64,000 nucleotides of DNA, from NCBI GenBank assembly GCA_034439615.1, contig JAWXAT010000047.1:133984-197983 (forward strand), written 5' to 3'. This document shows positions 1 through 64,000 of this stretch, piece by piece. The stretch is from Oligoflexia bacterium. GTDB taxonomy: Bacteria; Bdellovibrionota; Bdellovibrionia; JABDDW01. The notes beneath the pieces are model-generated. The model was not told where the DNA came from and did no database searches. It was given only the letters and a program-made list of their open reading frames with translations. The stretch's first letter is position 1. Every line of letters starts with the position of its first letter. A program made the position numbers and the translations under genes.

Positions 1-562
1 GATGAAAAATCGTTATCAGATCGTATTCTAAAAGATCGGCGACCAAAATATAATTCTTTTCTTTATAGGCATCAAAAATCTGCTCTAAAACCAATATCAT
101 CGCCTGCTCTAGTTCCAACCAATTGGCAGAGAGAGTTCCTTTGAGACCTTGATAGGCAGATTTATAATGCGTGATCATCTCTATAAACCACTGGGTTCCC
201 TCTACACAACCTCGATAGTAGGTATGAGCTTCATGAATAGCCTCAGACCTAAACAGTTGAGATGAATGCTCTAAAGCAATGAGAATGCGATTGATGTATT
301 CATTAGAACTTACAAGACTTTCGTCGAGCAAGATCAATGGGTCTTGTGTTTTTACACTTATAGTTTGAATTTCACTAAGTGCATTGCCTCCAAATTGTAT
401 TTCGGTTTCTTCATCAAGGACAATGCCATTTACTGATACTTCACAAACAACATGACCATCAGAATCTGCTTCGATATTAAACTGAGCAAGTACATCTTTC
501 AAAGATAGAGCCGCAGGATAAGACTCAATTAATTGTTCATGGTTCCAAATTTTTGTTTTCAT
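1..562 (-). CDS. hypothetical protein, N-terminal fragment (gene runs off the window start); last visible gene of the TPR/GT9 operon
   Basis: Absent from the ORF track because no stop lies in the window. My reverse translation from ATG 562-560 (AAGGA 8 nt upstream) gives MKTKIWNHEQLIESYPAALSLKDVLAQFNIEADSDGHVVCEVSVNG... and stays open to base 1. The start overlaps the end of the upstream GT9 gene by 26 nt. Confidence 0.5.
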   Translation of the reverse strand, partial: MKTKIWNHEQLIESYPAALSLKDVLAQFNIEADSDGHVVCEVSVNGIVLDEETEIQFGGNALSEIQTISVKTQDPLILLDESLVSSNEYINRILIALEHSSQLFRSEAIHEAHTYYRGCVEGTQWFIEMITHYKSAYQGLKGTLSANWLELEQAMILVLEQIFDAYKEKNYILVADLLEYDLITIFH

Positions 563-1997
563 TTTCGATTCCTTTCGATTGGTTATCGTTCTTAAAAGTC
601 ACACTTCTAAGACGCAACCTTTCGTAACACTGCTTGGTTTGATAAAATATTTCTTCTCGAGATCCGGGAGGTATGTTTTCTTTCTCACTAGAAAATGCAT
701 CTAGCAATGGAGCCAAAGGAGGAATTGTCTTTTTCATAAGTATCAACAACTCATCCATTCGATCCATGACACCAATAATTTCAACTTTTGCGGGAGCGGC
801 ATACAGGGCCGCCAACTGAGTGAGTGCCATTTTGCAAACTTCGTTAATTTGCATAAGCGCCTCTTGAAGATCAGCGCTCCACTTTGGTTGAGGTCCTCCA
901 AAATAAATATACTCCACCACCTCCCAATAATCTGGAGTTTGATTTTTTCCATGGATTTTATAGCGAACACCTTGAGATTCAATGCATTCAATAACACCAT
1001 CCAGGGGAGTTTGATGAGTCAAGATGCCCTCAATATTTTCAAAAACAAAATCTGACATTAAAAACTGAGGTTGCTTACTTACTAAAACTCTGCTGCCCGT
1101 AACAACGGGGCCCGTCTCCCAGAATCGAACGTTGCCCACACTTAAATTGACTGATTTTGTATTTGCCTGGCTGGCAATATGTAAAGGGCCACTATCAGCT
1201 CCGACAAATAACTCAGCACTTTGAATTGTGCGCGTCAGTTCAGAAAAATTTGTCATTCCAACTAAATTTATTAGATTATGAAGACCTGTTTGCAAGACGA
1301 CTTCATCAGCGAACTCTTTTTCAGATGCTGTTCCAACCAATGTGACTTGTTTATTTAAACCCTGAGTTAAACGACGAATAAGTGCAGACCAAGAATCGGC
1401 TGGCCATGTTTTTTGACTTTGACTCGCACCCAAATGACAAACAATGCCTTCACGTTTAAATGAATCAGTAGCACTCAATGACGAGTGCCAATCAGACTTG
1501 GTTAACTCTACACCAGCAATCCAAGCAAAAAGATCTGAAACGTGAATTCGATTGCTGCGGTCAACACCCACCTGTGAACGAAAATATTGACTTGCCGGAT
1601 CTTGGATTCGCAAGAAAAGATCTTGAGTTCGTGTATACCCACTCACCGGAATTTTTTCTTGTGCGATCAAATGAGTAATAAAACTACTCGAAGGTGAAAA
1701 AGATAAATTTATTATGCGATCGAACTTTTCTGAACGCAAATGGTTGATCGTCTCACTCAAATGTTCAATGCTCTCAGAAACACCACTCTTCTCAGTCATA
1801 AGTGGTCCTAAAAGTTTTACTGCATCTAACTTCCAAAGATGATCAACAAAACGTGCGTTTTCAGCGGCGATGGCAAAACGCTGCCGCACGAGCAAATGTA
1901 TTTGGGCTTGAGGATACTGTCTCTTTATTGCCGAAACTACTGGCAACGTGCAGAGAATATCACCGAGTCGCGTGAGTTGGATTATTAGAATTTTCAT
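537..1997 (-). CDS. glycosyltransferase family 9 (heptosyltransferase fold) with about 140-aa C-terminal helical extension
   Basis: ORF 537..2021. MKILIIQLTRLGDILCTLPVV...IHLLV and LFVGADSGPLHIAS are the GT9 hallmark N-terminal and nucleotide-sugar motifs. I moved the start to ATG 1997 (GAAGG upstream); position 2021 is a TTG. Confidence 0.8.
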   Translation of the reverse strand: MKILIIQLTRLGDILCTLPVVSAIKRQYPQAQIHLLVRQRFAIAAENARFVDHLWKLDAVKLLGPLMTEKSGVSESIEHLSETINHLRSEKFDRIINLSFSPSSSFITHLIAQEKIPVSGYTRTQDLFLRIQDPASQYFRSQVGVDRSNRIHVSDLFAWIAGVELTKSDWHSSLSATDSFKREGIVCHLGASQSQKTWPADSWSALIRRLTQGLNKQVTLVGTASEKEFADEVVLQTGLHNLINLVGMTNFSELTRTIQSAELFVGADSGPLHIASQANTKSVNLSVGNVRFWETGPVVTGSRVLVSKQPQFLMSDFVFENIEGILTHQTPLDGVIECIESQGVRYKIHGKNQTPDYWEVVEYIYFGGPQPKWSADLQEALMQINEVCKMALTQLAALYAAPAKVEIIGVMDRMDELLILMKKTIPPLAPLLDAFSSEKENIPPGSREEIFYQTKQCYERLRLRSVTFKNDNQSKGIENENKNLEP

Positions 1998-2157
1998 TGG
2001 TAGCGCCTTCAATTTGTTCAAGGATTAATTCGCGAAGAGTTAAAATATACTCAGCATGTTCTGAATAATCTTGAGTATCGCGAATTTGAGCAGAGAGTTT
2101 ATTTAACTCTTTGAGAGTACCTTGCAAATACATCTTGAGATCACTTTTTGGGGTCAT
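1960..2157 (-). CDS. small helical ORF (65 aa) coupled between the two GT9 genes (tentative)
   Basis: The ATG overlaps the GT9-2 stop in an ATGA arrangement (2154-2157). The translation LKELNKLSAQIRDTQDYSEHAEYILTLRELILEQIEG looks like a genuine amphipathic helix. The 3' end overlaps the GT9-1 start by 38 nt. Confidence 0.3.
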   Translation of the reverse strand: MTPKSDLKMYLQGTLKELNKLSAQIRDTQDYSEHAEYILTLRELILEQIEGATNENSNNPTHATR

Positions 2158-3821
2158 ATTATCTCCATGAAGCCTGTTTGAAGCCCGCGTATGAGTTTAA
2201 GTTCTATTTTTGTTCTTTGATGAGCATGCGATAATTTTTCTCTTAATTTTTTTACTACTTGAAATTGATTATTATCGGCACTTGAATCTTTTATGCTGAG
2301 CAAAAGTTGACGACTGTAACTCTTAAAATAATTTGACTGTTCTGCTTGAACACAAAATTCTTCAAGCTCTACGATGTACTGAGAAAAGCGAGAAGGTTCA
2401 TGCATAGCACCCAAAAGACTTTTGAGTTTATTGAGAAATTCACCCACTTGAGTTTCAAACCAAGTAACATTCTTCTCAAGTGACTTTAATTCGGTTACCC
2501 AGTCTTGTTTGGCCCGATCTGGAAATATATTTTCTAACAATTGTTTAAGCTCTAACCCTTCAGTACCGTATTCACCAACAGCTTTCTCGTGTGTTTTTTG
2601 GAGATAAAGTTTAAAGCTAGCGCGATCAATCCAACTATTGATTTCTTTTGCAGAGAAACTCTCTGCCAGCGGATAAGCCGCCCAATCACCGCGACTATTG
2701 ACATGAGTTTTAAGAAGTAAAACCTCATCTTTATACTCATGGGCCAAAGTTCTTAGCGCCATTTCATCTTGTCTCAGCATGCCACTTGCAACCATCGCCA
2801 CCATTTCAGCTGAAATTTTTTCGGCACACTCGTGTGTTGGCTGGGTGCAACCCCCTCTGTGGGAACACGGGGCGCAGGGTACGACTCCCTGAAGAATTAC
2901 AGCTCCCGGCGTGTAAGCCCCGGTTTTACGATATTCAGAACTTCCAACACTTATTTCTAAAATTTTTATTTTAGTGGCTGCGGCAATATGTTTAATGCTG
3001 GTATCTACAGTAATAAGCAAATGACCTTGCTTGATTAAACTATACGCCTGTTCAAGATTACAAATAACAGGAATCAAACGTGGATTATCTGCACAGATTG
3101 CAGCAACGGCTTCTTTTTCATTGGGCGCTCCAAGTATGAATACTTGAATTCCAGGCTCAAGATTTTGTAAAACCCGAATGAGTTTATTCCATTTTTTAGG
3201 AGCAAGTGTTTTTTTATTTTCATTACTGCACGCTTGAATCAGGATTCTTTTTTTATCAGCATATTTTGTGTATGTTTGTTCAGCAAAAGCAGCACCCGCT
3301 TTTGTCTCGAGAAGTTCAATGCGCCTATCAGCGCCACTGAGGCCCGCACCATAATGAAACACATCAACAAAATGAAAAACATTATCACTGCTTGGGTCAG
3401 TAAAATCATTTAGGTACTCAAACCAACCTGAACCCACAGAGAATTTTCCATTAACCCCAAATACAACACCACGCGTATTCGGGCATGCGATGAGTGCGGT
3501 CATCCATCCGCTAAGTCTATTGTGAGTGAGATTTACAACTTGATCATAACCCTCAGTTTGTAACTGCTCAACGAGATCTTCTATACGAAAATATGCTTCT
3601 AAAATATTTCTGTCTTGAGAACCAAGAATTTGCTGAATACCAGCACGATCAAAAGAATACACTTTGTTCACAAAGGGAATAATATTTGCGACAGATTGAA
3701 ATTGCCCATTAATCAAAACATGTAGTTCTGCACCTGGGTATTCCCGACGCAAACTTCTTAAAACTGATGTTGCCATCAGTATATCGCCGAGCCGCAAAAG
3801 ACTGATGACCAGAATCTTCAT
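2154..3821 (-). CDS. glycosyltransferase family 9 (heptosyltransferase fold) with about 200-aa C-terminal helical extension
   Basis: 555 aa. Motifs are MKILVISLLRLGDILMATSVLRSL...LHVLI, ITVDTSIKHIAAA and a WaaF-like Cys cluster PCAPCSHRGGCTQPTHEC. The stop makes a 4-nt overlap with the small downstream ORF and the start overlaps the upstream gene. Confidence 0.85.
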   Translation of the reverse strand: MKILVISLLRLGDILMATSVLRSLRREYPGAELHVLINGQFQSVANIIPFVNKVYSFDRAGIQQILGSQDRNILEAYFRIEDLVEQLQTEGYDQVVNLTHNRLSGWMTALIACPNTRGVVFGVNGKFSVGSGWFEYLNDFTDPSSDNVFHFVDVFHYGAGLSGADRRIELLETKAGAAFAEQTYTKYADKKRILIQACSNENKKTLAPKKWNKLIRVLQNLEPGIQVFILGAPNEKEAVAAICADNPRLIPVICNLEQAYSLIKQGHLLITVDTSIKHIAAATKIKILEISVGSSEYRKTGAYTPGAVILQGVVPCAPCSHRGGCTQPTHECAEKISAEMVAMVASGMLRQDEMALRTLAHEYKDEVLLLKTHVNSRGDWAAYPLAESFSAKEINSWIDRASFKLYLQKTHEKAVGEYGTEGLELKQLLENIFPDRAKQDWVTELKSLEKNVTWFETQVGEFLNKLKSLLGAMHEPSRFSQYIVELEEFCVQAEQSNYFKSYSRQLLLSIKDSSADNNQFQVVKKLREKLSHAHQRTKIELKLIRGLQTGFMEII

Positions 3822-4450
3822 AACACCAACTCTCTCATGGCCATCCAGATAAGACCTTCTTTTTCCATTTCGCTTTGTCGTCGCGACATGGCCTCTTCGA
3901 CCATTGGAAGAGTTAGAATTTGATCACTTGCGATATTTAGAGACTCTAAAAATCTCTGCAATGGAATATTACCCTGTGACAATTCTCGCAAATTTGTAAG
4001 TGTACGTTGGTTTAAGATTTGTGAAATAGCGGTGTAATAAAACGGCGCAACACGTACAGATGCTGGATGTCTTAAAATACAATAAGAACCGCTCAGCGCT
4101 TTTATAACTGAGGGCTCTCGACATATTTGTGCTGGGGGAACACCCGCCAATATTTCAGCACTTCCTAAAAATTCAGGCTGTTTTTCAATGATTGCATCGA
4201 CTAATTCGCGATTTGAATCTATAATCACTATATGAAATTTTTTGCGCTTTAAAAGTTCACGTATGTGGAATCCACCACCCACGCCTAATACGATTAAAGA
4301 TTTGAGTGAATTAATTTTTGACCATTCAGCATCGATAAAACTTATGGCTTCTTTTTCAGGATTCACAGATGAATGCAATAATGTTCCATTCACAACTGGG
4401 ATCCACCCCTGTTTGGAATTCAAAAATTCCAAGGGCGCCATTGAACTCAT
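3818..4450 (-). CDS. hypothetical protein; resembles the N-terminal module of Maf/MptE-like flagellin-glycosylation proteins (tentative)
   Basis: 210 aa. The pattern LHSSVNPEKEA...W...SLIVLGVGGGFHIRELL matches what I associate with Maf N-termini and Rossmann-like GxGxG motifs. It has 4-nt overlaps with both neighbours. Confidence 0.5.
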   Translation of the reverse strand: MSSMAPLEFLNSKQGWIPVVNGTLLHSSVNPEKEAISFIDAEWSKINSLKSLIVLGVGGGFHIRELLKRKKFHIVIIDSNRELVDAIIEKQPEFLGSAEILAGVPPAQICREPSVIKALSGSYCILRHPASVRVAPFYYTAISQILNQRTLTNLRELSQGNIPLQRFLESLNIASDQILTLPMVEEAMSRRQSEMEKEGLIWMAMRELVL

Positions 4451-5553
4451 AAGCTAGCTTCTTTCTTTTTCATTATTAGCTCTTTAAGTTCTTGTACGTC
4501 CGTGCGACCTGGATGCAGAACATCTAAACGAGTTAACTCTAATTCTGCTTCAATTAACGAACCTGTCTGAAAATAAAGGCCCGCAAGAGAGTAAATCATT
4601 TCACCATCATCTTGATTATTTTCTAAATACACATGAACTCTTTCGATAGCCACTGACCAATCACAATCGGTTTGTCCCCAACTTATCAACACCTGCAATG
4701 CAACTTGATTATGCGGGTTAATATCTAGACAGCGAAGTAGTACAGAAAGCGCCCATTCATCGTCTTTCATTTCACGAGCAACAAGCGCTACACCACACCA
4801 AGCTCGGTCATTAAATGGATTTAACTCTAAGCCTTTTTTGAAATATTCTAATGCCTGTGTATATTGGGCTCTTTGAAAATTTAAGGATCCAAGGTTTACA
4901 TTCAAAATATCTGAAAGAGGTCGAATGGTCAGAGCTTTATTATAGTTCTCCTCTGCACTTTCATAATCTGCAAGTCGCGTAAAAACATTTCCCAAATTTT
5001 TGTGCAGATCAAAAAGTCGTGGACTTTCAGCATCACACTGCCCAAGCGCATCAAGCCATGTCGATTGAGCATCGGCATCACGCTTCAGTAAATAGTATAT
5101 TTCACCAAGTTCAAAAAGATCTTGCTCAGTCACTCGCCTTTGAACAAGTTGCTCATAACATTTACGTGCATTATCCAATTGATTCTCTTGCTTGAAACAC
5201 CAGCCCATCCACCGAATAGCATCAACATGATTGTTATTGCGGCGTAAAATATCGCCCAACACATTGCGCGCCAAACTAAACTCACCACAATCAACCAGCA
5301 GAAGCGCATTTTGTAACAGATAACCATGCACTTCAAGATCTGTAGGTATAGGTGGTGGCTCAACTGGGGTAACTTGAGTTTTTACAACAAATTTAATTGA
5401 GGTGTCTTCGTCTGTTTCATCAAAATTTTGCAAAGCTTCGTCGATGTCACGGATGACCTTAAGCTGCGCGAATTTTTCAACGTCCGATCGCTCTTGTAAC
5501 ACAAATCGAAATGATTTTTCCTGGTCATCGGACTGGTCTAGAGTTTTATCCAT
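4447..5553 (-). CDS. TPR-repeat protein
   Basis: Repeated 34-aa TPR-like units (AIRWMGWCFKQENQLDNARKCYEQL, GNVFTRLADYESAEENYNKAL, ALEYFKKGLELNP...). The start is set at ATG 5553 with GGAGGTG upstream; the track ORF extends to 5598. Confidence 0.8.
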   Translation of the reverse strand: MDKTLDQSDDQEKSFRFVLQERSDVEKFAQLKVIRDIDEALQNFDETDEDTSIKFVVKTQVTPVEPPPIPTDLEVHGYLLQNALLLVDCGEFSLARNVLGDILRRNNNHVDAIRWMGWCFKQENQLDNARKCYEQLVQRRVTEQDLFELGEIYYLLKRDADAQSTWLDALGQCDAESPRLFDLHKNLGNVFTRLADYESAEENYNKALTIRPLSDILNVNLGSLNFQRAQYTQALEYFKKGLELNPFNDRAWCGVALVAREMKDDEWALSVLLRCLDINPHNQVALQVLISWGQTDCDWSVAIERVHVYLENNQDDGEMIYSLAGLYFQTGSLIEAELELTRLDVLHPGRTDVQELKELIMKKKEASL

Positions 5554-5702
5554 AACACCTCCATTACCTCTAGTGAGCAATGGAAGTGCCAGAGTCATAA
5601 AAATTTTAAATGGGCCTATAATTTAGCAGAGCTGATTTCTACAAGACTAAAGTTTGTTTCCAACATAAGAAAGCCGCCATGACACCAACTGGATGTCAAA
5701 AT

Positions 5703-5714
5703 ATTGACGTCAAT
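5703..5714. promoter_or_regulatory. perfect 12-bp palindrome ATTGACGTCAAT (TGACGTCA core) between the chaperone-like gene and the TPR operon
   Basis: Read directly from the sequence. The same GACGTCA core recurs in the direct repeats at 8202-8238. Confidence 0.35.
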
Positions 5715-6139
5715 TATGCTTTCTCATCTAGGGATTCACTATTTTTCTTCTCACTTTTATATGAGCTAAGTGTTTTTCTGCCTTGTCTTACATTTCTGAG
5801 CTCAATAATGATTTGAGATTTGGCAGTTTCAATAAACTGCATAATATCTAAATCCTGAGTTAAAATTGCTTTTACTAATAAATCTTTATGATCCAACAAT
5901 TCATTAAGACGATAGCGAGTTGTAGTATCTACATCTTGAGCATCTATTGTTTGGGACTGAGTATCCACAAGCACATCAATGTGTTTCACGATGTTTAGAA
6001 TATTTTCGCGATTTTCCCTAAAACTTTCAAGATCGCCAAAATCACCAACTGCCAACCGCCCTAGCCATTCACGGTTTAATCCTAAAAATTTTTCGAGATA
6101 TGTATTTTTCTCTTCTATTAATTTAATTGTTTTTGTCAT
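5714..6139 (-). CDS. putative flagellar export chaperone (FlgN/FliT-like)
   Basis: 141-aa all-helical protein with a 4-nt overlap with fliS, sitting in the position usually held by fliT or flgN-type chaperones. The call rests on position and composition only; I recognise no strong motif. Confidence 0.45.
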   Translation of the reverse strand: MTKTIKLIEEKNTYLEKFLGLNREWLGRLAVGDFGDLESFRENRENILNIVKHIDVLVDTQSQTIDAQDVDTTTRYRLNELLDHKDLLVKAILTQDLDIMQFIETAKSQIIIELRNVRQGRKTLSSYKSEKKNSESLDEKA

Positions 6140-6546
6140 CGATCGCTCCCTAGTGAATCAGTTTTTTGTTTTTTCAGACTATCAATGGCCTTAATCCAGC
6201 CTTCGTTGAGGGTATTAAGAAGTTTTAAAACTACATGCAGTTTATTAGCGTCACCCGTAATATTTGCTTGAGTCAGTTGATCGGTCATAAACATGTACAG
6301 CTGTTCTAAATTTTTTGCTATTTCACCACCCACTTCAAAATTCAAGGTGTTGTTTAATTCCATAATTATGTCATAGGCCTTACCGATATAGAGGCCACGA
6401 TCACCAATATTTTTTGCTTCACAAGCAATGACTGCTTTTTTTGTAAACTTAATTGCACCCTCGTACATCATGAGCAGCAATTTCTCACGACTCGCACTGG
6501 TGACTGAGGTTTGCTTATACTTTTGCAACGCTTTATTCTGACTCAT
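6136..6546 (-). CDS. fliS: flagellar export chaperone FliS
   Basis: 136 aa. REKLLLMMYEGAIKF...LYIGKAYDIIMELNNTL...GEIAKNLEQLYMFM is a typical FliS four-helix signature, and the gene lies downstream of fliD. Confidence 0.9.
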   Translation of the reverse strand: MSQNKALQKYKQTSVTSASREKLLLMMYEGAIKFTKKAVIACEAKNIGDRGLYIGKAYDIIMELNNTLNFEVGGEIAKNLEQLYMFMTDQLTQANITGDANKLHVVLKLLNTLNEGWIKAIDSLKKQKTDSLGSDR

Positions 6547-6583
6547 GCTCTTATTAACTCTCCCTTAATTCTGTTGTTACTCA

Positions 6584-7969
6584 TTAAGCTTCTTGTAAAT
6601 TAAATCCGCTTATTGCGGGGCCACCCATTTTAGCTTGCAAAAATGAACCTTGAGATTTCAATTTCGACATTGTCTCTTCGAGCCGCGCAAACTGTTGCTT
6701 GAGCTGCGCCTCTTTTTGCTGGAGCATTCGTTCTTTATTTGCAATCTGCTGATCAAACTGTGTGATCTTATCTTTGATACCCTTTGATCGTTGTAGAAGT
6801 GGCCCCGTACCTGTATCGATCATTTGCCCGATGACCATCTTCACCTGAGGAATAAGACCGTAACTAAGATTGTCTCCGACGAAAAATTCTTGAAGCCCCT
6901 CTAAATCTCTAGCTACTGCAGCGTTAAATTTTTCTTCATCAAATTGTAATTGTCCGTTACGCGCGAATGAAATTCCTGTTTCGGCTAAATACTTAATACC
7001 GCCCTTGGCAGCATAAACAGGATTTTGAAGTGTGTTTCTAAAACGATTTTCAATATTTCTTAATAGGCTATCGCCACCTAGCGTACGTGTTGTATCAGAG
7101 TCTTTATCAAGTGCGTTTTGTTGTTGAATAAATGCAAATACTCCGTTCATTCCATCAACAAACTTTTTTACCTTACCCAAAATAACTTCACGGTCTTCGC
7201 CAACATCGACAAAAATTTCTCTACCAGGTGCGGCTTGCCTTAATTGAAGTGAGATTCCTGGGATGACGTCTTTTAAATTATTATCAGTAATTTCAAATTC
7301 AAAACCATCAACTTTGACACGCCCATTTTCAGCAGGGCGCTCTTTCTCCATATAAAAATCTTGATCCCCATCAAGAAAATAAAATGTAGGAAACTCAACT
7401 CCACCACCCTCACCAATTCCTTTTCCAGTTAGGAGTAGTCGGTAAGGATAATCTTTATCAGTATTGTCTTGAATGACTGAAGCTTGAACGCCCAAACTCT
7501 TTGCATTGATAAGTTTGGCCAAGCCTTCAAGTGTGTTGTTATTCTTATCAACGTAAACTTCACGTGCACCACCTGAAGCATCTTTGATTTTTAAATATCC
7601 AACCCCAACTTGTGTTTCATTTTTATCAGGAAAACCATTACTCGCAGCTGCAGTCTTATGGGCAAGCTTCATAACTTCAACCATGTAATTGCCTTTTTGA
7701 GCCACACCTTTTTCTGCAGTAGCAGCAACTACATTTGGATCACCCGTTTCGATTTTAATATCAGAAAATCCACGTGTACTTCCAAGCTCACGTAGTCCAC
7801 TTGCAATCTCTCGCACTTTACTTGTGAGATCATCAACGAGCTTTAGCTTCTCTTGCTCTTTACCTTTGCGCGCTTCAAGAGCCTTGAGTGGCATACGCTC
7901 CGCCTCAACAAGTTGCTTAACTATGTTGGGAGGTAAACCTGTGTTGATTGATCCGAAGCTAATACCCAA
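6584..7969 (-). CDS. fliD: flagellar filament capping protein FliD
   Basis: 461 aa. It has the FliD N-terminus (MGISFGSINTGLPPNIVKQLVEAERMPLKALE) and the C-terminal coiled coil (QQFARLEETMSKLKSQGSFL). Confidence 0.9.
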   Translation of the reverse strand: MGISFGSINTGLPPNIVKQLVEAERMPLKALEARKGKEQEKLKLVDDLTSKVREIASGLRELGSTRGFSDIKIETGDPNVVAATAEKGVAQKGNYMVEVMKLAHKTAAASNGFPDKNETQVGVGYLKIKDASGGAREVYVDKNNNTLEGLAKLINAKSLGVQASVIQDNTDKDYPYRLLLTGKGIGEGGGVEFPTFYFLDGDQDFYMEKERPAENGRVKVDGFEFEITDNNLKDVIPGISLQLRQAAPGREIFVDVGEDREVILGKVKKFVDGMNGVFAFIQQQNALDKDSDTTRTLGGDSLLRNIENRFRNTLQNPVYAAKGGIKYLAETGISFARNGQLQFDEEKFNAAVARDLEGLQEFFVGDNLSYGLIPQVKMVIGQMIDTGTGPLLQRSKGIKDKITQFDQQIANKERMLQQKEAQLKQQFARLEETMSKLKSQGSFLQAKMGGPAISGFNLQEA

Positions 7970-8201
7970 ACAGTCCTCCTGACACGTGGGTGTTCATGAG
8001 ATTATTGTCTCTGAAAAAAGTGTTTTTCTAGAGCCAAAAATCTAACAGGACGTACTTCTCGAATTAAAAAATACTTAGAAAAGTATAAAAAGAGTAAATT
8101 CTTCCCCATTTTAGATTTACAATTCTAGATGTACTTTCAATTTGCTCGACACAGGTCTTGAGTTTCCATTCTTCAGTCGAGGAAATTTCAAAAAATTTCG
8201 A

Positions 8202-8238
8202 GACGTCAGTCTAGAAGTTATATGACGTCAGTCTAGAA
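8202..8238 (+). repeat. two exact 15-bp direct repeats GACGTCAGTCTAGAA (8202-8216, 8224-8238), 22-bp period, just upstream of the flagellin-1 promoter
   Basis: Read directly. Each copy contains the palindromes GACGTC and TCTAGA. Confidence 0.7.
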
Positions 8239-8252
8239 CTGCACGACTCGGC

Positions 8253-8279
8253 TTTAGTGATTTGCACACTCGCCGAATA
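8253..8279 (+). promoter_or_regulatory. sigma28 (FliA)-type promoter of flagellin 1: TTTAGTGA-N11-GCCGAATA
   Basis: The spacing matches the TAAAGTTT-N11-GCCGATAA consensus exactly, and the -10 is identical to that of flagellin 3. It implies a leader of about 270 nt. Confidence 0.55.
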
Positions 8280-8559
8280 GATTAGTGAAGTTAATGAGGG
8301 AAAGAAGTAAGAGACCTCATGAAGTAGTACAAAGGCAGTAAAGAAGTTCGAAGGCAGTATTCAAGAAGAAGTTGTCGAAGAGCAGTTGCAAGTAGTACGA
8401 AACAAAGTCTCAAAACCGAAGTACTCATGACTTCTAGGAAAGCAATGTTTTTGTTTAACAAGCTTGACTGGATGTCAGATTTCATTTGCTAGACCCGGGT
8501 GGGCTGGGTCAGCAATGAAAGTGTTATGGATGACGTTAGCCTTTTAGGGGGGTAATACC

Positions 8560-9393
8560 ATGGGCTTACGCATATCAACTAATATCGCCTCAATCAACGC
8601 GCAACGTACACTTGGCAACACACAGAGGGAAGTTCAAAATTCTTCTGCGCAGTTAGCTTCAGGTAACAGAATAAATAAATCAGGTGATGATGCTGCAGGT
8701 TTGGCAATCAGTGAAACACTGAAAGCTCAAGTTCGCGGTTTCCGTCAAGCGTCACGTAACGCCAGCGATGGTATTTCACTGGTACAAACATCAGAAGGTG
8801 GTCTCAATGAGATCAGTAACATCATTGTTCGTTTGCGCGAACTCGGTGTTCAAGCTTCTTCTGATACAGTGGGTGATCGTGAGCGCGGCATGATCGATGT
8901 CGAAGTTCAACAACTCAAAGCAGAATCACAACGTATTGCTTTAACAACTAAGTTTGGCACAAAAGCACTCTTAGATGGAACAGGTGAAACGCTTGATTTC
9001 CAAGTTGGTGTTAACAACAATGGTTTTCAAGATCGCATCTCTTTTAATGCAGGTGCTGCAAACGCAACTATTGATGCATTAGAGATCGCAGATATTGATT
9101 ATAAAACAAAAGAAGGCGCACAAGGCTCATTAGCTCAACTTGATGAAGCCTCAATTCGAGTAAACAAAACACGCGCCGATCTTGGAGCTCTACAAAATCG
9201 TTTACAATCAACGATTCAGAATTTAGGAATCCAAGATGAAAATCTCTCAGCAGCCAACAGCCGTATCCGTGACACTGACGTTGCAAATGCAACTGCAGAA
9301 ATGACACGTAATAATGTGCTCTTGAATGCAAACGTCTCAACATTAGCGCAAGCCAACCAAGTTGGTGGATTAGCACTAAAGCTCATCGGGTGA
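8560..9393 (+). CDS. fliC: flagellin (paralog 1)
   Basis: 277 aa. It has the conserved flagellin N-terminus (MGLRISTNIASINAQR...SGNRINKSGDDAAGLAISE) and C-terminus (LQNRLQSTIQNL...AEMTRNNVL...LAQANQV). AGGGGGG SD. Confidence 0.95.
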   Translation: MGLRISTNIASINAQRTLGNTQREVQNSSAQLASGNRINKSGDDAAGLAISETLKAQVRGFRQASRNASDGISLVQTSEGGLNEISNIIVRLRELGVQASSDTVGDRERGMIDVEVQQLKAESQRIALTTKFGTKALLDGTGETLDFQVGVNNNGFQDRISFNAGAANATIDALEIADIDYKTKEGAQGSLAQLDEASIRVNKTRADLGALQNRLQSTIQNLGIQDENLSAANSRIRDTDVANATAEMTRNNVLLNANVSTLAQANQVGGLALKLIG

Positions 9394-9468
9394 TAAAGCG
9401 AATTCACTGATCGAATCGCGGGGGTCTGGCGCCCTAATAAAAAACGCTAGACCTCTAGCCCACCTTCG

Positions 9469-9507
9469 GGTGGAGTTCAGGTAAAACCCGAGCTCCACCT
9501 GTTTTTT
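9469..9507 (+). terminator. Rho-independent terminator after flagellin 1
   Basis: A 13-bp stem pairs GGTGGAGTTCAGG with CCCGAGCTCCACC (one G-U pair, one mismatch), with loop TAAAA, followed by TGTTTTTT. Its 5' arm is shared with a small CCACC-TTCG-GGTGG hairpin at 9460-9473. Confidence 0.7.
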
Positions 9508-9700
9508 GAGCTAACCGATTTGAATGTGACTTGTAATGTCGCGCAGAATTTTTGAGTTTTAGGTGCTTTTTTTTGAGTTTAAAAATTTATGTGGATTTTA
9601 AGTTTTTATAAAAATCGACTCTAGTCCAGTTAACTAATTCTCTGGAGTATCCGAGTTAATTAACAGGAGATTCTCGCCAAATGATTGGCGGGTTCGAGCG

Positions 9701-10066
9701 ATGAATATAAAAGGAATTGTAGGAAATCTAATTCCCATCGATATTCTGAAGACTGATCGTCGAAAAACTCAGAATACATCCGATAGGGATCCGCAACAAG
9801 GCGGTGGTGGTGATGCTCAGCCAGAGCAACATCGATTTACCGATTCTGAATTGCAAGATGCCCTTAAACTTCTAAAAGATCTTCCAGGTATAAAAGAAAA
9901 TCATCTGCAGTTTAGAGTTGAGCGAAATGATAAACGAGTTGTCGTGTTTGTCGAAGATTCCACAGGAAAAGTAATTCGCCGTATTCCCGATACTGAGCTT
10001 TGGTATATGTTGAAAAACCGCCAGCATGACCAATCGCGCGGAAATTTATTGAATAAGGCGTTGTAA
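9701..10066 (+). CDS. flaG: flagellar protein FlaG
   Basis: 121 aa. LQFRVERNDKRVVVFVEDSTGKVIRRIPDTEL is the FlaG-family core. The gene lies downstream of a flagellin. Confidence 0.85.
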   Translation: MNIKGIVGNLIPIDILKTDRRKTQNTSDRDPQQGGGGDAQPEQHRFTDSELQDALKLLKDLPGIKENHLQFRVERNDKRVVVFVEDSTGKVIRRIPDTELWYMLKNRQHDQSRGNLLNKAL

Positions 10067-10144
10067 GTAATATAAATCTATCACCTATTTTTTTGGTTGC
10101 ACCGGCTATCTAGATTTCAGATTGCACCAATTAGAAATGCGTAA

Positions 10145-10184
10145 AAATAAAAAAAACCCTGGGACTGTGGGGGTCGCCAGGGTT
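10145..10184 (-). terminator. strong Rho-independent terminator for minus-strand transcripts
   Basis: The stem pairs AACCCTGG with CCAGGGTT and has an inner GAC/GTC pairing. On the minus strand it is followed by a run of at least 10 T (plus-strand A-run 10145-10156). It lies about 310 nt beyond the flagellin-2 stop. Confidence 0.7.
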
Positions 10185-10497
10185 CGGGCTCAAGAGCATA
10201 CTGTGGGCGTCTACTCTCAATAGTTTAAACCCTTATAGGGATTTGTCTCGAGACTTCATTGCTCAAACTCAGCTTTCCATGCATTCATAACTTTTATATC
10301 TTCGTATCACTCATTGTATTCGCAACTTTATTCTTCACACCACTCACCGCTTTACATCTTCGCAACATACTTCACATTCGCAAACTTTTTCCAAACCAGT
10401 GCCTTCGAGCTACATACATCTGTAATTAGCACCAGAGAAAACTTCGGTTCACGCGGGATCATTTTGATCCCGCGATTACCGTTTTAATTTCTGCAAA

Positions 10498-11325
10498 TCA
10501 ACCGATCAATTTTAGAGCTTGGGCAGGTACTTGGTTTGCTTGAGCAAGAACACTCACGGCACCAGCCTGAAGCACTTGAGATTGAGCAATCTCTGCGGTT
10601 TCTTTTGCAATGTCAGCATCACGCAAACGTGAGTTACCAGCAGCCAAATTTTCTGTTTGGATGTCGAGGTTACTTACAGTTGCTTGTAAACGATTCTGAA
10701 CTGCTCCGAAATCTGCGCGGAGTTTACCAACCTTAATGAGAGCATCGTCAACTTTTTGTAAAGTTTCACGAGCTTCATCTTTTTCACCAACACTTAGACC
10801 CCCGTAACCGAGTGTTTCAGCGCGAGCATCAGCATTCATATTATATTTAATTACGTTATCTGGACCAGCAAACGCACCTACTTGATATTCCAACTCTTCA
10901 CCTGAACCATCAAGTAATTGCTTTGTACCAAAACGTGTTGTTTTTGCGATACGATCGCCTTCTTGAATTAATTGTTGAGCTTCTGTATTTAAGAAACCTC
11001 TTTCAACATCGCTGATGTTGTCTGAAGCAGCTTGAACGCCCAACTCTCTCAATCGAATCAAAATATTTGATACTTCATTGAGACCGCCTTCACTTACTTG
11101 AATCAGTGAAACTGCGTTGTACGCGTTGTTGCGTGCTTGTTTCATACCGCCGAGTTGTCCTCGGATATTTTCTGAGATCGCTAAACCTGCAGCATCATCA
11201 GCAGCGCGAACAATTCGGCTACCTGAAGATAATGCGGCTAACGCATGTTCGTTACGTGCTGCTTGAACGCCCAACTGTCGTTGTGCATTTAAAGACGCCA
11301 CGTTTGTATTAATTCTTAAGCCCAT
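10498..11325 (-). CDS. fliC: flagellin (paralog 2)
   Basis: The conserved flagellin termini are present. I moved the start to ATG 11325 (MGLRINTNVASLNAQR) with AGGAGG upstream; the track ORF is extended to 11370. Confidence 0.95.
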   Translation of the reverse strand: MGLRINTNVASLNAQRQLGVQAARNEHALAALSSGSRIVRAADDAAGLAISENIRGQLGGMKQARNNAYNAVSLIQVSEGGLNEVSNILIRLRELGVQAASDNISDVERGFLNTEAQQLIQEGDRIAKTTRFGTKQLLDGSGEELEYQVGAFAGPDNVIKYNMNADARAETLGYGGLSVGEKDEARETLQKVDDALIKVGKLRADFGAVQNRLQATVSNLDIQTENLAAGNSRLRDADIAKETAEIAQSQVLQAGAVSVLAQANQVPAQALKLIG

Positions 11326-11514
11326 AAAGCCTCCTACCCATTTTGAGAATAATTCTCTCTTGGGTTCCACATAGCTCGACCTTCATCCAGGTACAAAGTT
11401 GGCGAGCTAATAAATTCCAACTCCTAACCAATGAAAGTTTTTGGAAGCTTTAGAGTCTCTTAGACCGGGACAGGCTCTTGAGAGATTCTAGATCTGCCTC
11501 AACTTTCAATATTC

Positions 11515-11541
11515 TTCTCGGCCTTGGTCCTGGAAACTTGA
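11515..11541 (-). promoter_or_regulatory. sigma28-type promoter of flagellin 2: TCAAGTTT-N11-GCCGAGAA
   Basis: Read on the minus strand. The -35 matches 7 of 8 positions, the spacer is exactly 11 nt, and the -10 matches 6 of 8. Confidence 0.65.
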
Positions 11542-11619
11542 GGGTGCGTTAGGACTTCCGTCTTGTGCGCAGCGCGTCTAGTGTTGGAGACAACTAGACT
11601 TTAACCTAGAAAATTTTAT

Positions 11620-13305
11620 TTACATTTTTATTGTTTGCAGTGTTTTACTCGTCGCGTCAATAGCTGACGAGAGTGCCGTCTCAAAACAGGGGTTCGCCCA
11701 ATTGTCTTGATGAGCAAAGAAAATTCGATTCTCGATAGCTTGATGTGCAAGCTCAAGAAATCCATCTGCGAGTAATCCTTTTTCGGCTAATGGAAGTGCG
11801 TGTCCCCATCGTGTGATACGTAAATCTTCAACATCACTTTGTGAAAGTGAGAGTGCAGAAAGTAAATCTGGCAGTGAACTTTCAAATAGTGCTTTCGTAT
11901 TTGAAAAAGAATCGATGGAGTAAAGTTCTCCCCGCGCACCATCATAGGGACACCCATGATAAAGTGTCAGTACAGATCGTTGCGAGTTATCAGCTGCTGC
12001 CCAACTTGCAAAAATAACATCTGTAAATGCGCGAGACTTTGAATCAACGGCTGGGTCAGTAATAGTTGCAGGAGTTAATCTAAAAAGATCATAAGACGGA
12101 GACTTAAACTTTTTATTAAGTAATACATTCGCAACAAGATAGGCCCGGTACTTTATTTTCTGCATAGCTTCAAGCTGTGTTGCTGGCAAATTTTCTATTA
12201 CACGTTTTGCAACAAATTTAGGCGCAGCAAACACACATGCTTTTGCAGAAATAGTTTTTGTCTCACCGTTTTGCGTATAAGTTACTTCGACTCCTGAAGA
12301 TGTAGTTCGCACATCAAGCACCAGTGAGTTTGCGCGCAATGAATTTTCAGGCAAAGTATTTTTTAATCTTTCATACATTGCTTGTGCGATTGCGGCATTG
12401 CCACCAGGAAATACAGTAATACCCACAAGGTCACTGGCTAAAAAGCCAATCATTTGAGCGGCAGATATTTCATCTACTCCACCGGCAAATGCAGACCACG
12501 CATATTCATTAAAAAACTCAGCGATATGTGGATGAAGATTTTGAAACTTACTCTGCGACCATTGAGCAAAACTTAAGCGATCAAGTTTATCGTATTCAGT
12601 TTTTGAAATGGTTGAGTCTTTGTTCCAAGGAATATCCGGGTAAGTCTTCTCACCAAATTCAATAAGCGTTTTATGAACAGATTTAAACTCTGCAGCCCTC
12701 GCAGGATCAGTTGCGCCACTCCAAAATGGGGAAATTATTTTTTTCGCATTTCCCATAAGTACATGTGCATTACCAGAATCATCATTTCTAAAATCAAGTA
12801 GATTTAAATCTTTGAGTAGTAAAGCGGCCGGAGAATCAACACTAGGTCGGGTGATATACGCAGCACCGATTGAATAAGAGATGTCTTCCCATTTTTCACC
12901 TTTTGAATTACCGCCAAACTGAGAAGCTTGTTCTAATAAAATAGGTTTTTGATCACGTAAATAATAAGCCGACGCTAAACCACTTATTCCACCACCGACA
13001 ATAATAACAGATGTATTCTCAGACGAGGATGGTCGCCCATTTATCTTTTTTAAAAACCCAGTTTTATCCCAGAGAATCGGATGCGCGCGGTGTGGATCAT
13101 CACCTGTGTAATCTTTTAAAGTTGATGTTTCAAATATTTTTGAAATTGGTGACGGATCACCATTTACACTGCCCGTCGCACCGAGACCCGCTAGTGCACT
13201 ATAATATTTTGATTTGAAAAACCATGCACCACCAAGGCCTGCGCCTACGGCTCCAACTAAACCCGCTTTGAGTACACTTCTTCGTGAAATCCATTTTTCT
13301 GACAT
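11620..13305 (-). CDS. Tat-exported FAD-dependent amine-oxidase-like oxidoreductase
   Basis: 561 aa. It has a twin-arginine signal (MSEKWISRRSVLKAGLVGAVGAGLGG), the dinucleotide-binding motif VIIVGGGISGLASAYYL and LEQASQFGGN, typical of flavin amine oxidase/NAD(P)-binding Rossmann enzymes. Confidence 0.8.
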   Translation of the reverse strand: MSEKWISRRSVLKAGLVGAVGAGLGGAWFFKSKYYSALAGLGATGSVNGDPSPISKIFETSTLKDYTGDDPHRAHPILWDKTGFLKKINGRPSSSENTSVIIVGGGISGLASAYYLRDQKPILLEQASQFGGNSKGEKWEDISYSIGAAYITRPSVDSPAALLLKDLNLLDFRNDDSGNAHVLMGNAKKIISPFWSGATDPARAAEFKSVHKTLIEFGEKTYPDIPWNKDSTISKTEYDKLDRLSFAQWSQSKFQNLHPHIAEFFNEYAWSAFAGGVDEISAAQMIGFLASDLVGITVFPGGNAAIAQAMYERLKNTLPENSLRANSLVLDVRTTSSGVEVTYTQNGETKTISAKACVFAAPKFVAKRVIENLPATQLEAMQKIKYRAYLVANVLLNKKFKSPSYDLFRLTPATITDPAVDSKSRAFTDVIFASWAAADNSQRSVLTLYHGCPYDGARGELYSIDSFSNTKALFESSLPDLLSALSLSQSDVEDLRITRWGHALPLAEKGLLADGFLELAHQAIENRIFFAHQDNWANPCFETALSSAIDATSKTLQTIKM

Positions 13306-13310
13306 GAAGT

Positions 13311-13339
13311 CTTATAGGCATAACTTTTTATTGTGACAA
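13311..13339 (-). promoter_or_regulatory. sigma70-like promoter TTGTCA-N17-TATAAG ending 5 nt before the oxidase ATG (leaderless or near-leaderless mRNA)
   Basis: Read on the minus strand. There is no SD between the -10 and ATG 13305. Confidence 0.5.
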
Positions 13340-13349
13340 GAATAAGTAG

Positions 13350-13388
13350 AAAAAAATGAGCCGGAGAGAACGGGCGCTCTCTCCGGCC
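13350..13388 (-). terminator. Rho-independent terminator after flagellin 3
   Basis: A perfect 10-bp stem pairs GCCGGAGAGA with TCTCTCCGGC, with an 8-nt loop, followed on the minus strand by CATTTTTTT. A second 8-bp hairpin lies at 13404-13433. Confidence 0.75.
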
Positions 13389-13450
13389 CTGGGCTTTAAA
13401 TAGGTAGTGCCTGCGGCAGCGACAGCACTACCCTGCGGAGTTCAAATTAA

Positions 13451-14284
13451 TTACAGAACATTCAAGAGCTTGCTTGCGCGAAGCGGAACTTGATTGGCCT
13501 GTGAAAGCACTCCAATTCCAGCATCGGCTAGGATTTGAGATTGGAGCAACTCTCCGGTTTCATAGGCGATGTCTGCGTCAGACAGTCGTGACTTTGAAGC
13601 CGAAAGATTTTCATACTGCGTATCTAAGTTGGAAGTCGTTGCTTGCAGTCTTGATTGAATGGCACCGAAATTAGCTCGTATTGATGAAATATTGACGAGC
13701 GCTTTATCGAGTTTATCTAAATTCTCAGCGGCATCGTCGCGATCTCTAATGGCAAGACCAGAAATATCAAGTTTGCCCGCTGTAGAATCTGCATCTAAAT
13801 TATATTCGATGCGGTTATCTGGTCCAGCAAATGCGCCCACATGAAATGTAAATTGACCACCATTGCCGTCGAGCAATGATTTGTTTCCAAATCTTGTCGT
13901 ACGCGCAATTCGATCAAACTCTTGAGACAGCTGCTGATATTCGTTATCCAAAAAGCCGCGTTCAACATCACTGACGTTATCGCTGGCTGCTTGAATCGAA
14001 AGTTCTCGCAGTCTTATGATTATATTATTTTGTTCATTCAAACCGCCTTCAGCTACCTGAATCAGCGAGACCGCATTATTAGAATTTGATCTTGCTTGTC
14101 TGATAGAAGCGATTTGCCCCCGTAGATTTTCTGAAATAGCCAAGCCTGCAGCATCATCACCAGCTTTTACGATGCGACTTCCGCCAGCAATTGCAGCGAG
14201 TGCATGCTCTTGCCTTGCTTGTGCTTTACCTAAATTCCGATTGGCTTGAATAGCAGCCACGTTTGTATTAATCCGCAAACCCAT
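13451..14284 (-). CDS. fliC: flagellin (paralog 3)
   Basis: 277 aa. It has MGLRINTNVAAIQANR...AGDDAAGLAISE...LQATTSNL...LSQANQV. Confidence 0.95.
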   Translation of the reverse strand: MGLRINTNVAAIQANRNLGKAQARQEHALAAIAGGSRIVKAGDDAAGLAISENLRGQIASIRQARSNSNNAVSLIQVAEGGLNEQNNIIIRLRELSIQAASDNVSDVERGFLDNEYQQLSQEFDRIARTTRFGNKSLLDGNGGQFTFHVGAFAGPDNRIEYNLDADSTAGKLDISGLAIRDRDDAAENLDKLDKALVNISSIRANFGAIQSRLQATTSNLDTQYENLSASKSRLSDADIAYETGELLQSQILADAGIGVLSQANQVPLRASKLLNVL

Positions 14285-14345
14285 AAAATCCCCCGCCTAA
14301 TTACTTATTGAGAGCCTGTCCCGGCCTCAAGTTTCTCTAAATAAC

Positions 14346-14372
14346 TATTCGGCACAACGCGTTAGGACTTTA
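14346..14372 (-). promoter_or_regulatory. sigma28-type promoter of flagellin 3: TAAAGTCC-N11-GCCGAATA
   Basis: Read on the minus strand with an exact 11-nt spacer, about 55 nt upstream of the ATG. Confidence 0.65.
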
Positions 14373-14664
14373 GTGCTGAAGTTGCGACTAATGGAATTCA
14401 TTTGTAGATACAGGTACTTAAATGGCAAATTTTTTAACGCGTAAAGTTAATAGGCGGTTTTATGAGGATATAAGGTCACTTCGGTATCAACCACATCGAA
14501 AATGATCTTGAGAGGATTCCCTCCATGCAGGGCTTTCCGTTCGCCCCTCGTGTGCGAACGTGCCATGAAAGCGATGGTGTTTTATTTTTTTCAAGTTTCT
14601 CAATTTCCATAAACGTATGCCAAATCAAGTTGACAAATTTACCGTTGATTATTAGAACTTCATT

Positions 14665-15507
14665 ATGGCAAAACAATTGGTTTTCAAAAGAACCTTAGGA
14701 TGGGGTGGAAAAAGAAAAGGTTCTGGTAGACCCAATCTTTCAGGAACTGTAGGCCACATAAAACGTGAGGTTATAAAGTCTCAATATCCACTGCATATTA
14801 CATTGAGGATACGAGAGAAAATTCCCACTTTGCGACGTAAAGTGCTTCTTACAGAATTTAAAAAGAGTATTGCAAATGCCAAAGTGCATGGAATTAACGT
14901 CATTCACTTTTCTTTGCAATCAAATCACATTCACCTCTTTGCAGAGAGCAGTAGCAATAAATTTCTCGCACTGGGCATGAGGAGTTTGGCCGGGAGATTT
15001 GCAAAGATTATAAAAAAGAATGCTGCAATTAGTAAGCACGTAAGCGGCAGTGGAAAATCAACTGCAGGATCTACGCTTGCTAGGTCATTGTTTGCTGGTT
15101 CTGTGTTTAAGGGTCGCTATCATCTTCACATATTAAAGACCCCTCAGGAAGTGAGAAATGCCCTTGAATATGTACTCCTAAATATTTCTAAGCACCAAAG
15201 GTTGATTGAATATATCGATCCATATTCATCGGCGCAGACTTTCACCCATTGGAGAAAGCTTTTAGGAAAAAGATATAATTCTCTCATTAAATTTCACTCT
15301 AATTCATTTCAGGGTGATTCAATTGACAATGATTCATTTCGGCGTGATTCTTGTGACCGTGATTCATTTAAAAGTGATCCTTTTGTCCGTGTTTCAGACG
15401 ATAGATCTTCGCCTGACGAAAGAATTATACCCAACGATTTATCTGATGTGTTGAGCTCTCCTCGATCATGGCTTGGAAAAGTTGGCTGGATGAAAGCTTG
15501 TACGTAG
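14665..15507 (+). CDS. REP-associated / IS200-like Y1 (HUH) transposase family protein (RAYT-like) with repeat-containing C-terminal tail
   Basis: 280 aa. It has GWGGKRKGSGRP, the HUH motif SNHIHLFAES and the catalytic-Tyr helix ALEYVLLNISKH. It is a single gene with no tnpB. Confidence 0.75.
   Translation: MAKQLVFKRTLGWGGKRKGSGRPNLSGTVGHIKREVIKSQYPLHITLRIREKIPTLRRKVLLTEFKKSIANAKVHGINVIHFSLQSNHIHLFAESSSNKFLALGMRSLAGRFAKIIKKNAAISKHVSGSGKSTAGSTLARSLFAGSVFKGRYHLHILKTPQEVRNALEYVLLNISKHQRLIEYIDPYSSAQTFTHWRKLLGKRYNSLIKFHSNSFQGDSIDNDSFRRDSCDRDSFKSDPFVRVSDDRSSPDERIIPNDLSDVLSSPRSWLGKVGWMKACT
15301..15390 (+). repeat. three imperfect 30-nt tandem repeats inside the RAYT 3' end (NSFQGDSIDN / DSFRRDSCDR / DSFKSDPFVR)
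   Basis: The units (A/G)ATTCATTT(C/A)nnn GTGAT(T/C)C... sit at 15301, 15331 and 15361. Confidence 0.8.
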
Positions 15508-15626
15508 GAAAGCGGCCATGGGAATCTTTTTACAATTCAATTCTTACGGTACGATACATTTTTTGGCAAGCAAAGTAGCGTGCATCAGCAGATCTCTGAA
15601 TGGTGCATGTAGCGTAATAGTAGGCG

Positions 15627-16103
15627 CTAAAAACCTGAGGCTAGAATGAGGTATTCCTTCCATGAATCTGGAGCTTGAGCATACGAGAATTTTACCTGAA
15701 CTTTTGGAAGCCACGTTGGGACGATTGGTTTACTTTTTAATCTCATACTTGCTTCAGCAGGTGTTCGCCCTCCTTTTTTCTGATTGCATGAGATACAAGC
15801 TGTAACAATATTTATCCAATTCTTTTTTCCACCTTGAACAGCGGGTATCACGTGATCAAGTGTTAATTGTTTTGGATGAAATCTTCTCTCGCAATACTGA
15901 CAACTAAAATCATCACGAATATAAATATTCTCGCGCGAGAAACGAATGTAACTTTGATTACGAATTTTAACATAGTGATTAAGTCTGATAATACTTGGCA
16001 AGCGGTATGTGAACCGAACGGTTCTAACAAATTCATCGTGCTCTTCAATCACCTCAACTTTACCCTGGAAAAGCAATGTCATGGCTTTTTCCCAGTTTAC
16101 CAC
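15627..16103 (-). CDS. HNH endonuclease
   Basis: It has CQYCERRF...LTLDHVIPAVQGGKKNWINIVTACISCNQKKGGRTP (HNH with two CxxC pairs). The start is GTG 16103, but conserved family sequence continues upstream without a start codon (see findings). Confidence 0.8.
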   Translation of the reverse strand: MVNWEKAMTLLFQGKVEVIEEHDEFVRTVRFTYRLPSIIRLNHYVKIRNQSYIRFSRENIYIRDDFSCQYCERRFHPKQLTLDHVIPAVQGGKKNWINIVTACISCNQKKGGRTPAEASMRLKSKPIVPTWLPKVQVKFSYAQAPDSWKEYLILASGF

Positions 16104-16241
16104 CTTCAGTGGTTCATATGAGGCATTGAGGACTAAGGCATGTGTGAGTTGATTCTTGAAAGTTACTCCCCCTTGTTCCTATCTTCTATTTTTTCGAGCT
16201 ATGACCGGAGAGTCAAGTCAAGGTTCACTCTTATATAAAAC

Positions 16242-16559
16242 CTAGACTTTTATATTGACCCCCTGGCCCACTTGTTCGCTCGCATCTGTACATGAAAATT
16301 TCTGATACGCCTTAATAGCTTCTGACTTCAGTTTATTTTTCTGATTTCGATTTTTTTCTTTTTTCTTTTCGTGTGATTTTTCAAGAAGATCTAGAATTTT
16401 TCCCAAACGTGGTGATTTGCCTTCTGAGGTAGAAGCATCGTGTTCATTACTAGTTGCTTGTGGCTCACTGATTGTCTTCACCCTTAACTTATCGAGCGCG
16501 ACTTTATCAAAACTAGTCGCAGGTGCTGAGATCGGTTTACCTATGGTATCTAGACGCAT
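16242..16559 (-). CDS. hypothetical protein (Lys-rich C-terminal half)
   Basis: I moved the start to ATG 16559 (GGGGAG SD). I recognise no motif. Confidence 0.4.
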   Translation of the reverse strand: MRLDTIGKPISAPATSFDKVALDKLRVKTISEPQATSNEHDASTSEGKSPRLGKILDLLEKSHEKKKEKNRNQKNKLKSEAIKAYQKFSCTDASEQVGQGVNIKV

Positions 16560-16692
16560 TTGACTCCCCACATATGATCTATTATACCAGAAATTACGCA
16601 AACTTAACGCTTTGCGCTATAAACCTGTTATATTAAGCGTTTAGACTGATGTAGGGAATTTTGACCAAGATAGGATCAAATATAAGAATCGA

Positions 16693-17580
16693 TTATTTGA
16701 ATTTGGAAAACGTTATAAAGGGGTCTTGGATTTTAAGTTTTGATATTTTCTTTTGAAGTTCTTGATCCCACGAAGCAAGCACAAGAGCACGCAATTGACC
16801 AAGATTGCGCACTTGAACACGTTTAGAATTATTCTTAAATTTTAAAGCCAACTCTAGTAAATGTTTTGCCAGCGGAACAATTCCTTCATCTCTGTTTGCT
16901 GATGTTAAAAAAACATTTCGAGGTGTTTTACTTTCTTGTTCAACAAGATTTTTTAATTCTTGAGCTAAAATATCTGCACCTACACGATCTGATTTATTGA
17001 CGATAAATACATCTGCAATTTCTAATATTCCGGCTTTAAGTGTTTGTATAACGTCACCACTTTCAGGAACAAGAATAACGGCTGTGGCGTGTGCAAGATT
17101 CATAATTTCTAATTCAGTTTGGCCGACTCCCACTGTTTCTATGAGAATGAGATCAAATCCACAATATTCAAGTACTCGGGCCATGGCTCCAGATGCGGCA
17201 CTTAAGCCACCTACTCCGCCCCGCGAGCCGATACTTCGAATAAATACATTCGAATCTGCAGAGTGTTCATTCATTCTTATTCGATCACCTAAAAGGGCTC
17301 CGCCTGAAAAAGGTGAAGATGGATCAACTGCCAAGACTCCAATTTTATAATCATCTTTTCGGTAATTTTTAATTAAGAGATTCACAAGTGTACTTTTGCC
17401 AGCACCTGGAGGGCCGGTAATGCCTATGCGTAAAGACTTTTTAGAAGCTTTAAGCTTTGCGATTTGAGGTAAAGATCCTTTTAAATCACGTTCAATAAAC
17501 GTCAATGAACGGGCTAACGCACCAATATCACCAAGAGATGCCTGCTTTATAAGTGAACTGAGTGACTCTTTGGGCGCCAT
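16693..17580 (-). CDS. meaB: MeaB/ArgK-type G3E GTPase (methylmalonyl-CoA mutase-associated chaperone family)
   Basis: It has the P-loop GITGPPGAGKSTLVN, then ETVGVGQTE and NKSD. Confidence 0.8.
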   Translation of the reverse strand: MAPKESLSSLIKQASLGDIGALARSLTFIERDLKGSLPQIAKLKASKKSLRIGITGPPGAGKSTLVNLLIKNYRKDDYKIGVLAVDPSSPFSGGALLGDRIRMNEHSADSNVFIRSIGSRGGVGGLSAASGAMARVLEYCGFDLILIETVGVGQTELEIMNLAHATAVILVPESGDVIQTLKAGILEIADVFIVNKSDRVGADILAQELKNLVEQESKTPRNVFLTSANRDEGIVPLAKHLLELALKFKNNSKRVQVRNLGQLRALVLASWDQELQKKISKLKIQDPFITFSKFK

Positions 17581-17778
17581 TTGTGTCTTTGCTCCTCTAT
17601 AAACAATCTAGTCATAAACCATTGATCTTGTAATGGTTTTTCTTTTTACTGCTTACACATGTACAAATTCTCGACACACATCATTGGCACCATTCATTGG
17701 CATCATCGCAATTTTCAAATACTTCCAACAAGTTAAGCGTTTTCACATCTGGCGCATCTTGTGAAATAGAGAATAGCT

Positions 17779-18861
17779 ATGAAACGCTTGATACTTATCA
17801 TTATTGCAGTTGCTGTTGCGGGGAAGCTCTTTGCACTTCTCATAACCAGTATTGTTCATGGTCCTTCTGAAAAAATTAAGGGATCGCAGTTTTTTGATAA
17901 AATGACAAATGAGCAAATTCAACAAAATAAATTCAGCCCGCAAGTTACTCAGCCGCTCGCTAAAACATCAAAGGTTGTAACAACCTTTAAGAACACCCCA
18001 GTTAAACTAAATAATCCTATCAAATTGTCTAAGACCGAAAAAGCACAAGTTAAAAAAGTTAAGTTAGCTCAAGCTAAGAAAGTAAAAACAGAAAATGAAA
18101 AGAAACGCCGTAAAAAACGTCGTAAAAAATTAGAAGATGTAGCTAGCAAAAAATCCAGCGGACCAAAGTTTACAGTGATCAATACAGATACATCTGATGA
18201 TCCAATGTCACAAAATAACAATGGTTTTGGTGTAGGTGCAGTTATCACTTCAACTACACCTGCACCCACACCTGCAAAACCTAAAGTTAAAAGTGCCGCC
18301 ACTGGATTACCCACACCTCAAGTGGGTTCAGTGAATGTCGGGGCATTGACGATCAAACTCATTAACACCCCAACATATGCAGATATGACTACCATCATTA
18401 AGTACTATCAAGAACATCGCATCAGTTCGGCTGAGTACTACAATGTTATTAGCCAAATGCAGACAAGTGAAAATGTAGATTCAAGAAGACTTGCAGTCAT
18501 GGGGGCTTCATTAGAGCAAAACGTAAATGCATTCCAAGCATTGTCAAAAGCAACAATTGACGAAGATGCTTCAACAAGAGAAACAGCAAGCCAAGCGCTC
18601 AAGAGTTATGAAAATATCACGAGTCTTTCGATTATCTCTGAAGCTTTGGTAAACGGAGTTTTGGTATCTAAGATTACAGCTTCAAATATACTCAATGAAG
18701 TAGCAAAGGGTTTTCAGGCTAATCCTGATCCAAATCAACGCACATTATTCTCACCCTTTGTTGATATTTTAAATCCGTTAGTTGAAGACGGATCATCCCC
18801 TGATCTTCAAGCGAGTGCCTCAACAACACTTTCAACAATCAAAAGTATTATTCAAAGTTAA
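17779..18861 (+). CDS. hypothetical membrane-anchored protein with Lys-rich linker and HEAT-like C-terminal region
   Basis: It has an N-terminal TM (LILIIIAVAVAGKLFALLI), a KKRRKKRRKK stretch and a helical-repeat C-terminus. Confidence 0.55.
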   Translation: MKRLILIIIAVAVAGKLFALLITSIVHGPSEKIKGSQFFDKMTNEQIQQNKFSPQVTQPLAKTSKVVTTFKNTPVKLNNPIKLSKTEKAQVKKVKLAQAKKVKTENEKKRRKKRRKKLEDVASKKSSGPKFTVINTDTSDDPMSQNNNGFGVGAVITSTTPAPTPAKPKVKSAATGLPTPQVGSVNVGALTIKLINTPTYADMTTIIKYYQEHRISSAEYYNVISQMQTSENVDSRRLAVMGASLEQNVNAFQALSKATIDEDASTRETASQALKSYENITSLSIISEALVNGVLVSKITASNILNEVAKGFQANPDPNQRTLFSPFVDILNPLVEDGSSPDLQASASTTLSTIKSIIQS

Positions 18862-20483
18862 TTCGCAGGAAACAAATGATACGGGTATAAAAACGTAAAT
18901 CCCTCTTTTTGCATTCTTGGTAATATCGACTTTAGCGCAACAACAGTTTGCGGATGAACATCATGAAACAAGATTACACCACGATTGTTGTAAAGTTTTA
19001 ATTGCGAGAACACACGCTCTTCTATGGTCACAGGATTAAGATCATGCCAATCAAGGGAATCTACATTCCACATAATGTGTTTCATGGGAATATTTTGCGA
19101 TGCACCATGTGCATTAGTTGTTGTGGTGCCCACTACGGTGTCAGTGATAACTTTTAAAATACGATCATCGCGGCTGCCGTAGGGCGCTCTAAAAAACTCA
19201 GGCGCTGTAAGTGTTCGTGGAATATTAAAAAGTGCGTGAAAAAAAAGTTGGTAGTAGTTATTAAACTCTTCAGCACCACCAAGTATTGTTTGAATCATAT
19301 TTTGAGTGATGTCGATTTCTCTACGTGCAGCTTCGATGATGAGTTTTATCATCTGCACGTGATTATACGAATGATTACCGATTAAAAAACCATCTTTTGC
19401 TAAACCTAAAGTAATTTGAGGGTATTTTATAATCGCATCTCCCACTTCAAAAAATGTTGCAGGCAGTTTTAATTCTTTTAAAACTTTTTGTACCGCGCGC
19501 GTATGCGTTTCATGCGGGCCATCATCAAAAGTAAGAACAATTTGTTTCGTGCTAAGCGAACTACCGTTGGCTTCAAGGGGGTGTGAGTAATTCATTCTAA
19601 CTTGTGAGCGCAATTCATCAGAAATTTCATTTAGTTCTTTACTAGTAAGTTTTCTCGTAGGGTAAGGTCTGCCATAAAGCTCCCATCGCATCCTGTAATG
19701 TTGCATTGAACTTAAGGCCGCCTCTAACTCGGTAACATTGCCTGATGCTGCATGCTGATCTGCAAGTTGGCGGAGTCCCATCATCTTAAGACCCATGCTC
19801 TTTGCTGCTTCTTGTCTCTCGTTATTTGGATCTTTAGTATGACAGCCGTTTGGGTTTGGAGGACTTACTTTATAAATATCCACCCAAGTTCTGGAGAATA
19901 TTCCCATTCCCTCATAAAGACTGGCTGAGCTTAATCCCTCTTTTGCAAAAAAATCGATATGCCAACCTTGAATGCCATTTCCGATATCTTCAGCTTTAAA
20001 AATTCCGTCATGAATTGAACCATCAGGGAGCTTCATACCTTTAACAGCTGGGATAAAAACTGTACTACCAAGAGGAATCTCTCGCGTATCAACAGCGATA
20101 GTTCTGTAGGGCGTGAGAACACAATCGCCCACACCCATGCCCCAAGTTGATGTTGTGTATTTATAGCGAACTTCTCCGTTTATGACGTTTGCATAGTTTA
20201 CTGTTTTTCCGTTTAAAAGAATTCCTGTACCTTCAATATCTAGTTCCTTTTTAAACTTGGCTGATACCTTCGCAAGCACATTACCAACTGTGTCCTTTAT
20301 TTCAGCATCAGTGCCAGGAACGTAAGATTTTTCATTAAGCACATAATAAAATGTTGAATAAAAGCTGCCGATTTTCTCACCACTATTAATAGTAGTTGTC
20401 GCATGGGCGGTCTGATTTATTGTGAATAGTAATAGCCAAATAATTTTAACAGCGAACAGCTGGCTGATATTTTTGAACGACAT
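18858..20483 (-). CDS. secreted MltA-like 3D-domain / NodB polysaccharide deacetylase fusion protein
   Basis: The signal peptide ends in AHA. The N-terminal half carries TIAVDTREIPLGSTVFIP...AEDIGNGIQGWHIDFF (MltA/3D domain). The C-terminal half carries TFDDGPHE...NHSYNH...LFHD (NodB homology motifs). The start is taken at ATG 20483. Confidence 0.8.
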   Translation of the reverse strand: MSFKNISQLFAVKIIWLLLFTINQTAHATTTINSGEKIGSFYSTFYYVLNEKSYVPGTDAEIKDTVGNVLAKVSAKFKKELDIEGTGILLNGKTVNYANVINGEVRYKYTTSTWGMGVGDCVLTPYRTIAVDTREIPLGSTVFIPAVKGMKLPDGSIHDGIFKAEDIGNGIQGWHIDFFAKEGLSSASLYEGMGIFSRTWVDIYKVSPPNPNGCHTKDPNNERQEAAKSMGLKMMGLRQLADQHAASGNVTELEAALSSMQHYRMRWELYGRPYPTRKLTSKELNEISDELRSQVRMNYSHPLEANGSSLSTKQIVLTFDDGPHETHTRAVQKVLKELKLPATFFEVGDAIIKYPQITLGLAKDGFLIGNHSYNHVQMIKLIIEAARREIDITQNMIQTILGGAEEFNNYYQLFFHALFNIPRTLTAPEFFRAPYGSRDDRILKVITDTVVGTTTTNAHGASQNIPMKHIMWNVDSLDWHDLNPVTIEERVFSQLKLYNNRGVILFHDVHPQTVVALKSILPRMQKEGFTFLYPYHLFPAN

Positions 20484-21387
20484 GGAGTCCGGCCCTTTCA
20501 TAAAAGTTTAACTCAGTTGTCCAATCAATACGGACTGTTTCGCATCCTTTAGATTTCAAAATTTCCCAACTTGCTTTTAAAATTTCAGAACCGTAGCCCT
20601 CACCTCGAGCAAACGAAGCAACACCAATTGGGCCCAACCCACACGTGCCCTTCATTGGCGTAGCAAAATAAACACCCGGGGCCCAGTAATCTGTGTTCCA
20701 ACCATACAGTCGCGCATAGCCCACGATTTTGTCTTTTATGAAATATGCAAAATAGTGCTGAAGTTTATTATTTTGTGCATCTTCTATAATTTCTCGAGCC
20801 CATCGCCCCTTAAATTCGGCTTCAACAAAACTTAACAGTTCTTTTTCCTCTGCCTTATTTTGTGTTTGGCGAAGAATGCCTGGCGACTGCTGCACACTTC
20901 GCAGGCTTTGATCTGCTTGATGTTTAAGATTTACTTGCTCTATGAGTTCTTCGATTGAACCTTGAAAATCCATGACGACTTCCCCCGTTGGGGAGAAATA
21001 CTCAAGCCAAGGTTTTTGCTCACTCAGTAACGGAACTCCAGGAAACAAATGTTTGTCACCGCCGCCAAAAGTAATTTTTTTTATTTCAAGTTCAAGAGCT
21101 TTTTCGTCTAGAGCGTCAATAGCCTGCTTGCAAATATGCTTAATTGACGATGTTTTAAGAGGTACTGCGAGATGAAGCCTGAGCTGCGTACTCTCTTTTT
21201 TGATGAATAGGCAAAAATCATTGTTTTGGATTATGAATCGATCTGTTGGAGGCAAAGTGAAAAATGTCGCCTCAAGCAGCTCACTTGTAAGTGGAAGCTG
21301 TGCGCCATAATGGGCATTCCATGCCTCTAAAATTCCTTCCATCTCCATATACTTAAGAATTAGCCCATCTTCGCTTTTGACAGTCAA
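20446..21387 (-). CDS. GNAT-family N-acetyltransferase with N-terminal domain of unknown function
   Basis: The C-terminal portion IVGYARLYGW...ARGEGYGSEILKASWEILKSKG...NFYERAGL fits GNAT motif A. The 3' end overlaps the deacetylase start. Confidence 0.7.
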   Translation of the reverse strand: MTVKSEDGLILKYMEMEGILEAWNAHYGAQLPLTSELLEATFFTLPPTDRFIIQNNDFCLFIKKESTQLRLHLAVPLKTSSIKHICKQAIDALDEKALELEIKKITFGGGDKHLFPGVPLLSEQKPWLEYFSPTGEVVMDFQGSIEELIEQVNLKHQADQSLRSVQQSPGILRQTQNKAEEKELLSFVEAEFKGRWAREIIEDAQNNKLQHYFAYFIKDKIVGYARLYGWNTDYWAPGVYFATPMKGTCGLGPIGVASFARGEGYGSEILKASWEILKSKGCETVRIDWTTELNFYERAGLHVVQKYQPAVRC

Positions 21388-21427
21388 TGCTTAATTTTGC
21401 AGACTACTTAGAGGGAGTCGTCTCTTC

Positions 21428-22156
21428 ATGCAGAAAAGTTATATATTCGCTTTAATCTTCTCATTCATCGCGCTGATTCCCAGTGCCCATGCAACGCTTT
21501 CGATTCCCTCTGGTTTGTCAGATGGCGAACAAGAACTCGTTCTTCAAATTTTAGGCTTTGGTACAAGTTTTCGCCCAGTAGATAATCCTTATCCACTAGG
21601 TGGGTACAGCGGTGTCGAGCTAGGTTTAAGTTTTTCTAACATTCCAACTGGTGACATCGGGCATTTCGGAGACAAAGCTGCGGTTGATCGCAACGTGCTT
21701 TACCCCCAACTGACTTTGGGTAAAGGAATTTTTGATAGCGTTGATTTATTTTTTAATTTTTCACCTTACAATGAAAACACAGGCATTGGAGTCTACTCAG
21801 GCGCATTACGGTGGGGGTTTTTTCAAGCTACTTTTGTGCCCGCATGTTTTAGTTTACTTGTTCATGGCACCAACACGAATTTCAACAACGTTCTCATTAC
21901 ACAAACTATGGGAGTTGATTTAATATCAGGTGTTAACGTTGATCCATTCTCATTTTATGTTGGGGCGGGAAGTCTTTACGGAATGGGCCAATTTGATTCA
22001 AGCATTACCACGAGCCGTACAAAACGAAATCAAGTGGGCAGAACTTTTCACACAATTTTGGGCATGAACATCGCTTTAGGCGAAATGTTTTTGGCAATGG
22101 AAGTTGATAGCTACAATACAACTGTTGCCACAGCGAAATTCGGCGCTCGGTTTTAG
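21428..22156 (+). CDS. hypothetical secreted/outer-membrane protein
   Basis: It has a signal peptide (ALIPSAHA), Gly/aromatic-rich beta-like segments and a terminal ...FGARF. Confidence 0.55.
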   Translation: MQKSYIFALIFSFIALIPSAHATLSIPSGLSDGEQELVLQILGFGTSFRPVDNPYPLGGYSGVELGLSFSNIPTGDIGHFGDKAAVDRNVLYPQLTLGKGIFDSVDLFFNFSPYNENTGIGVYSGALRWGFFQATFVPACFSLLVHGTNTNFNNVLITQTMGVDLISGVNVDPFSFYVGAGSLYGMGQFDSSITTSRTKRNQVGRTFHTILGMNIALGEMFLAMEVDSYNTTVATAKFGARF

Positions 22157-22165
22157 TTTTGAGAG

Positions 22166-22639
22166 TTACAATTTTAGAATTTTTTCAACAAGACCGGTTG
22201 TGGAATGCCCTTTTACAAACGGAAGACTTTTTACTAATCCACCATACGACTCAACAAAATCTCTACCTATGATTTTATCTGGAGTCCAATCGCCACCTTT
22301 CACTAGAATTTGAGGCTTCACTAATTTTATAAGTTCAAGGGGAGTTTGTTCATCAAAAATACTGACGGCGTCAACAGCCTTCAGATGCAGTAAAATTTCG
22401 GAACGATCGGATTCATTTTGAATTGGTCGCTGGGGGCCTTTGAGCTTACCAACACTGGCGTCTGAATTAACTCCTATAAAAAGAAAATCACCAAGTGCTC
22501 GCGCTTCACTCAAATAGCGGACATGCCCGAGATGTAAAATATCAAAGCAGCCATTTGTAAAAACAATTTTCTTATTTTGCGTGTGAAGTTTTTCGCAATA
22601 TTCGCTAACTTCAGCCCGACTAAGTGATTTTAATTTCAT
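22166..22639 (-). CDS. hldC: D-glycero-beta-D-manno-heptose 1-phosphate adenylyltransferase (stand-alone RfaE domain II)
   Basis: It has VFTNGCFDILHLGHVRYL...GVNSDASVGKLKGPQRPI...ILVKGGDW...GHSTTGLVEKI, matching HldE C-domain/HldC end to end. Confidence 0.85.
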   Translation of the reverse strand: MKLKSLSRAEVSEYCEKLHTQNKKIVFTNGCFDILHLGHVRYLSEARALGDFLFIGVNSDASVGKLKGPQRPIQNESDRSEILLHLKAVDAVSIFDEQTPLELIKLVKPQILVKGGDWTPDKIIGRDFVESYGGLVKSLPFVKGHSTTGLVEKILKL

Positions 22640-22675
22640 AAATTAATTGCTCAGCTTATGTCTTTTGCCCAAGTT

Positions 22676-23434
22676 TTATCTTTGCTCAGCATAGAGTGAA
22701 ACGCCAGACATCATTCCCGCCACATCTCGTTTTACAATCGTGCTGATAATTGGGAGCAAAACAAATCCGGTTATAGCCACTAAGAATGTGCGCAAAGCCA
22801 CTTTCAACGGATATAAAAGATATTGCTGTTCATGAGGAGCACCGATTCGAAAATCAAATGCGTACTCACCTAATGTTTTGCCAAAAAATGTGCGGCACGT
22901 GATCGAATATATTTCAAATACAGCAATGAGAAGTACGATCGACGCAAGTTGTGCCCCGCCTTCTGTTTCCATCATAAATCTAAGATCGCCAAATTCGATT
23001 TGTGTTAATGCAAATACGACTGTTGAAAAAATTAGTGTGAGCCCGAGCACCATTGCCGAATCAAATAAACCAACCGTCCAACTTACTGCGACAGGAGTAA
23101 GTGTTTGTGGCTGACTTTGAACTTCTGGCTCGAGCATATCAAGATCAGGAAGGCTCGGTGCCCAACCGCGCGATTTTTGCTGTGGCATATGTTGCGGAGC
23201 TTTTTGTTGTGGAATTTTTTGCAGTGGTAAATGTTGTGGAGCTTTTGGTTGGGGCATCTGTTGCTGTGAGGAATAAGCAGTACCCGGCATCTTACTTCGT
23301 GTCATAGCAGGGCTCGACATTGATTGAGTCGCAGATTTTTGCATGAAGTTTTGATCTTCTTTTATATCCAAAACTTTTTTGTGAAAACCAAGACCTTCGG
23401 TGATTGGCTTAAATTCAAATTCTTCTCTTTCCAT
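22676..23434 (-). CDS. RDD-family-like membrane protein with Gln/Pro-rich repeat linker
   Basis: It has three TM segments and a C-terminal KRDVAGMMSGVSLY, preceded by the PQxKAPQHxPxQK repeat. Confidence 0.55.
   Translation of the reverse strand: MEREEFEFKPITEGLGFHKKVLDIKEDQNFMQKSATQSMSSPAMTRSKMPGTAYSSQQQMPQPKAPQHLPLQKIPQQKAPQHMPQQKSRGWAPSLPDLDMLEPEVQSQPQTLTPVAVSWTVGLFDSAMVLGLTLIFSTVVFALTQIEFGDLRFMMETEGGAQLASIVLLIAVFEIYSITCRTFFGKTLGEYAFDFRIGAPHEQQYLLYPLKVALRTFLVAITGFVLLPIISTIVKRDVAGMMSGVSLYAEQR
23177..23260 (-). repeat. two 42-nt tandem units encoding PQPKAPQHLPLQKI / PQQKAPQHMPQQKS
   Basis: The plus strand reads TTGCTGTGGCATATGTTGCGGAGC... followed by TTGCAGTGGTAAATGTTGTGGAGC... Confidence 0.7.
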
Positions 23435-23454
23435 AAATTTTCTCCCCTAACGAC

Positions 23455-24201
23455 CTAACGCATAAGGCCAAAATGGTATTGTATGACGGACAAAATTGCG
23501 ATGCAAGCCGTTTCAACTCGCAAAACAAGAGAGCCCATTGTTACTGGTTGAAAGCCTAGTTTTTTGAAATTTTCCACTTCAGTTGTACTAAAACCGCCCT
23601 CAGCTCCGATAAAAAGTGTCAGAGTTTCTAAAGTCGACGCCTGTTTTTTCTCTAGAGCTGATTTAATATTTAATACGCCGTCCCCTTCATATAAAAAGAG
23701 GCTTTCATCAGCCTTGGCCAATTCTGAAGCTTTAGCTAATGTGGAAAATTCGGATATCTTCATGGGCCATGCTCTACCCGATTGTTTACACGCTTCACCT
23801 GCGATCTTTTCCCAACGTTTCACTTTGACTGTTAGATCTTTGGACAAGCTTTTTACAAAACTTCTATCACTTACCACTGGCAGAATTTCAGTCGCACCTA
23901 GTTCAACACATTTTTGAATAATCAAATCCATTTTTTGAAATCGAGGAACACATAAAATGATTTTCACATGGGGAAATGGCATTGGTGATAGCTTGTCGAT
24001 TTTTTCAATGTCGAGTGTTGCTGACTTTTTACCAATTTGATTAATCACTGCAAGGGCAATTCGCCCTTCGCCATCAAGGAGTTCAACACGCTCGCCCTCT
24101 TCAAGGCGACAAACGTTTTTTAAATGATGAAACTCATCACCGTCAAGATGTACAGCTTGGTTTTCATTTAAATTATCTGGTGTAACAAAGAATCTACGCA
24201 C
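23455..24201 (-). CDS. rsmE: 16S rRNA (uracil1498-N3)-methyltransferase RsmE
   Basis: It has MRRFFV...HHLKNVCRLEEGERVELLDG...GAEGGFS..E...LG..VLRVETA. Confidence 0.85.
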   Translation of the reverse strand: MRRFFVTPDNLNENQAVHLDGDEFHHLKNVCRLEEGERVELLDGEGRIALAVINQIGKKSATLDIEKIDKLSPMPFPHVKIILCVPRFQKMDLIIQKCVELGATEILPVVSDRSFVKSLSKDLTVKVKRWEKIAGEACKQSGRAWPMKISEFSTLAKASELAKADESLFLYEGDGVLNIKSALEKKQASTLETLTLFIGAEGGFSTTEVENFKKLGFQPVTMGSLVLRVETACIAILSVIQYHFGLMR

Positions 24202-24210
24202 TCAAACACT

Positions 24211-25140
24211 TTATTTTGAAATGATGAGGGATGTCCACTCTTCATCTTTGGTCTCACTCATTAATTTACAATTTGTGCGGCTCAAAAAACTTTTTATAAA
24301 AGCACTTGCACCATCAGTCAAAATACCTGACAAAATCAAATATCCACCAGGCTTGAGAGCATTCAACAGCGGTTTTTTTAATTCCATCAAAACACCATCA
24401 ATAATATTTGCGACAACAACGTCGTATTTCTTTTTAATCTGATGTAGTTGTTTTTCTGTCACACGGCATTTCTTAGTTTTATTAAGCTTAAACATCTTAC
24501 GACATTCACGCCACGATTCAGGATCATTATCAATAGCTAGACATTTAAGTGCGCCAAACTTTTCTGCCACGACTGAAAGTATCCCGCTACCCGCACCAAC
24601 ATCTAAAATAGTTTTGCCTTTAATTTTATTTTTCTTCGATAATTTTTTAAGATGCTCAATTGCAAAACGTGTGGTCGCGTGTGTGCCTGTGCCAAAAGCC
24701 ATACCCGGTTCAATAATCACTGTTTTAGCTCTAGGCATTAGTTTTGAGACTTCCCAAGCTGGTACAAAACGAAGGCCTGCGGCAGAGAACGGTTTAAAAT
24801 ATTTTTTCCACTCTTTGAGCCAATCTTGATTTGCTTGAAGCTCCCAACTCATGCGCGTTAATGGAGATCGACTTTGAAGCCAACGTGAAACTTTCCATTC
24901 CATTTCATCACGCATACGGGGATCAAAATAAGCTGTGATACTGATCAATTTTGTTGTTTTAATTTTCGCTTCGTATCGAAGTAAGGGCTGTGAAAATAAG
25001 AGGTTCTCTACTATCCCCCAACACCCTTGATTAAAAAGCCACACAGAAAGAGATGGTTCAAGTGATCGAGGAAGACCTTCAAGTCTTAACTCCCAAAACG
25101 TGTCTAAGGGAGGATTCACAGTTAGTGTTTTTTTTCTCAA
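24211..25140 (-). CDS. prmA: ribosomal protein L11 methyltransferase PrmA
   Basis: It has IIEPGMAFGTGTHATT...ILDVGAGSGILS...VVANI...LKPGGYLILSGIL. Confidence 0.85.
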   Translation of the reverse strand: MRKKTLTVNPPLDTFWELRLEGLPRSLEPSLSVWLFNQGCWGIVENLLFSQPLLRYEAKIKTTKLISITAYFDPRMRDEMEWKVSRWLQSRSPLTRMSWELQANQDWLKEWKKYFKPFSAAGLRFVPAWEVSKLMPRAKTVIIEPGMAFGTGTHATTRFAIEHLKKLSKKNKIKGKTILDVGAGSGILSVVAEKFGALKCLAIDNDPESWRECRKMFKLNKTKKCRVTEKQLHQIKKKYDVVVANIIDGVLMELKKPLLNALKPGGYLILSGILTDGASAFIKSFLSRTNCKLMSETKDEEWTSLIISK

Positions 25141-25143
25141 AAA

Positions 25144-25698
25144 TTAATTCCTGGTTGTCGTTAAATCCGTTTGACCTTGAGCTACAGGCTTTGACTCTTT
25201 TTTTGGTGTAGCTTTTAGATTTTCCTCGGCAACTGTTTCTGGAGCAGGAGCTGGTACAGGCGCTACGGCTACATCACGGGTGGGTAAATCTTCAACTAAT
25301 TCTACTCGATCACCTAACATTACTTGCTCAAATTGAACAACAGGAATTTGTTCAGGGCTTACTTGACTAGCAAGTCTTGCTACACACATAGATTTTTGAG
25401 CATGAATTACTTTCAAATGTGCAATGGGTACGATGAGATCATCTTGAGCTTTATTACGATAAATGTCGATCACTGGAACCCTACGCTTCACAGCTACATA
25501 CTGACCAACGCGCATACCTTCATCAGTACCTAAATTAATGTAGTAGTCGCGAAAGATAGGTTCGTTATCATGAAGCGGTAAATTCTTTCGAATGGCGAAC
25601 ACAGAATAATCTTTCGGTCGCGCTAGTGCTTCGTTGATATTGAAAAGTTGCGCAAGAATGAGCGCTGATAGAATTACAAATATAGACTTCATCACCAT
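25144..25698 (-). CDS. hypothetical secreted protein
   Basis: It has a signal peptide (MVMKSIFVILSALILAQL) and a Pro/Ala-rich C-terminus. The start is uncertain (25698 or 25731). Confidence 0.5.
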   Translation of the reverse strand: MVMKSIFVILSALILAQLFNINEALARPKDYSVFAIRKNLPLHDNEPIFRDYYINLGTDEGMRVGQYVAVKRRVPVIDIYRNKAQDDLIVPIAHLKVIHAQKSMCVARLASQVSPEQIPVVQFEQVMLGDRVELVEDLPTRDVAVAPVPAPAPETVAEENLKATPKKESKPVAQGQTDLTTTRN

Positions 25699-25857
25699 GA
25701 CAATCCCTCTCCCTGGGTTGCTATCCTCCATCCTGGATTGTCCAATAAGCCGTCCTGGCTACTTATATAAACGGCAAAAATGTCGAACTTATTAACTGGA
25801 CCAAGGACTAATATTTATGGGCTGTTACCTGCGCAACAATGCAAATCGCTCAATAAT

Positions 25858-27687
25858 TTATTCTACAGTTACTGACTTAGCAAGATTACGGGGCTGATCA
25901 ACGTCGCGCTTTAATTCTACAGCCAAATGATAACTTAAAAGCTGCATGGGTATTGAGGCCAGCACTGGATTAGTAGTCCATGAGGCTTCGGGTATACTTA
26001 AATAATGGGTGCTTAATCTTGCCAAAGTTTTATCATCGCCAGAACCAATAGAAATAATTTGTCCACCACGAGCCCGTACTTCTTCGATGTTGCTCACATT
26101 TTTTTCATACAATTCATCACGCGGAGCCATCACAACAATGGCCATAGTTTTATCAACGAGTGCGATAGGGCCATGCTTGAGTTCACCCGACGGATAACCT
26201 TCTGCATGAAGATAAGTAATTTCTTTAAGTTTCAAAGCACCTTCAAGGGCAACGGGATAATTTAAGCCACGACCTAAATATAAAAATCCTTTGTATTCAC
26301 ATAAAGATTTAGCGGCCTCTTTAAACCATTTATCGTGATTAAGACAAACCTCAACTTGGCTTGGCAACGCGAGAAGTGCCTCAATATATTCTTCGATTTC
26401 TTTTTCAGAACAAGTTTTACGAATACGTGCAAGTTGATAGGTCAGCATGTAAAGTGACACGATTTGTGCAGTGAAAGCTTTTGTGCTGCAAACACCAATC
26501 TCTGGGCCAGCCTGGGTGTAAAGATGTCCGTCAGCTTCACGATCAATACTTGAATGAGGAACATTACAAAGACTTAATATTTTTAAGCCCGCTTTTTTAC
26601 AAAGTCTCAAGCACGCAAGTGTATCTGCTGTCTCACCGCTTTGACTTACGGTGACGACCAAAGTTTTTGTATCGAGTACCGGATGCCGGTAACGAAATTC
26701 ACTTGCGATATCAACATCAGTGGGAAGTTTTGCGACTCGCTCTAATAAATATTTTGCAATAAGTGCTGCATGCCAGCTTGTTCCACATGCAATAAGTTGA
26801 ATGCGGTTAAACCCAGCTAATTCTTTTTCAGTAATACCGAGATCTTTTATTTCAATGCGAAGTGGGTTTCTCTCTAAATGAGCTTCAAGTGTTTGTCTCA
26901 AGGCTCGTGGTTGCTCAAATATTTCTTTTTGCATGAAATGATCAAACCCGGCTTTTTCTGCCATGGCTAAATCCCATTTTACTTCGACGATTTTCTTTTT
27001 GATTTCTTTGCCAACATGATCAAAAAATTCTACATCACCTTTATGACTAACAACTATTTCACCGTCTTCGAGATACACCACTTTATTTGTATGCTCGATC
27101 AAGGCTTGCACATCACTGGCAATAATTATTTCACCTTTACCAAGCCCCACCAACATGGGTGTTCCATTTTTAAATGCCAAAAGTGTGTCAGGTTCTTGTT
27201 CATTCACAACCAAGATAGAATAAGCCCCACGCAATTGAGGTATTACTTTTAACGTTGCAGCCAAAAGTTGTTTCCCCTGCTTCAATTCTGCATGCAGAAG
27301 ATGAGCAATGAGTTCTGAATCAGTTTCGGATTTAACTTCGACACCTTGTTTTACAAGGGTTTCATAAATCTCACGGTAATTTTCAATGATGCCATTATGA
27401 ACAATTGCAATTGGCCCCACTTTATGAGGGTGCGCATTGCGCTCATTGGGTTCACCGTGTGTGGCCCAACGAGTGTGACCAATACCGGTGGGGCCGCTAA
27501 ATTCTATATTTTTTATTTTTTCTTCAAGGCGTGTGAGCTTTCCCGGACTACGCTCTACTTTTAAACTAGCACCATCAAAAATCGCAACACCAGTGCTATC
27601 GTAACCGCGGTACTCCAAACGACGTAGACCATCGAGTATTACTTTTTTAGGACGCTGAGGCCCCCAATAACCGACGATTCCACACAT
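25858..27687 (-). CDS. glmS: glutamine--fructose-6-phosphate aminotransferase GlmS
   Basis: It begins MCGIVGY (Ntn Cys), has SIS domains and ends with the canonical ...AKSVTVE. I moved the start to ATG 27687; the longer track ORF overlaps glmU. Confidence 0.95.
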   Translation of the reverse strand: MCGIVGYWGPQRPKKVILDGLRRLEYRGYDSTGVAIFDGASLKVERSPGKLTRLEEKIKNIEFSGPTGIGHTRWATHGEPNERNAHPHKVGPIAIVHNGIIENYREIYETLVKQGVEVKSETDSELIAHLLHAELKQGKQLLAATLKVIPQLRGAYSILVVNEQEPDTLLAFKNGTPMLVGLGKGEIIIASDVQALIEHTNKVVYLEDGEIVVSHKGDVEFFDHVGKEIKKKIVEVKWDLAMAEKAGFDHFMQKEIFEQPRALRQTLEAHLERNPLRIEIKDLGITEKELAGFNRIQLIACGTSWHAALIAKYLLERVAKLPTDVDIASEFRYRHPVLDTKTLVVTVSQSGETADTLACLRLCKKAGLKILSLCNVPHSSIDREADGHLYTQAGPEIGVCSTKAFTAQIVSLYMLTYQLARIRKTCSEKEIEEYIEALLALPSQVEVCLNHDKWFKEAAKSLCEYKGFLYLGRGLNYPVALEGALKLKEITYLHAEGYPSGELKHGPIALVDKTMAIVVMAPRDELYEKNVSNIEEVRARGGQIISIGSGDDKTLARLSTHYLSIPEASWTTNPVLASIPMQLLSYHLAVELKRDVDQPRNLAKSVTVE

Positions 27688-27694
27688 ACTGCTT

Positions 27695-29062
27695 TTATGA
27701 CTCCTTATTATAGTTTGTCTTTGTTGTTTGTCTTGAGCGAGCGATGGCCAATGCTTTTGAAGGCACATCTTCTGTAATAGTACTTCCGCTAGCAATAACA
27801 GCACCATCACCAACAGTTACTGGTGCCACAAACTGAGTGTCACTTCCTACAAAAACATTTTTACCAATTTTTGTTTTATATTTTTTACGATCAACAGCGT
27901 AATTACACGTGATGGTTCCACAACCTATATTTGTATCTTCACCAATTTCCGCATCACCTAAATATGTTAAATGATTTGCCTTAGCTCTTGCACCCAATCG
28001 AGTTTTCTTAAGCTCAACAAAGTTTCCAACATGGGCTTCATGCTCAACAATAGTTTCTGGTCTCAGCCGTGCGTAAGGTCCAACAACTGCAGACTCATGA
28101 ATTTCGCTTTGATCTACAAGTGTTCCCCAACGAAGCTCAACTCGATTACCAATTTGTGATGCACGCACATGACAATAGGGTTCAATGTTGCAACCGACTC
28201 CGATAGTTGTGCCTGCTGATATGACACATCCTTGGCCAATAACGGTCTCAGCCCCAATTGTGACATCGGCATCAATGTAAGTTGTATTCGGGTCAATAAT
28301 TGTTACACCCAATTGCATAAGCTCTCGTGCTTTACGATTATAAAGCGAGCGTGTTGCTCTAGCTAAATCTTCTTGGTTGTTTACTCCTACACCAATGCGC
28401 GCAGGGCCAGTGAGAACTTCAACTTTCTTTTTGTCATTGAGGGTGAGCTTGATAATATCGGTGAGATAAAATTCTTTTTTCGCGTTGTCGTTGGTAATTA
28501 ATGGAAGATACTTTTTTAATATTTCACCTTTAACGACATACACGCCGGTATTGATTTCATTAATCTTCTTTTCAATTGCTGATGCGTCTTTTTCTTCTAC
28601 AATTTTTTTAATGCGCCCTTGACCGTCTCGTACGATACGACCTAACCCTGTCGGGTTTTTCACCCGGGCTGATACAACTAAAACATCAGAATTTAGTTTT
28701 GAAAAATGATGCAGGGCCGCACTAAAATCTTCACCACTTACGAGCGGGGTATCACCGCAACATATAATCACATTTTCAGCGAGCGTTTCAATTTGGGCAC
28801 TCTTTACGGCGTCAGCTGTACCTAATTGTGTGGTTTGGGCGAAAAATTCGATTCCAGGCTTACCCCAAAGGTGCTGCCTGACTTGGTCTCCAGCATAACC
28901 CACCACGACACGAATATTATTCACTCCAGCACTACTTAATGCGTTAAGTACGTGATCAATCAGGGGGCGCCCTGCAGCGGCATGTAATACTTTGGGTTTT
29001 TGCGTTTTCATACGCTCACCCCGACCTGCTGCCAATACTATTGCTGTGGTTTGTTTTGCCAT
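27695..29062 (-). CDS. glmU: bifunctional UDP-GlcNAc pyrophosphorylase / GlcN-1-P acetyltransferase GlmU
   Basis: It has LAAGRGERMK and a C-terminal left-handed beta-helix of hexapeptide repeats. Confidence 0.95.
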   Translation of the reverse strand: MAKQTTAIVLAAGRGERMKTQKPKVLHAAAGRPLIDHVLNALSSAGVNNIRVVVGYAGDQVRQHLWGKPGIEFFAQTTQLGTADAVKSAQIETLAENVIICCGDTPLVSGEDFSAALHHFSKLNSDVLVVSARVKNPTGLGRIVRDGQGRIKKIVEEKDASAIEKKINEINTGVYVVKGEILKKYLPLITNDNAKKEFYLTDIIKLTLNDKKKVEVLTGPARIGVGVNNQEDLARATRSLYNRKARELMQLGVTIIDPNTTYIDADVTIGAETVIGQGCVISAGTTIGVGCNIEPYCHVRASQIGNRVELRWGTLVDQSEIHESAVVGPYARLRPETIVEHEAHVGNFVELKKTRLGARAKANHLTYLGDAEIGEDTNIGCGTITCNYAVDRKKYKTKIGKNVFVGSDTQFVAPVTVGDGAVIASGSTITEDVPSKALAIARSRQTTKTNYNKES

Positions 29063-29125
29063 ATTTGCTAAGAACGTATCTCAGGCTCGACAAATCGGTC
29101 AAGACAACCTTACAATTTTAAGTTC

Positions 29126-29788
29126 ATGATCGGAAATATGAAACTTCTCACAAAATCAGCAGGGCAAAAAGATATTCTCATGTACCAATTTGGGGATCCT
29201 CAATTACCCACGATGGTTCTCATTGGGGGGGTCCATGGAGATGAACCCGAAGGGGCATTGGTCGTTGAAGACTTCATAGAACATGCAAAAGTAGATTCAC
29301 AGAAATTTAAATGCAATGTGATTGTTATTCCCAGTTTAAATCCAGATGGTTTAGCTAAAAATGAACGCACAAATGACAATGGGGTAGATTTAAATCGAAA
29401 TTTTCCGGCCTCTGATTGGAGTAAAGATCACAAAGCGCCACGATACTACCCTGGCCCGACACCAGCTAGTGAGCCTGAGGTAAAAGCTTTGGTCCAAATT
29501 TTAAAAGAATCAAAACCGTTTTTGGTTGTTCACTGTCATACGTATATTCCACAAATTTGTTACACCGGCGAAAAATCAAAAAAATGGGCTGAAATACTTA
29601 TTAAAGATTTTGGGTATCCAATGACCGATGATATTGGCTACCCAACACCAGGCAGCCTGGGCCAATATTGTTTTCATGATTTAAAATCAGCATGTGTTTG
29701 CATTGAACTTCCCGAAAATGTTGAACGCAGTCAGGGTTGGAAAATTATCGGCCCGGCTTTACTGGAGATCGCACTCCGTGGCCCCTAA
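29126..29788 (+). CDS. M14-family zinc carboxypeptidase, murein peptide amidase (MpaA)-like
   Basis: It has GGVHGDEPEG, NPDG and GVDLNRNFP. Confidence 0.7.
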   Translation: MIGNMKLLTKSAGQKDILMYQFGDPQLPTMVLIGGVHGDEPEGALVVEDFIEHAKVDSQKFKCNVIVIPSLNPDGLAKNERTNDNGVDLNRNFPASDWSKDHKAPRYYPGPTPASEPEVKALVQILKESKPFLVVHCHTYIPQICYTGEKSKKWAEILIKDFGYPMTDDIGYPTPGSLGQYCFHDLKSACVCIELPENVERSQGWKIIGPALLEIALRGP

Positions 29789-30494
29789 AAACACTCCTAT
29801 TAATAAAAATCTTGTACGTGCTGTGATCTTTGATCTAGATGACACGCTTTTTGATACTTACGGGCAACTCGTAAAACCTGCAAGTCGTGAAGCTTGCGAA
29901 GCCATGATTCGTGCTGGTCTTAAAACAAAGATAGATGAATGTGTAATGGCTAGAGAAAAGTTATTCACAGCTAACCCTCGAAAAAATATTTACGAACAAC
30001 TTGTTGAGCATTTCGGTCTCAATGAGAATGTTAATAAAAAAGATGTCATTCAAGCTGGCTTTAATGCATTTCATGACCGGCATATAAATGAAGAGATCTC
30101 TCTTTTTTCTGATGCACTTGAAATCATAAAGGCATTAGGTGAAAAATTTGAATTGTACCTTGTCACTCTGGGGACCCCAAGCACTCAACAGAAAAAAATT
30201 GAACTCCTAGGGCTGGAAGAATATTTAAAAAAAATCTATATCGTTAATATCAACAACTCAAAAACAAAATTTACAACGTTTCATGAAATCCTCACCACTT
30301 CAAAACATGAGCCTCGTGGTTTTGTGAGTATTGGAAATCGTATCGATAGTGAAATTCGAGACGCCAAAGAATTAGGGATGCAAACAATTCTCATGCTCCA
30401 CGGTGAGTACGTACAACTTCAGCCACAGACAAGTTTTGAGGAGCCCGATGCGAAAGTCGAGACGCTAAGTCAACTTCGCGAGATTCTATTGTGA
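29778..30494 (+). CDS. HAD-superfamily hydrolase
   Basis: It has VIFDLDDTLFDT (HAD motif I) and later IGNRIDSEI. The start is uncertain: I chose in-frame GTG 29778, while the track ORF begins at 29694 inside the upstream gene. Confidence 0.65.
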   Translation: MAPKNTPINKNLVRAVIFDLDDTLFDTYGQLVKPASREACEAMIRAGLKTKIDECVMAREKLFTANPRKNIYEQLVEHFGLNENVNKKDVIQAGFNAFHDRHINEEISLFSDALEIIKALGEKFELYLVTLGTPSTQQKKIELLGLEEYLKKIYIVNINNSKTKFTTFHEILTTSKHEPRGFVSIGNRIDSEIRDAKELGMQTILMLHGEYVQLQPQTSFEEPDAKVETLSQLREILL

Positions 30495-32431
30495 GAGCTA
30501 GTATTCTCATCGTCGGGCATCCCACTCCCGGCACTGTAGAATTTGGAGCAGATCACTGCGAAAATTATGACAACGCACTTGAAATACTTAAAACAAACCC
30601 TTACGCCGTTGTAGTTGCCGCAGATCGACTGCCTAAATCACCAGACACCAAAATCAATGACAGTTTTGATTTTTTAAAAGAAACCCGTTCACTCAACTCT
30701 GATGTTCAAACAATACTTGTAGGTTTAGAAATCAGCCCTCTAGAATTACAAAGAGCCATAAACGTAGTTGGAGTTTTTAAAATTATTCCTGAATTTGAAA
30801 TTGAAACTTTGCAAATCGCCGTTCGTGAAGCACTTGAAGAATATGAACTCATCAAACAAAACCAAGCATTTTTATTACTTACTCAAGAACAAAACCAACG
30901 CTTGCAGCATTTAAGCATTCTTTTAGAAGAAAAAGTTAAAGCGCGCGAAAACTTTCTTGTCGAAGCGCGAGAAAAACTTTTGCAAGCCACCCGTCGCACC
31001 GAAGCGCTGAATCGCGCCCTTGTAACAATTCAAAGAAGTCTTACAAAACAAGAAATCGAACATCACCTTAAAGACGCCCTCCAAGTAGCACTGGGGCTTT
31101 CATGGACACGTATTCTTTTTAAAGATCAGAGTTTCCTTGATCAAGTTGAAGCAAGTTCGATTGTGAACATGGCCGTTTTCTCAGCCCCCCTTTGGCGCGA
31201 TCAAGATTTGCTGGGGCATATTTATTTTGCTCGTGATAATAAAAAACCATTCACCTCTGACGAAGATGATTTTCTTTTACAAGTGAGCGATGCTGTTGGT
31301 CTTGCAATCGATAGGCTCATGGCGCTTGAAGCTATCGAATCAGTGAAACAAGAATGGGATTCTACATTTGATTCAGTGACTGACCCACTTTCACTAGTAG
31401 ACGAAAATTATCAAATTGTACGCGTGAATAAATCATATGCCGGAAAAACAACCATCCCCCTTGATAACATTGTTGGTAAAAAATGTTATGAGGTCCTCTT
31501 TAATCGCGAAAGTCCCTGTGAGAAATGCCAGTTAGGTCAAAGCTTTGATCTAGGAGAAGTGGCTCTACCTGATGGATCACAAGCACACTTCTCAGTAAGC
31601 TCACATCCTGTTCGCCTTGATACTGGCAAAAAAAGTTTTGCACTTTTTTATCACGATATTAGTGAAGAGCAAAAAATTCAGAGGCAAATTCTTGAGTCAT
31701 CAAAAATGGCAGAAATCGGAACCATTGGCTCAAGCATTGCCCATGAAATTAATAACCCACTAGGGGGCATGATCGCATTTTTGCAAATACTCAAAGGTGA
31801 AATCGCAAAAGCAGATCGCATATACCCTGACATCGTTGAAATGGAACAAGCTGCAATACGATGTAAAACAATCGTTGAAAATCTATTAGCCTTTACTCGA
31901 AAATCAGTGAGTAATGATCTTCAAATTGCTCAACTAGGTGAGCTCATCAGACTCGTCGCTAATATTATGGAGCTTCAAACCCGAGGGCTTGGAATTCAAA
32001 TTGATAAAGAATTAAATGATGCAGCCATAATAATAAAAGCCGACACAAATCAGCTCGTACAAGTTCTTGTCAACATTACGCAAAACAGCTGTGAAGCAAT
32101 TGCAGAAAGATTAGCAACAGGGAAACGACAACCTCCAGGAAAAATTTTAATTAAGAGTAGCTACACAGATGATTTTAAAAAATTTGTAAAAATAGAAATT
32201 ACTGACAATGGCACGGGGATTCCAACGCCAGATCTAGCAAGGGTTTTCACGCCATTTTTCACTACAAAAGATAAGACAAAAAATCCAGGACTTGGGCTTA
32301 GTGTAAGCTATCAAATTGTCAAGGATCATGGAGGCCAGATGGAAATTTCTTCCCTCATGGGCCAGTCAGTTACGGTTTTTATCACACTTCCTGTCGCCAA
32401 AAGTCCAACTGGACAACAAATTTTTGACTAA
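30491..32431 (+). CDS. sensor histidine kinase (receiver-like N-domain, GAF-like, PAS, HisKA, HATPase_c)
   Basis: It has the H-box SSIAHEINNPLGG, N-box ITQNSCEAI, G1 DNGTGI and G2 GLGLSVS. The GTG start overlaps the upstream stop (GTGA). Confidence 0.85.
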   Translation: MRASILIVGHPTPGTVEFGADHCENYDNALEILKTNPYAVVVAADRLPKSPDTKINDSFDFLKETRSLNSDVQTILVGLEISPLELQRAINVVGVFKIIPEFEIETLQIAVREALEEYELIKQNQAFLLLTQEQNQRLQHLSILLEEKVKARENFLVEAREKLLQATRRTEALNRALVTIQRSLTKQEIEHHLKDALQVALGLSWTRILFKDQSFLDQVEASSIVNMAVFSAPLWRDQDLLGHIYFARDNKKPFTSDEDDFLLQVSDAVGLAIDRLMALEAIESVKQEWDSTFDSVTDPLSLVDENYQIVRVNKSYAGKTTIPLDNIVGKKCYEVLFNRESPCEKCQLGQSFDLGEVALPDGSQAHFSVSSHPVRLDTGKKSFALFYHDISEEQKIQRQILESSKMAEIGTIGSSIAHEINNPLGGMIAFLQILKGEIAKADRIYPDIVEMEQAAIRCKTIVENLLAFTRKSVSNDLQIAQLGELIRLVANIMELQTRGLGIQIDKELNDAAIIIKADTNQLVQVLVNITQNSCEAIAERLATGKRQPPGKILIKSSYTDDFKKFVKIEITDNGTGIPTPDLARVFTPFFTTKDKTKNPGLGLSVSYQIVKDHGGQMEISSLMGQSVTVFITLPVAKSPTGQQIFD

Positions 32432-32519
32432 GAAATTTCAATCCTGAGAAAATTTTGATACCATATTTTTATGGCCCAATGAATGAGCCATAGTTCTCTA
32501 AACCATGGAAGGAAAAGAG

Positions 32520-33914
32520 ATGCAGCCATCGCGTATCCTTGTCGTCGATGACGAGTCCAGTATCAGAATCGCATTATTTAGAGCATTAGAAAAAAGAGGC
32601 CATCAAATTCTCACGGCCAATTCTTTGACAGAAGCGGAAACCCTAGCTTCTAGCGAACAAGCCTTAGACCTTTTACTAGTTGATCTCAGGCTTCCTGATG
32701 GCAACGGGCTCGATCTCATGGTGAAACTCCAAAAGATTCACCCCCAATGCCAAACCCTAGTACTCACAGGCTTTGGAACAATTCAAAATGCGGTTGAAGC
32801 CACTAAGCGCGGGGCTTTTCATTACATCACTAAACCGTTTAACATTGATGAAGTTCTCACTCTTGTTGATAAAGCCATCGAGCATAAAAAACTCAGACAA
32901 GAAAATAAAAATCTTCGCAGCCAACTTCATGAAAAATATAAATTTGAAAACATCATTGGTAATTCTCCAGAGATCAGCCAAGTCTTTGAATTAATCGAAC
33001 GCGTTGCAGACAGTGATTCAACTGTTCTCATTACAGGTGAATCCGGTACCGGAAAAGAACTTGTTGCCCGAGCCATTCACTATAACTCTTCACGCACAGA
33101 AAAACTTATGGTCCCCGTAAATTGTGGAGCCATCCCCGAAGATCTTTTAGAGAGTGAACTTTTCGGACACGTGAAAGGCGCATTCACAGGAGCCATCTCA
33201 AGTCGTCAAGGCCGTTTTGAAGTTGCCCACGGGGGAACCATATTTCTAGATGAAATTGGCGATATGAGCCCCAATCTTCAAGTAAAATTGTTACGCGTAT
33301 TACAAGAGCGAAGATTTGAACCTGTTGGCACAGCAAAAACAATTGAAGTAGATGTTCGAGTTATTGCCGCTACTCACAGAGACTTAGATTTATTAGTGGC
33401 AGAAAAACAATTTCGTGAAGATCTCTTTTACAGACTCAATGTTATCCCCATTAAAATTCCAGCCCTGCGACAAAGAAAAAGCGATATCCCACTTTTACTT
33501 CAACATTTCATCGCACATTTTAATGAAACAAAACGTCGAGACATCCAAGGCATTGATCAAGACGCAATGGATTTACTCATGAGCTATCAATGGCCCGGCA
33601 ATGTGCGAGAGCTTGAAAATCTGGTCGAGCGACTTGTGATCTTAAAAGGTCGTGGTATTATTGAGAGCCGAGATCTTCCTGAGCGTTATCAACAGCGCAA
33701 TGTTTCTTTAAATCCTGAAAGCCTTTCTTTGCCAAACAAAGGATTAGATTTCAACTCAGCCGTTGATAATTTTGAGAACACACTTATCATGCAAGCACTT
33801 CAGCGCACTGGTTGGAATCGCAATAAAGCAGCAAGCCTTTTAAATCTTAATCGCACCACACTGGTTGAAAAAATTAAGAAAAAAGGCCTTACTCCCCCCG
33901 AACGCTCAATGTAA
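32520..33914 (+). CDS. sigma54-dependent response regulator (NtrC family)
   Basis: It has a receiver domain (ILVVDDE...DLRLPDG), an AAA+ domain (GESGTGKE, the GAFTGA sigma54-contact loop as KGAFTGA, and ESELFGH) and a C-terminal HTH. The start is at ATG 32520. Confidence 0.9.
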   Translation: MQPSRILVVDDESSIRIALFRALEKRGHQILTANSLTEAETLASSEQALDLLLVDLRLPDGNGLDLMVKLQKIHPQCQTLVLTGFGTIQNAVEATKRGAFHYITKPFNIDEVLTLVDKAIEHKKLRQENKNLRSQLHEKYKFENIIGNSPEISQVFELIERVADSDSTVLITGESGTGKELVARAIHYNSSRTEKLMVPVNCGAIPEDLLESELFGHVKGAFTGAISSRQGRFEVAHGGTIFLDEIGDMSPNLQVKLLRVLQERRFEPVGTAKTIEVDVRVIAATHRDLDLLVAEKQFREDLFYRLNVIPIKIPALRQRKSDIPLLLQHFIAHFNETKRRDIQGIDQDAMDLLMSYQWPGNVRELENLVERLVILKGRGIIESRDLPERYQQRNVSLNPESLSLPNKGLDFNSAVDNFENTLIMQALQRTGWNRNKAASLLNLNRTTLVEKIKKKGLTPPERSM

Positions 33915-34364
33915 TTATTTTTTTGCCCAGGGGTTACCTAGTGCGCGATATAGAGAAATACTCCCGGCGCCAAACACTGCAAGCCATGACAAAAGAATTA
34001 TATAAAGAAATTCTGGAACTCCAGCTATGTCAGTGATGGTTTCAATTGATTCACTTTTTGCAGTAACAAGTGCCACACCCATTGTTATGGCTAACGCAAC
34101 AGATGCGTAACGCACAAATACTCCCACAATAAGCAGCGCACCACAAACTAGCTCTGTCAGTGCCACAAGCCATGCATGGAACTCAGGCATGGGTATTCCC
34201 AATTCAAGAAAAAACTGAGTCACTTTTGCTATATGACCCAATTTGCCCCATCCTGCCTCAACAAACATGACCCCTAAAGTGAGCCGCGTTAGCAGCCCAG
34301 GAAGCCATTTCATTTTCTCAGCAATAACTAAAACTTTAGTATGGAATTTTTTAAGCTTTTTCAT
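33915..34364 (-). CDS. DoxX-family membrane protein
   Basis: 149 aa with four TM segments. The pattern LLTRLTLGVMFVEAGWGKL is typical of DoxX. Confidence 0.75.
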   Translation of the reverse strand: MKKLKKFHTKVLVIAEKMKWLPGLLTRLTLGVMFVEAGWGKLGHIAKVTQFFLELGIPMPEFHAWLVALTELVCGALLIVGVFVRYASVALAITMGVALVTAKSESIETITDIAGVPEFLYIILLSWLAVFGAGSISLYRALGNPWAKK

Positions 34365-34702
34365 TGATCCCCCAGGTTGCCTACTCTCACTGCTAGAATA
34401 ACTAGAATGCTAATTCGAAATGGCTGCAAATAACAATGATCTGTGCTGACTAAGTTAAAAACAACCGCTAAGTATCATTACGTTATTTAATAATATCTTT
34501 AAATTTCAATTACTTATGCATCAATATAAATCACTCATCTGTAAAAGCTGTCTAAAACACCGGAAAATCAGCGAAGAAAAACTCAACGATTTCAAGGCCC
34601 CTGGGTGGCCCAACCGTTGCTCTATAGGCCTATGTAACAAGCTTCGAATCCCAAGGGGGCCTAAGAAGGATTTTGGGCCCTGTCCCCCAACGCGTAGAAT
34701 CT

Positions 34703-34718
34703 TGGTATCGAGTTTGCT
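34703..34718 (+). promoter_or_regulatory. sigma54 promoter TGGTAT-N5-TTGCT
   Basis: GG (34704-05) and GC (34716-17) have the exact -24/-12 spacing of TGGCACG-N4-TTGCW. It lies 25 nt upstream of ATG 34742 and next to an NtrC-type activator gene. Confidence 0.65.
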
Positions 34719-34741
34719 TTCTCAAAGGAGGAGGGTAGAGA

Positions 34742-35425
34742 ATGAAAACTAAACTGACACTATTTTTATCTCTATTTATTCTGGCCCTGGGCTTGGCAGC
34801 CCCTTATGCAAGTGCGTCGATTCCTGATCGAGCACGTTCTATTGATCTTAAAGTTGTACCCATCTATTCAGTCAGAAAGCCTTTGATTAATAAAGAAGTC
34901 ATTAATCAGTACTTTCCGCCATTAACTCCTACGAATAATGAAAAAGTAGTGGCTCTACAATTTAGAGATGGCGTAGGACAAAAAGTTTTAGAAAACCTCG
35001 TTAATGGAGAATATTTTAAACAAACTCCGATTGGTAAAATTGCAACTCAGATACAATCAGTCACACAGACCACTCTTGTGCTTTCAAAACCTGCGAAATC
35101 TGAACCAGAACCTGAAAAAAATTCGGATTTTGTTGATTCCCAAGAATCAAGTGCAACAGATCAGACTGCACCAGCAGAGACCCAAGCAAATGCGAATGAC
35201 ATCATCCATACTATAAATTTTAATATTAGAGCCCTTGAACATCGCGCCATTCTCACATACACGGGTTGGCTTTCATCAAATCTCACCTACACAATGGATG
35301 ACAAATCTCTTCTCACCGAAATTTCAAAACCAATTACACAAAGTACAACATTATCATTGAGCAATAAATCGGTTGTAGGGCAATTCTTGCCTGAAGGCAC
35401 ACTCTACATCACCTACATTTTCTAA
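34742..35425 (+). CDS. hypothetical secreted protein
   Basis: It has a signal peptide (LFILALGLAAPYASA) and a strong SD (AGGAGGAGG). I recognise no motif. Confidence 0.6.
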   Translation: MKTKLTLFLSLFILALGLAAPYASASIPDRARSIDLKVVPIYSVRKPLINKEVINQYFPPLTPTNNEKVVALQFRDGVGQKVLENLVNGEYFKQTPIGKIATQIQSVTQTTLVLSKPAKSEPEPEKNSDFVDSQESSATDQTAPAETQANANDIIHTINFNIRALEHRAILTYTGWLSSNLTYTMDDKSLLTEISKPITQSTTLSLSNKSVVGQFLPEGTLYITYIF

Positions 35426-35505
35426 ACTCCCCTAGACACCCATCAAAAAATAAAGGACATTATCCAACGGTTATATCTGTGTCTTTTTCAAAAGGACCAA
35501 AATTT

Positions 35506-36570
35506 ATGAATACACAAGTAGGATTAAAACAATTTCGTAACAATGGCTGCGTTTCTTATTTGATTTACGATCGTCAAACAAAAGAAACCGTAGTGATAGA
35601 CCCTGATGCCACATTACTTGATGAATACGCGCATTTTCTCAGTCACTCTGAGCTTAAACCAATTTGGGTTTTAGATACTCATATTCATGCAGATCATTTC
35701 TCTGCGACCCATCTCTTTGGTCAAGAATTTCAATCTGAAATCGGAATGTCTCACCTCACACAAAGTAAAAGACCCACAAAATTTCTCAAAACTGGTGACA
35801 AAATAAATTTTGGAGCCCATGAACTCACCGTTCTTGAGACTCCAGGACATACACCTGATTCTCTTTCATTCATCGGAGACGGCATTGTCTTCACTGGGGA
35901 CTCACTTTTTATTGGCTCAACTGGCCGCACCGATTTTCCGGGCGCTGATGCTTCTCAACAGTGGGAAAGTATTCATAAAATTTTTGAACAATTACCTAAA
36001 TCGACAGTTGTTTTACCAGCGCATGATTACAACGATTATCTTTTTTCGACTTTAGAAGTAGAAATACAAAAAAATGCACACCTCTTAAAATCAAAAGAAG
36101 AATTCATCTCGTTTAAAAAATTAGAATCTATCGTCGCATCTGATGATGAGATTAAAAAAAGAATTGAATTTAATTTAGCTAAAAACCCAACTCCACCAGA
36201 AGTTATGGGTGAATGCGCGACCTCTTGTGGAATGCCAAGTAAAGACACCGTAAGTTTTAAGAATATTGGCCCACAAGAATACCTACCCGTTATCAAAGAA
36301 AAAGCAGATGGTGTGGCCTTTATCGATGTTCGTGAGGCTGAGGAATTTGAGGCTGGGCATATTCCGGGTACACAAAATATACCCATGTCAGAGCTTGGTT
36401 TACACCTATCTGAGCTACGCAAATCGACTAAAATTTATATGTCATGTCTCTCCGGTGGGCGCAGCTCATATACTTCTAAGACATTGAGTTATCTCGGATT
36501 TTCAGACGTAACGAACATCAGCGGCGGATTCCGTGGATGGGTCATGACGGGACTACCAATAGAAAAATAA
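35506..36570 (+). CDS. persulfide dioxygenase (ETHE1-like MBL fold) fused to rhodanese domain
   Basis: It has DTHIHADHFS, TPGHTPDS and a C-terminal rhodanese domain with active-site loop CLSGGRS. The start is ATG 35506 (AAGGA SD). Confidence 0.85.
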   Translation: MNTQVGLKQFRNNGCVSYLIYDRQTKETVVIDPDATLLDEYAHFLSHSELKPIWVLDTHIHADHFSATHLFGQEFQSEIGMSHLTQSKRPTKFLKTGDKINFGAHELTVLETPGHTPDSLSFIGDGIVFTGDSLFIGSTGRTDFPGADASQQWESIHKIFEQLPKSTVVLPAHDYNDYLFSTLEVEIQKNAHLLKSKEEFISFKKLESIVASDDEIKKRIEFNLAKNPTPPEVMGECATSCGMPSKDTVSFKNIGPQEYLPVIKEKADGVAFIDVREAEEFEAGHIPGTQNIPMSELGLHLSELRKSTKIYMSCLSGGRSSYTSKTLSYLGFSDVTNISGGFRGWVMTGLPIEK

Positions 36571-36673
36571 CTCGCAGCTTAATTGTCTTGCAGGTCTACT
36601 TTATTCCCGCTAAATTCCCGCTGTAGATGGACATATTGGGTAGATCGTTACCCAATATTTAAGGGAGGTATTT

Positions 36674-37135
36674 ATGAAAACACTAATTCTTAGTTTAACA
36701 CTTACATTATTATTTTCTACAGCAGTTCAGGCTGAACAACTTATTGTGGTTGAATGTCGAAGTTCAAACAACAAAGTTAAATTACACGTAACTTCAAATG
36801 CCGGTAATACAAATTTAAATTTATTTGTAAATGAACAGGCTTCAAGAGATTTAAAACTCGACGATTATTCAAAATTTGCAAAAAATAAATTATACACATC
36901 ACAAGATCTTGCAAATACTCAGCGTCAACAGAACTCACTTGTTGTACTTAGTGTTCCACGAGATGTGTCTTTTTCAACTGGAGAAAAATTTCGCGCCAGC
37001 TTAGAAAATCGTGATTACGATTACGACTATTACCACGGTCTCTATCGTTATGTTGACGCTGGCCCATTAGCAAACGGTTATGTAATCCGTCGCTGGGGTT
37101 CAGATACACGATTGAAATGTGTTGTTAAAAATTAA
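36674..37135 (+). CDS. hypothetical secreted protein
   Basis: It has a signal peptide (LLFSTAVQA) and GGGAGG SD, and is followed by a terminator. Confidence 0.55.
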   Translation: MKTLILSLTLTLLFSTAVQAEQLIVVECRSSNNKVKLHVTSNAGNTNLNLFVNEQASRDLKLDDYSKFAKNKLYTSQDLANTQRQQNSLVVLSVPRDVSFSTGEKFRASLENRDYDYDYYHGLYRYVDAGPLANGYVIRRWGSDTRLKCVVKN

Positions 37136-37175
37136 ATTTAGTTAGTTATTCTAATTTTACAAAGAACTTAAATTG

Positions 37176-37207
37176 AAAAGCCCCGTTGGAAACGATGGGG
37201 TTTTTTA
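37176..37207. terminator. bidirectional Rho-independent terminator between convergent genes
   Basis: An 8-bp stem pairs CCCCGTTG with CGATGGGG around a GAAA tetraloop, flanked by AAAAG upstream and TTTTTT downstream. Confidence 0.8.
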
Positions 37208-37216
37208 TTGATTACT

Positions 37217-37858
37217 TTACTTCATTTCCGTGTGCACGATAACTCCAGGTCGAGCACCTCGTACCGCGCGTAAGAAAAAACGTCTTTTTCTAAGGTCATC
37301 CTTGAACCACCAAAGTTCTTTTGGCTCTACATTGTTTTGCGAAAGTACACACAATGCCTCTGCCAATCTTTCTGTAGGAAAAACACAATAAAGCTCGCCT
37401 CCAGTTTTTAATAATCTTTTTGCTCCACGTGCCCATAAATTTAAACTTAAGGTACTATCGTGCCTTGCGAGCTGATCTTGTTTATTCTTATTAACAGGCC
37501 CTGAACCTTCAACAAAAAATGGCGGGTTAATAACGAATCGATGAAAGAGATCCCAGTTCATTTTATTTTTAAAAAATGTACTAGCTGATATTTTTTTAGC
37601 CTCAGCTTTTTCACCGTAAGATTCTAAGTTTTGTTGAGCTACTTTCACAGCTTCACTGACGATATCAATAGCCAAAACCTTCGTCGCTTTTTTGTGAATG
37701 AGCATATCGTAAGCAATGATTCCATCACCACAGCCCACATCGATGGCATAAACTAAACGATTACCCTTACCAATGCCTTTCATTAAACGCACAAGCTGAC
37801 ACCCATCTTGGGTGTGTCTTTTTTGTCCTGATTGAAATTTCCAGTCAGTTTTATACAT
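37217..37858 (-). CDS. N6-adenine methyltransferase, tRNA1(Val) m6A37 (YfiC/TrmN6)-like
   Basis: It has IDVGCGDGIIA (SAM motif I) and FVINPPFF (motif IV NPPF). Confidence 0.7.
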   Translation of the reverse strand: MYKTDWKFQSGQKRHTQDGCQLVRLMKGIGKGNRLVYAIDVGCGDGIIAYDMLIHKKATKVLAIDIVSEAVKVAQQNLESYGEKAEAKKISASTFFKNKMNWDLFHRFVINPPFFVEGSGPVNKNKQDQLARHDSTLSLNLWARGAKRLLKTGGELYCVFPTERLAEALCVLSQNNVEPKELWWFKDDLRKRRFFLRAVRGARPGVIVHTEMK

Positions 37859-37859
37859 C

Positions 37860-39116
37860 TTAAAACTTATTGATTATGAGGCCTGATGGAATTTTGGGAT
37901 AAAAGAATGTGGATTTGTGAGGCATCTTGCCGAACTTATGCGCGACCGCCATTACATCATCACATGTCGTGGGGCGTACTAGAAAACCAACTTGGAATTC
38001 GCTTTTCTTTAGACGGTCTTCAAATTCAGAAATGCTTTTGACATAGGCTATGTCTTCTTCTTTTGGAGAACCCATAAGCTCTAATATATTTTCATGAAGA
38101 AGTTCTAAATCAAGTTTCCCGCTTTTTAATAAATCTGATGTGCGCTTAAGACGCATCAGATGATAACCACCATCAGAGAGCATCACTCCAAAGGCTGTTG
38201 TCGGAGAAAGTTTTAGTTGTGTTTCAATATCACCTAATGTGGCAACCGGTGTGATTTCAAAATCTTGTTCAAATGTACTGAGAAAAGAATCTTTACTGAA
38301 ATTTTTAAGCCCTTTTACCAAGCGATGAGTTGGCAAAATCACAGTACCTGGTTGTTTAAACGAGCAGATATTTGCCAAAACATATTTCTGACTTTCTTTT
38401 TCACCTTGATGATCTTTAAAAAACTTCAATGCTGTTTCGTAGCGATGATGTCCGTCTAAAATATAAAACTTCTGATTACCCAAAGTTTTTTCTACATCTT
38501 TGATAATCTCGACATCAGTTATATTCCACAACTTATGTTCCACACCCATATTATCCGTAAACGAATAAAGTGGCTCCTTACCTGCGACGATTTTTTCAAA
38601 TTCATCTCCGCTAAATCGTGGGGAATCATAACCTAAAAAAACAGGCTCCATATTGCCTTGGGCTGATTCCATCAACTGGTAGCGATCTGCTTTTGGCCCT
38701 GCGAATGTTTTTTCGTGTGGCAAAATAACTTTGTTTTCGTAATCTTCTAATCCAACACGACAAAAAATACCCGTACGACTCAAAGTGCCGTTTTTCATAC
38801 TCGCAGGTGGAATGTCTTGGCAAAACAACTCATAGCGATCGAGTTTAAATTCTTGCTTGTAAAAATAAAGGCTCGGTTTTTGATCTTGAATTAAGGCACC
38901 TTGCTCCATCCATTGCTTGACGTTTTCAGAGGCTTTTTGATGTTTGTTTTCACCTTCGGCTAAAATCACATGTGAAAAATTCCAGGAACTCATTTGTTTC
39001 ATATTTTTTAATTCAACAGGGGAAATCACGTCATAAGGAGGAACAACAACCTTGGCGAGGCTGCCGACTTTTTGCGTGTCGTAGCGCCAAGCTTGAAACG
39101 GTTTTACTACTGCCAT
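37860..39116 (-). CDS. DUF1015-family protein
   Basis: It has MAVVKPFQAWRYD...PPYDVIS... and ILDGHHRYETAL, the characteristic DUF1015 motifs. Confidence 0.75.
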   Translation of the reverse strand: MAVVKPFQAWRYDTQKVGSLAKVVVPPYDVISPVELKNMKQMSSWNFSHVILAEGENKHQKASENVKQWMEQGALIQDQKPSLYFYKQEFKLDRYELFCQDIPPASMKNGTLSRTGIFCRVGLEDYENKVILPHEKTFAGPKADRYQLMESAQGNMEPVFLGYDSPRFSGDEFEKIVAGKEPLYSFTDNMGVEHKLWNITDVEIIKDVEKTLGNQKFYILDGHHRYETALKFFKDHQGEKESQKYVLANICSFKQPGTVILPTHRLVKGLKNFSKDSFLSTFEQDFEITPVATLGDIETQLKLSPTTAFGVMLSDGGYHLMRLKRTSDLLKSGKLDLELLHENILELMGSPKEEDIAYVKSISEFEDRLKKSEFQVGFLVRPTTCDDVMAVAHKFGKMPHKSTFFYPKIPSGLIINKF

Positions 39117-39120
39117 TTTT

Positions 39121-40383
39121 TTAATCCTTTGTTTTTTCTGCTATATCTTTTCGAAAATGCATTCCTTCAAACTGAACACTTTTGATTATTTGGTAGGCTT
39201 TTTTTCTGGCTGCGGCAACTGTTTTGTCTATTCCGATTGCATTTAAAACACGACCACCCGCCGTAAGGTAGCCATTATTAGCAATCGTACTTGCATGAAG
39301 AAGATATCGAGACTCATCTGGCTTCACTATTTTTTTATCAATGGTAAATCGAATATTTTTTTGTGGTGTATCGGGATAACCAGGCGCCGTAATTACGACA
39401 CACACAGCAGCTTGGTTTTTCCATTTCAATTTTGGAATTTCGCCATTGGCAACTTTTAAAAATACTTCAGCCCAATTCCCGTCAAGCAGTGGCAAAAGTA
39501 CTTGAGCTTCAGGGTCACCAAAGCGCACATTATATTCCAAAACAAAAGGCCCAGCTTTTGTCATCATCACACCGATATATAAAACCCCACGATAATCAAT
39601 CTTGTCAGCCTTAAGACCTTCAAGTGTGGGAATAATAATCTTTTCTTCTAATTTTTTAAGATGTTTACTCCACTGTTTCACAGGTGCAAACGCACCCATT
39701 CCACCAGTATTTGGGCCTTTATTTTTATCATGAAGTCGCTTGTGATCTTGGCTTACTGGCAAGAGAACGTATTTGCCCCCAGCAATTAAAAGCATGAGGC
39801 TTAGTTCTTCGCCCTTAAGATGTTCTTCAAGTAATACTTTTTGAGCGGCCTTACCTAAAGTTTTTGTCTCAAAAAAATCATGCAAACATTTTTTAAGTTC
39901 AACTTGTGATTCACAAATGCGCACACCTTTTCCAGAGGCCAAACCATCGGCTTTGACCACCCACGGTGCTTGAAATTTTTCAGCGGCAGCGGCTTCAACT
40001 TCTAATGCCGTGGTGCAGATCACTGCATTTGCAGTTGGAATTTTATGCTTAAGCATAAATTCTTTAGAAAAAACCTTGCTCGTTTCTAATCGTGAGGCCG
40101 CAAGTGAAGGGCCAAATACATTAAAGCGTTGGTTTCGCAATGCATCACTTACTCCCGCCGCTAACGGAGCTTCAGGGCCAATGACAATAAGATCTGGTTT
40201 GATTCGTTTTGCTAAATCAAGAGCAGTTCTTAAATCATTGGGGTCTGTGAGATAGCAAGTTGCATCCAGTGAAATACCAGGATTTCCAGGAGCACAGCTG
40301 ACTTGTTTTACTTTTGGGGAGTGCTTCAGAGCTTTTACAAGTGCGTGCTCTCGACCGCCTCCACCGAGTACTAATATGTTCAT
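39121..40383 (-). CDS. purD: phosphoribosylamine--glycine ligase PurD
   Basis: It has MNILVLGGGGREHAL..., an ATP-grasp core and ...EYNVRFGDPE. Confidence 0.95.
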   Translation of the reverse strand: MNILVLGGGGREHALVKALKHSPKVKQVSCAPGNPGISLDATCYLTDPNDLRTALDLAKRIKPDLIVIGPEAPLAAGVSDALRNQRFNVFGPSLAASRLETSKVFSKEFMLKHKIPTANAVICTTALEVEAAAAEKFQAPWVVKADGLASGKGVRICESQVELKKCLHDFFETKTLGKAAQKVLLEEHLKGEELSLMLLIAGGKYVLLPVSQDHKRLHDKNKGPNTGGMGAFAPVKQWSKHLKKLEEKIIIPTLEGLKADKIDYRGVLYIGVMMTKAGPFVLEYNVRFGDPEAQVLLPLLDGNWAEVFLKVANGEIPKLKWKNQAAVCVVITAPGYPDTPQKNIRFTIDKKIVKPDESRYLLHASTIANNGYLTAGGRVLNAIGIDKTVAAARKKAYQIIKSVQFEGMHFRKDIAEKTKD

Positions 40384-40521
40384 GCTTTAAAACTATCTTA
40401 TCAAATTGCGATACTGTCAATTGACCAAAGCTCTGCGTTATCATTACTCTTGCAATTTATAGGGCTACTTTTAATAAAACCGCCATAAATTATAGGGCGC
40501 TCATAACCTAAGGATCAAAAA

Positions 40522-41700
40522 ATGGACGACATTGTCATAGTTTCCGCAAAACGAACACCTTTTGGAGCTTTTGGTGGAACCCTCAAAAATTTCACAGCCA
40601 CAGACCTCGGGGTTGCCGCAAGCCAGGCCGCAATTAAACAAGCCGGTGTTTCGCCCAATGACATTGATCATGTGGTTTTTGGAAACGTCGTACAAAGCAA
40701 TGTGGATTCTATCTATTCACCAAGACATATTGGTCTTCGATGCGCAATTCCAGAGCACGTTGGAGCATTAGGCCTTAATCGCCTCTGCGGAAGTGGTTTT
40801 CAAGCGATCACCACTGCAGCGCAGATGATCATGACAGGTGAAGCCACCATGGTTTTAGCTGGAGGCACCGAGAGCATGTCAACCGTGCCATACATCGTAC
40901 GTAATGCACGTTTTGGCTATCGTATGGGCCCTGGAGAATTCGAAGACTACCTCACAGCAGCACTGGTTGATCTGTATGCGGGTACTCCCATGGCCATCAC
41001 AGCCGAAAACCTTGCCACAAAGTATGGCATCACACGTCTTCAAGTTGATGAATATTCTTTGCTCTCACAAAAACGCTGCAAAGCTGGAATCGAAAAAGGA
41101 GTTTTTGCTGACGAACTCACAACAGTTGAAGTACCTGATAAAAAAGGGCCGATTCAATTTTCAAAAGACGAACATCCCAGACCCGATGTCACCATTGAAG
41201 CATTGGCAAAACTAAAACCTGTATTTAAAAAAGATGGAATCGTAACCGCAGCAGGGTCATCTGGAATCGTTGACGGTGCCGCTGCAGTTATTGTGACATC
41301 AGCAAAACTTGCAGAGAAAAAAGGCCTCAAACCACTGGCGCGTCTTGTCTCTTGGGCCAGTGTGGGTTGTGATCCAAAAATCATGGGCATAGGCCCCGCC
41401 CCCGCATCACGTAAAGCATTAGAGATCGCAGGTAAAAAATTAAGCGATATGAATCTTATCGAAGTAAATGAAGCCTTTGCAGCTCAATATCTTGCCGTTG
41501 AAAAAGAACTAGAACTTAATCGTGAAATAACCAACGTCAATGGCGGCGCAATTGCTATTGGTCATCCCCTGGCAGCTTCAGGCACAAGACTCACCATGCA
41601 TTTGATTTATGAACTTAGACGACGTAAACAAAAGTATGGTTTGGGTTCAGCATGTATCGGTGGCGGACAAGGTATTGCTGTTGTTTTAGAAGCATTCTAA
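40522..41700 (+). CDS. acetyl-CoA C-acetyltransferase (thiolase II)
   Basis: It has LNRLCGSGFQAI (active-site Cys), NVNGGAIAIGHPLGASG-like sequence and CIGGGQG. Confidence 0.93.
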   Translation: MDDIVIVSAKRTPFGAFGGTLKNFTATDLGVAASQAAIKQAGVSPNDIDHVVFGNVVQSNVDSIYSPRHIGLRCAIPEHVGALGLNRLCGSGFQAITTAAQMIMTGEATMVLAGGTESMSTVPYIVRNARFGYRMGPGEFEDYLTAALVDLYAGTPMAITAENLATKYGITRLQVDEYSLLSQKRCKAGIEKGVFADELTTVEVPDKKGPIQFSKDEHPRPDVTIEALAKLKPVFKKDGIVTAAGSSGIVDGAAAVIVTSAKLAEKKGLKPLARLVSWASVGCDPKIMGIGPAPASRKALEIAGKKLSDMNLIEVNEAFAAQYLAVEKELELNREITNVNGGAIAIGHPLAASGTRLTMHLIYELRRRKQKYGLGSACIGGGQGIAVVLEAF

Positions 41701-41720
41701 TTTAAACGAGGAACTCATCA

Positions 41721-42503
41721 ATGATTAAACTTAAAGATAAAACATTTGTAATTACTGGCGGAACAAGTGATGTGGGTCGAGCACTGGCTTTAAACCTCAC
41801 CAGTCTTGGTGCAGACATCGCAATTCTTGATAAAAACCCTGAGAAGGCTCGTAGAATCGTTGATGAAATATCTGAAACTCGCGAGGTCAAAGAATCTTTC
41901 GGAAAAGCAGCGTATTTTGAAGTTAATCTTACGGATCATAAAGCCGTAAAAGAAGCAGTCAGTAAAGCGGCAGAAACTTTTGGCGGAATCGATGTTCTTA
42001 TCGGAGGGCTTTTTACATCAAAAGTTTCTTTGATCAATTCTCCTGACTATTTAGAAGAATTTGAGCGCATGATTGACATTAATACTAAGAGCGCTGTTTA
42101 CACCACACAAGCCATTGTACCCTTTATGCGTGGTCGTAAACGTGGAAAAATTATTTATCTCATATCTGATTTAGTTCGCTGGGGCTCTGAAGGCGAATCC
42201 ATTTTAGCGATCAGTCGCGGTGGGATTATTTACTACGCAAGATCATTAGCTCGTGAATTAGCTTCATCCAATATTGCGGTGAATTGTGTGGCCATGGGCC
42301 CCACAGAAGATTACTTACTTGCGCGAGATCCAAGTGCTTCAAGTATTAAAGTCACAGAAGAAAAATTATTAGCAGCAATGCCCATGGGAAGAACTTTGCG
42401 AGCAGACGAAATCGCCCAAGTAGTAACTTTTCTTTCAAGCCCACTAGCTGATGCCGTCACAGGGCAAACCTGGTCAGTTAACGGTGGTCTAACAATGTTT
42501 TAA
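41721..42503 (+). CDS. SDR-family oxidoreductase
   Basis: It has ITGGTSDVGRA (TGxxxGxG-like) and a short-chain dehydrogenase layout, ending ...GQTWSVNGG. Confidence 0.8.
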   Translation: MIKLKDKTFVITGGTSDVGRALALNLTSLGADIAILDKNPEKARRIVDEISETREVKESFGKAAYFEVNLTDHKAVKEAVSKAAETFGGIDVLIGGLFTSKVSLINSPDYLEEFERMIDINTKSAVYTTQAIVPFMRGRKRGKIIYLISDLVRWGSEGESILAISRGGIIYYARSLARELASSNIAVNCVAMGPTEDYLLARDPSASSIKVTEEKLLAAMPMGRTLRADEIAQVVTFLSSPLADAVTGQTWSVNGGLTMF

Positions 42504-42534
42504 TTTTACCAAGAGTAAATTACTAAGTTGGCTG

Positions 42535-43278
42535 TTATGGATCCAAAATCATAATCTGAACAGAATTTGAAGTAGGAACAAAAATAACGTTTTCACCTTT
42601 ACTCAATTCCCCAATCATACGCCATAATTCTTCTTTGAAATTCAACCCATACTTTTTTAGTTCTTGCTGTGCTACTTTCTCGTTTGCCCGAACTGCTGTT
42701 ATTACATCAGAAATTAGTTTTCTACGTAAGTTTGCGAGCTCACTGCTTTTTCTTACAGTCGATAGGGGTAACATTTCTGCATAATCTTCATGGGCAAAAT
42801 ATGGTTTTACAATCACCAATTTTTTTAAATCAAATGCAGTAATTGGAACAATCGGGAAACCTAAATCTTGTATAATTTTTGTGAGTGCAATCTCTCTTAA
42901 AAAAGAAGTTTTATATTTACCGTCATATATTTTAACAATTTGATTTCCATCAGCCAGATGAACTCGAGAGATATTATCATTCCCTTTTGAAAGTGGATGA
43001 TCTTCATATCGGTAAGTCTTTTCGTTTATTTCAATAAAAGTGCGCTCTAATTTCGCTCCGCTAAACCTCATTTGGCCTTCACTGGTTTGATTAGAAGAGT
43101 TTTTCCCAAACGTTTTTTCTGCTTGTGTTGTGTGGTAAAGCTCATACAAAGCCGAAGCACAACTGGCGTGTGCCTCTTGATTTAAAATCGCAGAAAACAC
43201 TGTCAAAAGAACCATCAAAGTGACGTTAATACGCCCTCTAATAACCTTATGAGCATCCTGTAGTTTTTGATTATCCAT
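42535..43278 (-). CDS. hypothetical secreted protein (weak kinase-like N-lobe resemblance)
   Basis: The signal peptide ends in AHA. The stretch VKIYDGKYKTSFLREIALTKIIQDLGFPIVPI resembles a kinase N-lobe, but I see no clear catalytic loop. Confidence 0.5.
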   Translation of the reverse strand: MDNQKLQDAHKVIRGRINVTLMVLLTVFSAILNQEAHASCASALYELYHTTQAEKTFGKNSSNQTSEGQMRFSGAKLERTFIEINEKTYRYEDHPLSKGNDNISRVHLADGNQIVKIYDGKYKTSFLREIALTKIIQDLGFPIVPITAFDLKKLVIVKPYFAHEDYAEMLPLSTVRKSSELANLRRKLISDVITAVRANEKVAQQELKKYGLNFKEELWRMIGELSKGENVIFVPTSNSVQIMILDP

Positions 43279-43351
43279 GGGATTGATCTATGGAATTAAC
43301 ATGCCAAACAACTACGGCACGCACATTGCTTTGTAAATGACTGGAGTTGCC

Positions 43352-43990
43352 ATGCAGAAAATTAAGAGAGTCACACCTCGGGTTTCAATTATCACAAGCC
43401 TATTTTGGGCTTTAATTTTTTTAACTGCAAATCAAGTTTGGGCTTCAAGCTCAAGACCCATCGATTCTATTTTATATAACATTTCAACAACCACTGAAGA
43501 TCAATTGACACTCGTGCAAGGAAACAACAACTCTAAAACTCCAGTACTGAATTTAGGCCCGGCAGAAACATTACTTGTAAATGCAACGTGGAGTTTTATT
43601 CAAACTCAAAAACGCGTTTGGAATTGGGAGTATGATCCACCAAGCAGAATAGCGCATTATTGTGTAAATGAATGCGCTTGTGTAACCGAGGAAATTGGAA
43701 CAGCGCTTAAAGTAAGTTTTCCAGGAATTAAAATTTATACCCTGCGCACTGCAAGAACGGTTAATAAACTCATGGGAGTTCAGGTTTTAGTAGGTGATGC
43801 AAAATTCATCGCAAATTGGGATTACCATATTGCGCTACTCGTTGGAAACAATGACGGCCAATGGGGTGTAATTGACCCCATTATATTTTCAGATCAAAAA
43901 CCACACGCATTATCAGAATGGTTTGGACGCTTTCTTCAACCCAACCAAACTTTTATTCTTCAAAAACTGACCCCTGCCTTAATTCAGTGA
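43352..43990 (+). CDS. secreted protein-glutamine glutaminase (deamidase)-like protein
   Basis: The signal peptide ends in VWASS. NECACVTEE...ANWDYHIALLVGNNDGQWGVIDPIIFS parallels my memory of Chryseobacterium protein-glutaminase (DGCYARAH...AWSYHVAILV...RIIDPSLFS), which gives a Cys-His-Asp triad. Confidence 0.6.
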   Translation: MQKIKRVTPRVSIITSLFWALIFLTANQVWASSSRPIDSILYNISTTTEDQLTLVQGNNNSKTPVLNLGPAETLLVNATWSFIQTQKRVWNWEYDPPSRIAHYCVNECACVTEEIGTALKVSFPGIKIYTLRTARTVNKLMGVQVLVGDAKFIANWDYHIALLVGNNDGQWGVIDPIIFSDQKPHALSEWFGRFLQPNQTFILQKLTPALIQ

Positions 43991-44070
43991 TTGTACGGCT
44001 TTACTTTTTACCCTGCCAATGCAATAAAAGATCGTTCGCAAACATATAGAAATACAGGGGTACTCATCCT

Positions 44071-45246
44071 ATGAAACCATTTGAAGGTTCTGATTTTTAC
44101 AATATCGATTCTATGCTCACAGAAGAAGAACGCATGATTCGAGATACCGTCAGACAATGGGTTTCAAAAGAAGTCATTCCCATCATCGAAAAATACGATC
44201 GAGAAGGTACATTTCCAAAAGTATTAGTTCCACAACTTGCCGAAATGGGAACCCTTGGAGCAACACTTAAAGGCTACGGTTGCGCGGGGCTTAGTTACAC
44301 AGCGTATGGCCTTATCATGCAAGAACTTGAGCGCGGCGATTCAGGCTTGAGAAGTTTTGTGAGCGTGCAAGGAGCGCTTTGTATGTTCCCCATTCACGCT
44401 TATGGTACTGAAGAACAAAAGCAAAAATATCTTCCTGGAATGGCGGCCGGCAAAATCATTGGCTGCTTCGGACTCACAGAACCTGACTTCGGTTCAAACC
44501 CCGGTGGAATGCTCACACGTGCTCGTAAAGATGGTGACAGCTACATTCTTAACGGCAGTAAAATGTGGATCACCAACGGTGGCCAAGCCGAGGTAGCAAT
44601 TGTTTGGGCAAAAACAGAAGACGGAAAAATTCGTGGATTTCTCGTCGATAAAGGAACTCCAGGTTACACAACAAAAGACATTCACGGCAAATTCTCACTA
44701 AGAGCAAGTGTCACAAGTGAACTTAACTTTGCAGATTGTCGTATTCCTGCATCAAATTTACTTCCAAATGTTGAAGGTCTTAAGGGCCCCTTTGGTTGCT
44801 TAAATAACGCACGTTTCGGAATCGCTTGGGGCGCACTTGGCTCTATGATGGCTGTATTTCATGAAGCCACAGAATATGCAAAATCACGTATTCAATTTGA
44901 TAAACCCATCGCAAGTTACCAATTGGTTCAAGCAAAACTGGCCTATATGTTAACTGAACTCACCAAGGGTCAACTCGTAGCACTCCAATTAGGGCGCATG
45001 AAAGACCAAGGCTCAGCCAAAGCACATCATGTGAGCTTAGCTAAAATGAATAACGTTTCAGAAGCCCTAAAAATTGCACGTATCGCCCGCGATATCTTAG
45101 GTGCAAACGGCATTACAGATGAATATCAAGTTGGTCGCCACATGAGAAATCTTGAAAGCGTAAACACCTATGAAGGCACTGAAGACATTCATCGTTTAGT
45201 TCTGGGTGAATACATCACCGGAATTCCCGCTTACCGAGTGAACTAA
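44071..45246 (+). CDS. gcdH: glutaryl-CoA dehydrogenase-type acyl-CoA dehydrogenase
   Basis: It has CFGLTEPDFGSNPGGM, YEGTEDIH and the overall length and layout of GCDH. Confidence 0.8.
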   Translation: MKPFEGSDFYNIDSMLTEEERMIRDTVRQWVSKEVIPIIEKYDREGTFPKVLVPQLAEMGTLGATLKGYGCAGLSYTAYGLIMQELERGDSGLRSFVSVQGALCMFPIHAYGTEEQKQKYLPGMAAGKIIGCFGLTEPDFGSNPGGMLTRARKDGDSYILNGSKMWITNGGQAEVAIVWAKTEDGKIRGFLVDKGTPGYTTKDIHGKFSLRASVTSELNFADCRIPASNLLPNVEGLKGPFGCLNNARFGIAWGALGSMMAVFHEATEYAKSRIQFDKPIASYQLVQAKLAYMLTELTKGQLVALQLGRMKDQGSAKAHHVSLAKMNNVSEALKIARIARDILGANGITDEYQVGRHMRNLESVNTYEGTEDIHRLVLGEYITGIPAYRVN

Positions 45247-45264
45247 TACTGTGACATAAAAAAA

Positions 45265-45290
45265 AGCCCCTGATTTCTCAGAGGCTTTTC
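45265..45290. terminator. bidirectional terminator between convergent genes
   Basis: The stem pairs AGCCCCTGA with TCAGAGGCT (one mismatch), with loop TTTC, flanked by an A-run upstream and TTTT downstream. Confidence 0.7.
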
Positions 45291-45311
45291 AAAATACAAT
45301 TTTAAGCAGTC

Positions 45312-45638
45312 TTATGAACGTGATTTCTTAAAGCAATCACGGCAATAAACTGGTTTTGCTGGATCGGGCTTGAAAGGAACCTGAGTTTGAGCACCACATG
45401 TGGAGCAAACAGCAGAGAACATTTGTCTGTCGCCACGGTCTTCACCACCACGGCCTCGTCCACCACCACCACCACCGCCACCACCTTCACGACCGGTTTT
45501 ACGGTTGTCGCGGCAGGGTTTGCACCTTGTAGGTTCATTTTGAAAACCTTTTTGTGCATAGAATTCTTGTTCGCGTGATGTAAACGTAAAATCAACACCA
45601 CAGTCCTTACATTGAAGGGTTTTATCTGAGTAACTCAC
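45312..45638 (-). CDS. zinc-ribbon protein with central Gly/Arg-rich (RGG-like) linker
   Basis: It has CKDCGVDFTFTSREQEFYAQKGFQNEPTRCKPCR, GGGGGGGGGRGRGG and CSTCGAQT...YCRDCF. The start is GTG with AAGGA SD. Confidence 0.75.
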   Translation of the reverse strand: MSYSDKTLQCKDCGVDFTFTSREQEFYAQKGFQNEPTRCKPCRDNRKTGREGGGGGGGGGRGRGGEDRGDRQMFSAVCSTCGAQTQVPFKPDPAKPVYCRDCFKKSRS

Positions 45639-45790
45639 TTTAGGGTTCCTTTTTTTGAATGGTTTAACATATTTTTCTCGGGGCGCTTAGTCCCCTAGGA
45701 GTTTCTTTACTGAAAACCGGTGGGAATACTTTGCAAGCCTTATCAATAATATTAACGCACAAGCCCATAGAATGCAAGGGGCCCTTATAC

Positions 45791-45988
45791 TTACTGGGTT
45801 TTTTTAACATTTATGGCTTTTGGCCCTTTGGGCGCACTTCCTACTTCATATTCAACCTTATCACCTTCGTTTAATTCCTCCCCAGGCGGGACATCTGTTG
45901 AATGTAAAAAGATATCCTCACCGTCATCGCCAGTAATAAAACCAAAGTGCTTTTTAGGATTATACCACTTCACCTTCCCCGTTTTCAT
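45791..45988 (-). CDS. cold-shock protein (CspA family)
   Basis: It has MKTGKVKWYNPKKHFGFI (RNP1) and DIFLH (RNP2-like). I moved the start to ATG 45988 (GGAGA SD). Confidence 0.9.
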   Translation of the reverse strand: MKTGKVKWYNPKKHFGFITGDDGEDIFLHSTDVPPGEELNEGDKVEYEVGSAPKGPKAINVKKTQ

Positions 45989-46288
45989 TGCTGTATCTCC
46001 TAGTGCAACGGGTCTTAAAGCTCTTATATTTATGCTAAGGGTCTTGGCGCTTATCGTCAAGCCGCTGAAATCGTTTATAGTGAATTCTAGACATGCGTCA
46101 TATGACTACCCGGTAGGACCCATGTAAAAAGTAGACTTAATTTACGGCATTTTAAAGCGCGATTTTGTCACTTTTTTCGACACAAATTAAAAATTCCTTA
46201 ATGATTTCAATGGGCATTGGTATTGCTAATAACGGTATTGTCCCGGCTTGTGTTCCAAGCCTTGTTGAAGTTGAAGCATTCCCTGAGA

Positions 46289-46570
46289 ATGCGGAAGGTA
46301 GTTGTTGTGGAACGTTTATATCGTGTCGTTTTCTTAGCTTTATTTATCATAGGTTTTGTTGGAGCAGCAGCTAGTAGCAGCCAATCGGGCCTAGGATCTG
46401 ATGAATCTGCTTTGGTTTCTATGATCAAAGATGTGCGTTTGGCCCAAGAGGCAAATGAGATCAACGAAGGTCGTTGGAATCAAAATGTTCAAAGCCTAAA
46501 TGAAGATTCACTCGCGCGGGTTGAGGCCGTGTTTGCTCACGACTCATCTGTCACCACTGTTCAAAAGTAA
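46289..46570 (+). CDS. hypothetical small membrane-anchored protein (weak call)
   Basis: The best-looking frame in a region with several competing short ORFs. It has one TM (VVFLALFIIGFVGAAA) followed by a polar tail, and the SD is weak. Confidence 0.3.
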   Translation: MRKVVVVERLYRVVFLALFIIGFVGAAASSSQSGLGSDESALVSMIKDVRLAQEANEINEGRWNQNVQSLNEDSLARVEAVFAHDSSVTTVQK

Positions 46571-46598
46571 GAGTTAAAGCACTCTTGCCTGTCGTATA

Positions 46599-46636
46599 GT
46601 AATCGTCTACTTTCGAACTTAAAAGTAGACGATTAC
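46599..46636 (+). promoter_or_regulatory. perfect 15-bp stem / 8-nt loop hairpin 15 nt upstream of the valS start
   Basis: GTAATCGTCTACTTT-cgaactta-AAAGTAGACGATTAC, read directly. No U-tract follows it. Confidence 0.5.
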
Positions 46637-46651
46637 CTCTGTGAGGAGAAT

Positions 46652-49306
46652 ATGGCGGAGTTACCCAAAGGGTTTGAACCCACCCAAGTTGAAAATAAGT
46701 GGTATCAATACTGGTCAGATAAAAATTATTTTTCAGCTGACGAAAATTCAAAAAAGCCATCTGTCAGTTTTGTCATCCCACCGCCAAACGTCACGGGCGT
46801 TTTGCACATGGGGCATGCGCTAAATAATACTCTTCAAGACATCATCGTTAGATTCAAACGCATGCAAGGTTTTAATGCCCTCTGGATTCCCGGCATGGAC
46901 CACGCGGGCATCGCTACACAAATGGTTGTTGAACGCATGCTCGCAAAAGACGGAGTAAAACGTGAACAACTGGGTCGTGAAAAATTCGTAGAAAAAGTTT
47001 GGGAATGGAAAGCGCAATCAGGCGGAATGATTCTGGGCCAACAAAAACGCCTTGGCTTAAGCGTTGATTGGAAACGCTCGCGCTTTACTTTAGATGAAGG
47101 GCTATCCCTTGCTGTACGCAAAGTCTTTGTTGATCTTTACAACGAGGGCTTGATCTATCAAGGAAACCGCCTTGTAAACTGGTGTCCACGATGTCAAACC
47201 GCAATCTCTGATCTAGAAGTTAAACATTCCGATACCAAGGGTACACTTTGGCATATTCGTTATCCGTTAGCCAATAACGCAGAAGTGATCGTTGCTACTA
47301 CGCGACCTGAAACTATGTTGGGTGATACTGCCATTGCGGTTCATCCAGATGATGAGCGCTATAAAAAATTAGTAGGTCTTAAAGTTAAATTACCACTCAC
47401 TGATCGAGAAATTCCCGTTATCAAAGATGACTATGTTGCAAAAGATTTTGGTAGTGGCATTGTTAAAATCACGCCAGCACATGATTTTAATGACTACGAA
47501 ATGGCGGTACGTCAAAAACTTCCGATGATTTCCATTCTTGATACCAAAGGTGTCATTAATGAAAAGGGCTATTCCTATAAAGGCATGAAAGTCGTTGATG
47601 CACGTAAAAAAGTTTTAGAAGATTTAACTGCTCTGGGTTTATTAGTGAAAGAAGAACCCCACGCTATGTCTGTGGGTCGCTGTGATCGCTGTGAAACGGT
47701 GATTGAACCCATGCTTTCAGATCAATGGTTTGTGAAGATCGCTCCACTTGCAAAACCAGCTATCGAAGTTGTTGAAAGTGGAAAAATTAAATTTACTCCT
47801 GAGAACTGGAAAAAAACTTACCTTGATTGGATGTACAACATCAATGATTGGTGTATTTCACGCCAGTTATGGTGGGGGCATAGAATACCCGCTTGGAAGT
47901 GTGATGATTGCAAAAAACATACTGTCTCAATGCAAGATGCAACTGAATGTCAGTTTTGCGAATCAAAAAATATTAAACAAGACACTGACGTGTTAGACAC
48001 TTGGTTTAGTTCAGCCCTTTGGCCCTTTAGTACAATGGGTTGGCCCGATAAAACAAAAACATTAGAAAGTTTTTATCCAACCACAGCCCTTGTTACTGGG
48101 TTTGATATTATTTTCTTCTGGGTCGCTCGGATGATCATGATGGGTCTTCACTTTATGAAAGATATTCCATTTAAAACTGTATACATTCACGCTCTGATTC
48201 GCGATGAAAGTGGTCAGAAAATGTCAAAGAGCAAGGGTAATGTGGTTGATCCGTTAGATCTTGTGAATGATTACGGAACTGATGCATTAAGATTTACCAT
48301 GGCCAGCATGGTAGGTGCCGGACGCGACATTAAATTTAGTGAAGATAGACTTGATGGTTACAGAAATTTTATTAATAAAATCTGGAATGCAACGCGGTTT
48401 TCTTTAACAGCTTTAGAAAATATTAAACTTTCAAAAGATATTAAAAAAGAAGCGTTAACTTTGCCTGACAACTACATTGTGTATGAATTAGAACAAACAA
48501 TTAAAGTAGTCACTCAAGCTCTTGAAGAATATAGATTCACCGACGCCGCTTCAGCACTTTATAAGTTCACCTGGAATGAGTTTTGTGATTGGTATTTAGA
48601 ATTATCAAAACCCGTACTCTACGGCACTGATACCGAGCAAAAAGCTCAATCTGGAGCAGTACTTATCGGTGTATTAGAAAGACTCGTTAAACTATTACAT
48701 CCCTTTGTTCCATTTATTACTGAAGAAATTTATCAATTACTTCCAGATCATGGCGAAAGTGTCATGATACAAAATTATCCAAAAACAGATGATCCTTTTT
48801 TCAAATTGGGTTCTAAAAAAGCAGCTGACGAAACAGAACTTATGAAACAAGTTATCACCGCAATACGAAATATTCGTGGTGAGAATCGTATTAGCCCAGC
48901 AATTAAAATTGCTGCACGTGTGGCATGTGAAGATGCTCAAGTTTTAGAAGTACTTAAGAAAAATACAGCTTTTGTGTTAAGCCTTGCTAGGCTTGAGAAA
49001 TTTGATTTGAGCACAAGCGGTGGTGACACAAAAAAGTGTGCTGTGTCTCTGGTGGTATCTGGAAACCTTAGGATTCAAGTTATCATTTCTCTCGAAGGTC
49101 TTGTAGATTTCGCTGAAGAAATTAAACGCCTTAATAAAGAACTAGAAAAAGTGAATAAAGACTTAGAACTCACTAATAAAAAACTATCCACTGATACGTT
49201 TGTGAAAAATGCGCCACCAGAAATTGTAGCACTTGAGAAAGAAAGATTAGAACAGCTAACAGATAAAAAAGTGCAACTTGGTCTAGGCCTTCAAAGATTA
49301 AGTTAA
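46652..49306 (+). CDS. valS: valine--tRNA ligase
   Basis: 884 aa. It has the HIGH motif (PPPNVTGVLHMGHAL), KMSKS and a C-terminal coiled coil. Confidence 0.97.
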   Translation: MAELPKGFEPTQVENKWYQYWSDKNYFSADENSKKPSVSFVIPPPNVTGVLHMGHALNNTLQDIIVRFKRMQGFNALWIPGMDHAGIATQMVVERMLAKDGVKREQLGREKFVEKVWEWKAQSGGMILGQQKRLGLSVDWKRSRFTLDEGLSLAVRKVFVDLYNEGLIYQGNRLVNWCPRCQTAISDLEVKHSDTKGTLWHIRYPLANNAEVIVATTRPETMLGDTAIAVHPDDERYKKLVGLKVKLPLTDREIPVIKDDYVAKDFGSGIVKITPAHDFNDYEMAVRQKLPMISILDTKGVINEKGYSYKGMKVVDARKKVLEDLTALGLLVKEEPHAMSVGRCDRCETVIEPMLSDQWFVKIAPLAKPAIEVVESGKIKFTPENWKKTYLDWMYNINDWCISRQLWWGHRIPAWKCDDCKKHTVSMQDATECQFCESKNIKQDTDVLDTWFSSALWPFSTMGWPDKTKTLESFYPTTALVTGFDIIFFWVARMIMMGLHFMKDIPFKTVYIHALIRDESGQKMSKSKGNVVDPLDLVNDYGTDALRFTMASMVGAGRDIKFSEDRLDGYRNFINKIWNATRFSLTALENIKLSKDIKKEALTLPDNYIVYELEQTIKVVTQALEEYRFTDAASALYKFTWNEFCDWYLELSKPVLYGTDTEQKAQSGAVLIGVLERLVKLLHPFVPFITEEIYQLLPDHGESVMIQNYPKTDDPFFKLGSKKAADETELMKQVITAIRNIRGENRISPAIKIAARVACEDAQVLEVLKKNTAFVLSLARLEKFDLSTSGGDTKKCAVSLVVSGNLRIQVIISLEGLVDFAEEIKRLNKELEKVNKDLELTNKKLSTDTFVKNAPPEIVALEKERLEQLTDKKVQLGLGLQRLS

Positions 49307-51009
49307 CGCTTAACTACGATCAGACCGAGTAGTGAAATTATGGTTAAAAGCGACAACCATCGTAAACATAAATAGATATTGTCAGGTGTGGTTCGATATT
49401 CAATTTTATGTTCACCCTGGTTTAATTGAATCAATTGATTCTCGTTAATATGCATAGTTTGATTAAGTGGATATTCTTTTTCATTTACATAAATTTTACT
49501 CCACGGAAATGCCTGCACATTTAAAGCGATATCTGTGGATTCAGATAAAGTTAATGTCACAGGCTGAACAATTCCAAACTGCTCACCTGTACCAACAGTC
49601 AAATATTGTTTCAGCAATGCTGCTTCCGTTTGATTATTCATATAGTCTTTATACAATCTGGTTGTTGCATAGGCAGGATATCCATAAAATTGCCGAGGCA
49701 ACTCGGTAAGTTCATCTGTATTCTTGTTCCACGGAGCTTCAACACGTTGATACTCACGCCAAACAAAAAGCGCACGTGGTATTTTAAGCGCAACCCCTAG
49801 CACCGCTATGATTACCGGTATCAACATCAATTTTAATATTTTATTCTCTGGTATCAATCTCTCTCTGATGACTAGAGCTGATAAAGGTATTGCCATCACC
49901 AACAATAGCAAATTGCAATAAGCCACTAAACGATATGTGAATTGAAACGCCGAAAACCCTGAGGGAATGTAGGTCCATAGAATTGGCGCTACAGAAAACA
50001 ATAGTATTACTGAAAATGAAACGCCTGAGAAAACAAATACTGATTTATGCACACCTAAAGTTTTATTGGATTTACTTTTAAAAAGTATAAAACTTAAAAA
50101 TGCACAAACTAAGAGTAGCGGCGTATTAATCTGAGTGTCTATGTAAGGTATTATGATCTTTAAAATTTCATCATGACTTTTATTCCATGTTCTTAAATCT
50201 AATGGAATGGGGGATAACCTTGCTATAATACTTTCTAAGTCTGGAAAAGTCTGAAGTTTTTGAATAGCACGGGTCATCTCTGTATGAATCCCGATTTTAA
50301 AATAAATATAAAGCCATGAACTCATTGCCACCAAATATAAGATTCCATAAACAGCCAACCACTTCATAAGTGGTTTTTTATTTTGAAACTGGTATGTGGC
50401 AAGTAGCGAGATGAACCCACAGAGTAAAACTCCAAAGGTTCCAGTTAAGGGGTGAATACCAGCAACTAGAATAATGCAAAGTGCGACCAGATAAGGCATG
50501 TGTGTTTTTAAATATTTTTCAGGGTTAAATATTATGCATAAATGCCAACAAAGCGCGCAGGTTAATAGTGTAAATGAAATGAATTCGGTCGCGGCAGCAC
50601 GATTATATAAATTTGTCAGTGGGTATATTGCGTAAGTCACAAGAGCTGCAATAAAAAGCGCCCATCTCTTGTGACCTGAAATTTCTTCGAACAATCTTTT
50701 AACCGCAAAACATTGAGCCAAAAATAAAACAACTACAACAAATCGATAAACAAGGTCTGTTGAAATAAAAATGCTTAGCAAACCCATTATCGGATAAAAA
50801 AATACCCCATAAAAAACAGGGTACGGCATTCCGACAACTTGGTTTGTGTTGAAAACTAATGGAAATGAATAGTGTTGACGAAAATATTCGCCAAAATATG
50901 CAATCATCCATTGATGATTAAACCAGTCTGTTGGAAATTGATGATTTAGAAAAAAAAGTGGAATGAGCGGCAAGATACAAATTCCAATAACCCAAAGTCT
51001 TTGCCGCAC
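49303..51009 (-). CDS. polytopic membrane protein, possibly GT-C-fold glycosyltransferase (function unknown)
   Basis: 568 aa. It has more than 10 predicted TM helices, then a soluble domain of about 130 aa and a terminal TM. I recognise no specific motif. Confidence 0.6.
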   Translation of the reverse strand: MRQRLWVIGICILPLIPLFFLNHQFPTDWFNHQWMIAYFGEYFRQHYSFPLVFNTNQVVGMPYPVFYGVFFYPIMGLLSIFISTDLVYRFVVVVLFLAQCFAVKRLFEEISGHKRWALFIAALVTYAIYPLTNLYNRAAATEFISFTLLTCALCWHLCIIFNPEKYLKTHMPYLVALCIILVAGIHPLTGTFGVLLCGFISLLATYQFQNKKPLMKWLAVYGILYLVAMSSWLYIYFKIGIHTEMTRAIQKLQTFPDLESIIARLSPIPLDLRTWNKSHDEILKIIIPYIDTQINTPLLLVCAFLSFILFKSKSNKTLGVHKSVFVFSGVSFSVILLFSVAPILWTYIPSGFSAFQFTYRLVAYCNLLLLVMAIPLSALVIRERLIPENKILKLMLIPVIIAVLGVALKIPRALFVWREYQRVEAPWNKNTDELTELPRQFYGYPAYATTRLYKDYMNNQTEAALLKQYLTVGTGEQFGIVQPVTLTLSESTDIALNVQAFPWSKIYVNEKEYPLNQTMHINENQLIQLNQGEHKIEYRTTPDNIYLCLRWLSLLTIISLLGLIVVKR

Positions 51010-51035
51010 GAGAGTACCTTTAATGTAAAATAGTT

Positions 51036-51800
51036 TTACAAAGACTTAATGGTTGCTTTTGCATACTCAGTTTTCATAATGGCAATATTTGATAGAGAGA
51101 TTTCGACTGGGCAAGCCGCTTCACACTCACCAATGTTCGTGCATCCACCAAAACGTTCTTTATCCATTTGATTGACCATACCCTCAACACGTCGGGTTTT
51201 TTCAACTTGCCCCTGTGGTAAGAGCGAAAGCTGTGCGATTTTTGCCGAGGTAAAAAGACTAGCAGAAGCATTTGGGCATGCAGCAACACATGCACCACAA
51301 CCAATACAAGTTGCAGCGTCCATTGCGCGATCTGCAATATCTTTGGGAATCAAAATAGCATTAGCGTCGGCATGTTGACCCGTTTTTGCAGAAGTGTATC
51401 CACCACTCCCGATGATGCGATCAAATGCGCCGCGATCAACAACTAAATCTTTAATGACAGGAAACGCCTTTGCGCGCCAAGGCTCTATCACTAGGGTGTC
51501 ACCATCTTTGAACGATCGCATGTAGAGTTGACAAGTTGTAGTTGCTTTTTGTGGGCCATGGGCTTGACCATTAATCATACAGCCACAAGTTCCACAAATT
51601 CCTTCGCGACAATCACTATCAAATTCAATGGGATCTTTGTTCTCTTTAACAAGTCTGTCATTTAAAACATCAAGCATTTCAAGAAATGACATATTGGGTG
51701 ACACATGAGTGACTTTATATTCTTCAAATTTTCCAGCAACATCTGAACTTGCCTGACGCCATACACTCAAATTCACTGTCATGGTTTGAACTGTACTCAT
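51036..51800 (-). CDS. sdhB: succinate dehydrogenase/fumarate reductase iron-sulfur subunit
   Basis: It has [22 protein letters not shown] and [12 protein letters not shown]. Confidence 0.93.
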
Positions 51801-53719
51801 TTGTAACTCCGCTGTGCTAAATGCACGTTCTCAAATTCGAGTTTTTCTTTATGTAGTACTGGTTGTTTATCTGCACCTTGATATTGCCAAGCAGACACAT
51901 GACCGTATTTTTCGTCGTCACGTAATGCTTCACCATCTGGTGTTTGACTTTCTTCTCTGAAATGACCACCACATGATTCAGCACGCTCAAGTGCATCTTT
52001 TGCCATGAGCTCACCTAATTCTAAAAAGTCAGCAACTCGGCCTGCAACTTCAAGATTTTTATTAAACGTTTCGTTTGAAGCCGGGATTTTAACATTTTGC
52101 CAAAATTCTTCTCGCAGAGTTTGAATTTTTGAAATTGCTGTTTTTAAACCAGATTCTGTGCGACCCATTCCCACGTGATCCCACATGATGAGTCCGAGTT
52201 CTCGATAAAATTCCATTACTGGCTTACGACCCTTTTCGCTGATTTTGAAAAATCTTGCGATCTGATCTTTAACTGACGCTTCAGCCATAGCAAACTCAGG
52301 ATGATCCACTGTAACTTTACTTAAACTATTAGAAGCTAAGTATTGGCCAAGTGTGTATGGAATAACGAAGTATCCGTCAGCTAAACCTTGCATTAATGCA
52401 CTTGCACCTAATCTATTCGCACCGTGATCAGAAAAGTTTGCTTCTCCTAAAACATGAAGTCCTGGAAGATTACTCATCAAATTGTAATCAACCCACAAAC
52501 CACCCATCGTGTAATGTACAGCTGGGTAAATGCGCATGGGCACTTCATAGGGGTTTTCACCCGTGATTTGTTGATACATTGAAAAAAGATTTCCGTATTT
52601 TTCTTTAATCACACTCATGCCGTCGCGCTTAATAGCATCTCTAAAATCGAGATACACAGCTAAGCCACTCTCACCGACTCCGCGGCCTTCATCACAAACC
52701 GCTTTTGCAGCTCGAGAAGCAACGTCGCGAGGAACGAGGTTTCCAAAACTTGGGTAGCGCCTCTCTAAATAATAATCGCGCTCACCTTCTGCAATTGTCT
52801 GAGGTGATTTTTTACAATCTTCTTTTTTAACCGGCACCCAAACACGCCCGTCATTACGAAGGCTCTCACTCATCAAAGTTAATTTTGATTGGTAATCACC
52901 TGAAACAGGAATGCATGTAGGATGAATTTGTGTGAAACAAGGATTAGCAAAAAGTGCTCCTCGTTTGTAACAACGCCAACTTGCTGTTGCGTTAGAATTA
53001 AATGCGTTTGTTGATAAATAATAAACCCGGCCGTAACCACCTGTGCAAAGAAGAACAGCGTCTCCTGCATGACGTTCAAGAGCACCCGTAACAAGATTTC
53101 GGGTAATGATTCCGCGAGCTTTTCCGTCGACCAAAACAAGATCTAGCATTTCTCGTCTTGGAAACATTTCAACGTGACCAGTTTCTACTTGGCGCATAAG
53201 TGCACCATAGGCACCCAAGAGAAGTTGTTGACCGGTTTGTCCTCGAGCATAAAAAGTGCGCGAAACTTGTGCGCCTCCAAATGATCGATTTGCAAGTTCT
53301 CCACTATACTCTCGCGCAAAAGGAACACCTTGAGCCACACACTGATCAATAATGCTTTTACTCAGTTCTGCCAGTCGATAGACATTGGCTTCCCGTGCAC
53401 GAAAATCACCACCTTTTACTGTGTCATAAAAAAGTCGCCAGACACTATCGCCGTCGTTTGGATAATTTTTCGCAGCATTTATTCCACCTTGCGCGGCAAT
53501 ACTATGAGCTCGGCGTGGTGAATCTTGAATACAAAAACTTTTTACATTGTAGCCAAGTTCCGAGAGTGATGCCGCAGCTGAGGCTCCAGCAAGACCTGTT
53601 CCGACAACAAGAATTGTGTGTTTTCTTTTATTCGCAGGACTAACCAATTTCATTTCACTACGGTAACGTTCCCACTTTTCAGTTACTGGACCTTCTGGAA
53701 TATGCGCGTCTAATTTCAT
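51797..53719 (-). CDS. sdhA: succinate dehydrogenase/fumarate reductase flavoprotein subunit
   Basis: 640 aa. It has [24 protein letters not shown] (covalent-FAD His region) and HYTMGG. Confidence 0.95.
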
Positions 53720-54420
53720 TTTAATGCTCCGCCTAAATCAAAGTAGATCCAAATAGGTATAAAGAGAAATCCTACAGATAAAAGAAAAGCGGTAATGACA
53801 CCAAGACAGTAAATCGGTTTTGAAAGTCTTGGAGTCATTGCACCCAATGATTGAAAAGCACTCCAAAAACCGTGACGCAAATGAAAGCCAACAAATATCA
53901 TCACACTCACATATCCAATAACCCAAAGTGGATTGTGGAAAACTTCGTTAACAAGTCGTGCAAGATCACGGGAAGGCTCACCGTTAAGCTGAGTCACATA
54001 ACCTTCAGGTACACTTGGCCCAAATTTGAATTGCCAAACATGAACAATTAAAAAAACAAGAATTACAATACCCGTAACGATCATATTGCGAGAGCTAACG
54101 TTACTCGTCTCAATTCCTTTTGAACGATACATCTTGTAGCCCACGGGTCGTGCATCACTATGACTCTTTTTAACAGTGAATGCCGCAATGATGTGAACTA
54201 AGAATGTTAAAACAAGTCCGATCTCAGCGATATAAAGTAGAACACCAAAGCTCGCTAAATACTTGGTGTAGGCATTAAAAGTTTGGCCCCCATCAAGTTT
54301 ATAGAGGCTGATGTTTCCAAGAAGATGAGTGATTAAAAATATCAATAAAGCCAGCCCCGTTAGGGACATCAGATATTTTTTGCCAATTGACGACGTGAGT
54401 GATTTTTTAAGCGTGAGCAT
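53716..54420 (-). CDS. sdhC: succinate dehydrogenase cytochrome b558-type membrane subunit
   Basis: It has [27 protein letters not shown] and five TM segments. The start is at ATG 54420. Confidence 0.8.
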
Positions 54421-54522
54421 ACGATGTAATTCCTTGTTTTTTAAGCAGTTTAACATTACGAGTTTATTCCTAAGCAAGTTTTCAAGTCAAGAATTGCGCG
54501 CTTGAAACAAGGAGATGACTTC

Positions 54523-54708
54523 ATGGAATCAATTACTTCAGATTGCCCTTATTGCGACGAGCCCATTGCCGCAGAATTTGATGGCACAGGAGCAGGAACC
54601 GAACGCTTCATCGTCGATTGTGACGTATGCTGTAAGCCAATCGAGTTTGTTGTAAGAATGACTCATGATGGCGAGTATGAGTTCGACGTTAAGACCGACG
54701 CGGATTAA
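54523..54708 (+). CDS. CPXCG-motif cysteine-rich small protein
   Basis: It has CPYCDEPI...DCDVCCKPIEF. The start is ATG 54523, 8 nt after AAGGAG. Confidence 0.7.
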   Translation: MESITSDCPYCDEPIAAEFDGTGAGTERFIVDCDVCCKPIEFVVRMTHDGEYEFDVKTDAD

Positions 54709-54715
54709 GGAGACA

Positions 54716-56110
54716 TTATTTTGGATAAGTATCTTTGCATGTCATTCCACCGTAGTACATGAGGAAGTAGCGCGTCGCCATATACGGATACGTTTTAGTG
54801 ATCTCAAGAAATTCAGGCCATGCGTTTTGCTCTTTGGCCAAAATAGCAATTTCTTTGACAGGAGTATCCCACACATTTTTAGAAAGTTTTGGGTACGTTT
54901 CAAAATAATTCCAAAAAAATAACACGCTATAGACCAAGCTCACAATAACAAGGGTATTTTTAAACTGAGCCCAACGTTCAAGTGCTATAGCCAGCAAATA
55001 CCCGCTGACCAATGAAATAAAAGGCCAGGCACCTACTGATCTCAATGCATGGGGTATGCGTTCCCACGTCAGTGCAGCAGGCACGAGCCCAATAAGAAAA
55101 CCTAGAAGACAAAAGATCAAACGACGATCCCATGGTTTTTTTACTCTACTCTTAATTAAAAAAATAATTCCCATTCCTACAGCTAAGATATCAACCCAAC
55201 CTAACTCTCCAGTAAATTGTGTTGAGTGGCGAAGATTCGCATCTCCACTCCAAAATAAAAATACAGGGGACATATGCAAGAGTAGATTTTTAAGAAAAAC
55301 CGGAATAATTCCAAAAATACTTTCAATGTGATGATGATCCATATACTTCGCCGAAAAAATTCCAACAGCATTCATGCGCCTTTGCATATCACCATTTAAA
55401 ATGGGTAAGATCCAGGGTAAGCCAGTTGTCACAGCAACAACAACGGCCATAAAGAGAAGCGTAAATGTTTGCCTTGAAAACCCTTGATACCAAAAAATTA
55501 TTATGAAAAGTAGCGGGATCACCGCTCGAGCGGGCGGATAAGAATACATGGCCACTGAAAATAATAACCCTGCAAGCATTGCGTCCCAGATTTTGGTTCC
55601 TCGAATTAAAAAATAAATTCCCCACACCATTCCCATAGGAAATAATGTCGGATCATCAGCCGCAATACGCGACACTGAAAATGCCCAGGGTGACATTGTC
55701 GCTGCAAGTACAGTCATCAATGCCGCGGACTTTCCAAATAATTGATTTGCCAAAAACCAAAGCCCAATGATTGTCAGCGTGGTAACAAATGCTGACATTG
55801 CTCGAAAGGCAGATATTGAGTGTCCAAAAATCGCCGTCCAAATATATGCTGAATAAATATGAATGGGGCTATAATAACCTTCTCCACCATCTGCAAACAA
55901 TGGATATGAGACTCCGGCAGCGTCATGCCCCCATTCTTGTAAACACATTACATGAGCAGCACCGCGCGCTTCATCGGCATAAAATCCCGGCGGCGATTGT
56001 TCAAGTCCCACAAAGCGAATAACCGCCCATGCGATAATCAGAAAAATGCAAAATGATAGTTTGTGAGACCAAAAATAATTATTTTTCAAGATACTGTTCG
56101 GGATCCTCAA
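54716..56110 (-). CDS. GT39/ArnT-like (GT-C fold) membrane glycosyltransferase
   Basis: 464 aa and polytopic. The first-loop motif PPGFYADEARGA resembles the ArnT/PMT DE motif. Confidence 0.65.
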   Translation of the reverse strand: MRIPNSILKNNYFWSHKLSFCIFLIIAWAVIRFVGLEQSPPGFYADEARGAAHVMCLQEWGHDAAGVSYPLFADGGEGYYSPIHIYSAYIWTAIFGHSISAFRAMSAFVTTLTIIGLWFLANQLFGKSAALMTVLAATMSPWAFSVSRIAADDPTLFPMGMVWGIYFLIRGTKIWDAMLAGLLFSVAMYSYPPARAVIPLLFIIIFWYQGFSRQTFTLLFMAVVVAVTTGLPWILPILNGDMQRRMNAVGIFSAKYMDHHHIESIFGIIPVFLKNLLLHMSPVFLFWSGDANLRHSTQFTGELGWVDILAVGMGIIFLIKSRVKKPWDRRLIFCLLGFLIGLVPAALTWERIPHALRSVGAWPFISLVSGYLLAIALERWAQFKNTLVIVSLVYSVLFFWNYFETYPKLSKNVWDTPVKEIAILAKEQNAWPEFLEITKTYPYMATRYFLMYYGGMTCKDTYPK

Positions 56111-56918
56111 AACATTTTTTAAAGATCTTACTCATATGAGCAGCATGAACGCCGTCCATAAAACGATGATCAAAAACCACACCAACGGTCATTCCATTTC
56201 GAGCTACAACTTGGTGATTAATCACAAATGGCATTTCGCGAATTGAACCAACTGAAATCAACAAAGGCATTCTTGAGTATGTGATCAAAGGGGGAAGTGC
56301 AACCTCAACCCCGAAACTTCCAACATTTGTAATAAGCACTGACCCAAAAGGATCTCTAGGAACTCCGAGCCACGAAAAATTTAAATTAAGTCCGTAAGTG
56401 AGCCATGAGGCAAATGATAAAAACCATTTCATCATGAACCACGGGATCCATTCGATGAGTGTGAAATTGCGTTCAAATTTTAAGTCTTTGCGATCACGAA
56501 TAATTTCAGCTCTTTTTTGAAGTGCCAAGACTAGTTCTTTTAAAGTTAAATCATCAGCATCTTCGATTGTTGCGCCAGATAAGATGGCCTTGCCCGTTTT
56601 ATCACCTTCTTTGGGTGGAATATTCACACTGAAAAACAGAGCAATTTTATCACGAAGATAAATGCGACTTCCTCTGATTAAACCATTTATTTCAGGACGA
56701 TCTTTGAGACATCGCTTGATTGCCATACCGACAAGATGAACAGGAGAAACCTTGATATTATGAGCGCGACCGTAGTCTTCCATGAATTTAAGAGCTTTGG
56801 TCATATCGATTTCTAACCACGAGTAAACGCTCCCCTCGTGAGGGGTACGCCAACTTCCCATAGCTATTTTTCGAAATACTGGAGCACGGTCAACCCGTGT
56901 AAGTGCGATGCGACCCAT
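56079..56918 (-). CDS. stand-alone 2-oxoacid dehydrogenase E2-type acyltransferase catalytic domain (no lipoyl domain)
   Basis: It has the catalytic motif VFDHRFMDGVHAAHM and the E2 catalytic-domain N-terminal pattern (RKIAMGSW...EIDMTKALKF). It overlaps the GT39-like gene by 32 nt. Confidence 0.75.
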   Translation of the reverse strand: MGRIALTRVDRAPVFRKIAMGSWRTPHEGSVYSWLEIDMTKALKFMEDYGRAHNIKVSPVHLVGMAIKRCLKDRPEINGLIRGSRIYLRDKIALFFSVNIPPKEGDKTGKAILSGATIEDADDLTLKELVLALQKRAEIIRDRKDLKFERNFTLIEWIPWFMMKWFLSFASWLTYGLNLNFSWLGVPRDPFGSVLITNVGSFGVEVALPPLITYSRMPLLISVGSIREMPFVINHQVVARNGMTVGVVFDHRFMDGVHAAHMSKIFKKCFEDPEQYLEK

Positions 56919-56960
56919 ATTGATATTATTTTGTCATCTTGATTGGTAAGTCAACGAACT

Positions 56961-57170
56961 CTAGTCGCCAGCTGGACGATCTTTTAAAATACCTAAATCA
57001 TTACCATGAGTCGTTGCATTGATAATTTGTGAATTTTCTTTATCGGGCTTGCCATCATCGGGCGGGCCAATTTTACGTTGTGCAATTGATGCAGCGTTTG
57101 CTTGTTTTTCTAGCTCTTCCACTGTTAGGTTTTTTAGTTTTTGTTGTTGTTCAGGAATTGGATTTTCCAT
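56961..57170 (-). CDS. small hypothetical protein (69 aa)
   Basis: ATG 57170 lies 8 nt after AAGGAG. The product is hydrophilic and helical. Confidence 0.4.
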   Translation of the reverse strand: MENPIPEQQQKLKNLTVEELEKQANAASIAQRKIGPPDDGKPDKENSQIINATTHGNDLGILKDRPAGD

Positions 57171-57259
57171 ATTTCTATTCTCCTTCAATTTTTTACGCAG
57201 ATCGTACAATATACCACAATAAGAGCTTACTCTATAGTTTTATTGTGGAATATTCAGAG

Positions 57260-57727
57260 CTACTTAATATCTAACGCTTTTTTGACTCGCGCTAAATCAA
57301 AGGCCACGGCTGAATCTTTAAGAGTCCAAAAACTTTTTTCATGGGTACGTGTATAAACAACCCAAAAAGGGAGTGCTATAACCTTAAGATCTTTGAGCAA
57401 AGTTTGGCTGAGATCGCGAATCACAGGAATTTGAAGGCGATTTTTTGTTACATAATCTGCCGCACGCTCACGGTCTTCATCCGCATTCACGGTAATGACA
57501 TCGACTTCTGGATTTTGATTAAGCTCAGGTAAAGTCGTTGTCAACTTACCCTTACACTCTGAACACCAAGTGGCCCAAAAAACCACCAGTTGTTTATTCT
57601 TTTTTTCTTCAAGTGTTACTGGTTTTCCGAAGACATCTTCATATTTATAAACAGGAAGTGCATGGGCTAGATTTAATAAACAGGTTTGAATTAAAACCCC
57701 TAAAAATATCACCACTCTAGTTCTCAT
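57260..57727 (-). CDS. TlpA/ResA-like periplasmic thioredoxin
   Basis: It has a signal peptide and FWATWCSECK (CxxC). Confidence 0.8.
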   Translation of the reverse strand: MRTRVVIFLGVLIQTCLLNLAHALPVYKYEDVFGKPVTLEEKKNKQLVVFWATWCSECKGKLTTTLPELNQNPEVDVITVNADEDRERAADYVTKNRLQIPVIRDLSQTLLKDLKVIALPFWVVYTRTHEKSFWTLKDSAVAFDLARVKKALDIK

Positions 57728-58252
57728 TTAATTTTCCCAATCTCCTGTGTGTGATAAAATCTCATCCATTTTCACCACCCCGTGCTTACTTAAGACCACC
57801 CCTTTTTCAGGAGAATGAATCACAATGCATGGAACTGTATTTTGCGAACAATGTTTTTTAAACACAATTGACTCTGTATCGTAGGCAACTGTCCACGGAA
57901 CACCCAATCGCGATTTCCAATCTTGCGCATCTATAAGAATGGCGCCCACAATTATACTCACTAATTTAATTTTTGATGGCGCGATATTTTGATCACGAAG
58001 GTGCGATCTAAAACTTTTTGCCTCTTCAGCACATACGGTACAACTATCTGAAGCAAATTGGAGAACGGTAATTTTATTCCCATCACTTGCTAAATTAATT
58101 AATGAGCCATCCGTTGTCGGAAGTTCTCCCGCCAATGAAGAAGCGGTAAGTCTTTTTTTAACTCCTGGAATTTCAGTAAATTTATCACCACAACTTAAAA
58201 CAAAAAACAAACATAAGAGCATGATCAAGCGCATGTTTTTTAGAAGGTCCAT
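57728..58252 (-). CDS. thioredoxin-fold lipoprotein
   Basis: It has the lipobox FVLSCG and FASDSCTVCAEE (CxxC). Confidence 0.7.
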   Translation of the reverse strand: MDLLKNMRLIMLLCLFFVLSCGDKFTEIPGVKKRLTASSLAGELPTTDGSLINLASDGNKITVLQFASDSCTVCAEEAKSFRSHLRDQNIAPSKIKLVSIIVGAILIDAQDWKSRLGVPWTVAYDTESIVFKKHCSQNTVPCIVIHSPEKGVVLSKHGVVKMDEILSHTGDWEN

Positions 58253-59265
58253 GTGATACCTCCTAGTACTGACCCGCCATTAGCTATTTGTGCTACGTAA
58301 TAAGCACCTGTAAGTTGAAACCGCCAATCGCCATAAGAATATTGAAACCCCAGACCATACTGATCAGTGCCGACTTTTGTTTTTGTATCAGTGCGAGGTT
58401 CATATTCACTCTCAATAAGTAAACCGTATGAAACTGAGAGCAAAAGATCATAAATGGGCTCATATGTTACAGCGAGTTCACCTTTTGCCAAATTGAAATA
58501 TCCACGCTCGTCATGAAGTGCTGATTGTTCATCTTCACTGATGTACCCAGCCATACCTTGCAAATAAATATGACGAGTAAGTGCATAACCCAATCTATCT
58601 TCAATGCCAAAATTTCTGGGTCGTTCGCCTAATCGTTGGGTAGATGTTGTCTTTACAAGATTTTTCATTTTTTTACTGATGATTTGTTCATAATATAAAG
58701 CAATGCTTGATGTGTTTATTGTAACAGCACGAGCTTTTGTCGCCAAATCACGATCAATAAAATAGCTTAAGGGTTGAACTTGTTGTTGATACGAATATTC
58801 CACACCAAGCAATGTAGATTTATTAAAAAAACCCTCTTCAAATGAAAGATCGATTTTTTGCATTTTAAAAGGAGAATCAGAAAGTGAACTGGTTACTCTT
58901 AAATTTGCACTGTGTGAACTTGTTGCAAGTGTTAAGTGAGCCATACCTTGATACTCTTGGGTTCTTTTTTTACCGATTTCTGAAAGTCGCCGTTCATTTC
59001 CCTGACGATCTCGTACGATGTAACTTGAATAATCTGGCTGCAATACCGTCACACTTGAAGCAATACTGGCAATATCACCAAGATTTTGAATTCGATACTC
59101 ATATGTGTGTTCTGTTCGTTTAACCTGACTCGAAGATGTGTTAGCCGTAGTAACGGGCTGACTAAGTGCTGACTGCATTTGGTATTGAGTATAAAATTGC
59201 TGAGAAAAGCCCCAACTAAGTTGAGGCCAAACCAAAATAATTATTAGTGAGCACAAGTTGCGCAT
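58240..59265 (-). CDS. DUF3570-like outer-membrane beta-barrel protein (tentative family call)
   Basis: It has a signal peptide, alternating beta-strand pattern and a terminal ...GGITWTF. The family call rests on its position after a DUF4266-like gene. Confidence 0.6.
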   Translation of the reverse strand: MRNLCSLIIILVWPQLSWGFSQQFYTQYQMQSALSQPVTTANTSSSQVKRTEHTYEYRIQNLGDIASIASSVTVLQPDYSSYIVRDRQGNERRLSEIGKKRTQEYQGMAHLTLATSSHSANLRVTSSLSDSPFKMQKIDLSFEEGFFNKSTLLGVEYSYQQQVQPLSYFIDRDLATKARAVTINTSSIALYYEQIISKKMKNLVKTTSTQRLGERPRNFGIEDRLGYALTRHIYLQGMAGYISEDEQSALHDERGYFNLAKGELAVTYEPIYDLLLSVSYGLLIESEYEPRTDTKTKVGTDQYGLGFQYSYGDWRFQLTGAYYVAQIANGGSVLGGITWTF

Positions 59266-59441
59266 GCGACTCCAGCTGATGACTGACTTACAGCATTTAA
59301 ATTAGTTAACACACTCTGTGACGCTGGAGTCAGTCGGTTTTTTAGTTCCATAGCTGGGTGATTTACATACCCCCGCTCCACATCACTCATGGAAGCACAA
59401 CCCACTACCAATGCTGTTACTAAAACCAATAATCGAATCAT
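59244..59441 (-). CDS. DUF4266-like small lipoprotein with C-terminal CxxC
   Basis: 65 aa. It has the lipobox LVVGCA, VERGYVNHPAM (ERG motif) and ends GVACATCAH. Confidence 0.6.
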   Translation of the reverse strand: MIRLLVLVTALVVGCASMSDVERGYVNHPAMELKNRLTPASQSVLTNLNAVSQSSAGVACATCAH

Positions 59442-59941
59442 TATTGCGCTAATATTTTGCTTAATTCAGCATAATTGGCGTCAGACCATCCGCCGATATG
59501 TTTGTAGATAACTTTATTAGTTTTATCGACGACGTAAGTTGTGGGCGTGGAATAAGTATTGTATGCTTGAGCGACTGCTCGTTTTGAATCTAAAGGCACT
59601 TCAAATTTTATTAGATCTTGATACTTTCTAACAAAATCTACGACGGCTTGCTCGTTGCGATCTATAGCAATCAAACGAGTAGTGGTTGTTGTTTGTGCTT
59701 CTATTGAAAGCTTGGTGAGATTAGGAAGATTATCTATGCAGGATCCACAAGTTGTTTGAAAGAAATCTAAGAGCAAATACTGTGTACCTTCGTTGCGATC
59801 ACAAAGTGAGTGATTTGCGCGTGAACCATCAACTTTTATCTGATCAACGTTCAAACAGGGAGCTTGGTCACCAACCTCGGTTGCGAGAGCTGAAAACGAA
59901 AGTAATAAAATTGCAAACACGGTTAATGTGCCTTTAAGCAT
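59441..59941 (-). CDS. TlpA-like periplasmic thioredoxin
   Basis: It has a signal peptide and FFQTTCGSCIDN (CxxC). Its stop overlaps the next start (TAATG). Confidence 0.8.
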   Translation of the reverse strand: MLKGTLTVFAILLLSFSALATEVGDQAPCLNVDQIKVDGSRANHSLCDRNEGTQYLLLDFFQTTCGSCIDNLPNLTKLSIEAQTTTTTRLIAIDRNEQAVVDFVRKYQDLIKFEVPLDSKRAVAQAYNTYSTPTTYVVDKTNKVIYKHIGGWSDANYAELSKILAQ

Positions 59942-60178
59942 TGAAACCCCCAGTTTAAAGATGTGGGCTCGGTTAGCCCCAATCCTGTTTTAATTGTTTT
60001 GATATGTGATTCCGCCCTAAACGGATATCCCAAGTTATCTCGATTTGGCTTTATTGGGAAACATAAACTTGCACTTAACGCTCTGCGATTGAGCAATTAG
60101 TTTAATATCGAAATTGTTTGCAGCGCTGCTCTGGTTTGCTAAAAGTTTAATAGAGTTAACAAACATAGGAGGTAGCCC

Positions 60179-60658
60179 ATGAAGTTTTTAAATATGATAG
60201 CGATCATAGCCCTTTTTTCAATCAGTGCCGTCGCAGGTGAGAAATCCACAAGTAATAACCCAAACTATCTTTTACGATACACACTCCACCCTGGGTATTC
60301 ACATCAACCCGTTAAAACCACTACTACTGTCTATATAAATGGAATTGTTTTGCATGAGTCACATGCGTTTCAAGAAAACGTTATCAAAACCACAAGGGTT
60401 GCAAAACTTAGCCCCCCAAGTGTTGCTAATTTAATGGCCGCCATTAAACGCATTAATGCAACTGACCTTGTTGATCTCGATGACGGAGGGCCGATATGTA
60501 TGGATGAATCCACACCAGTTTTTGAAGTGAAAAAAGGCACTGAAGAAGCCATTGTCATCTCAACGCATAAAGAATGTCATCGATTCGAAATGCCAAATTC
60601 AGCTGAGGCTCGCAAGCTTAAAAACTTATTAATGGCTTTGTCTGAACTATCACCTTAA
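60179..60658 (+). CDS. hypothetical secreted protein
   Basis: It has a signal peptide (LFSISAVAG) and AGGAGG SD. Confidence 0.55.
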   Translation: MKFLNMIAIIALFSISAVAGEKSTSNNPNYLLRYTLHPGYSHQPVKTTTTVYINGIVLHESHAFQENVIKTTRVAKLSPPSVANLMAAIKRINATDLVDLDDGGPICMDESTPVFEVKKGTEEAIVISTHKECHRFEMPNSAEARKLKNLLMALSELSP

Positions 60659-60815
60659 ATCATGGGACTTTTTGAACCTGTATTTATTCCAAATCTTGGA
60701 ACAAACCACATACCCCAAAATCTCCAAATATACTTTATTTGCAACTGACCTCACTCATGATGGGGTCAGTTTATTGCAATGAGAAAGTCGAATCATAAAG
60801 TACAAGGGGGCATTC

Positions 60816-62741
60816 GTGCTTGGAGTTCGATTTTTAGGTTTTTTATTTACGCTTCTTGTTTTTGTCAGTAGCTCAGCTTTTGGCCAGACAGATAACAGAC
60901 TCAGACTTATGTTTTTAGATGTCGAAGACCCCCATGAAGTCGACTCCTGGATCGTCGAACTCAACCTACAACCATCCCCGACCTGTCCTAGTGATTATTG
61001 CAATGATGAGTTTATAGCTTCACGCCCGACGTTGCATGTTAAAGGCCAAGAGGAAATTTTAAAGTATATAAAAGAAAAAAAGATTTTCTCAAATGCCGTT
61101 TTTATTTCTGGCCATCATTCAGCAGGTTTTTTTGGAGTTAAAGGTAGGTTTTCTAAACTCTCTCTTGAAGTACTTACTGATGATCAGGCATGTCTTCCAT
61201 TTTTTTGTAAACCAAAGTTTGTCTATTTAGGAGGGTGTTACACAACAGCAAGTCGATTTGCTGAAGTAGAAATTGACCCGTATCAATATCTTCAAAGAGT
61301 ACTCACCCATGAGAATGAAGTGCCTCGCACACAATTGATTATTTCTGCGATCCATCAAATTGCCAATAAAGGTGATAAAAATCCGTACGCCCCTGTTTTT
61401 CCAAATGCCACACTTTTTGGTTACGATGAACGAGGGCCAGGCAAAAATTCAATTCCATACATAAAAATTTTAGTTTCTTCATTTTTAAATTACTTAAAGC
61501 AGTTAACCAGGGCCCCAACATCTTCGACTGCTTTATTTGAACTTTTAAAACTAGATAGAAACCATAGCCACTATGCCCAAGCTTCGAAGTGGTGGTCAGA
61601 AGAGGGCTCCAGAGTGAGCACTACAAAAAGTGCGAGCTATTTTCCTGATCATCCGATTATGCAAAGTAATATTGATCTAGAAAAATTTCAAAAAAACACA
61701 AAATCACAAACCGAACTACTGTTTCAAATGAGTCTTGCACTTATCGATAATTCAAACACTTGGGGTTTTACAGTTGATCAAAGTCGACTACTGTTACAAG
61801 ATTTAGATAATGCACTTGAGGGAGCGGCAAGCCCGCCAACAGAGCTGAAAAATAAATTAACACAAGCTGCGCTTAAAATCTTAAGCGATAACCCTACACA
61901 AAAAGTTTTAGCACTTCACGCATTGAGAATCTCACGCTCTGATAACCCAAGTGTTCATAAAATGGTGGCTCAAGAATTAAAAAACGAAGACATTTACATT
62001 CGACAAGCGGCAATTAAAGCTTTAGATAAATTTCAATCAAAAGATCATCAAATTCTTGAAGCAATCTTAGAAGCATTTAGCGATTCAAATGAAATGATCA
62101 GGGCTTTTGCGGCATCTGTTGTTGGTCGAATGAAACCAAAAGATCATAAAACACATCTTGCCTTAGCCGGGTTATTACAAGATCAAACAGAGAGTGTTGT
62201 TTTAAATGCGCTTGATGCTTTAGTGACTATTGAAACTACAGATGCATCGATACTTCAAACTATTGTTAGTCTTTTAAAAACATCTACTTATAAAGATGTA
62301 AAAATTCGCGCAGCTTATGTGTTTCAATTTATCAAACACAGAAATGAAGTTATTAATCTTGCACTTGGTGAGGCCCTTAATGACTCAAATAGTTTTGTAC
62401 GCTTAAATGCTGCATTAGCATTAGGCCTTAACAAGAATTCTTTGCTCCAAGCACAATCTGTTCTTGTTGAATTGTTAAATGATTCAGAACCATGGGTGCG
62501 AGCGAATGCGGTTCGCGGATTAGGTGTTATAAAATCTCCAAATACAGAGATTCAAATGGCAATTTCCAAAATGATTTCTGATTCTGATGCCAACACAAGA
62601 ATGAATGCCATACTGGCTCTTATTCCCGTTAAGGTTCAAGACACATCGATTTTGGCAGCCATAACACTTGCACTTACAGATTCAGATGAGTTTACACGCC
62701 TTGCAGCTCAAGATTTTTTCAAGGCCCGTGCTCCTCATTGA
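60816..62741 (+). CDS. secreted HEAT-repeat protein with N-terminal domain of unknown function
   Basis: It has a GTG start and a signal peptide. The C-terminal 300 aa form repeated units of about 31 aa (D.n..vR..A..aLg) typical of PBS-lyase HEAT-like repeats. Confidence 0.7.
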   Translation: MLGVRFLGFLFTLLVFVSSSAFGQTDNRLRLMFLDVEDPHEVDSWIVELNLQPSPTCPSDYCNDEFIASRPTLHVKGQEEILKYIKEKKIFSNAVFISGHHSAGFFGVKGRFSKLSLEVLTDDQACLPFFCKPKFVYLGGCYTTASRFAEVEIDPYQYLQRVLTHENEVPRTQLIISAIHQIANKGDKNPYAPVFPNATLFGYDERGPGKNSIPYIKILVSSFLNYLKQLTRAPTSSTALFELLKLDRNHSHYAQASKWWSEEGSRVSTTKSASYFPDHPIMQSNIDLEKFQKNTKSQTELLFQMSLALIDNSNTWGFTVDQSRLLLQDLDNALEGAASPPTELKNKLTQAALKILSDNPTQKVLALHALRISRSDNPSVHKMVAQELKNEDIYIRQAAIKALDKFQSKDHQILEAILEAFSDSNEMIRAFAASVVGRMKPKDHKTHLALAGLLQDQTESVVLNALDALVTIETTDASILQTIVSLLKTSTYKDVKIRAAYVFQFIKHRNEVINLALGEALNDSNSFVRLNAALALGLNKNSLLQAQSVLVELLNDSEPWVRANAVRGLGVIKSPNTEIQMAISKMISDSDANTRMNAILALIPVKVQDTSILAAITLALTDSDEFTRLAAQDFFKARAPH

Positions 62742-64000
62742 GCCATCAACGGATTTTCATCAAAAAAGTTCATAGGTTTTAAAGTAAAACCAGTTTTATG
62801 CACATTCATGATTGGCCATTCTTCAGGACGAGGAACATGGGTGACGCCAAAAGTGTACCACATGACAACATCTTGCTCTTCGAGTGATTCATTATTGGCT
62901 ATGTATTTTGGCAGACCTTCGCCCGCAGGAGCTGTGGTCGGATACAAAGCTGCCCCACTGGTTTCATCATCTTTATAAACAGTAAACCACATCGGATGCT
63001 CGATAAAGCGCGCACGAAGGCGAATTTGATTACTCGGATCTAAATAGGGCACGGCCGATTCACCAGGCACGATCGCGTATCCGCGAGGATGTCTTATTTT
63101 ATTTCTCGAATTATAATTCAACACCTTCCATTTACGTGCTGTTGCAGGTGATAAATCACGCACTGCTGATTTTTCAGTTTTTAAAATAGTGTTATGTGCT
63201 TCAAAGGCGTTTCCATTTTCATTTAATTTTGATTTTGCAAGTTTCACAACATTATTTTCTGCTGCTGAATTTCCTAAGGCACCATCAATATCAAAATCAA
63301 TTCTGAAATTAAAAAAATGCTGATGAAGTGGAGCTAAAATGTTTTTTTCAACTAATGGCAGACATCCCTTCGTACACGGATTGGTTTGAACAGAAGAACC
63401 TTTCGCTAGTAAAATGCCCGTGAGAAGTGCTTCAACTTGAATGCTACCATCCATATGAAAAATATAATTAATACCGTAATCATAGTTTCCAATGGTGGTC
63501 ATGAACGTCATGACTAATTCTTGTCCACGCCTCATATCGACTTCGCCATTTTCAGCATTGCGATGTTTCCACAAAATCCCTGTGTCTCGCTCGTAAACGG
63601 CAATGCCTTTAAAGACACTAGGCTTCCCACCGAGATCGTCGGGTATCACGACATCAAGTAAAAGTGCATGACTTGGTACATCTTTTCCTGATTCAAGTGA
63701 GTGAAGTGTTTTACCGATGCCATACTCACCAACATCAAATGCATTTCTAAACGACCATGTTTTTTCTGGAGAAGCATACGGAACCAACATTTCTGACAGC
63801 GCAATTTTATAAAGCAGCGTTCGATCTGTATCAGTTTCACGATAGCGAACGTGATAAATCTGTAAACCCTGAAGTGGATCCATGTTGTAGCGAAATTTCC
63901 AACGATACCACGCAATTTCTTGACCAGAAATTTTAATCGACGAACCTTTTGGCAATGTGGTTACGAGTGGCTTTAATGGCTCCACCGAAACTTTAGAATC
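62735..64000 (-). CDS. tynA: copper-containing (topaquinone) primary amine oxidase, C-terminal catalytic domain; N-terminus beyond window end
   Basis: It has the TPQ consensus TIGNYDY, Cu ligands in LHQHFFNFRIDFDIDG and WYTFGVTHVPRPEEWPIM. The frame stays open to base 64000. Confidence 0.9.
   Translation of the reverse strand, partial: DSKVSVEPLKPLVTTLPKGSSIKISGQEIAWYRWKFRYNMDPLQGLQIYHVRYRETDTDRTLLYKIALSEMLVPYASPEKTWSFRNAFDVGEYGIGKTLHSLESGKDVPSHALLLDVVIPDDLGGKPSVFKGIAVYERDTGILWKHRNAENGEVDMRRGQELVMTFMTTIGNYDYGINYIFHMDGSIQVEALLTGILLAKGSSVQTNPCTKGCLPLVEKNILAPLHQHFFNFRIDFDIDGALGNSAAENNVVKLAKSKLNENGNAFEAHNTILKTEKSAVRDLSPATARKWKVLNYNSRNKIRHPRGYAIVPGESAVPYLDPSNQIRLRARFIEHPMWFTVYKDDETSGAALYPTTAPAGEGLPKYIANNESLEEQDVVMWYTFGVTHVPRPEEWPIMNVHKTGFTLKPMNFFDENPLMAQ

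Follow-up and report, generated by a model that had tools for sequence, protein, structure and literature searches.

Organization of the locus

The 64-kb stretch of DNA that we analyzed (the window) begins with six minus-strand open reading frames (ORFs) in a row, from 5553 down to 1, next after fliD-fliS and a FliT/FlgN-like gene. The coordinates and overlaps that an earlier note gave for these ORFs are exact, and domain searches confirmed its assignments of fliD, fliS, three flagellins, and FlaG. The features are as follows:

1..562, minus strand: DUF8042/TP0873_N-family protein, 187 codons inside the window of about 205-215; orthologues with PF26154
537..1997, minus strand: GT9-B, 486 aa from ATG 1997; PF01075, 83.3 bits
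1960..2157, minus strand: small helical protein, 65 aa; conserved position between the two GT9 genes
2154..3821, minus strand: GT9-A, 555 aa; PF01075 (Glyco_transf_9), 73.2 bits
3818..4450, minus strand: stand-alone Maf N-terminal-domain-like protein, 210 aa; PF20157 (Maf_flag10_N), 22.8 bits
4447..5553, minus strand: TPR-repeat protein, 368 aa, ATG 5553; Pfam TPR_1 81 bits, TPR_2 75 bits
5576..5591, minus strand: sigma-54 (RpoN) -24/-12 element TGGCACTTCCATTGCT, 22 nt before the TPR ATG
5714-6139, minus strand: 141-aa FliT/FlgN-like protein; weak FliT match (Pfam, E 0.024)
6136-6546, minus strand: fliS; Pfam FliS
6584-7969, minus strand: fliD; Pfam FliD_N/FliD_C
8560-9393, 10498-11370, and 13451-14284: three flagellin genes (domain search)
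9701-10066: FlaG (domain search)
22166..22639, minus strand: stand-alone hldC (ADP-heptose synthesis); NCBIfam TIGR02199, 203.3 bits

Within the cassette formed by the six ORFs, ATGA overlaps occur at 4447-4450, 3818-3821, and 2154-2157, and longer ones at 1960-1997 (65-aa gene/GT9-B) and 537-562 (GT9-B/DUF8042); the fliS/141-aa gene junction is also an ATGA overlap (6136-6139). The TPR ORF can be extended to 5598, but we place its start at ATG 5553 because this codon is preceded by a GGAGGTG ribosome-binding site and because the extension would run over the sigma-54 box. For GT9-B, ATG 1997 yields the canonical GT9 N terminus MKILII, whereas in the ORF list the gene begins at TTG 2021. Median junction spacings in orthologous loci are -4, -4, -4, -38, and -26 nt (n = 56 to 69 loci), the third and fourth being the two sides of the 65-aa gene and the last the overlap of DUF8042 with the preceding GT9-B. 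Since the overlaps are conserved across these loci, the coupling exceeds chance; it would allow stoichiometric co-production of the proteins, which we count in favor of a role in glycosylation.

The earlier note described a single coupled unit of six genes behind fliD-fliS. The coupling, the position, and the six ORFs hold, but between the fliD-fliS-141-aa genes and the cassette lie 160 nt that contain a sigma-54 promoter, so the latter is a separate transcription unit outside the fliD operon. Moreover, the window ends before the unit does: in 60/60 orthologous loci DUF8042 is followed by genes for a soluble histidine kinase and a CheY-like response regulator, translationally coupled to the cassette in 60/60 and 59/60 loci, respectively.

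TGGCACTTCCATTGCT is the sole exact TGGCAY-N5-TTGCW match in the window. The same element occupies the equivalent gap in 69/72 Bdellovibrionales loci (score ≥10 of 11), and these 69 account for most of the 86 matches at that score in 1.36 Mb of locus DNA. The cassette has a sigma-54 promoter, whereas two of the window's flagellin genes have sigma-28-like boxes; if the order known from other sigma-54/sigma-28 flagellar hierarchies applies here, a glycosylation machine could be synthesized earlier than the flagellins.

Conservation of the flagellar neighborhood

In each of the 59 Bdellovibrionales genome loci that extend far enough upstream, the fliD-fliS-141-aa genes precede GT9-A, and GT9-B follows GT9-A in 68/68 loci. 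The arrangement persists at 28-34% identity and in Bacteriovorax and Halobacteriovorax; among metagenome loci with enough upstream DNA, a single one carries the cassette without fliD/fliS upstream. A flagellin gene falls inside the 10-kb flank in 44/82 loci. No LPS-core, Kdo, or lipid-A gene adjoins the cassette in >130 loci. Thus, the neighborhood survey, which the earlier note had set in advance as a test that could refute it, found the cassette nearly always beside fliD/fliS and never beside LPS genes, and so did not refute it. Its remark that LPS-core genes are not adjacent also holds, with the qualification that hldC lies in the window, 16.6 kb from the cassette (203.3 bits against a TIGR02199 cutoff of 181.5).

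The cassette was found almost exclusively in Bdellovibrionota, counting apart a variant from a distant lineage (L089; GC 0.53, FliD 24% identical). There, a full flagellar cluster contains, in order, fliD-fliS-FlgN-like-DUF8042, a Maf-N+Glyco_trans_1_2 protein, and a tailed GT9 of 567 aa that has a Cys finger; Maf-N+GT2 and GT2+TPR proteins adjoin. The FlgN-like protein (weak FlgN match, 24 bits) is the counterpart of the 141-aa protein, and L089 carries a recombined form of the cassette. The Burkholderia FgtA-type flagellin transferase has this GT2+TPR architecture, and such neighbors point to protein acceptors.

GT9-A and GT9-B

As the earlier note proposed, both proteins are true, intact GT9 enzymes, scoring far above the Glyco_transf_9 cutoff (22 bits), and both carry an extra tail of 150-220 aa. 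The GT9-A core (residues 1-337) precedes a 218-aa tail composed of a small alpha/beta unit and a long helical bundle, and a Cys4/His metal finger lies at C316-C332. Its AF2 model (pLDDT 88.8, pTM 0.88) best matches WaaF (1psw), 3tov, and WaaC in Foldseek. At least one lineage has GT9-A without the tail. GT9-B (core ~1-329, tail ~157 aa) lacks the Cys finger; its core is homologous to that of GT9-A (hhalign E 3e-50).

We located catalytic and donor-binding residues by HMMER alignment to Escherichia coli WaaC/WaaF and from the WaaC literature. The catalytic Asp13, Lys, GAPxE Glu, and D-T/S-x-x-x-H donor motif are kept in both families. In GT9-A (n = 72 sequences), D13, K204, E235, D273, T274, and H278 are invariant, K203 and K277 are kept in 71, and finger residues C316, C319, C325, and C332 in 69; in GT9-B, conservation is 69/69 for D13 and S269, 68/69 for D268, and 65/69 for K196 and E226. 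Both enzymes therefore look active. Against NCBIfam heptosyltransferase models they score only 52-92 bits, below all cutoffs (134-185; for GT9-B, TIGR02193 gives 92 against 185), and a canonical LPS-core GT9 cluster looks quite unlike the cassette; on these grounds neither appears to be an LPS equivalog. TibC offers a precedent: this heptosyltransferase, whose GT-B fold resembles that of WaaC, can act on proteins and has a Cys4 finger (PMC4358343).

Partner proteins

The earlier note also described the 210-aa protein as Maf-N-like, and its family bears this out: the window protein scores just below the PF20157 cutoff (23.5 bits), but 14/14 close homologues match at E ≤ 0.01, and among the 1,462 cluster representatives that the family profile retrieves are a true Maf of 792 aa and a fusion of Maf-N with GT2. 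It comprises an N-terminal beta hairpin, a four-stranded GxGGGxH Rossmann-like half, and a helical C terminus (AF2 pLDDT 84; best Foldseek matches spermidine/spermine synthases, E about 4e-4). Maf, GT2, and GT1-like catalytic domains all occur in fusion with this module, which suggests that glycosyltransferases in flagellar loci use it as a portable partner.

The TPR protein has an acidic N-terminal region of ~95 aa, in which, as in the rest of the protein, we saw no signal peptide on reading the sequence. Its gene is present in all Bdellovibrionales loci and absent from Bacteriovoracia cassettes, so the protein is an accessory component and cannot be an essential flagellin adaptor. At the position of the 65-aa protein, 57/76 loci have an ORF of 37-104 aa with the common pattern LxxLxELIxEQ; a Pfam search assigned the window protein to no family. 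DUF8042 orthologues match PF26154 and some also PF27299; the Treponema protein TP0873, namesake of the partner family, is encoded beside fliD in T. pallidum. Comparison of the tails and the 65-aa, 141-aa, and DUF8042 proteins with FliS and one another detected no homology.

Specificity through TPR or helical-bundle adaptors is well established for flagellin glycosyltransferases (PMC7591256; 10.1101/2023.12.03.569772): TPR domains direct the transferases in FlmG and Maf-1, as does a four-helix bundle in GlfM. The role that we propose below for the cassette's non-catalytic modules parallels these examples.

Proposed function and alternatives

Gene order, coupling, promoter element, fold, and the conservation of catalytic residues and flagellar neighborhood are established; it is plausible that they describe a flagellar glycosylation system. 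Specifically, we propose, with a probability of about 0.5, a cytoplasmic multisubunit glycosyltransferase machine dedicated to the flagellar filament, for which we infer donor, acceptor, and complex formation. The sigma-54 promoter would drive one coupled operon from the TPR gene through the CheY-like regulator. GT9-A and GT9-B would be active inverting GT-B transferases, most likely using ADP-heptose or a related nucleotide sugar, with HldC as candidate supplier; they would place a small glycan on Ser/Thr of flagellins or another exported filament protein before its export via the flagellar secretion system. Non-catalytic modules, rather than the GT9 cores, would capture the substrate: the Maf-N-like subunit, the 65-aa helical protein, and the helical tails, joined in Bdellovibrionia alone by the TPR protein.

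The fliD/fliS neighborhood, L089, the Maf-N-type partner, the active-looking enzymes, hldC, and the adaptor precedents favor this machine. Against it stand the dispensable TPR protein, the loss of the GT9-A tail, the one locus without fliD/fliS, the lack of FliS or mutual homology among the modules, and the conserved kinase and regulator, which a simple modification pathway does not explain; in addition, characterized GT9 enzymes act mostly on LPS, and the flagellar sheaths of these bacteria contain LPS (PMC7175336). In the three flagellins of the window, the exposed central segment is not rich in Ser/Thr and has no Ser/Thr that is conserved, and the literature contains no report of a flagellin glycan in Bdellovibrionota. 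Bdellovibrio bacteriovorus flagellins (274-282 aa) run at 29-31 kDa on SDS-PAGE, near prediction (PMC2791853), so any glycan must be small and heavy glycosylation is unlikely. The earlier proposal of GT9-driven flagellin glycosylation is thus supported in part, for the enzymes, neighborhood, and Maf-N-like partner, with hldC as added support, and not for the TPR adaptor. Its assertion that such a pathway was undescribed is somewhat overstated, as GT9 genes in flagellar glycosylation regions of Enterobacterales flag-2 loci were noted bioinformatically before (PMC6993521); new here are the cassette's own conserved sigma-54 promoter, the DUF8042-kinase-regulator continuation, the GT9-A finger, and the distant hldC.

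The best-surviving alternative, though an unlikely one, is that the GT9 pair are LPS-core heptosyltransferase paralogues, co-expressed with flagellar genes and kept at the flagellar pole by their tails and partners, that build a distinct core glycoform for sheath LPS. The cultured Bdellovibrionota genera named in a sheath review are all sheathed (PMC7175336), in keeping with the cassette's taxonomic range, and in B. bacteriovorus the sheath LPS is distinct from the bulk LPS (Thomashow & Rittenberg 1985, as cited in PMC7175336), but the difference as that review reports it concerns the fatty acids rather than the core sugars. The nearest structures and families, hldC, and the near-predicted flagellin size also fit; the sub-cutoff scores, the neighborhood without LPS genes, the dissimilar LPS-core GT9 cluster, the Maf-N-type partners, and the L089 transferases do not. 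The computed N-domain pI of GT9-B (9.2, basic) is as expected of a membrane- or lipid-A-facing lobe, whereas that of GT9-A is acidic (5.5). We know of no way for an enzyme at the cytoplasmic face to mark LPS destined for the sheath.

Somewhat less likely still, the acceptor may be another flagellar or secreted protein (the FliD cap, FlaG, or a hook-filament junction or sheath-associated protein), with the operon serving cap or filament-initiation assembly, which would explain its position. The invariant neighbors are indeed fliD, fliS, and the FliT/FlgN-like gene, with flagellin genes often farther off; the fliD adjacency of TP0873 and the flagellin surface segment agree. However, known cytoplasmic flagellar systems target flagellins first (PMC7591256; 10.1101/2023.12.03.569772), and flagellin-gene distance is weak evidence because the six flagellin genes of B. 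bacteriovorus are dispersed.

We think it improbable that the GT9 proteins are nucleotide-sugar-sensing or structural subunits that, with the kinase and regulator, link flagellar gene expression or motor behavior to the state of metabolism or assembly, with little or no glycan transfer to flagellar proteins: the coupled two-component genes, a sigma-54 promoter of the kind usual at flagellar checkpoints, the resemblance of helical-bundle adaptors to two-component connector proteins (10.1101/2023.12.03.569772), and the unreported flagellin mass shift would fit, but sensing alone would not need two paralogous enzymes, and the catalytic and donor residues are strictly kept in both families down to 22-30% identity.

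Organization of the cassette

The six minus-strand open reading frames (ORFs) claimed in the earlier note are all present, and we refer to them collectively as the cassette:

4447-5553, minus strand: ORF for the TPR protein, starting at ATG 5553
3818-4450, minus strand: ORF for the 210-aa, Maf-N-like protein
2154-3821, minus strand: ORF for GT9-A, a 555-aa tailed GT9
1960-2157, minus strand: ORF for the 65-aa protein
537-1997, minus strand: ORF for GT9-B, a 486-aa tailed GT9, starting at ATG 1997
1-562, minus strand: DUF8042 ORF, cut by the window edge

As that note described, the start and stop codons of neighboring genes overlap as ATGA at 4447-4450, 3818-3821, and 2154-2157, and the overlaps at 1960-1997 and 537-562 are longer. 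The note's start choices are preferable: GGAGGTG precedes ATG 5553, and ATG 1997 yields the canonical GT9 N terminus, MKILII. The junction overlaps are kept across orthologous loci, with medians of −4, −4, −4, −38, and −26 nt. The genes upstream encode a 141-aa protein (weak FliT match), FliS, and FliD; Pfam/NCBIfam also identified flaG and three flagellin genes, which lie at 8.5 to 14.3 kb of the window. Downstream of the cassette, orthologous loci carry a histidine kinase (60/60) and a CheY-like regulator (59/60); therefore, the window edge cuts an eight-gene unit. The kinase, just beyond the window with its regulator, looks soluble and is translationally coupled to this single-domain CheY-like protein; the N-terminal part of the kinase is long and includes a stretch rich in Cys (CHRIF...SICPGCP in locus L003, 13835-16059). 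No signal peptides were seen in the cassette proteins.

Predicted promoter and regulation

A σ54 element, TGGCACTTCCATTGCT, lies on the minus strand at 5576-5591, 22 nt upstream of the TPR start. Judged by GG at −24, GC at −12, and the pattern TGGCAC-N5-TTGCW upstream of the first gene, it is perfect (11/11) and is the sole exact match in the 64-kb window. It is kept in 69 of 72 orthologous gaps, which account for most of the 86 σ54 matches in 1.36 Mb of locus DNA; we predict that it is the σ54-dependent promoter of the cassette. Bacteriovoracia cassettes have another conserved upstream sequence instead. Because the cassette has its own σ54 element and fliD has none, the cassette appears to be a transcription unit separate from fliD-fliS. 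Thus, the proposed operon stands as a coupled unit following fliD-fliS, but it is apparently transcribed separately from them and continues past the window edge. A scan of positions 1-8400 for σ70 promoters and terminators did no better than on shuffled sequence.

Two of the flagellin genes are instead preceded by σ28-like boxes:

11515-11541, minus strand: σ28-like box, 2 mismatches to TAAAG-N14-GCCGATAA, upstream of a flagellin gene
14346-14372, minus strand: σ28-like box, 2 mismatches to TAAAG-N14-GCCGATAA, upstream of a flagellin gene

This arrangement echoes the early expression of FlmG in Caulobacter, where the FlmG components are made before the flagellin secretion chaperone (PMC7591256); by analogy, the cassette may be expressed before the flagellins.

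A PAS histidine kinase followed by a receiver/σ54-activator/HTH_8 regulator is encoded at 30491-33914 (plus strand); this regulator is a candidate activator of the promoter at 5576-5591. A similar kinase/activator pair lies beside the flagellar cluster of a distant lineage (L089), and two other loci (L084 and L085) encode a receiver-less σ54 activator close to fliD. Near-consensus σ54 elements (10/11) are also found on the plus strand at 34606-34621, upstream of the ORF at 34742-35425, and at 43315-43330, upstream of the ORF at 43337-43990.

Conservation across genomes

Gene order is unchanged even where GT9-A homologues share only 28 to 34% identity: fliD, fliS, a ∼145-aa gene, TPR, a ∼210-aa gene, GT9, a small ORF, GT9, DUF8042, histidine kinase, and response regulator. 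A scan of 185,579 species genomes yielded 80 loci, nearly all titled Bdellovibrionales or its families and including cultured B. bacteriovorus strains. GT9-B follows GT9-A in 68 of 68 loci, and FliD and FliS are encoded upstream in all 59 genome loci having enough DNA, so the neighborhood survey suggested in the earlier note leaves its idea of a flagellar role unrefuted. Its observation that no LPS-core genes are adjacent was also borne out: neither the window nor any of >130 related loci, compared with a canonical LPS-core GT9 cluster (L088), has adjacent LPS-core, Kdo, or lipid-A genes.

Metagenomes were also scanned, yielding no loci with the L089 GT9 alone and 55 with a mixed alignment. 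The cassette is intact except for the TPR gene in Halobacteriovorax and Bacteriovorax, and likewise in low-GC metagenome loci. One otherwise intact cassette (L087, 8001-9116) has a tail-less, 371-aa GT9-A. The sole exception to fliD/fliS linkage (L104, 1-12673) has an MCP and hydrolases upstream and a tail-less, 364-aa GT9-A.

The L089 variant (GC, 0.53; FliD, 24% identical) has the order flagellin, flaG, fliD, fliS, FlgN-like, DUF8042, a Maf-N+DUF3880+Glyco_trans_1_2 protein, and a 567-aa tailed GT9 with a Cys finger, and it adjoins genes for Maf-N+GT2 and GT2+TPR proteins and flgB-fliJ genes. Its flagellar cluster contains four glycosyltransferases (10001-16345), with Maf-N and TPR modules shuffled among different catalytic folds. 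From its gene content, L089 looks like a typical flagellin-glycosylation island that holds the same type of GT9. The window shares the general hallmark of such islands, namely, glycosyltransferases inside the flagellin/fliD/fliS locus.

GT9-A and GT9-B as enzymes

Both genes claimed as GT9 match Glyco_transf_9 (PF01075; 73.2 bits for GT9-A and 83.3 bits for GT9-B; cutoff, 22), and no further GT9 gene was found within the 64-kb window. Residues of GT9-A were picked from a 22-sequence homologue alignment and then checked on 72 orthologues: D13, K204, E235, D273, T274, and H278 occur in all 72, and K203 and K277 in 71. For GT9-B, the counts were D13, 69/69; K196, 65/69; E226, 65/69; D268, 68/69; and S269, 69/69, with H273 in only 47 of 69. 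The conserved GT9-A residues align (HMMER) with D13, K192, the GAPxE Glu, and the DTGxxH donor motif of WaaC, in which we take the relevant residues to be D13 (catalytic), K192, E222, D261, and H266. Since catalytic and donor residues are kept, both enzymes look catalytically competent.

An AlphaFold (AF2) model of GT9-A (pLDDT, 88.8; pTM, 0.88) has the two-lobe GT-B fold; its best Foldseek matches were WaaF (1psw), a Veillonella GT9 (3tov), 6dfe, and WaaC (2h1h), with E values of 5e-14 to 1e-11. The GT9-B core is homologous to that of GT9-A (hhalign E, 3e-50). The GT9 core begins at residue 1, and the two enzymes carry C-terminal extensions of 150 to 220 aa. In the model, GT9-A residues 338-555 form an extra module of two helices, a small beta unit, and five long helices, for which structure searches returned generic helical bundles only. 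Some 40 residues past the donor motif, GT9-A has a Cys/His cluster (C316-x2-C319-x-H321-x3-C325-x4-H330-x-C332), with C316, C319, C325, and C332 kept in 69 of 72 orthologues; GT9-B lacks the Cys finger. Neither enzyme reached the cutoffs (134.6 to 185.3 bits) of the LPS heptosyltransferase equivalogs TIGR02193, TIGR02195, and TIGR02201 (GT9-A, ≤66.7 bits; GT9-B, ≤92.5 bits).

No significant homology was detected among the noncatalytic parts (GT9 tails, 65-aa protein, 141-aa protein, FliS, and DUF8042) by hhalign with 50- to 70-sequence alignments; the best noncore pairs were the 65-aa protein with the 210-aa protein C terminus (14.6% probability) and the 141-aa protein with the TPR protein (10.3%). 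The former is a faint, nonsignificant likeness between the 65-aa protein (1960-2157) and the C-terminal helix of the 210-aa protein (3818-3910, minus strand). The genes for both proteins directly precede a GT9 gene, and the 65-aa protein may be the remnant of a duplicated Maf-N-like/GT9 pair.

Maf-N-like and TPR proteins

The 210-aa protein scores just under the Maf_flag10_N cutoff (22.8 versus 23.5 bits), yet all 14 of its close homologues match this family at E ≤ 0.01, which upholds the proposed Maf-N-like identity. In addition, its family HMM matches the Maf-N region of the 604-aa L089 protein at 6e-32, and that protein itself passes the Pfam cutoff (29.1 bits). The structural model (pLDDT, 84) comprises a beta hairpin, a four-stranded, Rossmann-like half with a GxGGGxH motif, and helices. 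Its nearest Foldseek matches were spermidine/spermine synthases (E of about 4e-4), and a profile search of solved structures gave a weak dimethyladenosine-transferase match (E, 0.0085); neither list contained a Maf structure. Having just four strands, the protein falls short of a complete methyltransferase, and we therefore treat it as a noncatalytic Rossmann-like module. Its profile recovered 1,462 relatives among 1.84 billion cluster representatives; the best 150 of these are mostly stand-alone proteins of about 210 to 230 aa. Also recovered were a true Maf of 792 aa (Maf_flag10_N plus MptE-like domain) and a 454-aa Maf-N-like+GT2 fusion; such fusions suggest that Maf-N is a portable module that partners with glycosyltransferases.

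The TPR repeats claimed for the 368-aa protein were confirmed by Pfam/NCBIfam. TPR domains give specificity in the flagellin glycosyltransferases FlmG and Maf-1 (PMC7591256; 10.1101/2023.12.03.569772), a role also conferred by GlfM, a small, FliS/FliT-like four-helix bundle (10.1101/2023.12.03.569772). The repeats are thus real, but the proposal that this protein is the flagellin adaptor is weakened by the lack of its gene in Bacteriovoracia cassettes.

Donor sugar

The window contains one stand-alone gene for heptose activation:

22166-22639, minus strand: hldC, heptose-1-phosphate adenylyltransferase (TIGR02199, 203.3 bits; cutoff, 181.5)

It lies 16.6 kb from the cassette, amid unrelated housekeeping genes (RsmE-like and PrmA methyltransferases, glmS, and glmU). 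The presence of hldC indicates that the organism makes ADP-heptose; the availability of this donor says nothing on which acceptor is used. We found no nonulosonic acid (nonulosonate) biosynthesis genes in the 64-kb window, and the donor is likely ADP-heptose-like rather than a CMP-nonulosonate.

Comparison with known systems

Maf systems (Campylobacter, Helicobacter, Aeromonas, Shewanella, Magnetospirillum, and Clostridium, including the tripartite Maf-2/GlfM system) are, like the cassette, cytoplasmic and located in flagellar filament loci. Both have a Maf_flag10_N-type module, in the cassette as the separate 210-aa protein, and the cassette can be likened to Maf systems in acceptor recognition via TPR or small helical accessory proteins. 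However, the Maf catalytic domain (MptE-like/MAF_flag10; PF01973/DUF115) was not found in the six cassette proteins at E ≤ 0.1; catalysis would come from the two GT9 (GT-B) enzymes.

FlmG of Caulobacter crescentus joins a TPR module to a GT-B pseudaminyltransferase, and in the cassette, too, these two modules are encoded close to flagellar genes; in both organisms the flagellins are short (∼275 aa) and lack outer domains. In contrast to FlmG, the cassette TPR protein is a separate polypeptide that is absent in Bacteriovoracia, and its GT-B enzymes are GT9s, duplicated and with helical tails, with no pseudaminic acid pathway nearby. The cassette therefore falls outside an FlmG-type class defined by TPR and GT-B in one polypeptide with a linked pseudaminic acid pathway.

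The BAHT enzymes (TibC and AAH) are cytoplasmic, ADP-heptose-dependent protein O-heptosyltransferases with a WaaC-like GT-B fold, defined by a dodecameric ring and a heptosylated protein acceptor. They have a Cys4 metal finger after the donor-binding motif, and GT9-A has a putative finger, C-x2-C-x5-C-x6-C, at the equivalent place; the Cys4 iron finger of TibC lies in the same lobe (PMC4358343). The spacing differs, however (C339/C342/C358/C370 in TibC), GT9-A lacks the N-terminal beta-barrel of TibC, and the BAHT acceptor is an autotransporter whereas the cassette context is flagellar. Searches with phmmer and with profiles did not recover TibC at E ≤ 10, nor was it among the best 50 Foldseek matches listed. 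We regard GT9-A as a parallel to the BAHT enzymes rather than a member.

The earlier note considered a GT9-driven flagellin modification pathway to be undescribed, a claim that must be tempered: a genomic study noted GT9 genes in the flag-2 glycosylation regions of 70 enterobacterial strains (PMC6993521). These enzymes (GT9-1 to GT9-5, variable region 1; De Maayer et al. 2020) lie in flagellar loci and are predicted to glycosylate flagellin. The flag-2 genes occupy variable, strain-specific islands in unrelated lineages, whereas the cassette is fixed and phylum-wide, a translationally coupled operon in which genes for Maf-N, DUF8042, a kinase, and a regulator accompany the GT9 genes.

Possible acceptors

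The cassette is real and strongly conserved, and it is plausibly a GT9-based island for flagellar glycosylation, although its function is unproven. We put at roughly one-half the probability that it encodes a cytoplasmic, multisubunit GT9 glycosyltransferase dedicated to filament proteins. Its acceptor would be recognized by the GT9 tails together with the Maf-N-like subunit and the small helical protein and, in Bdellovibrionia, by the TPR protein as well. A fuller version is rather doubtful as a whole: that GT9-A, GT9-B, and the Maf-N-like, 65-aa, and DUF8042 proteins form a heteromeric O-heptosyltransferase acting on flagellins in the cytoplasm with an ADP-heptose-derived sugar, and that the kinase and CheY-like regulator report its activity or occupancy and so couple glycosylation to filament assembly under σ54 across Bdellovibrionota. 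If so, no GT9-type flagellin glycosyltransferase and no heptose-based flagellin glycan would have been known before. The flagellins of B. bacteriovorus (274 to 282 aa) migrate at 29 to 31 kDa on SDS-PAGE (PMC2791853); this mobility makes heavy glycosylation unlikely and is compatible with a few sugars. The central segments of the three window flagellins show no Ser/Thr enrichment and are neutral to mildly negative.

Modification of a sheath or polar LPS core by the two GT9 enzymes is unlikely. The canonical enzymes WaaC, WaaF, and WaaQ share the fold, the catalytic Asp13, the Lys, and the D-T/S-G-x-x-H donor motif and provide the best structural matches. Unlike these enzymes, though, the cassette GT9s have long C-terminal extensions, GT9-A has a putative metal finger, and the linkage is to fliD/fliS rather than to waaA/kds/lpx genes. 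In B. bacteriovorus, the LPS of the sheath and the bulk LPS have different fatty acids (Thomashow & Rittenberg 1985, as cited in PMC7175336). It is distinctly unlikely that the acceptor is a flagellar protein other than flagellin. A mainly regulatory complex with the histidine kinase and regulator, which do accompany the cassette, is very improbable given two GT9 enzymes with conserved catalytic residues.

If a filament glycosyltransferase acts on flagellin, it would be a fourth catalytic class (GT9, GT-B, and probably ADP-heptose dependent) beside the Maf, FlmG, and GT2 types. Protein O-heptosylation would then reach further than the autotransporter adhesins, and Maf-N would prove to be a portable adaptor that can be joined to unrelated catalytic domains. 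If the acceptor is sheath LPS, the cassette would be the first genetic handle on the distinct composition of the flagellar sheath, a long-standing question. Either way, motility matters for predation, and predatory Bdellovibrionota have conserved this eight-gene σ54 operon, which the genetically tractable B. bacteriovorus carries downstream of Bd0611 (fliD) and Bd0612 (fliS). Our search found no relevant literature on Bd0613-Bd0616, TP0873, DUF8042, Bdellovibrio heptosyltransferases, or Bdellovibrio LPS heptose.

Other genes in the window

A 561-aa flavin amine-oxidase/PigB-like oxidoreductase is encoded between two flagellin genes (11620-13305, minus strand). The third flagellin gene is followed directly by an IS200/Y1-transposase-like ORF (14665-15507, plus strand) and then by an HNH endonuclease gene (15627-16103, minus strand); in L003 and L087, too, the flagellin region has HNH-like genes at its flank. 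A PMT_2/ArnT-like GT-C glycosyltransferase is encoded at 54716-56110 (minus strand); because mannose replaces phosphate in the lipid A of B. bacteriovorus, this protein could be a lipid-A glycosyltransferase. Finally, a 547-aa protein with a 3D domain and a polysaccharide deacetylase domain (18858-20501, minus strand) may modify the cell wall as part of the predatory lifestyle.
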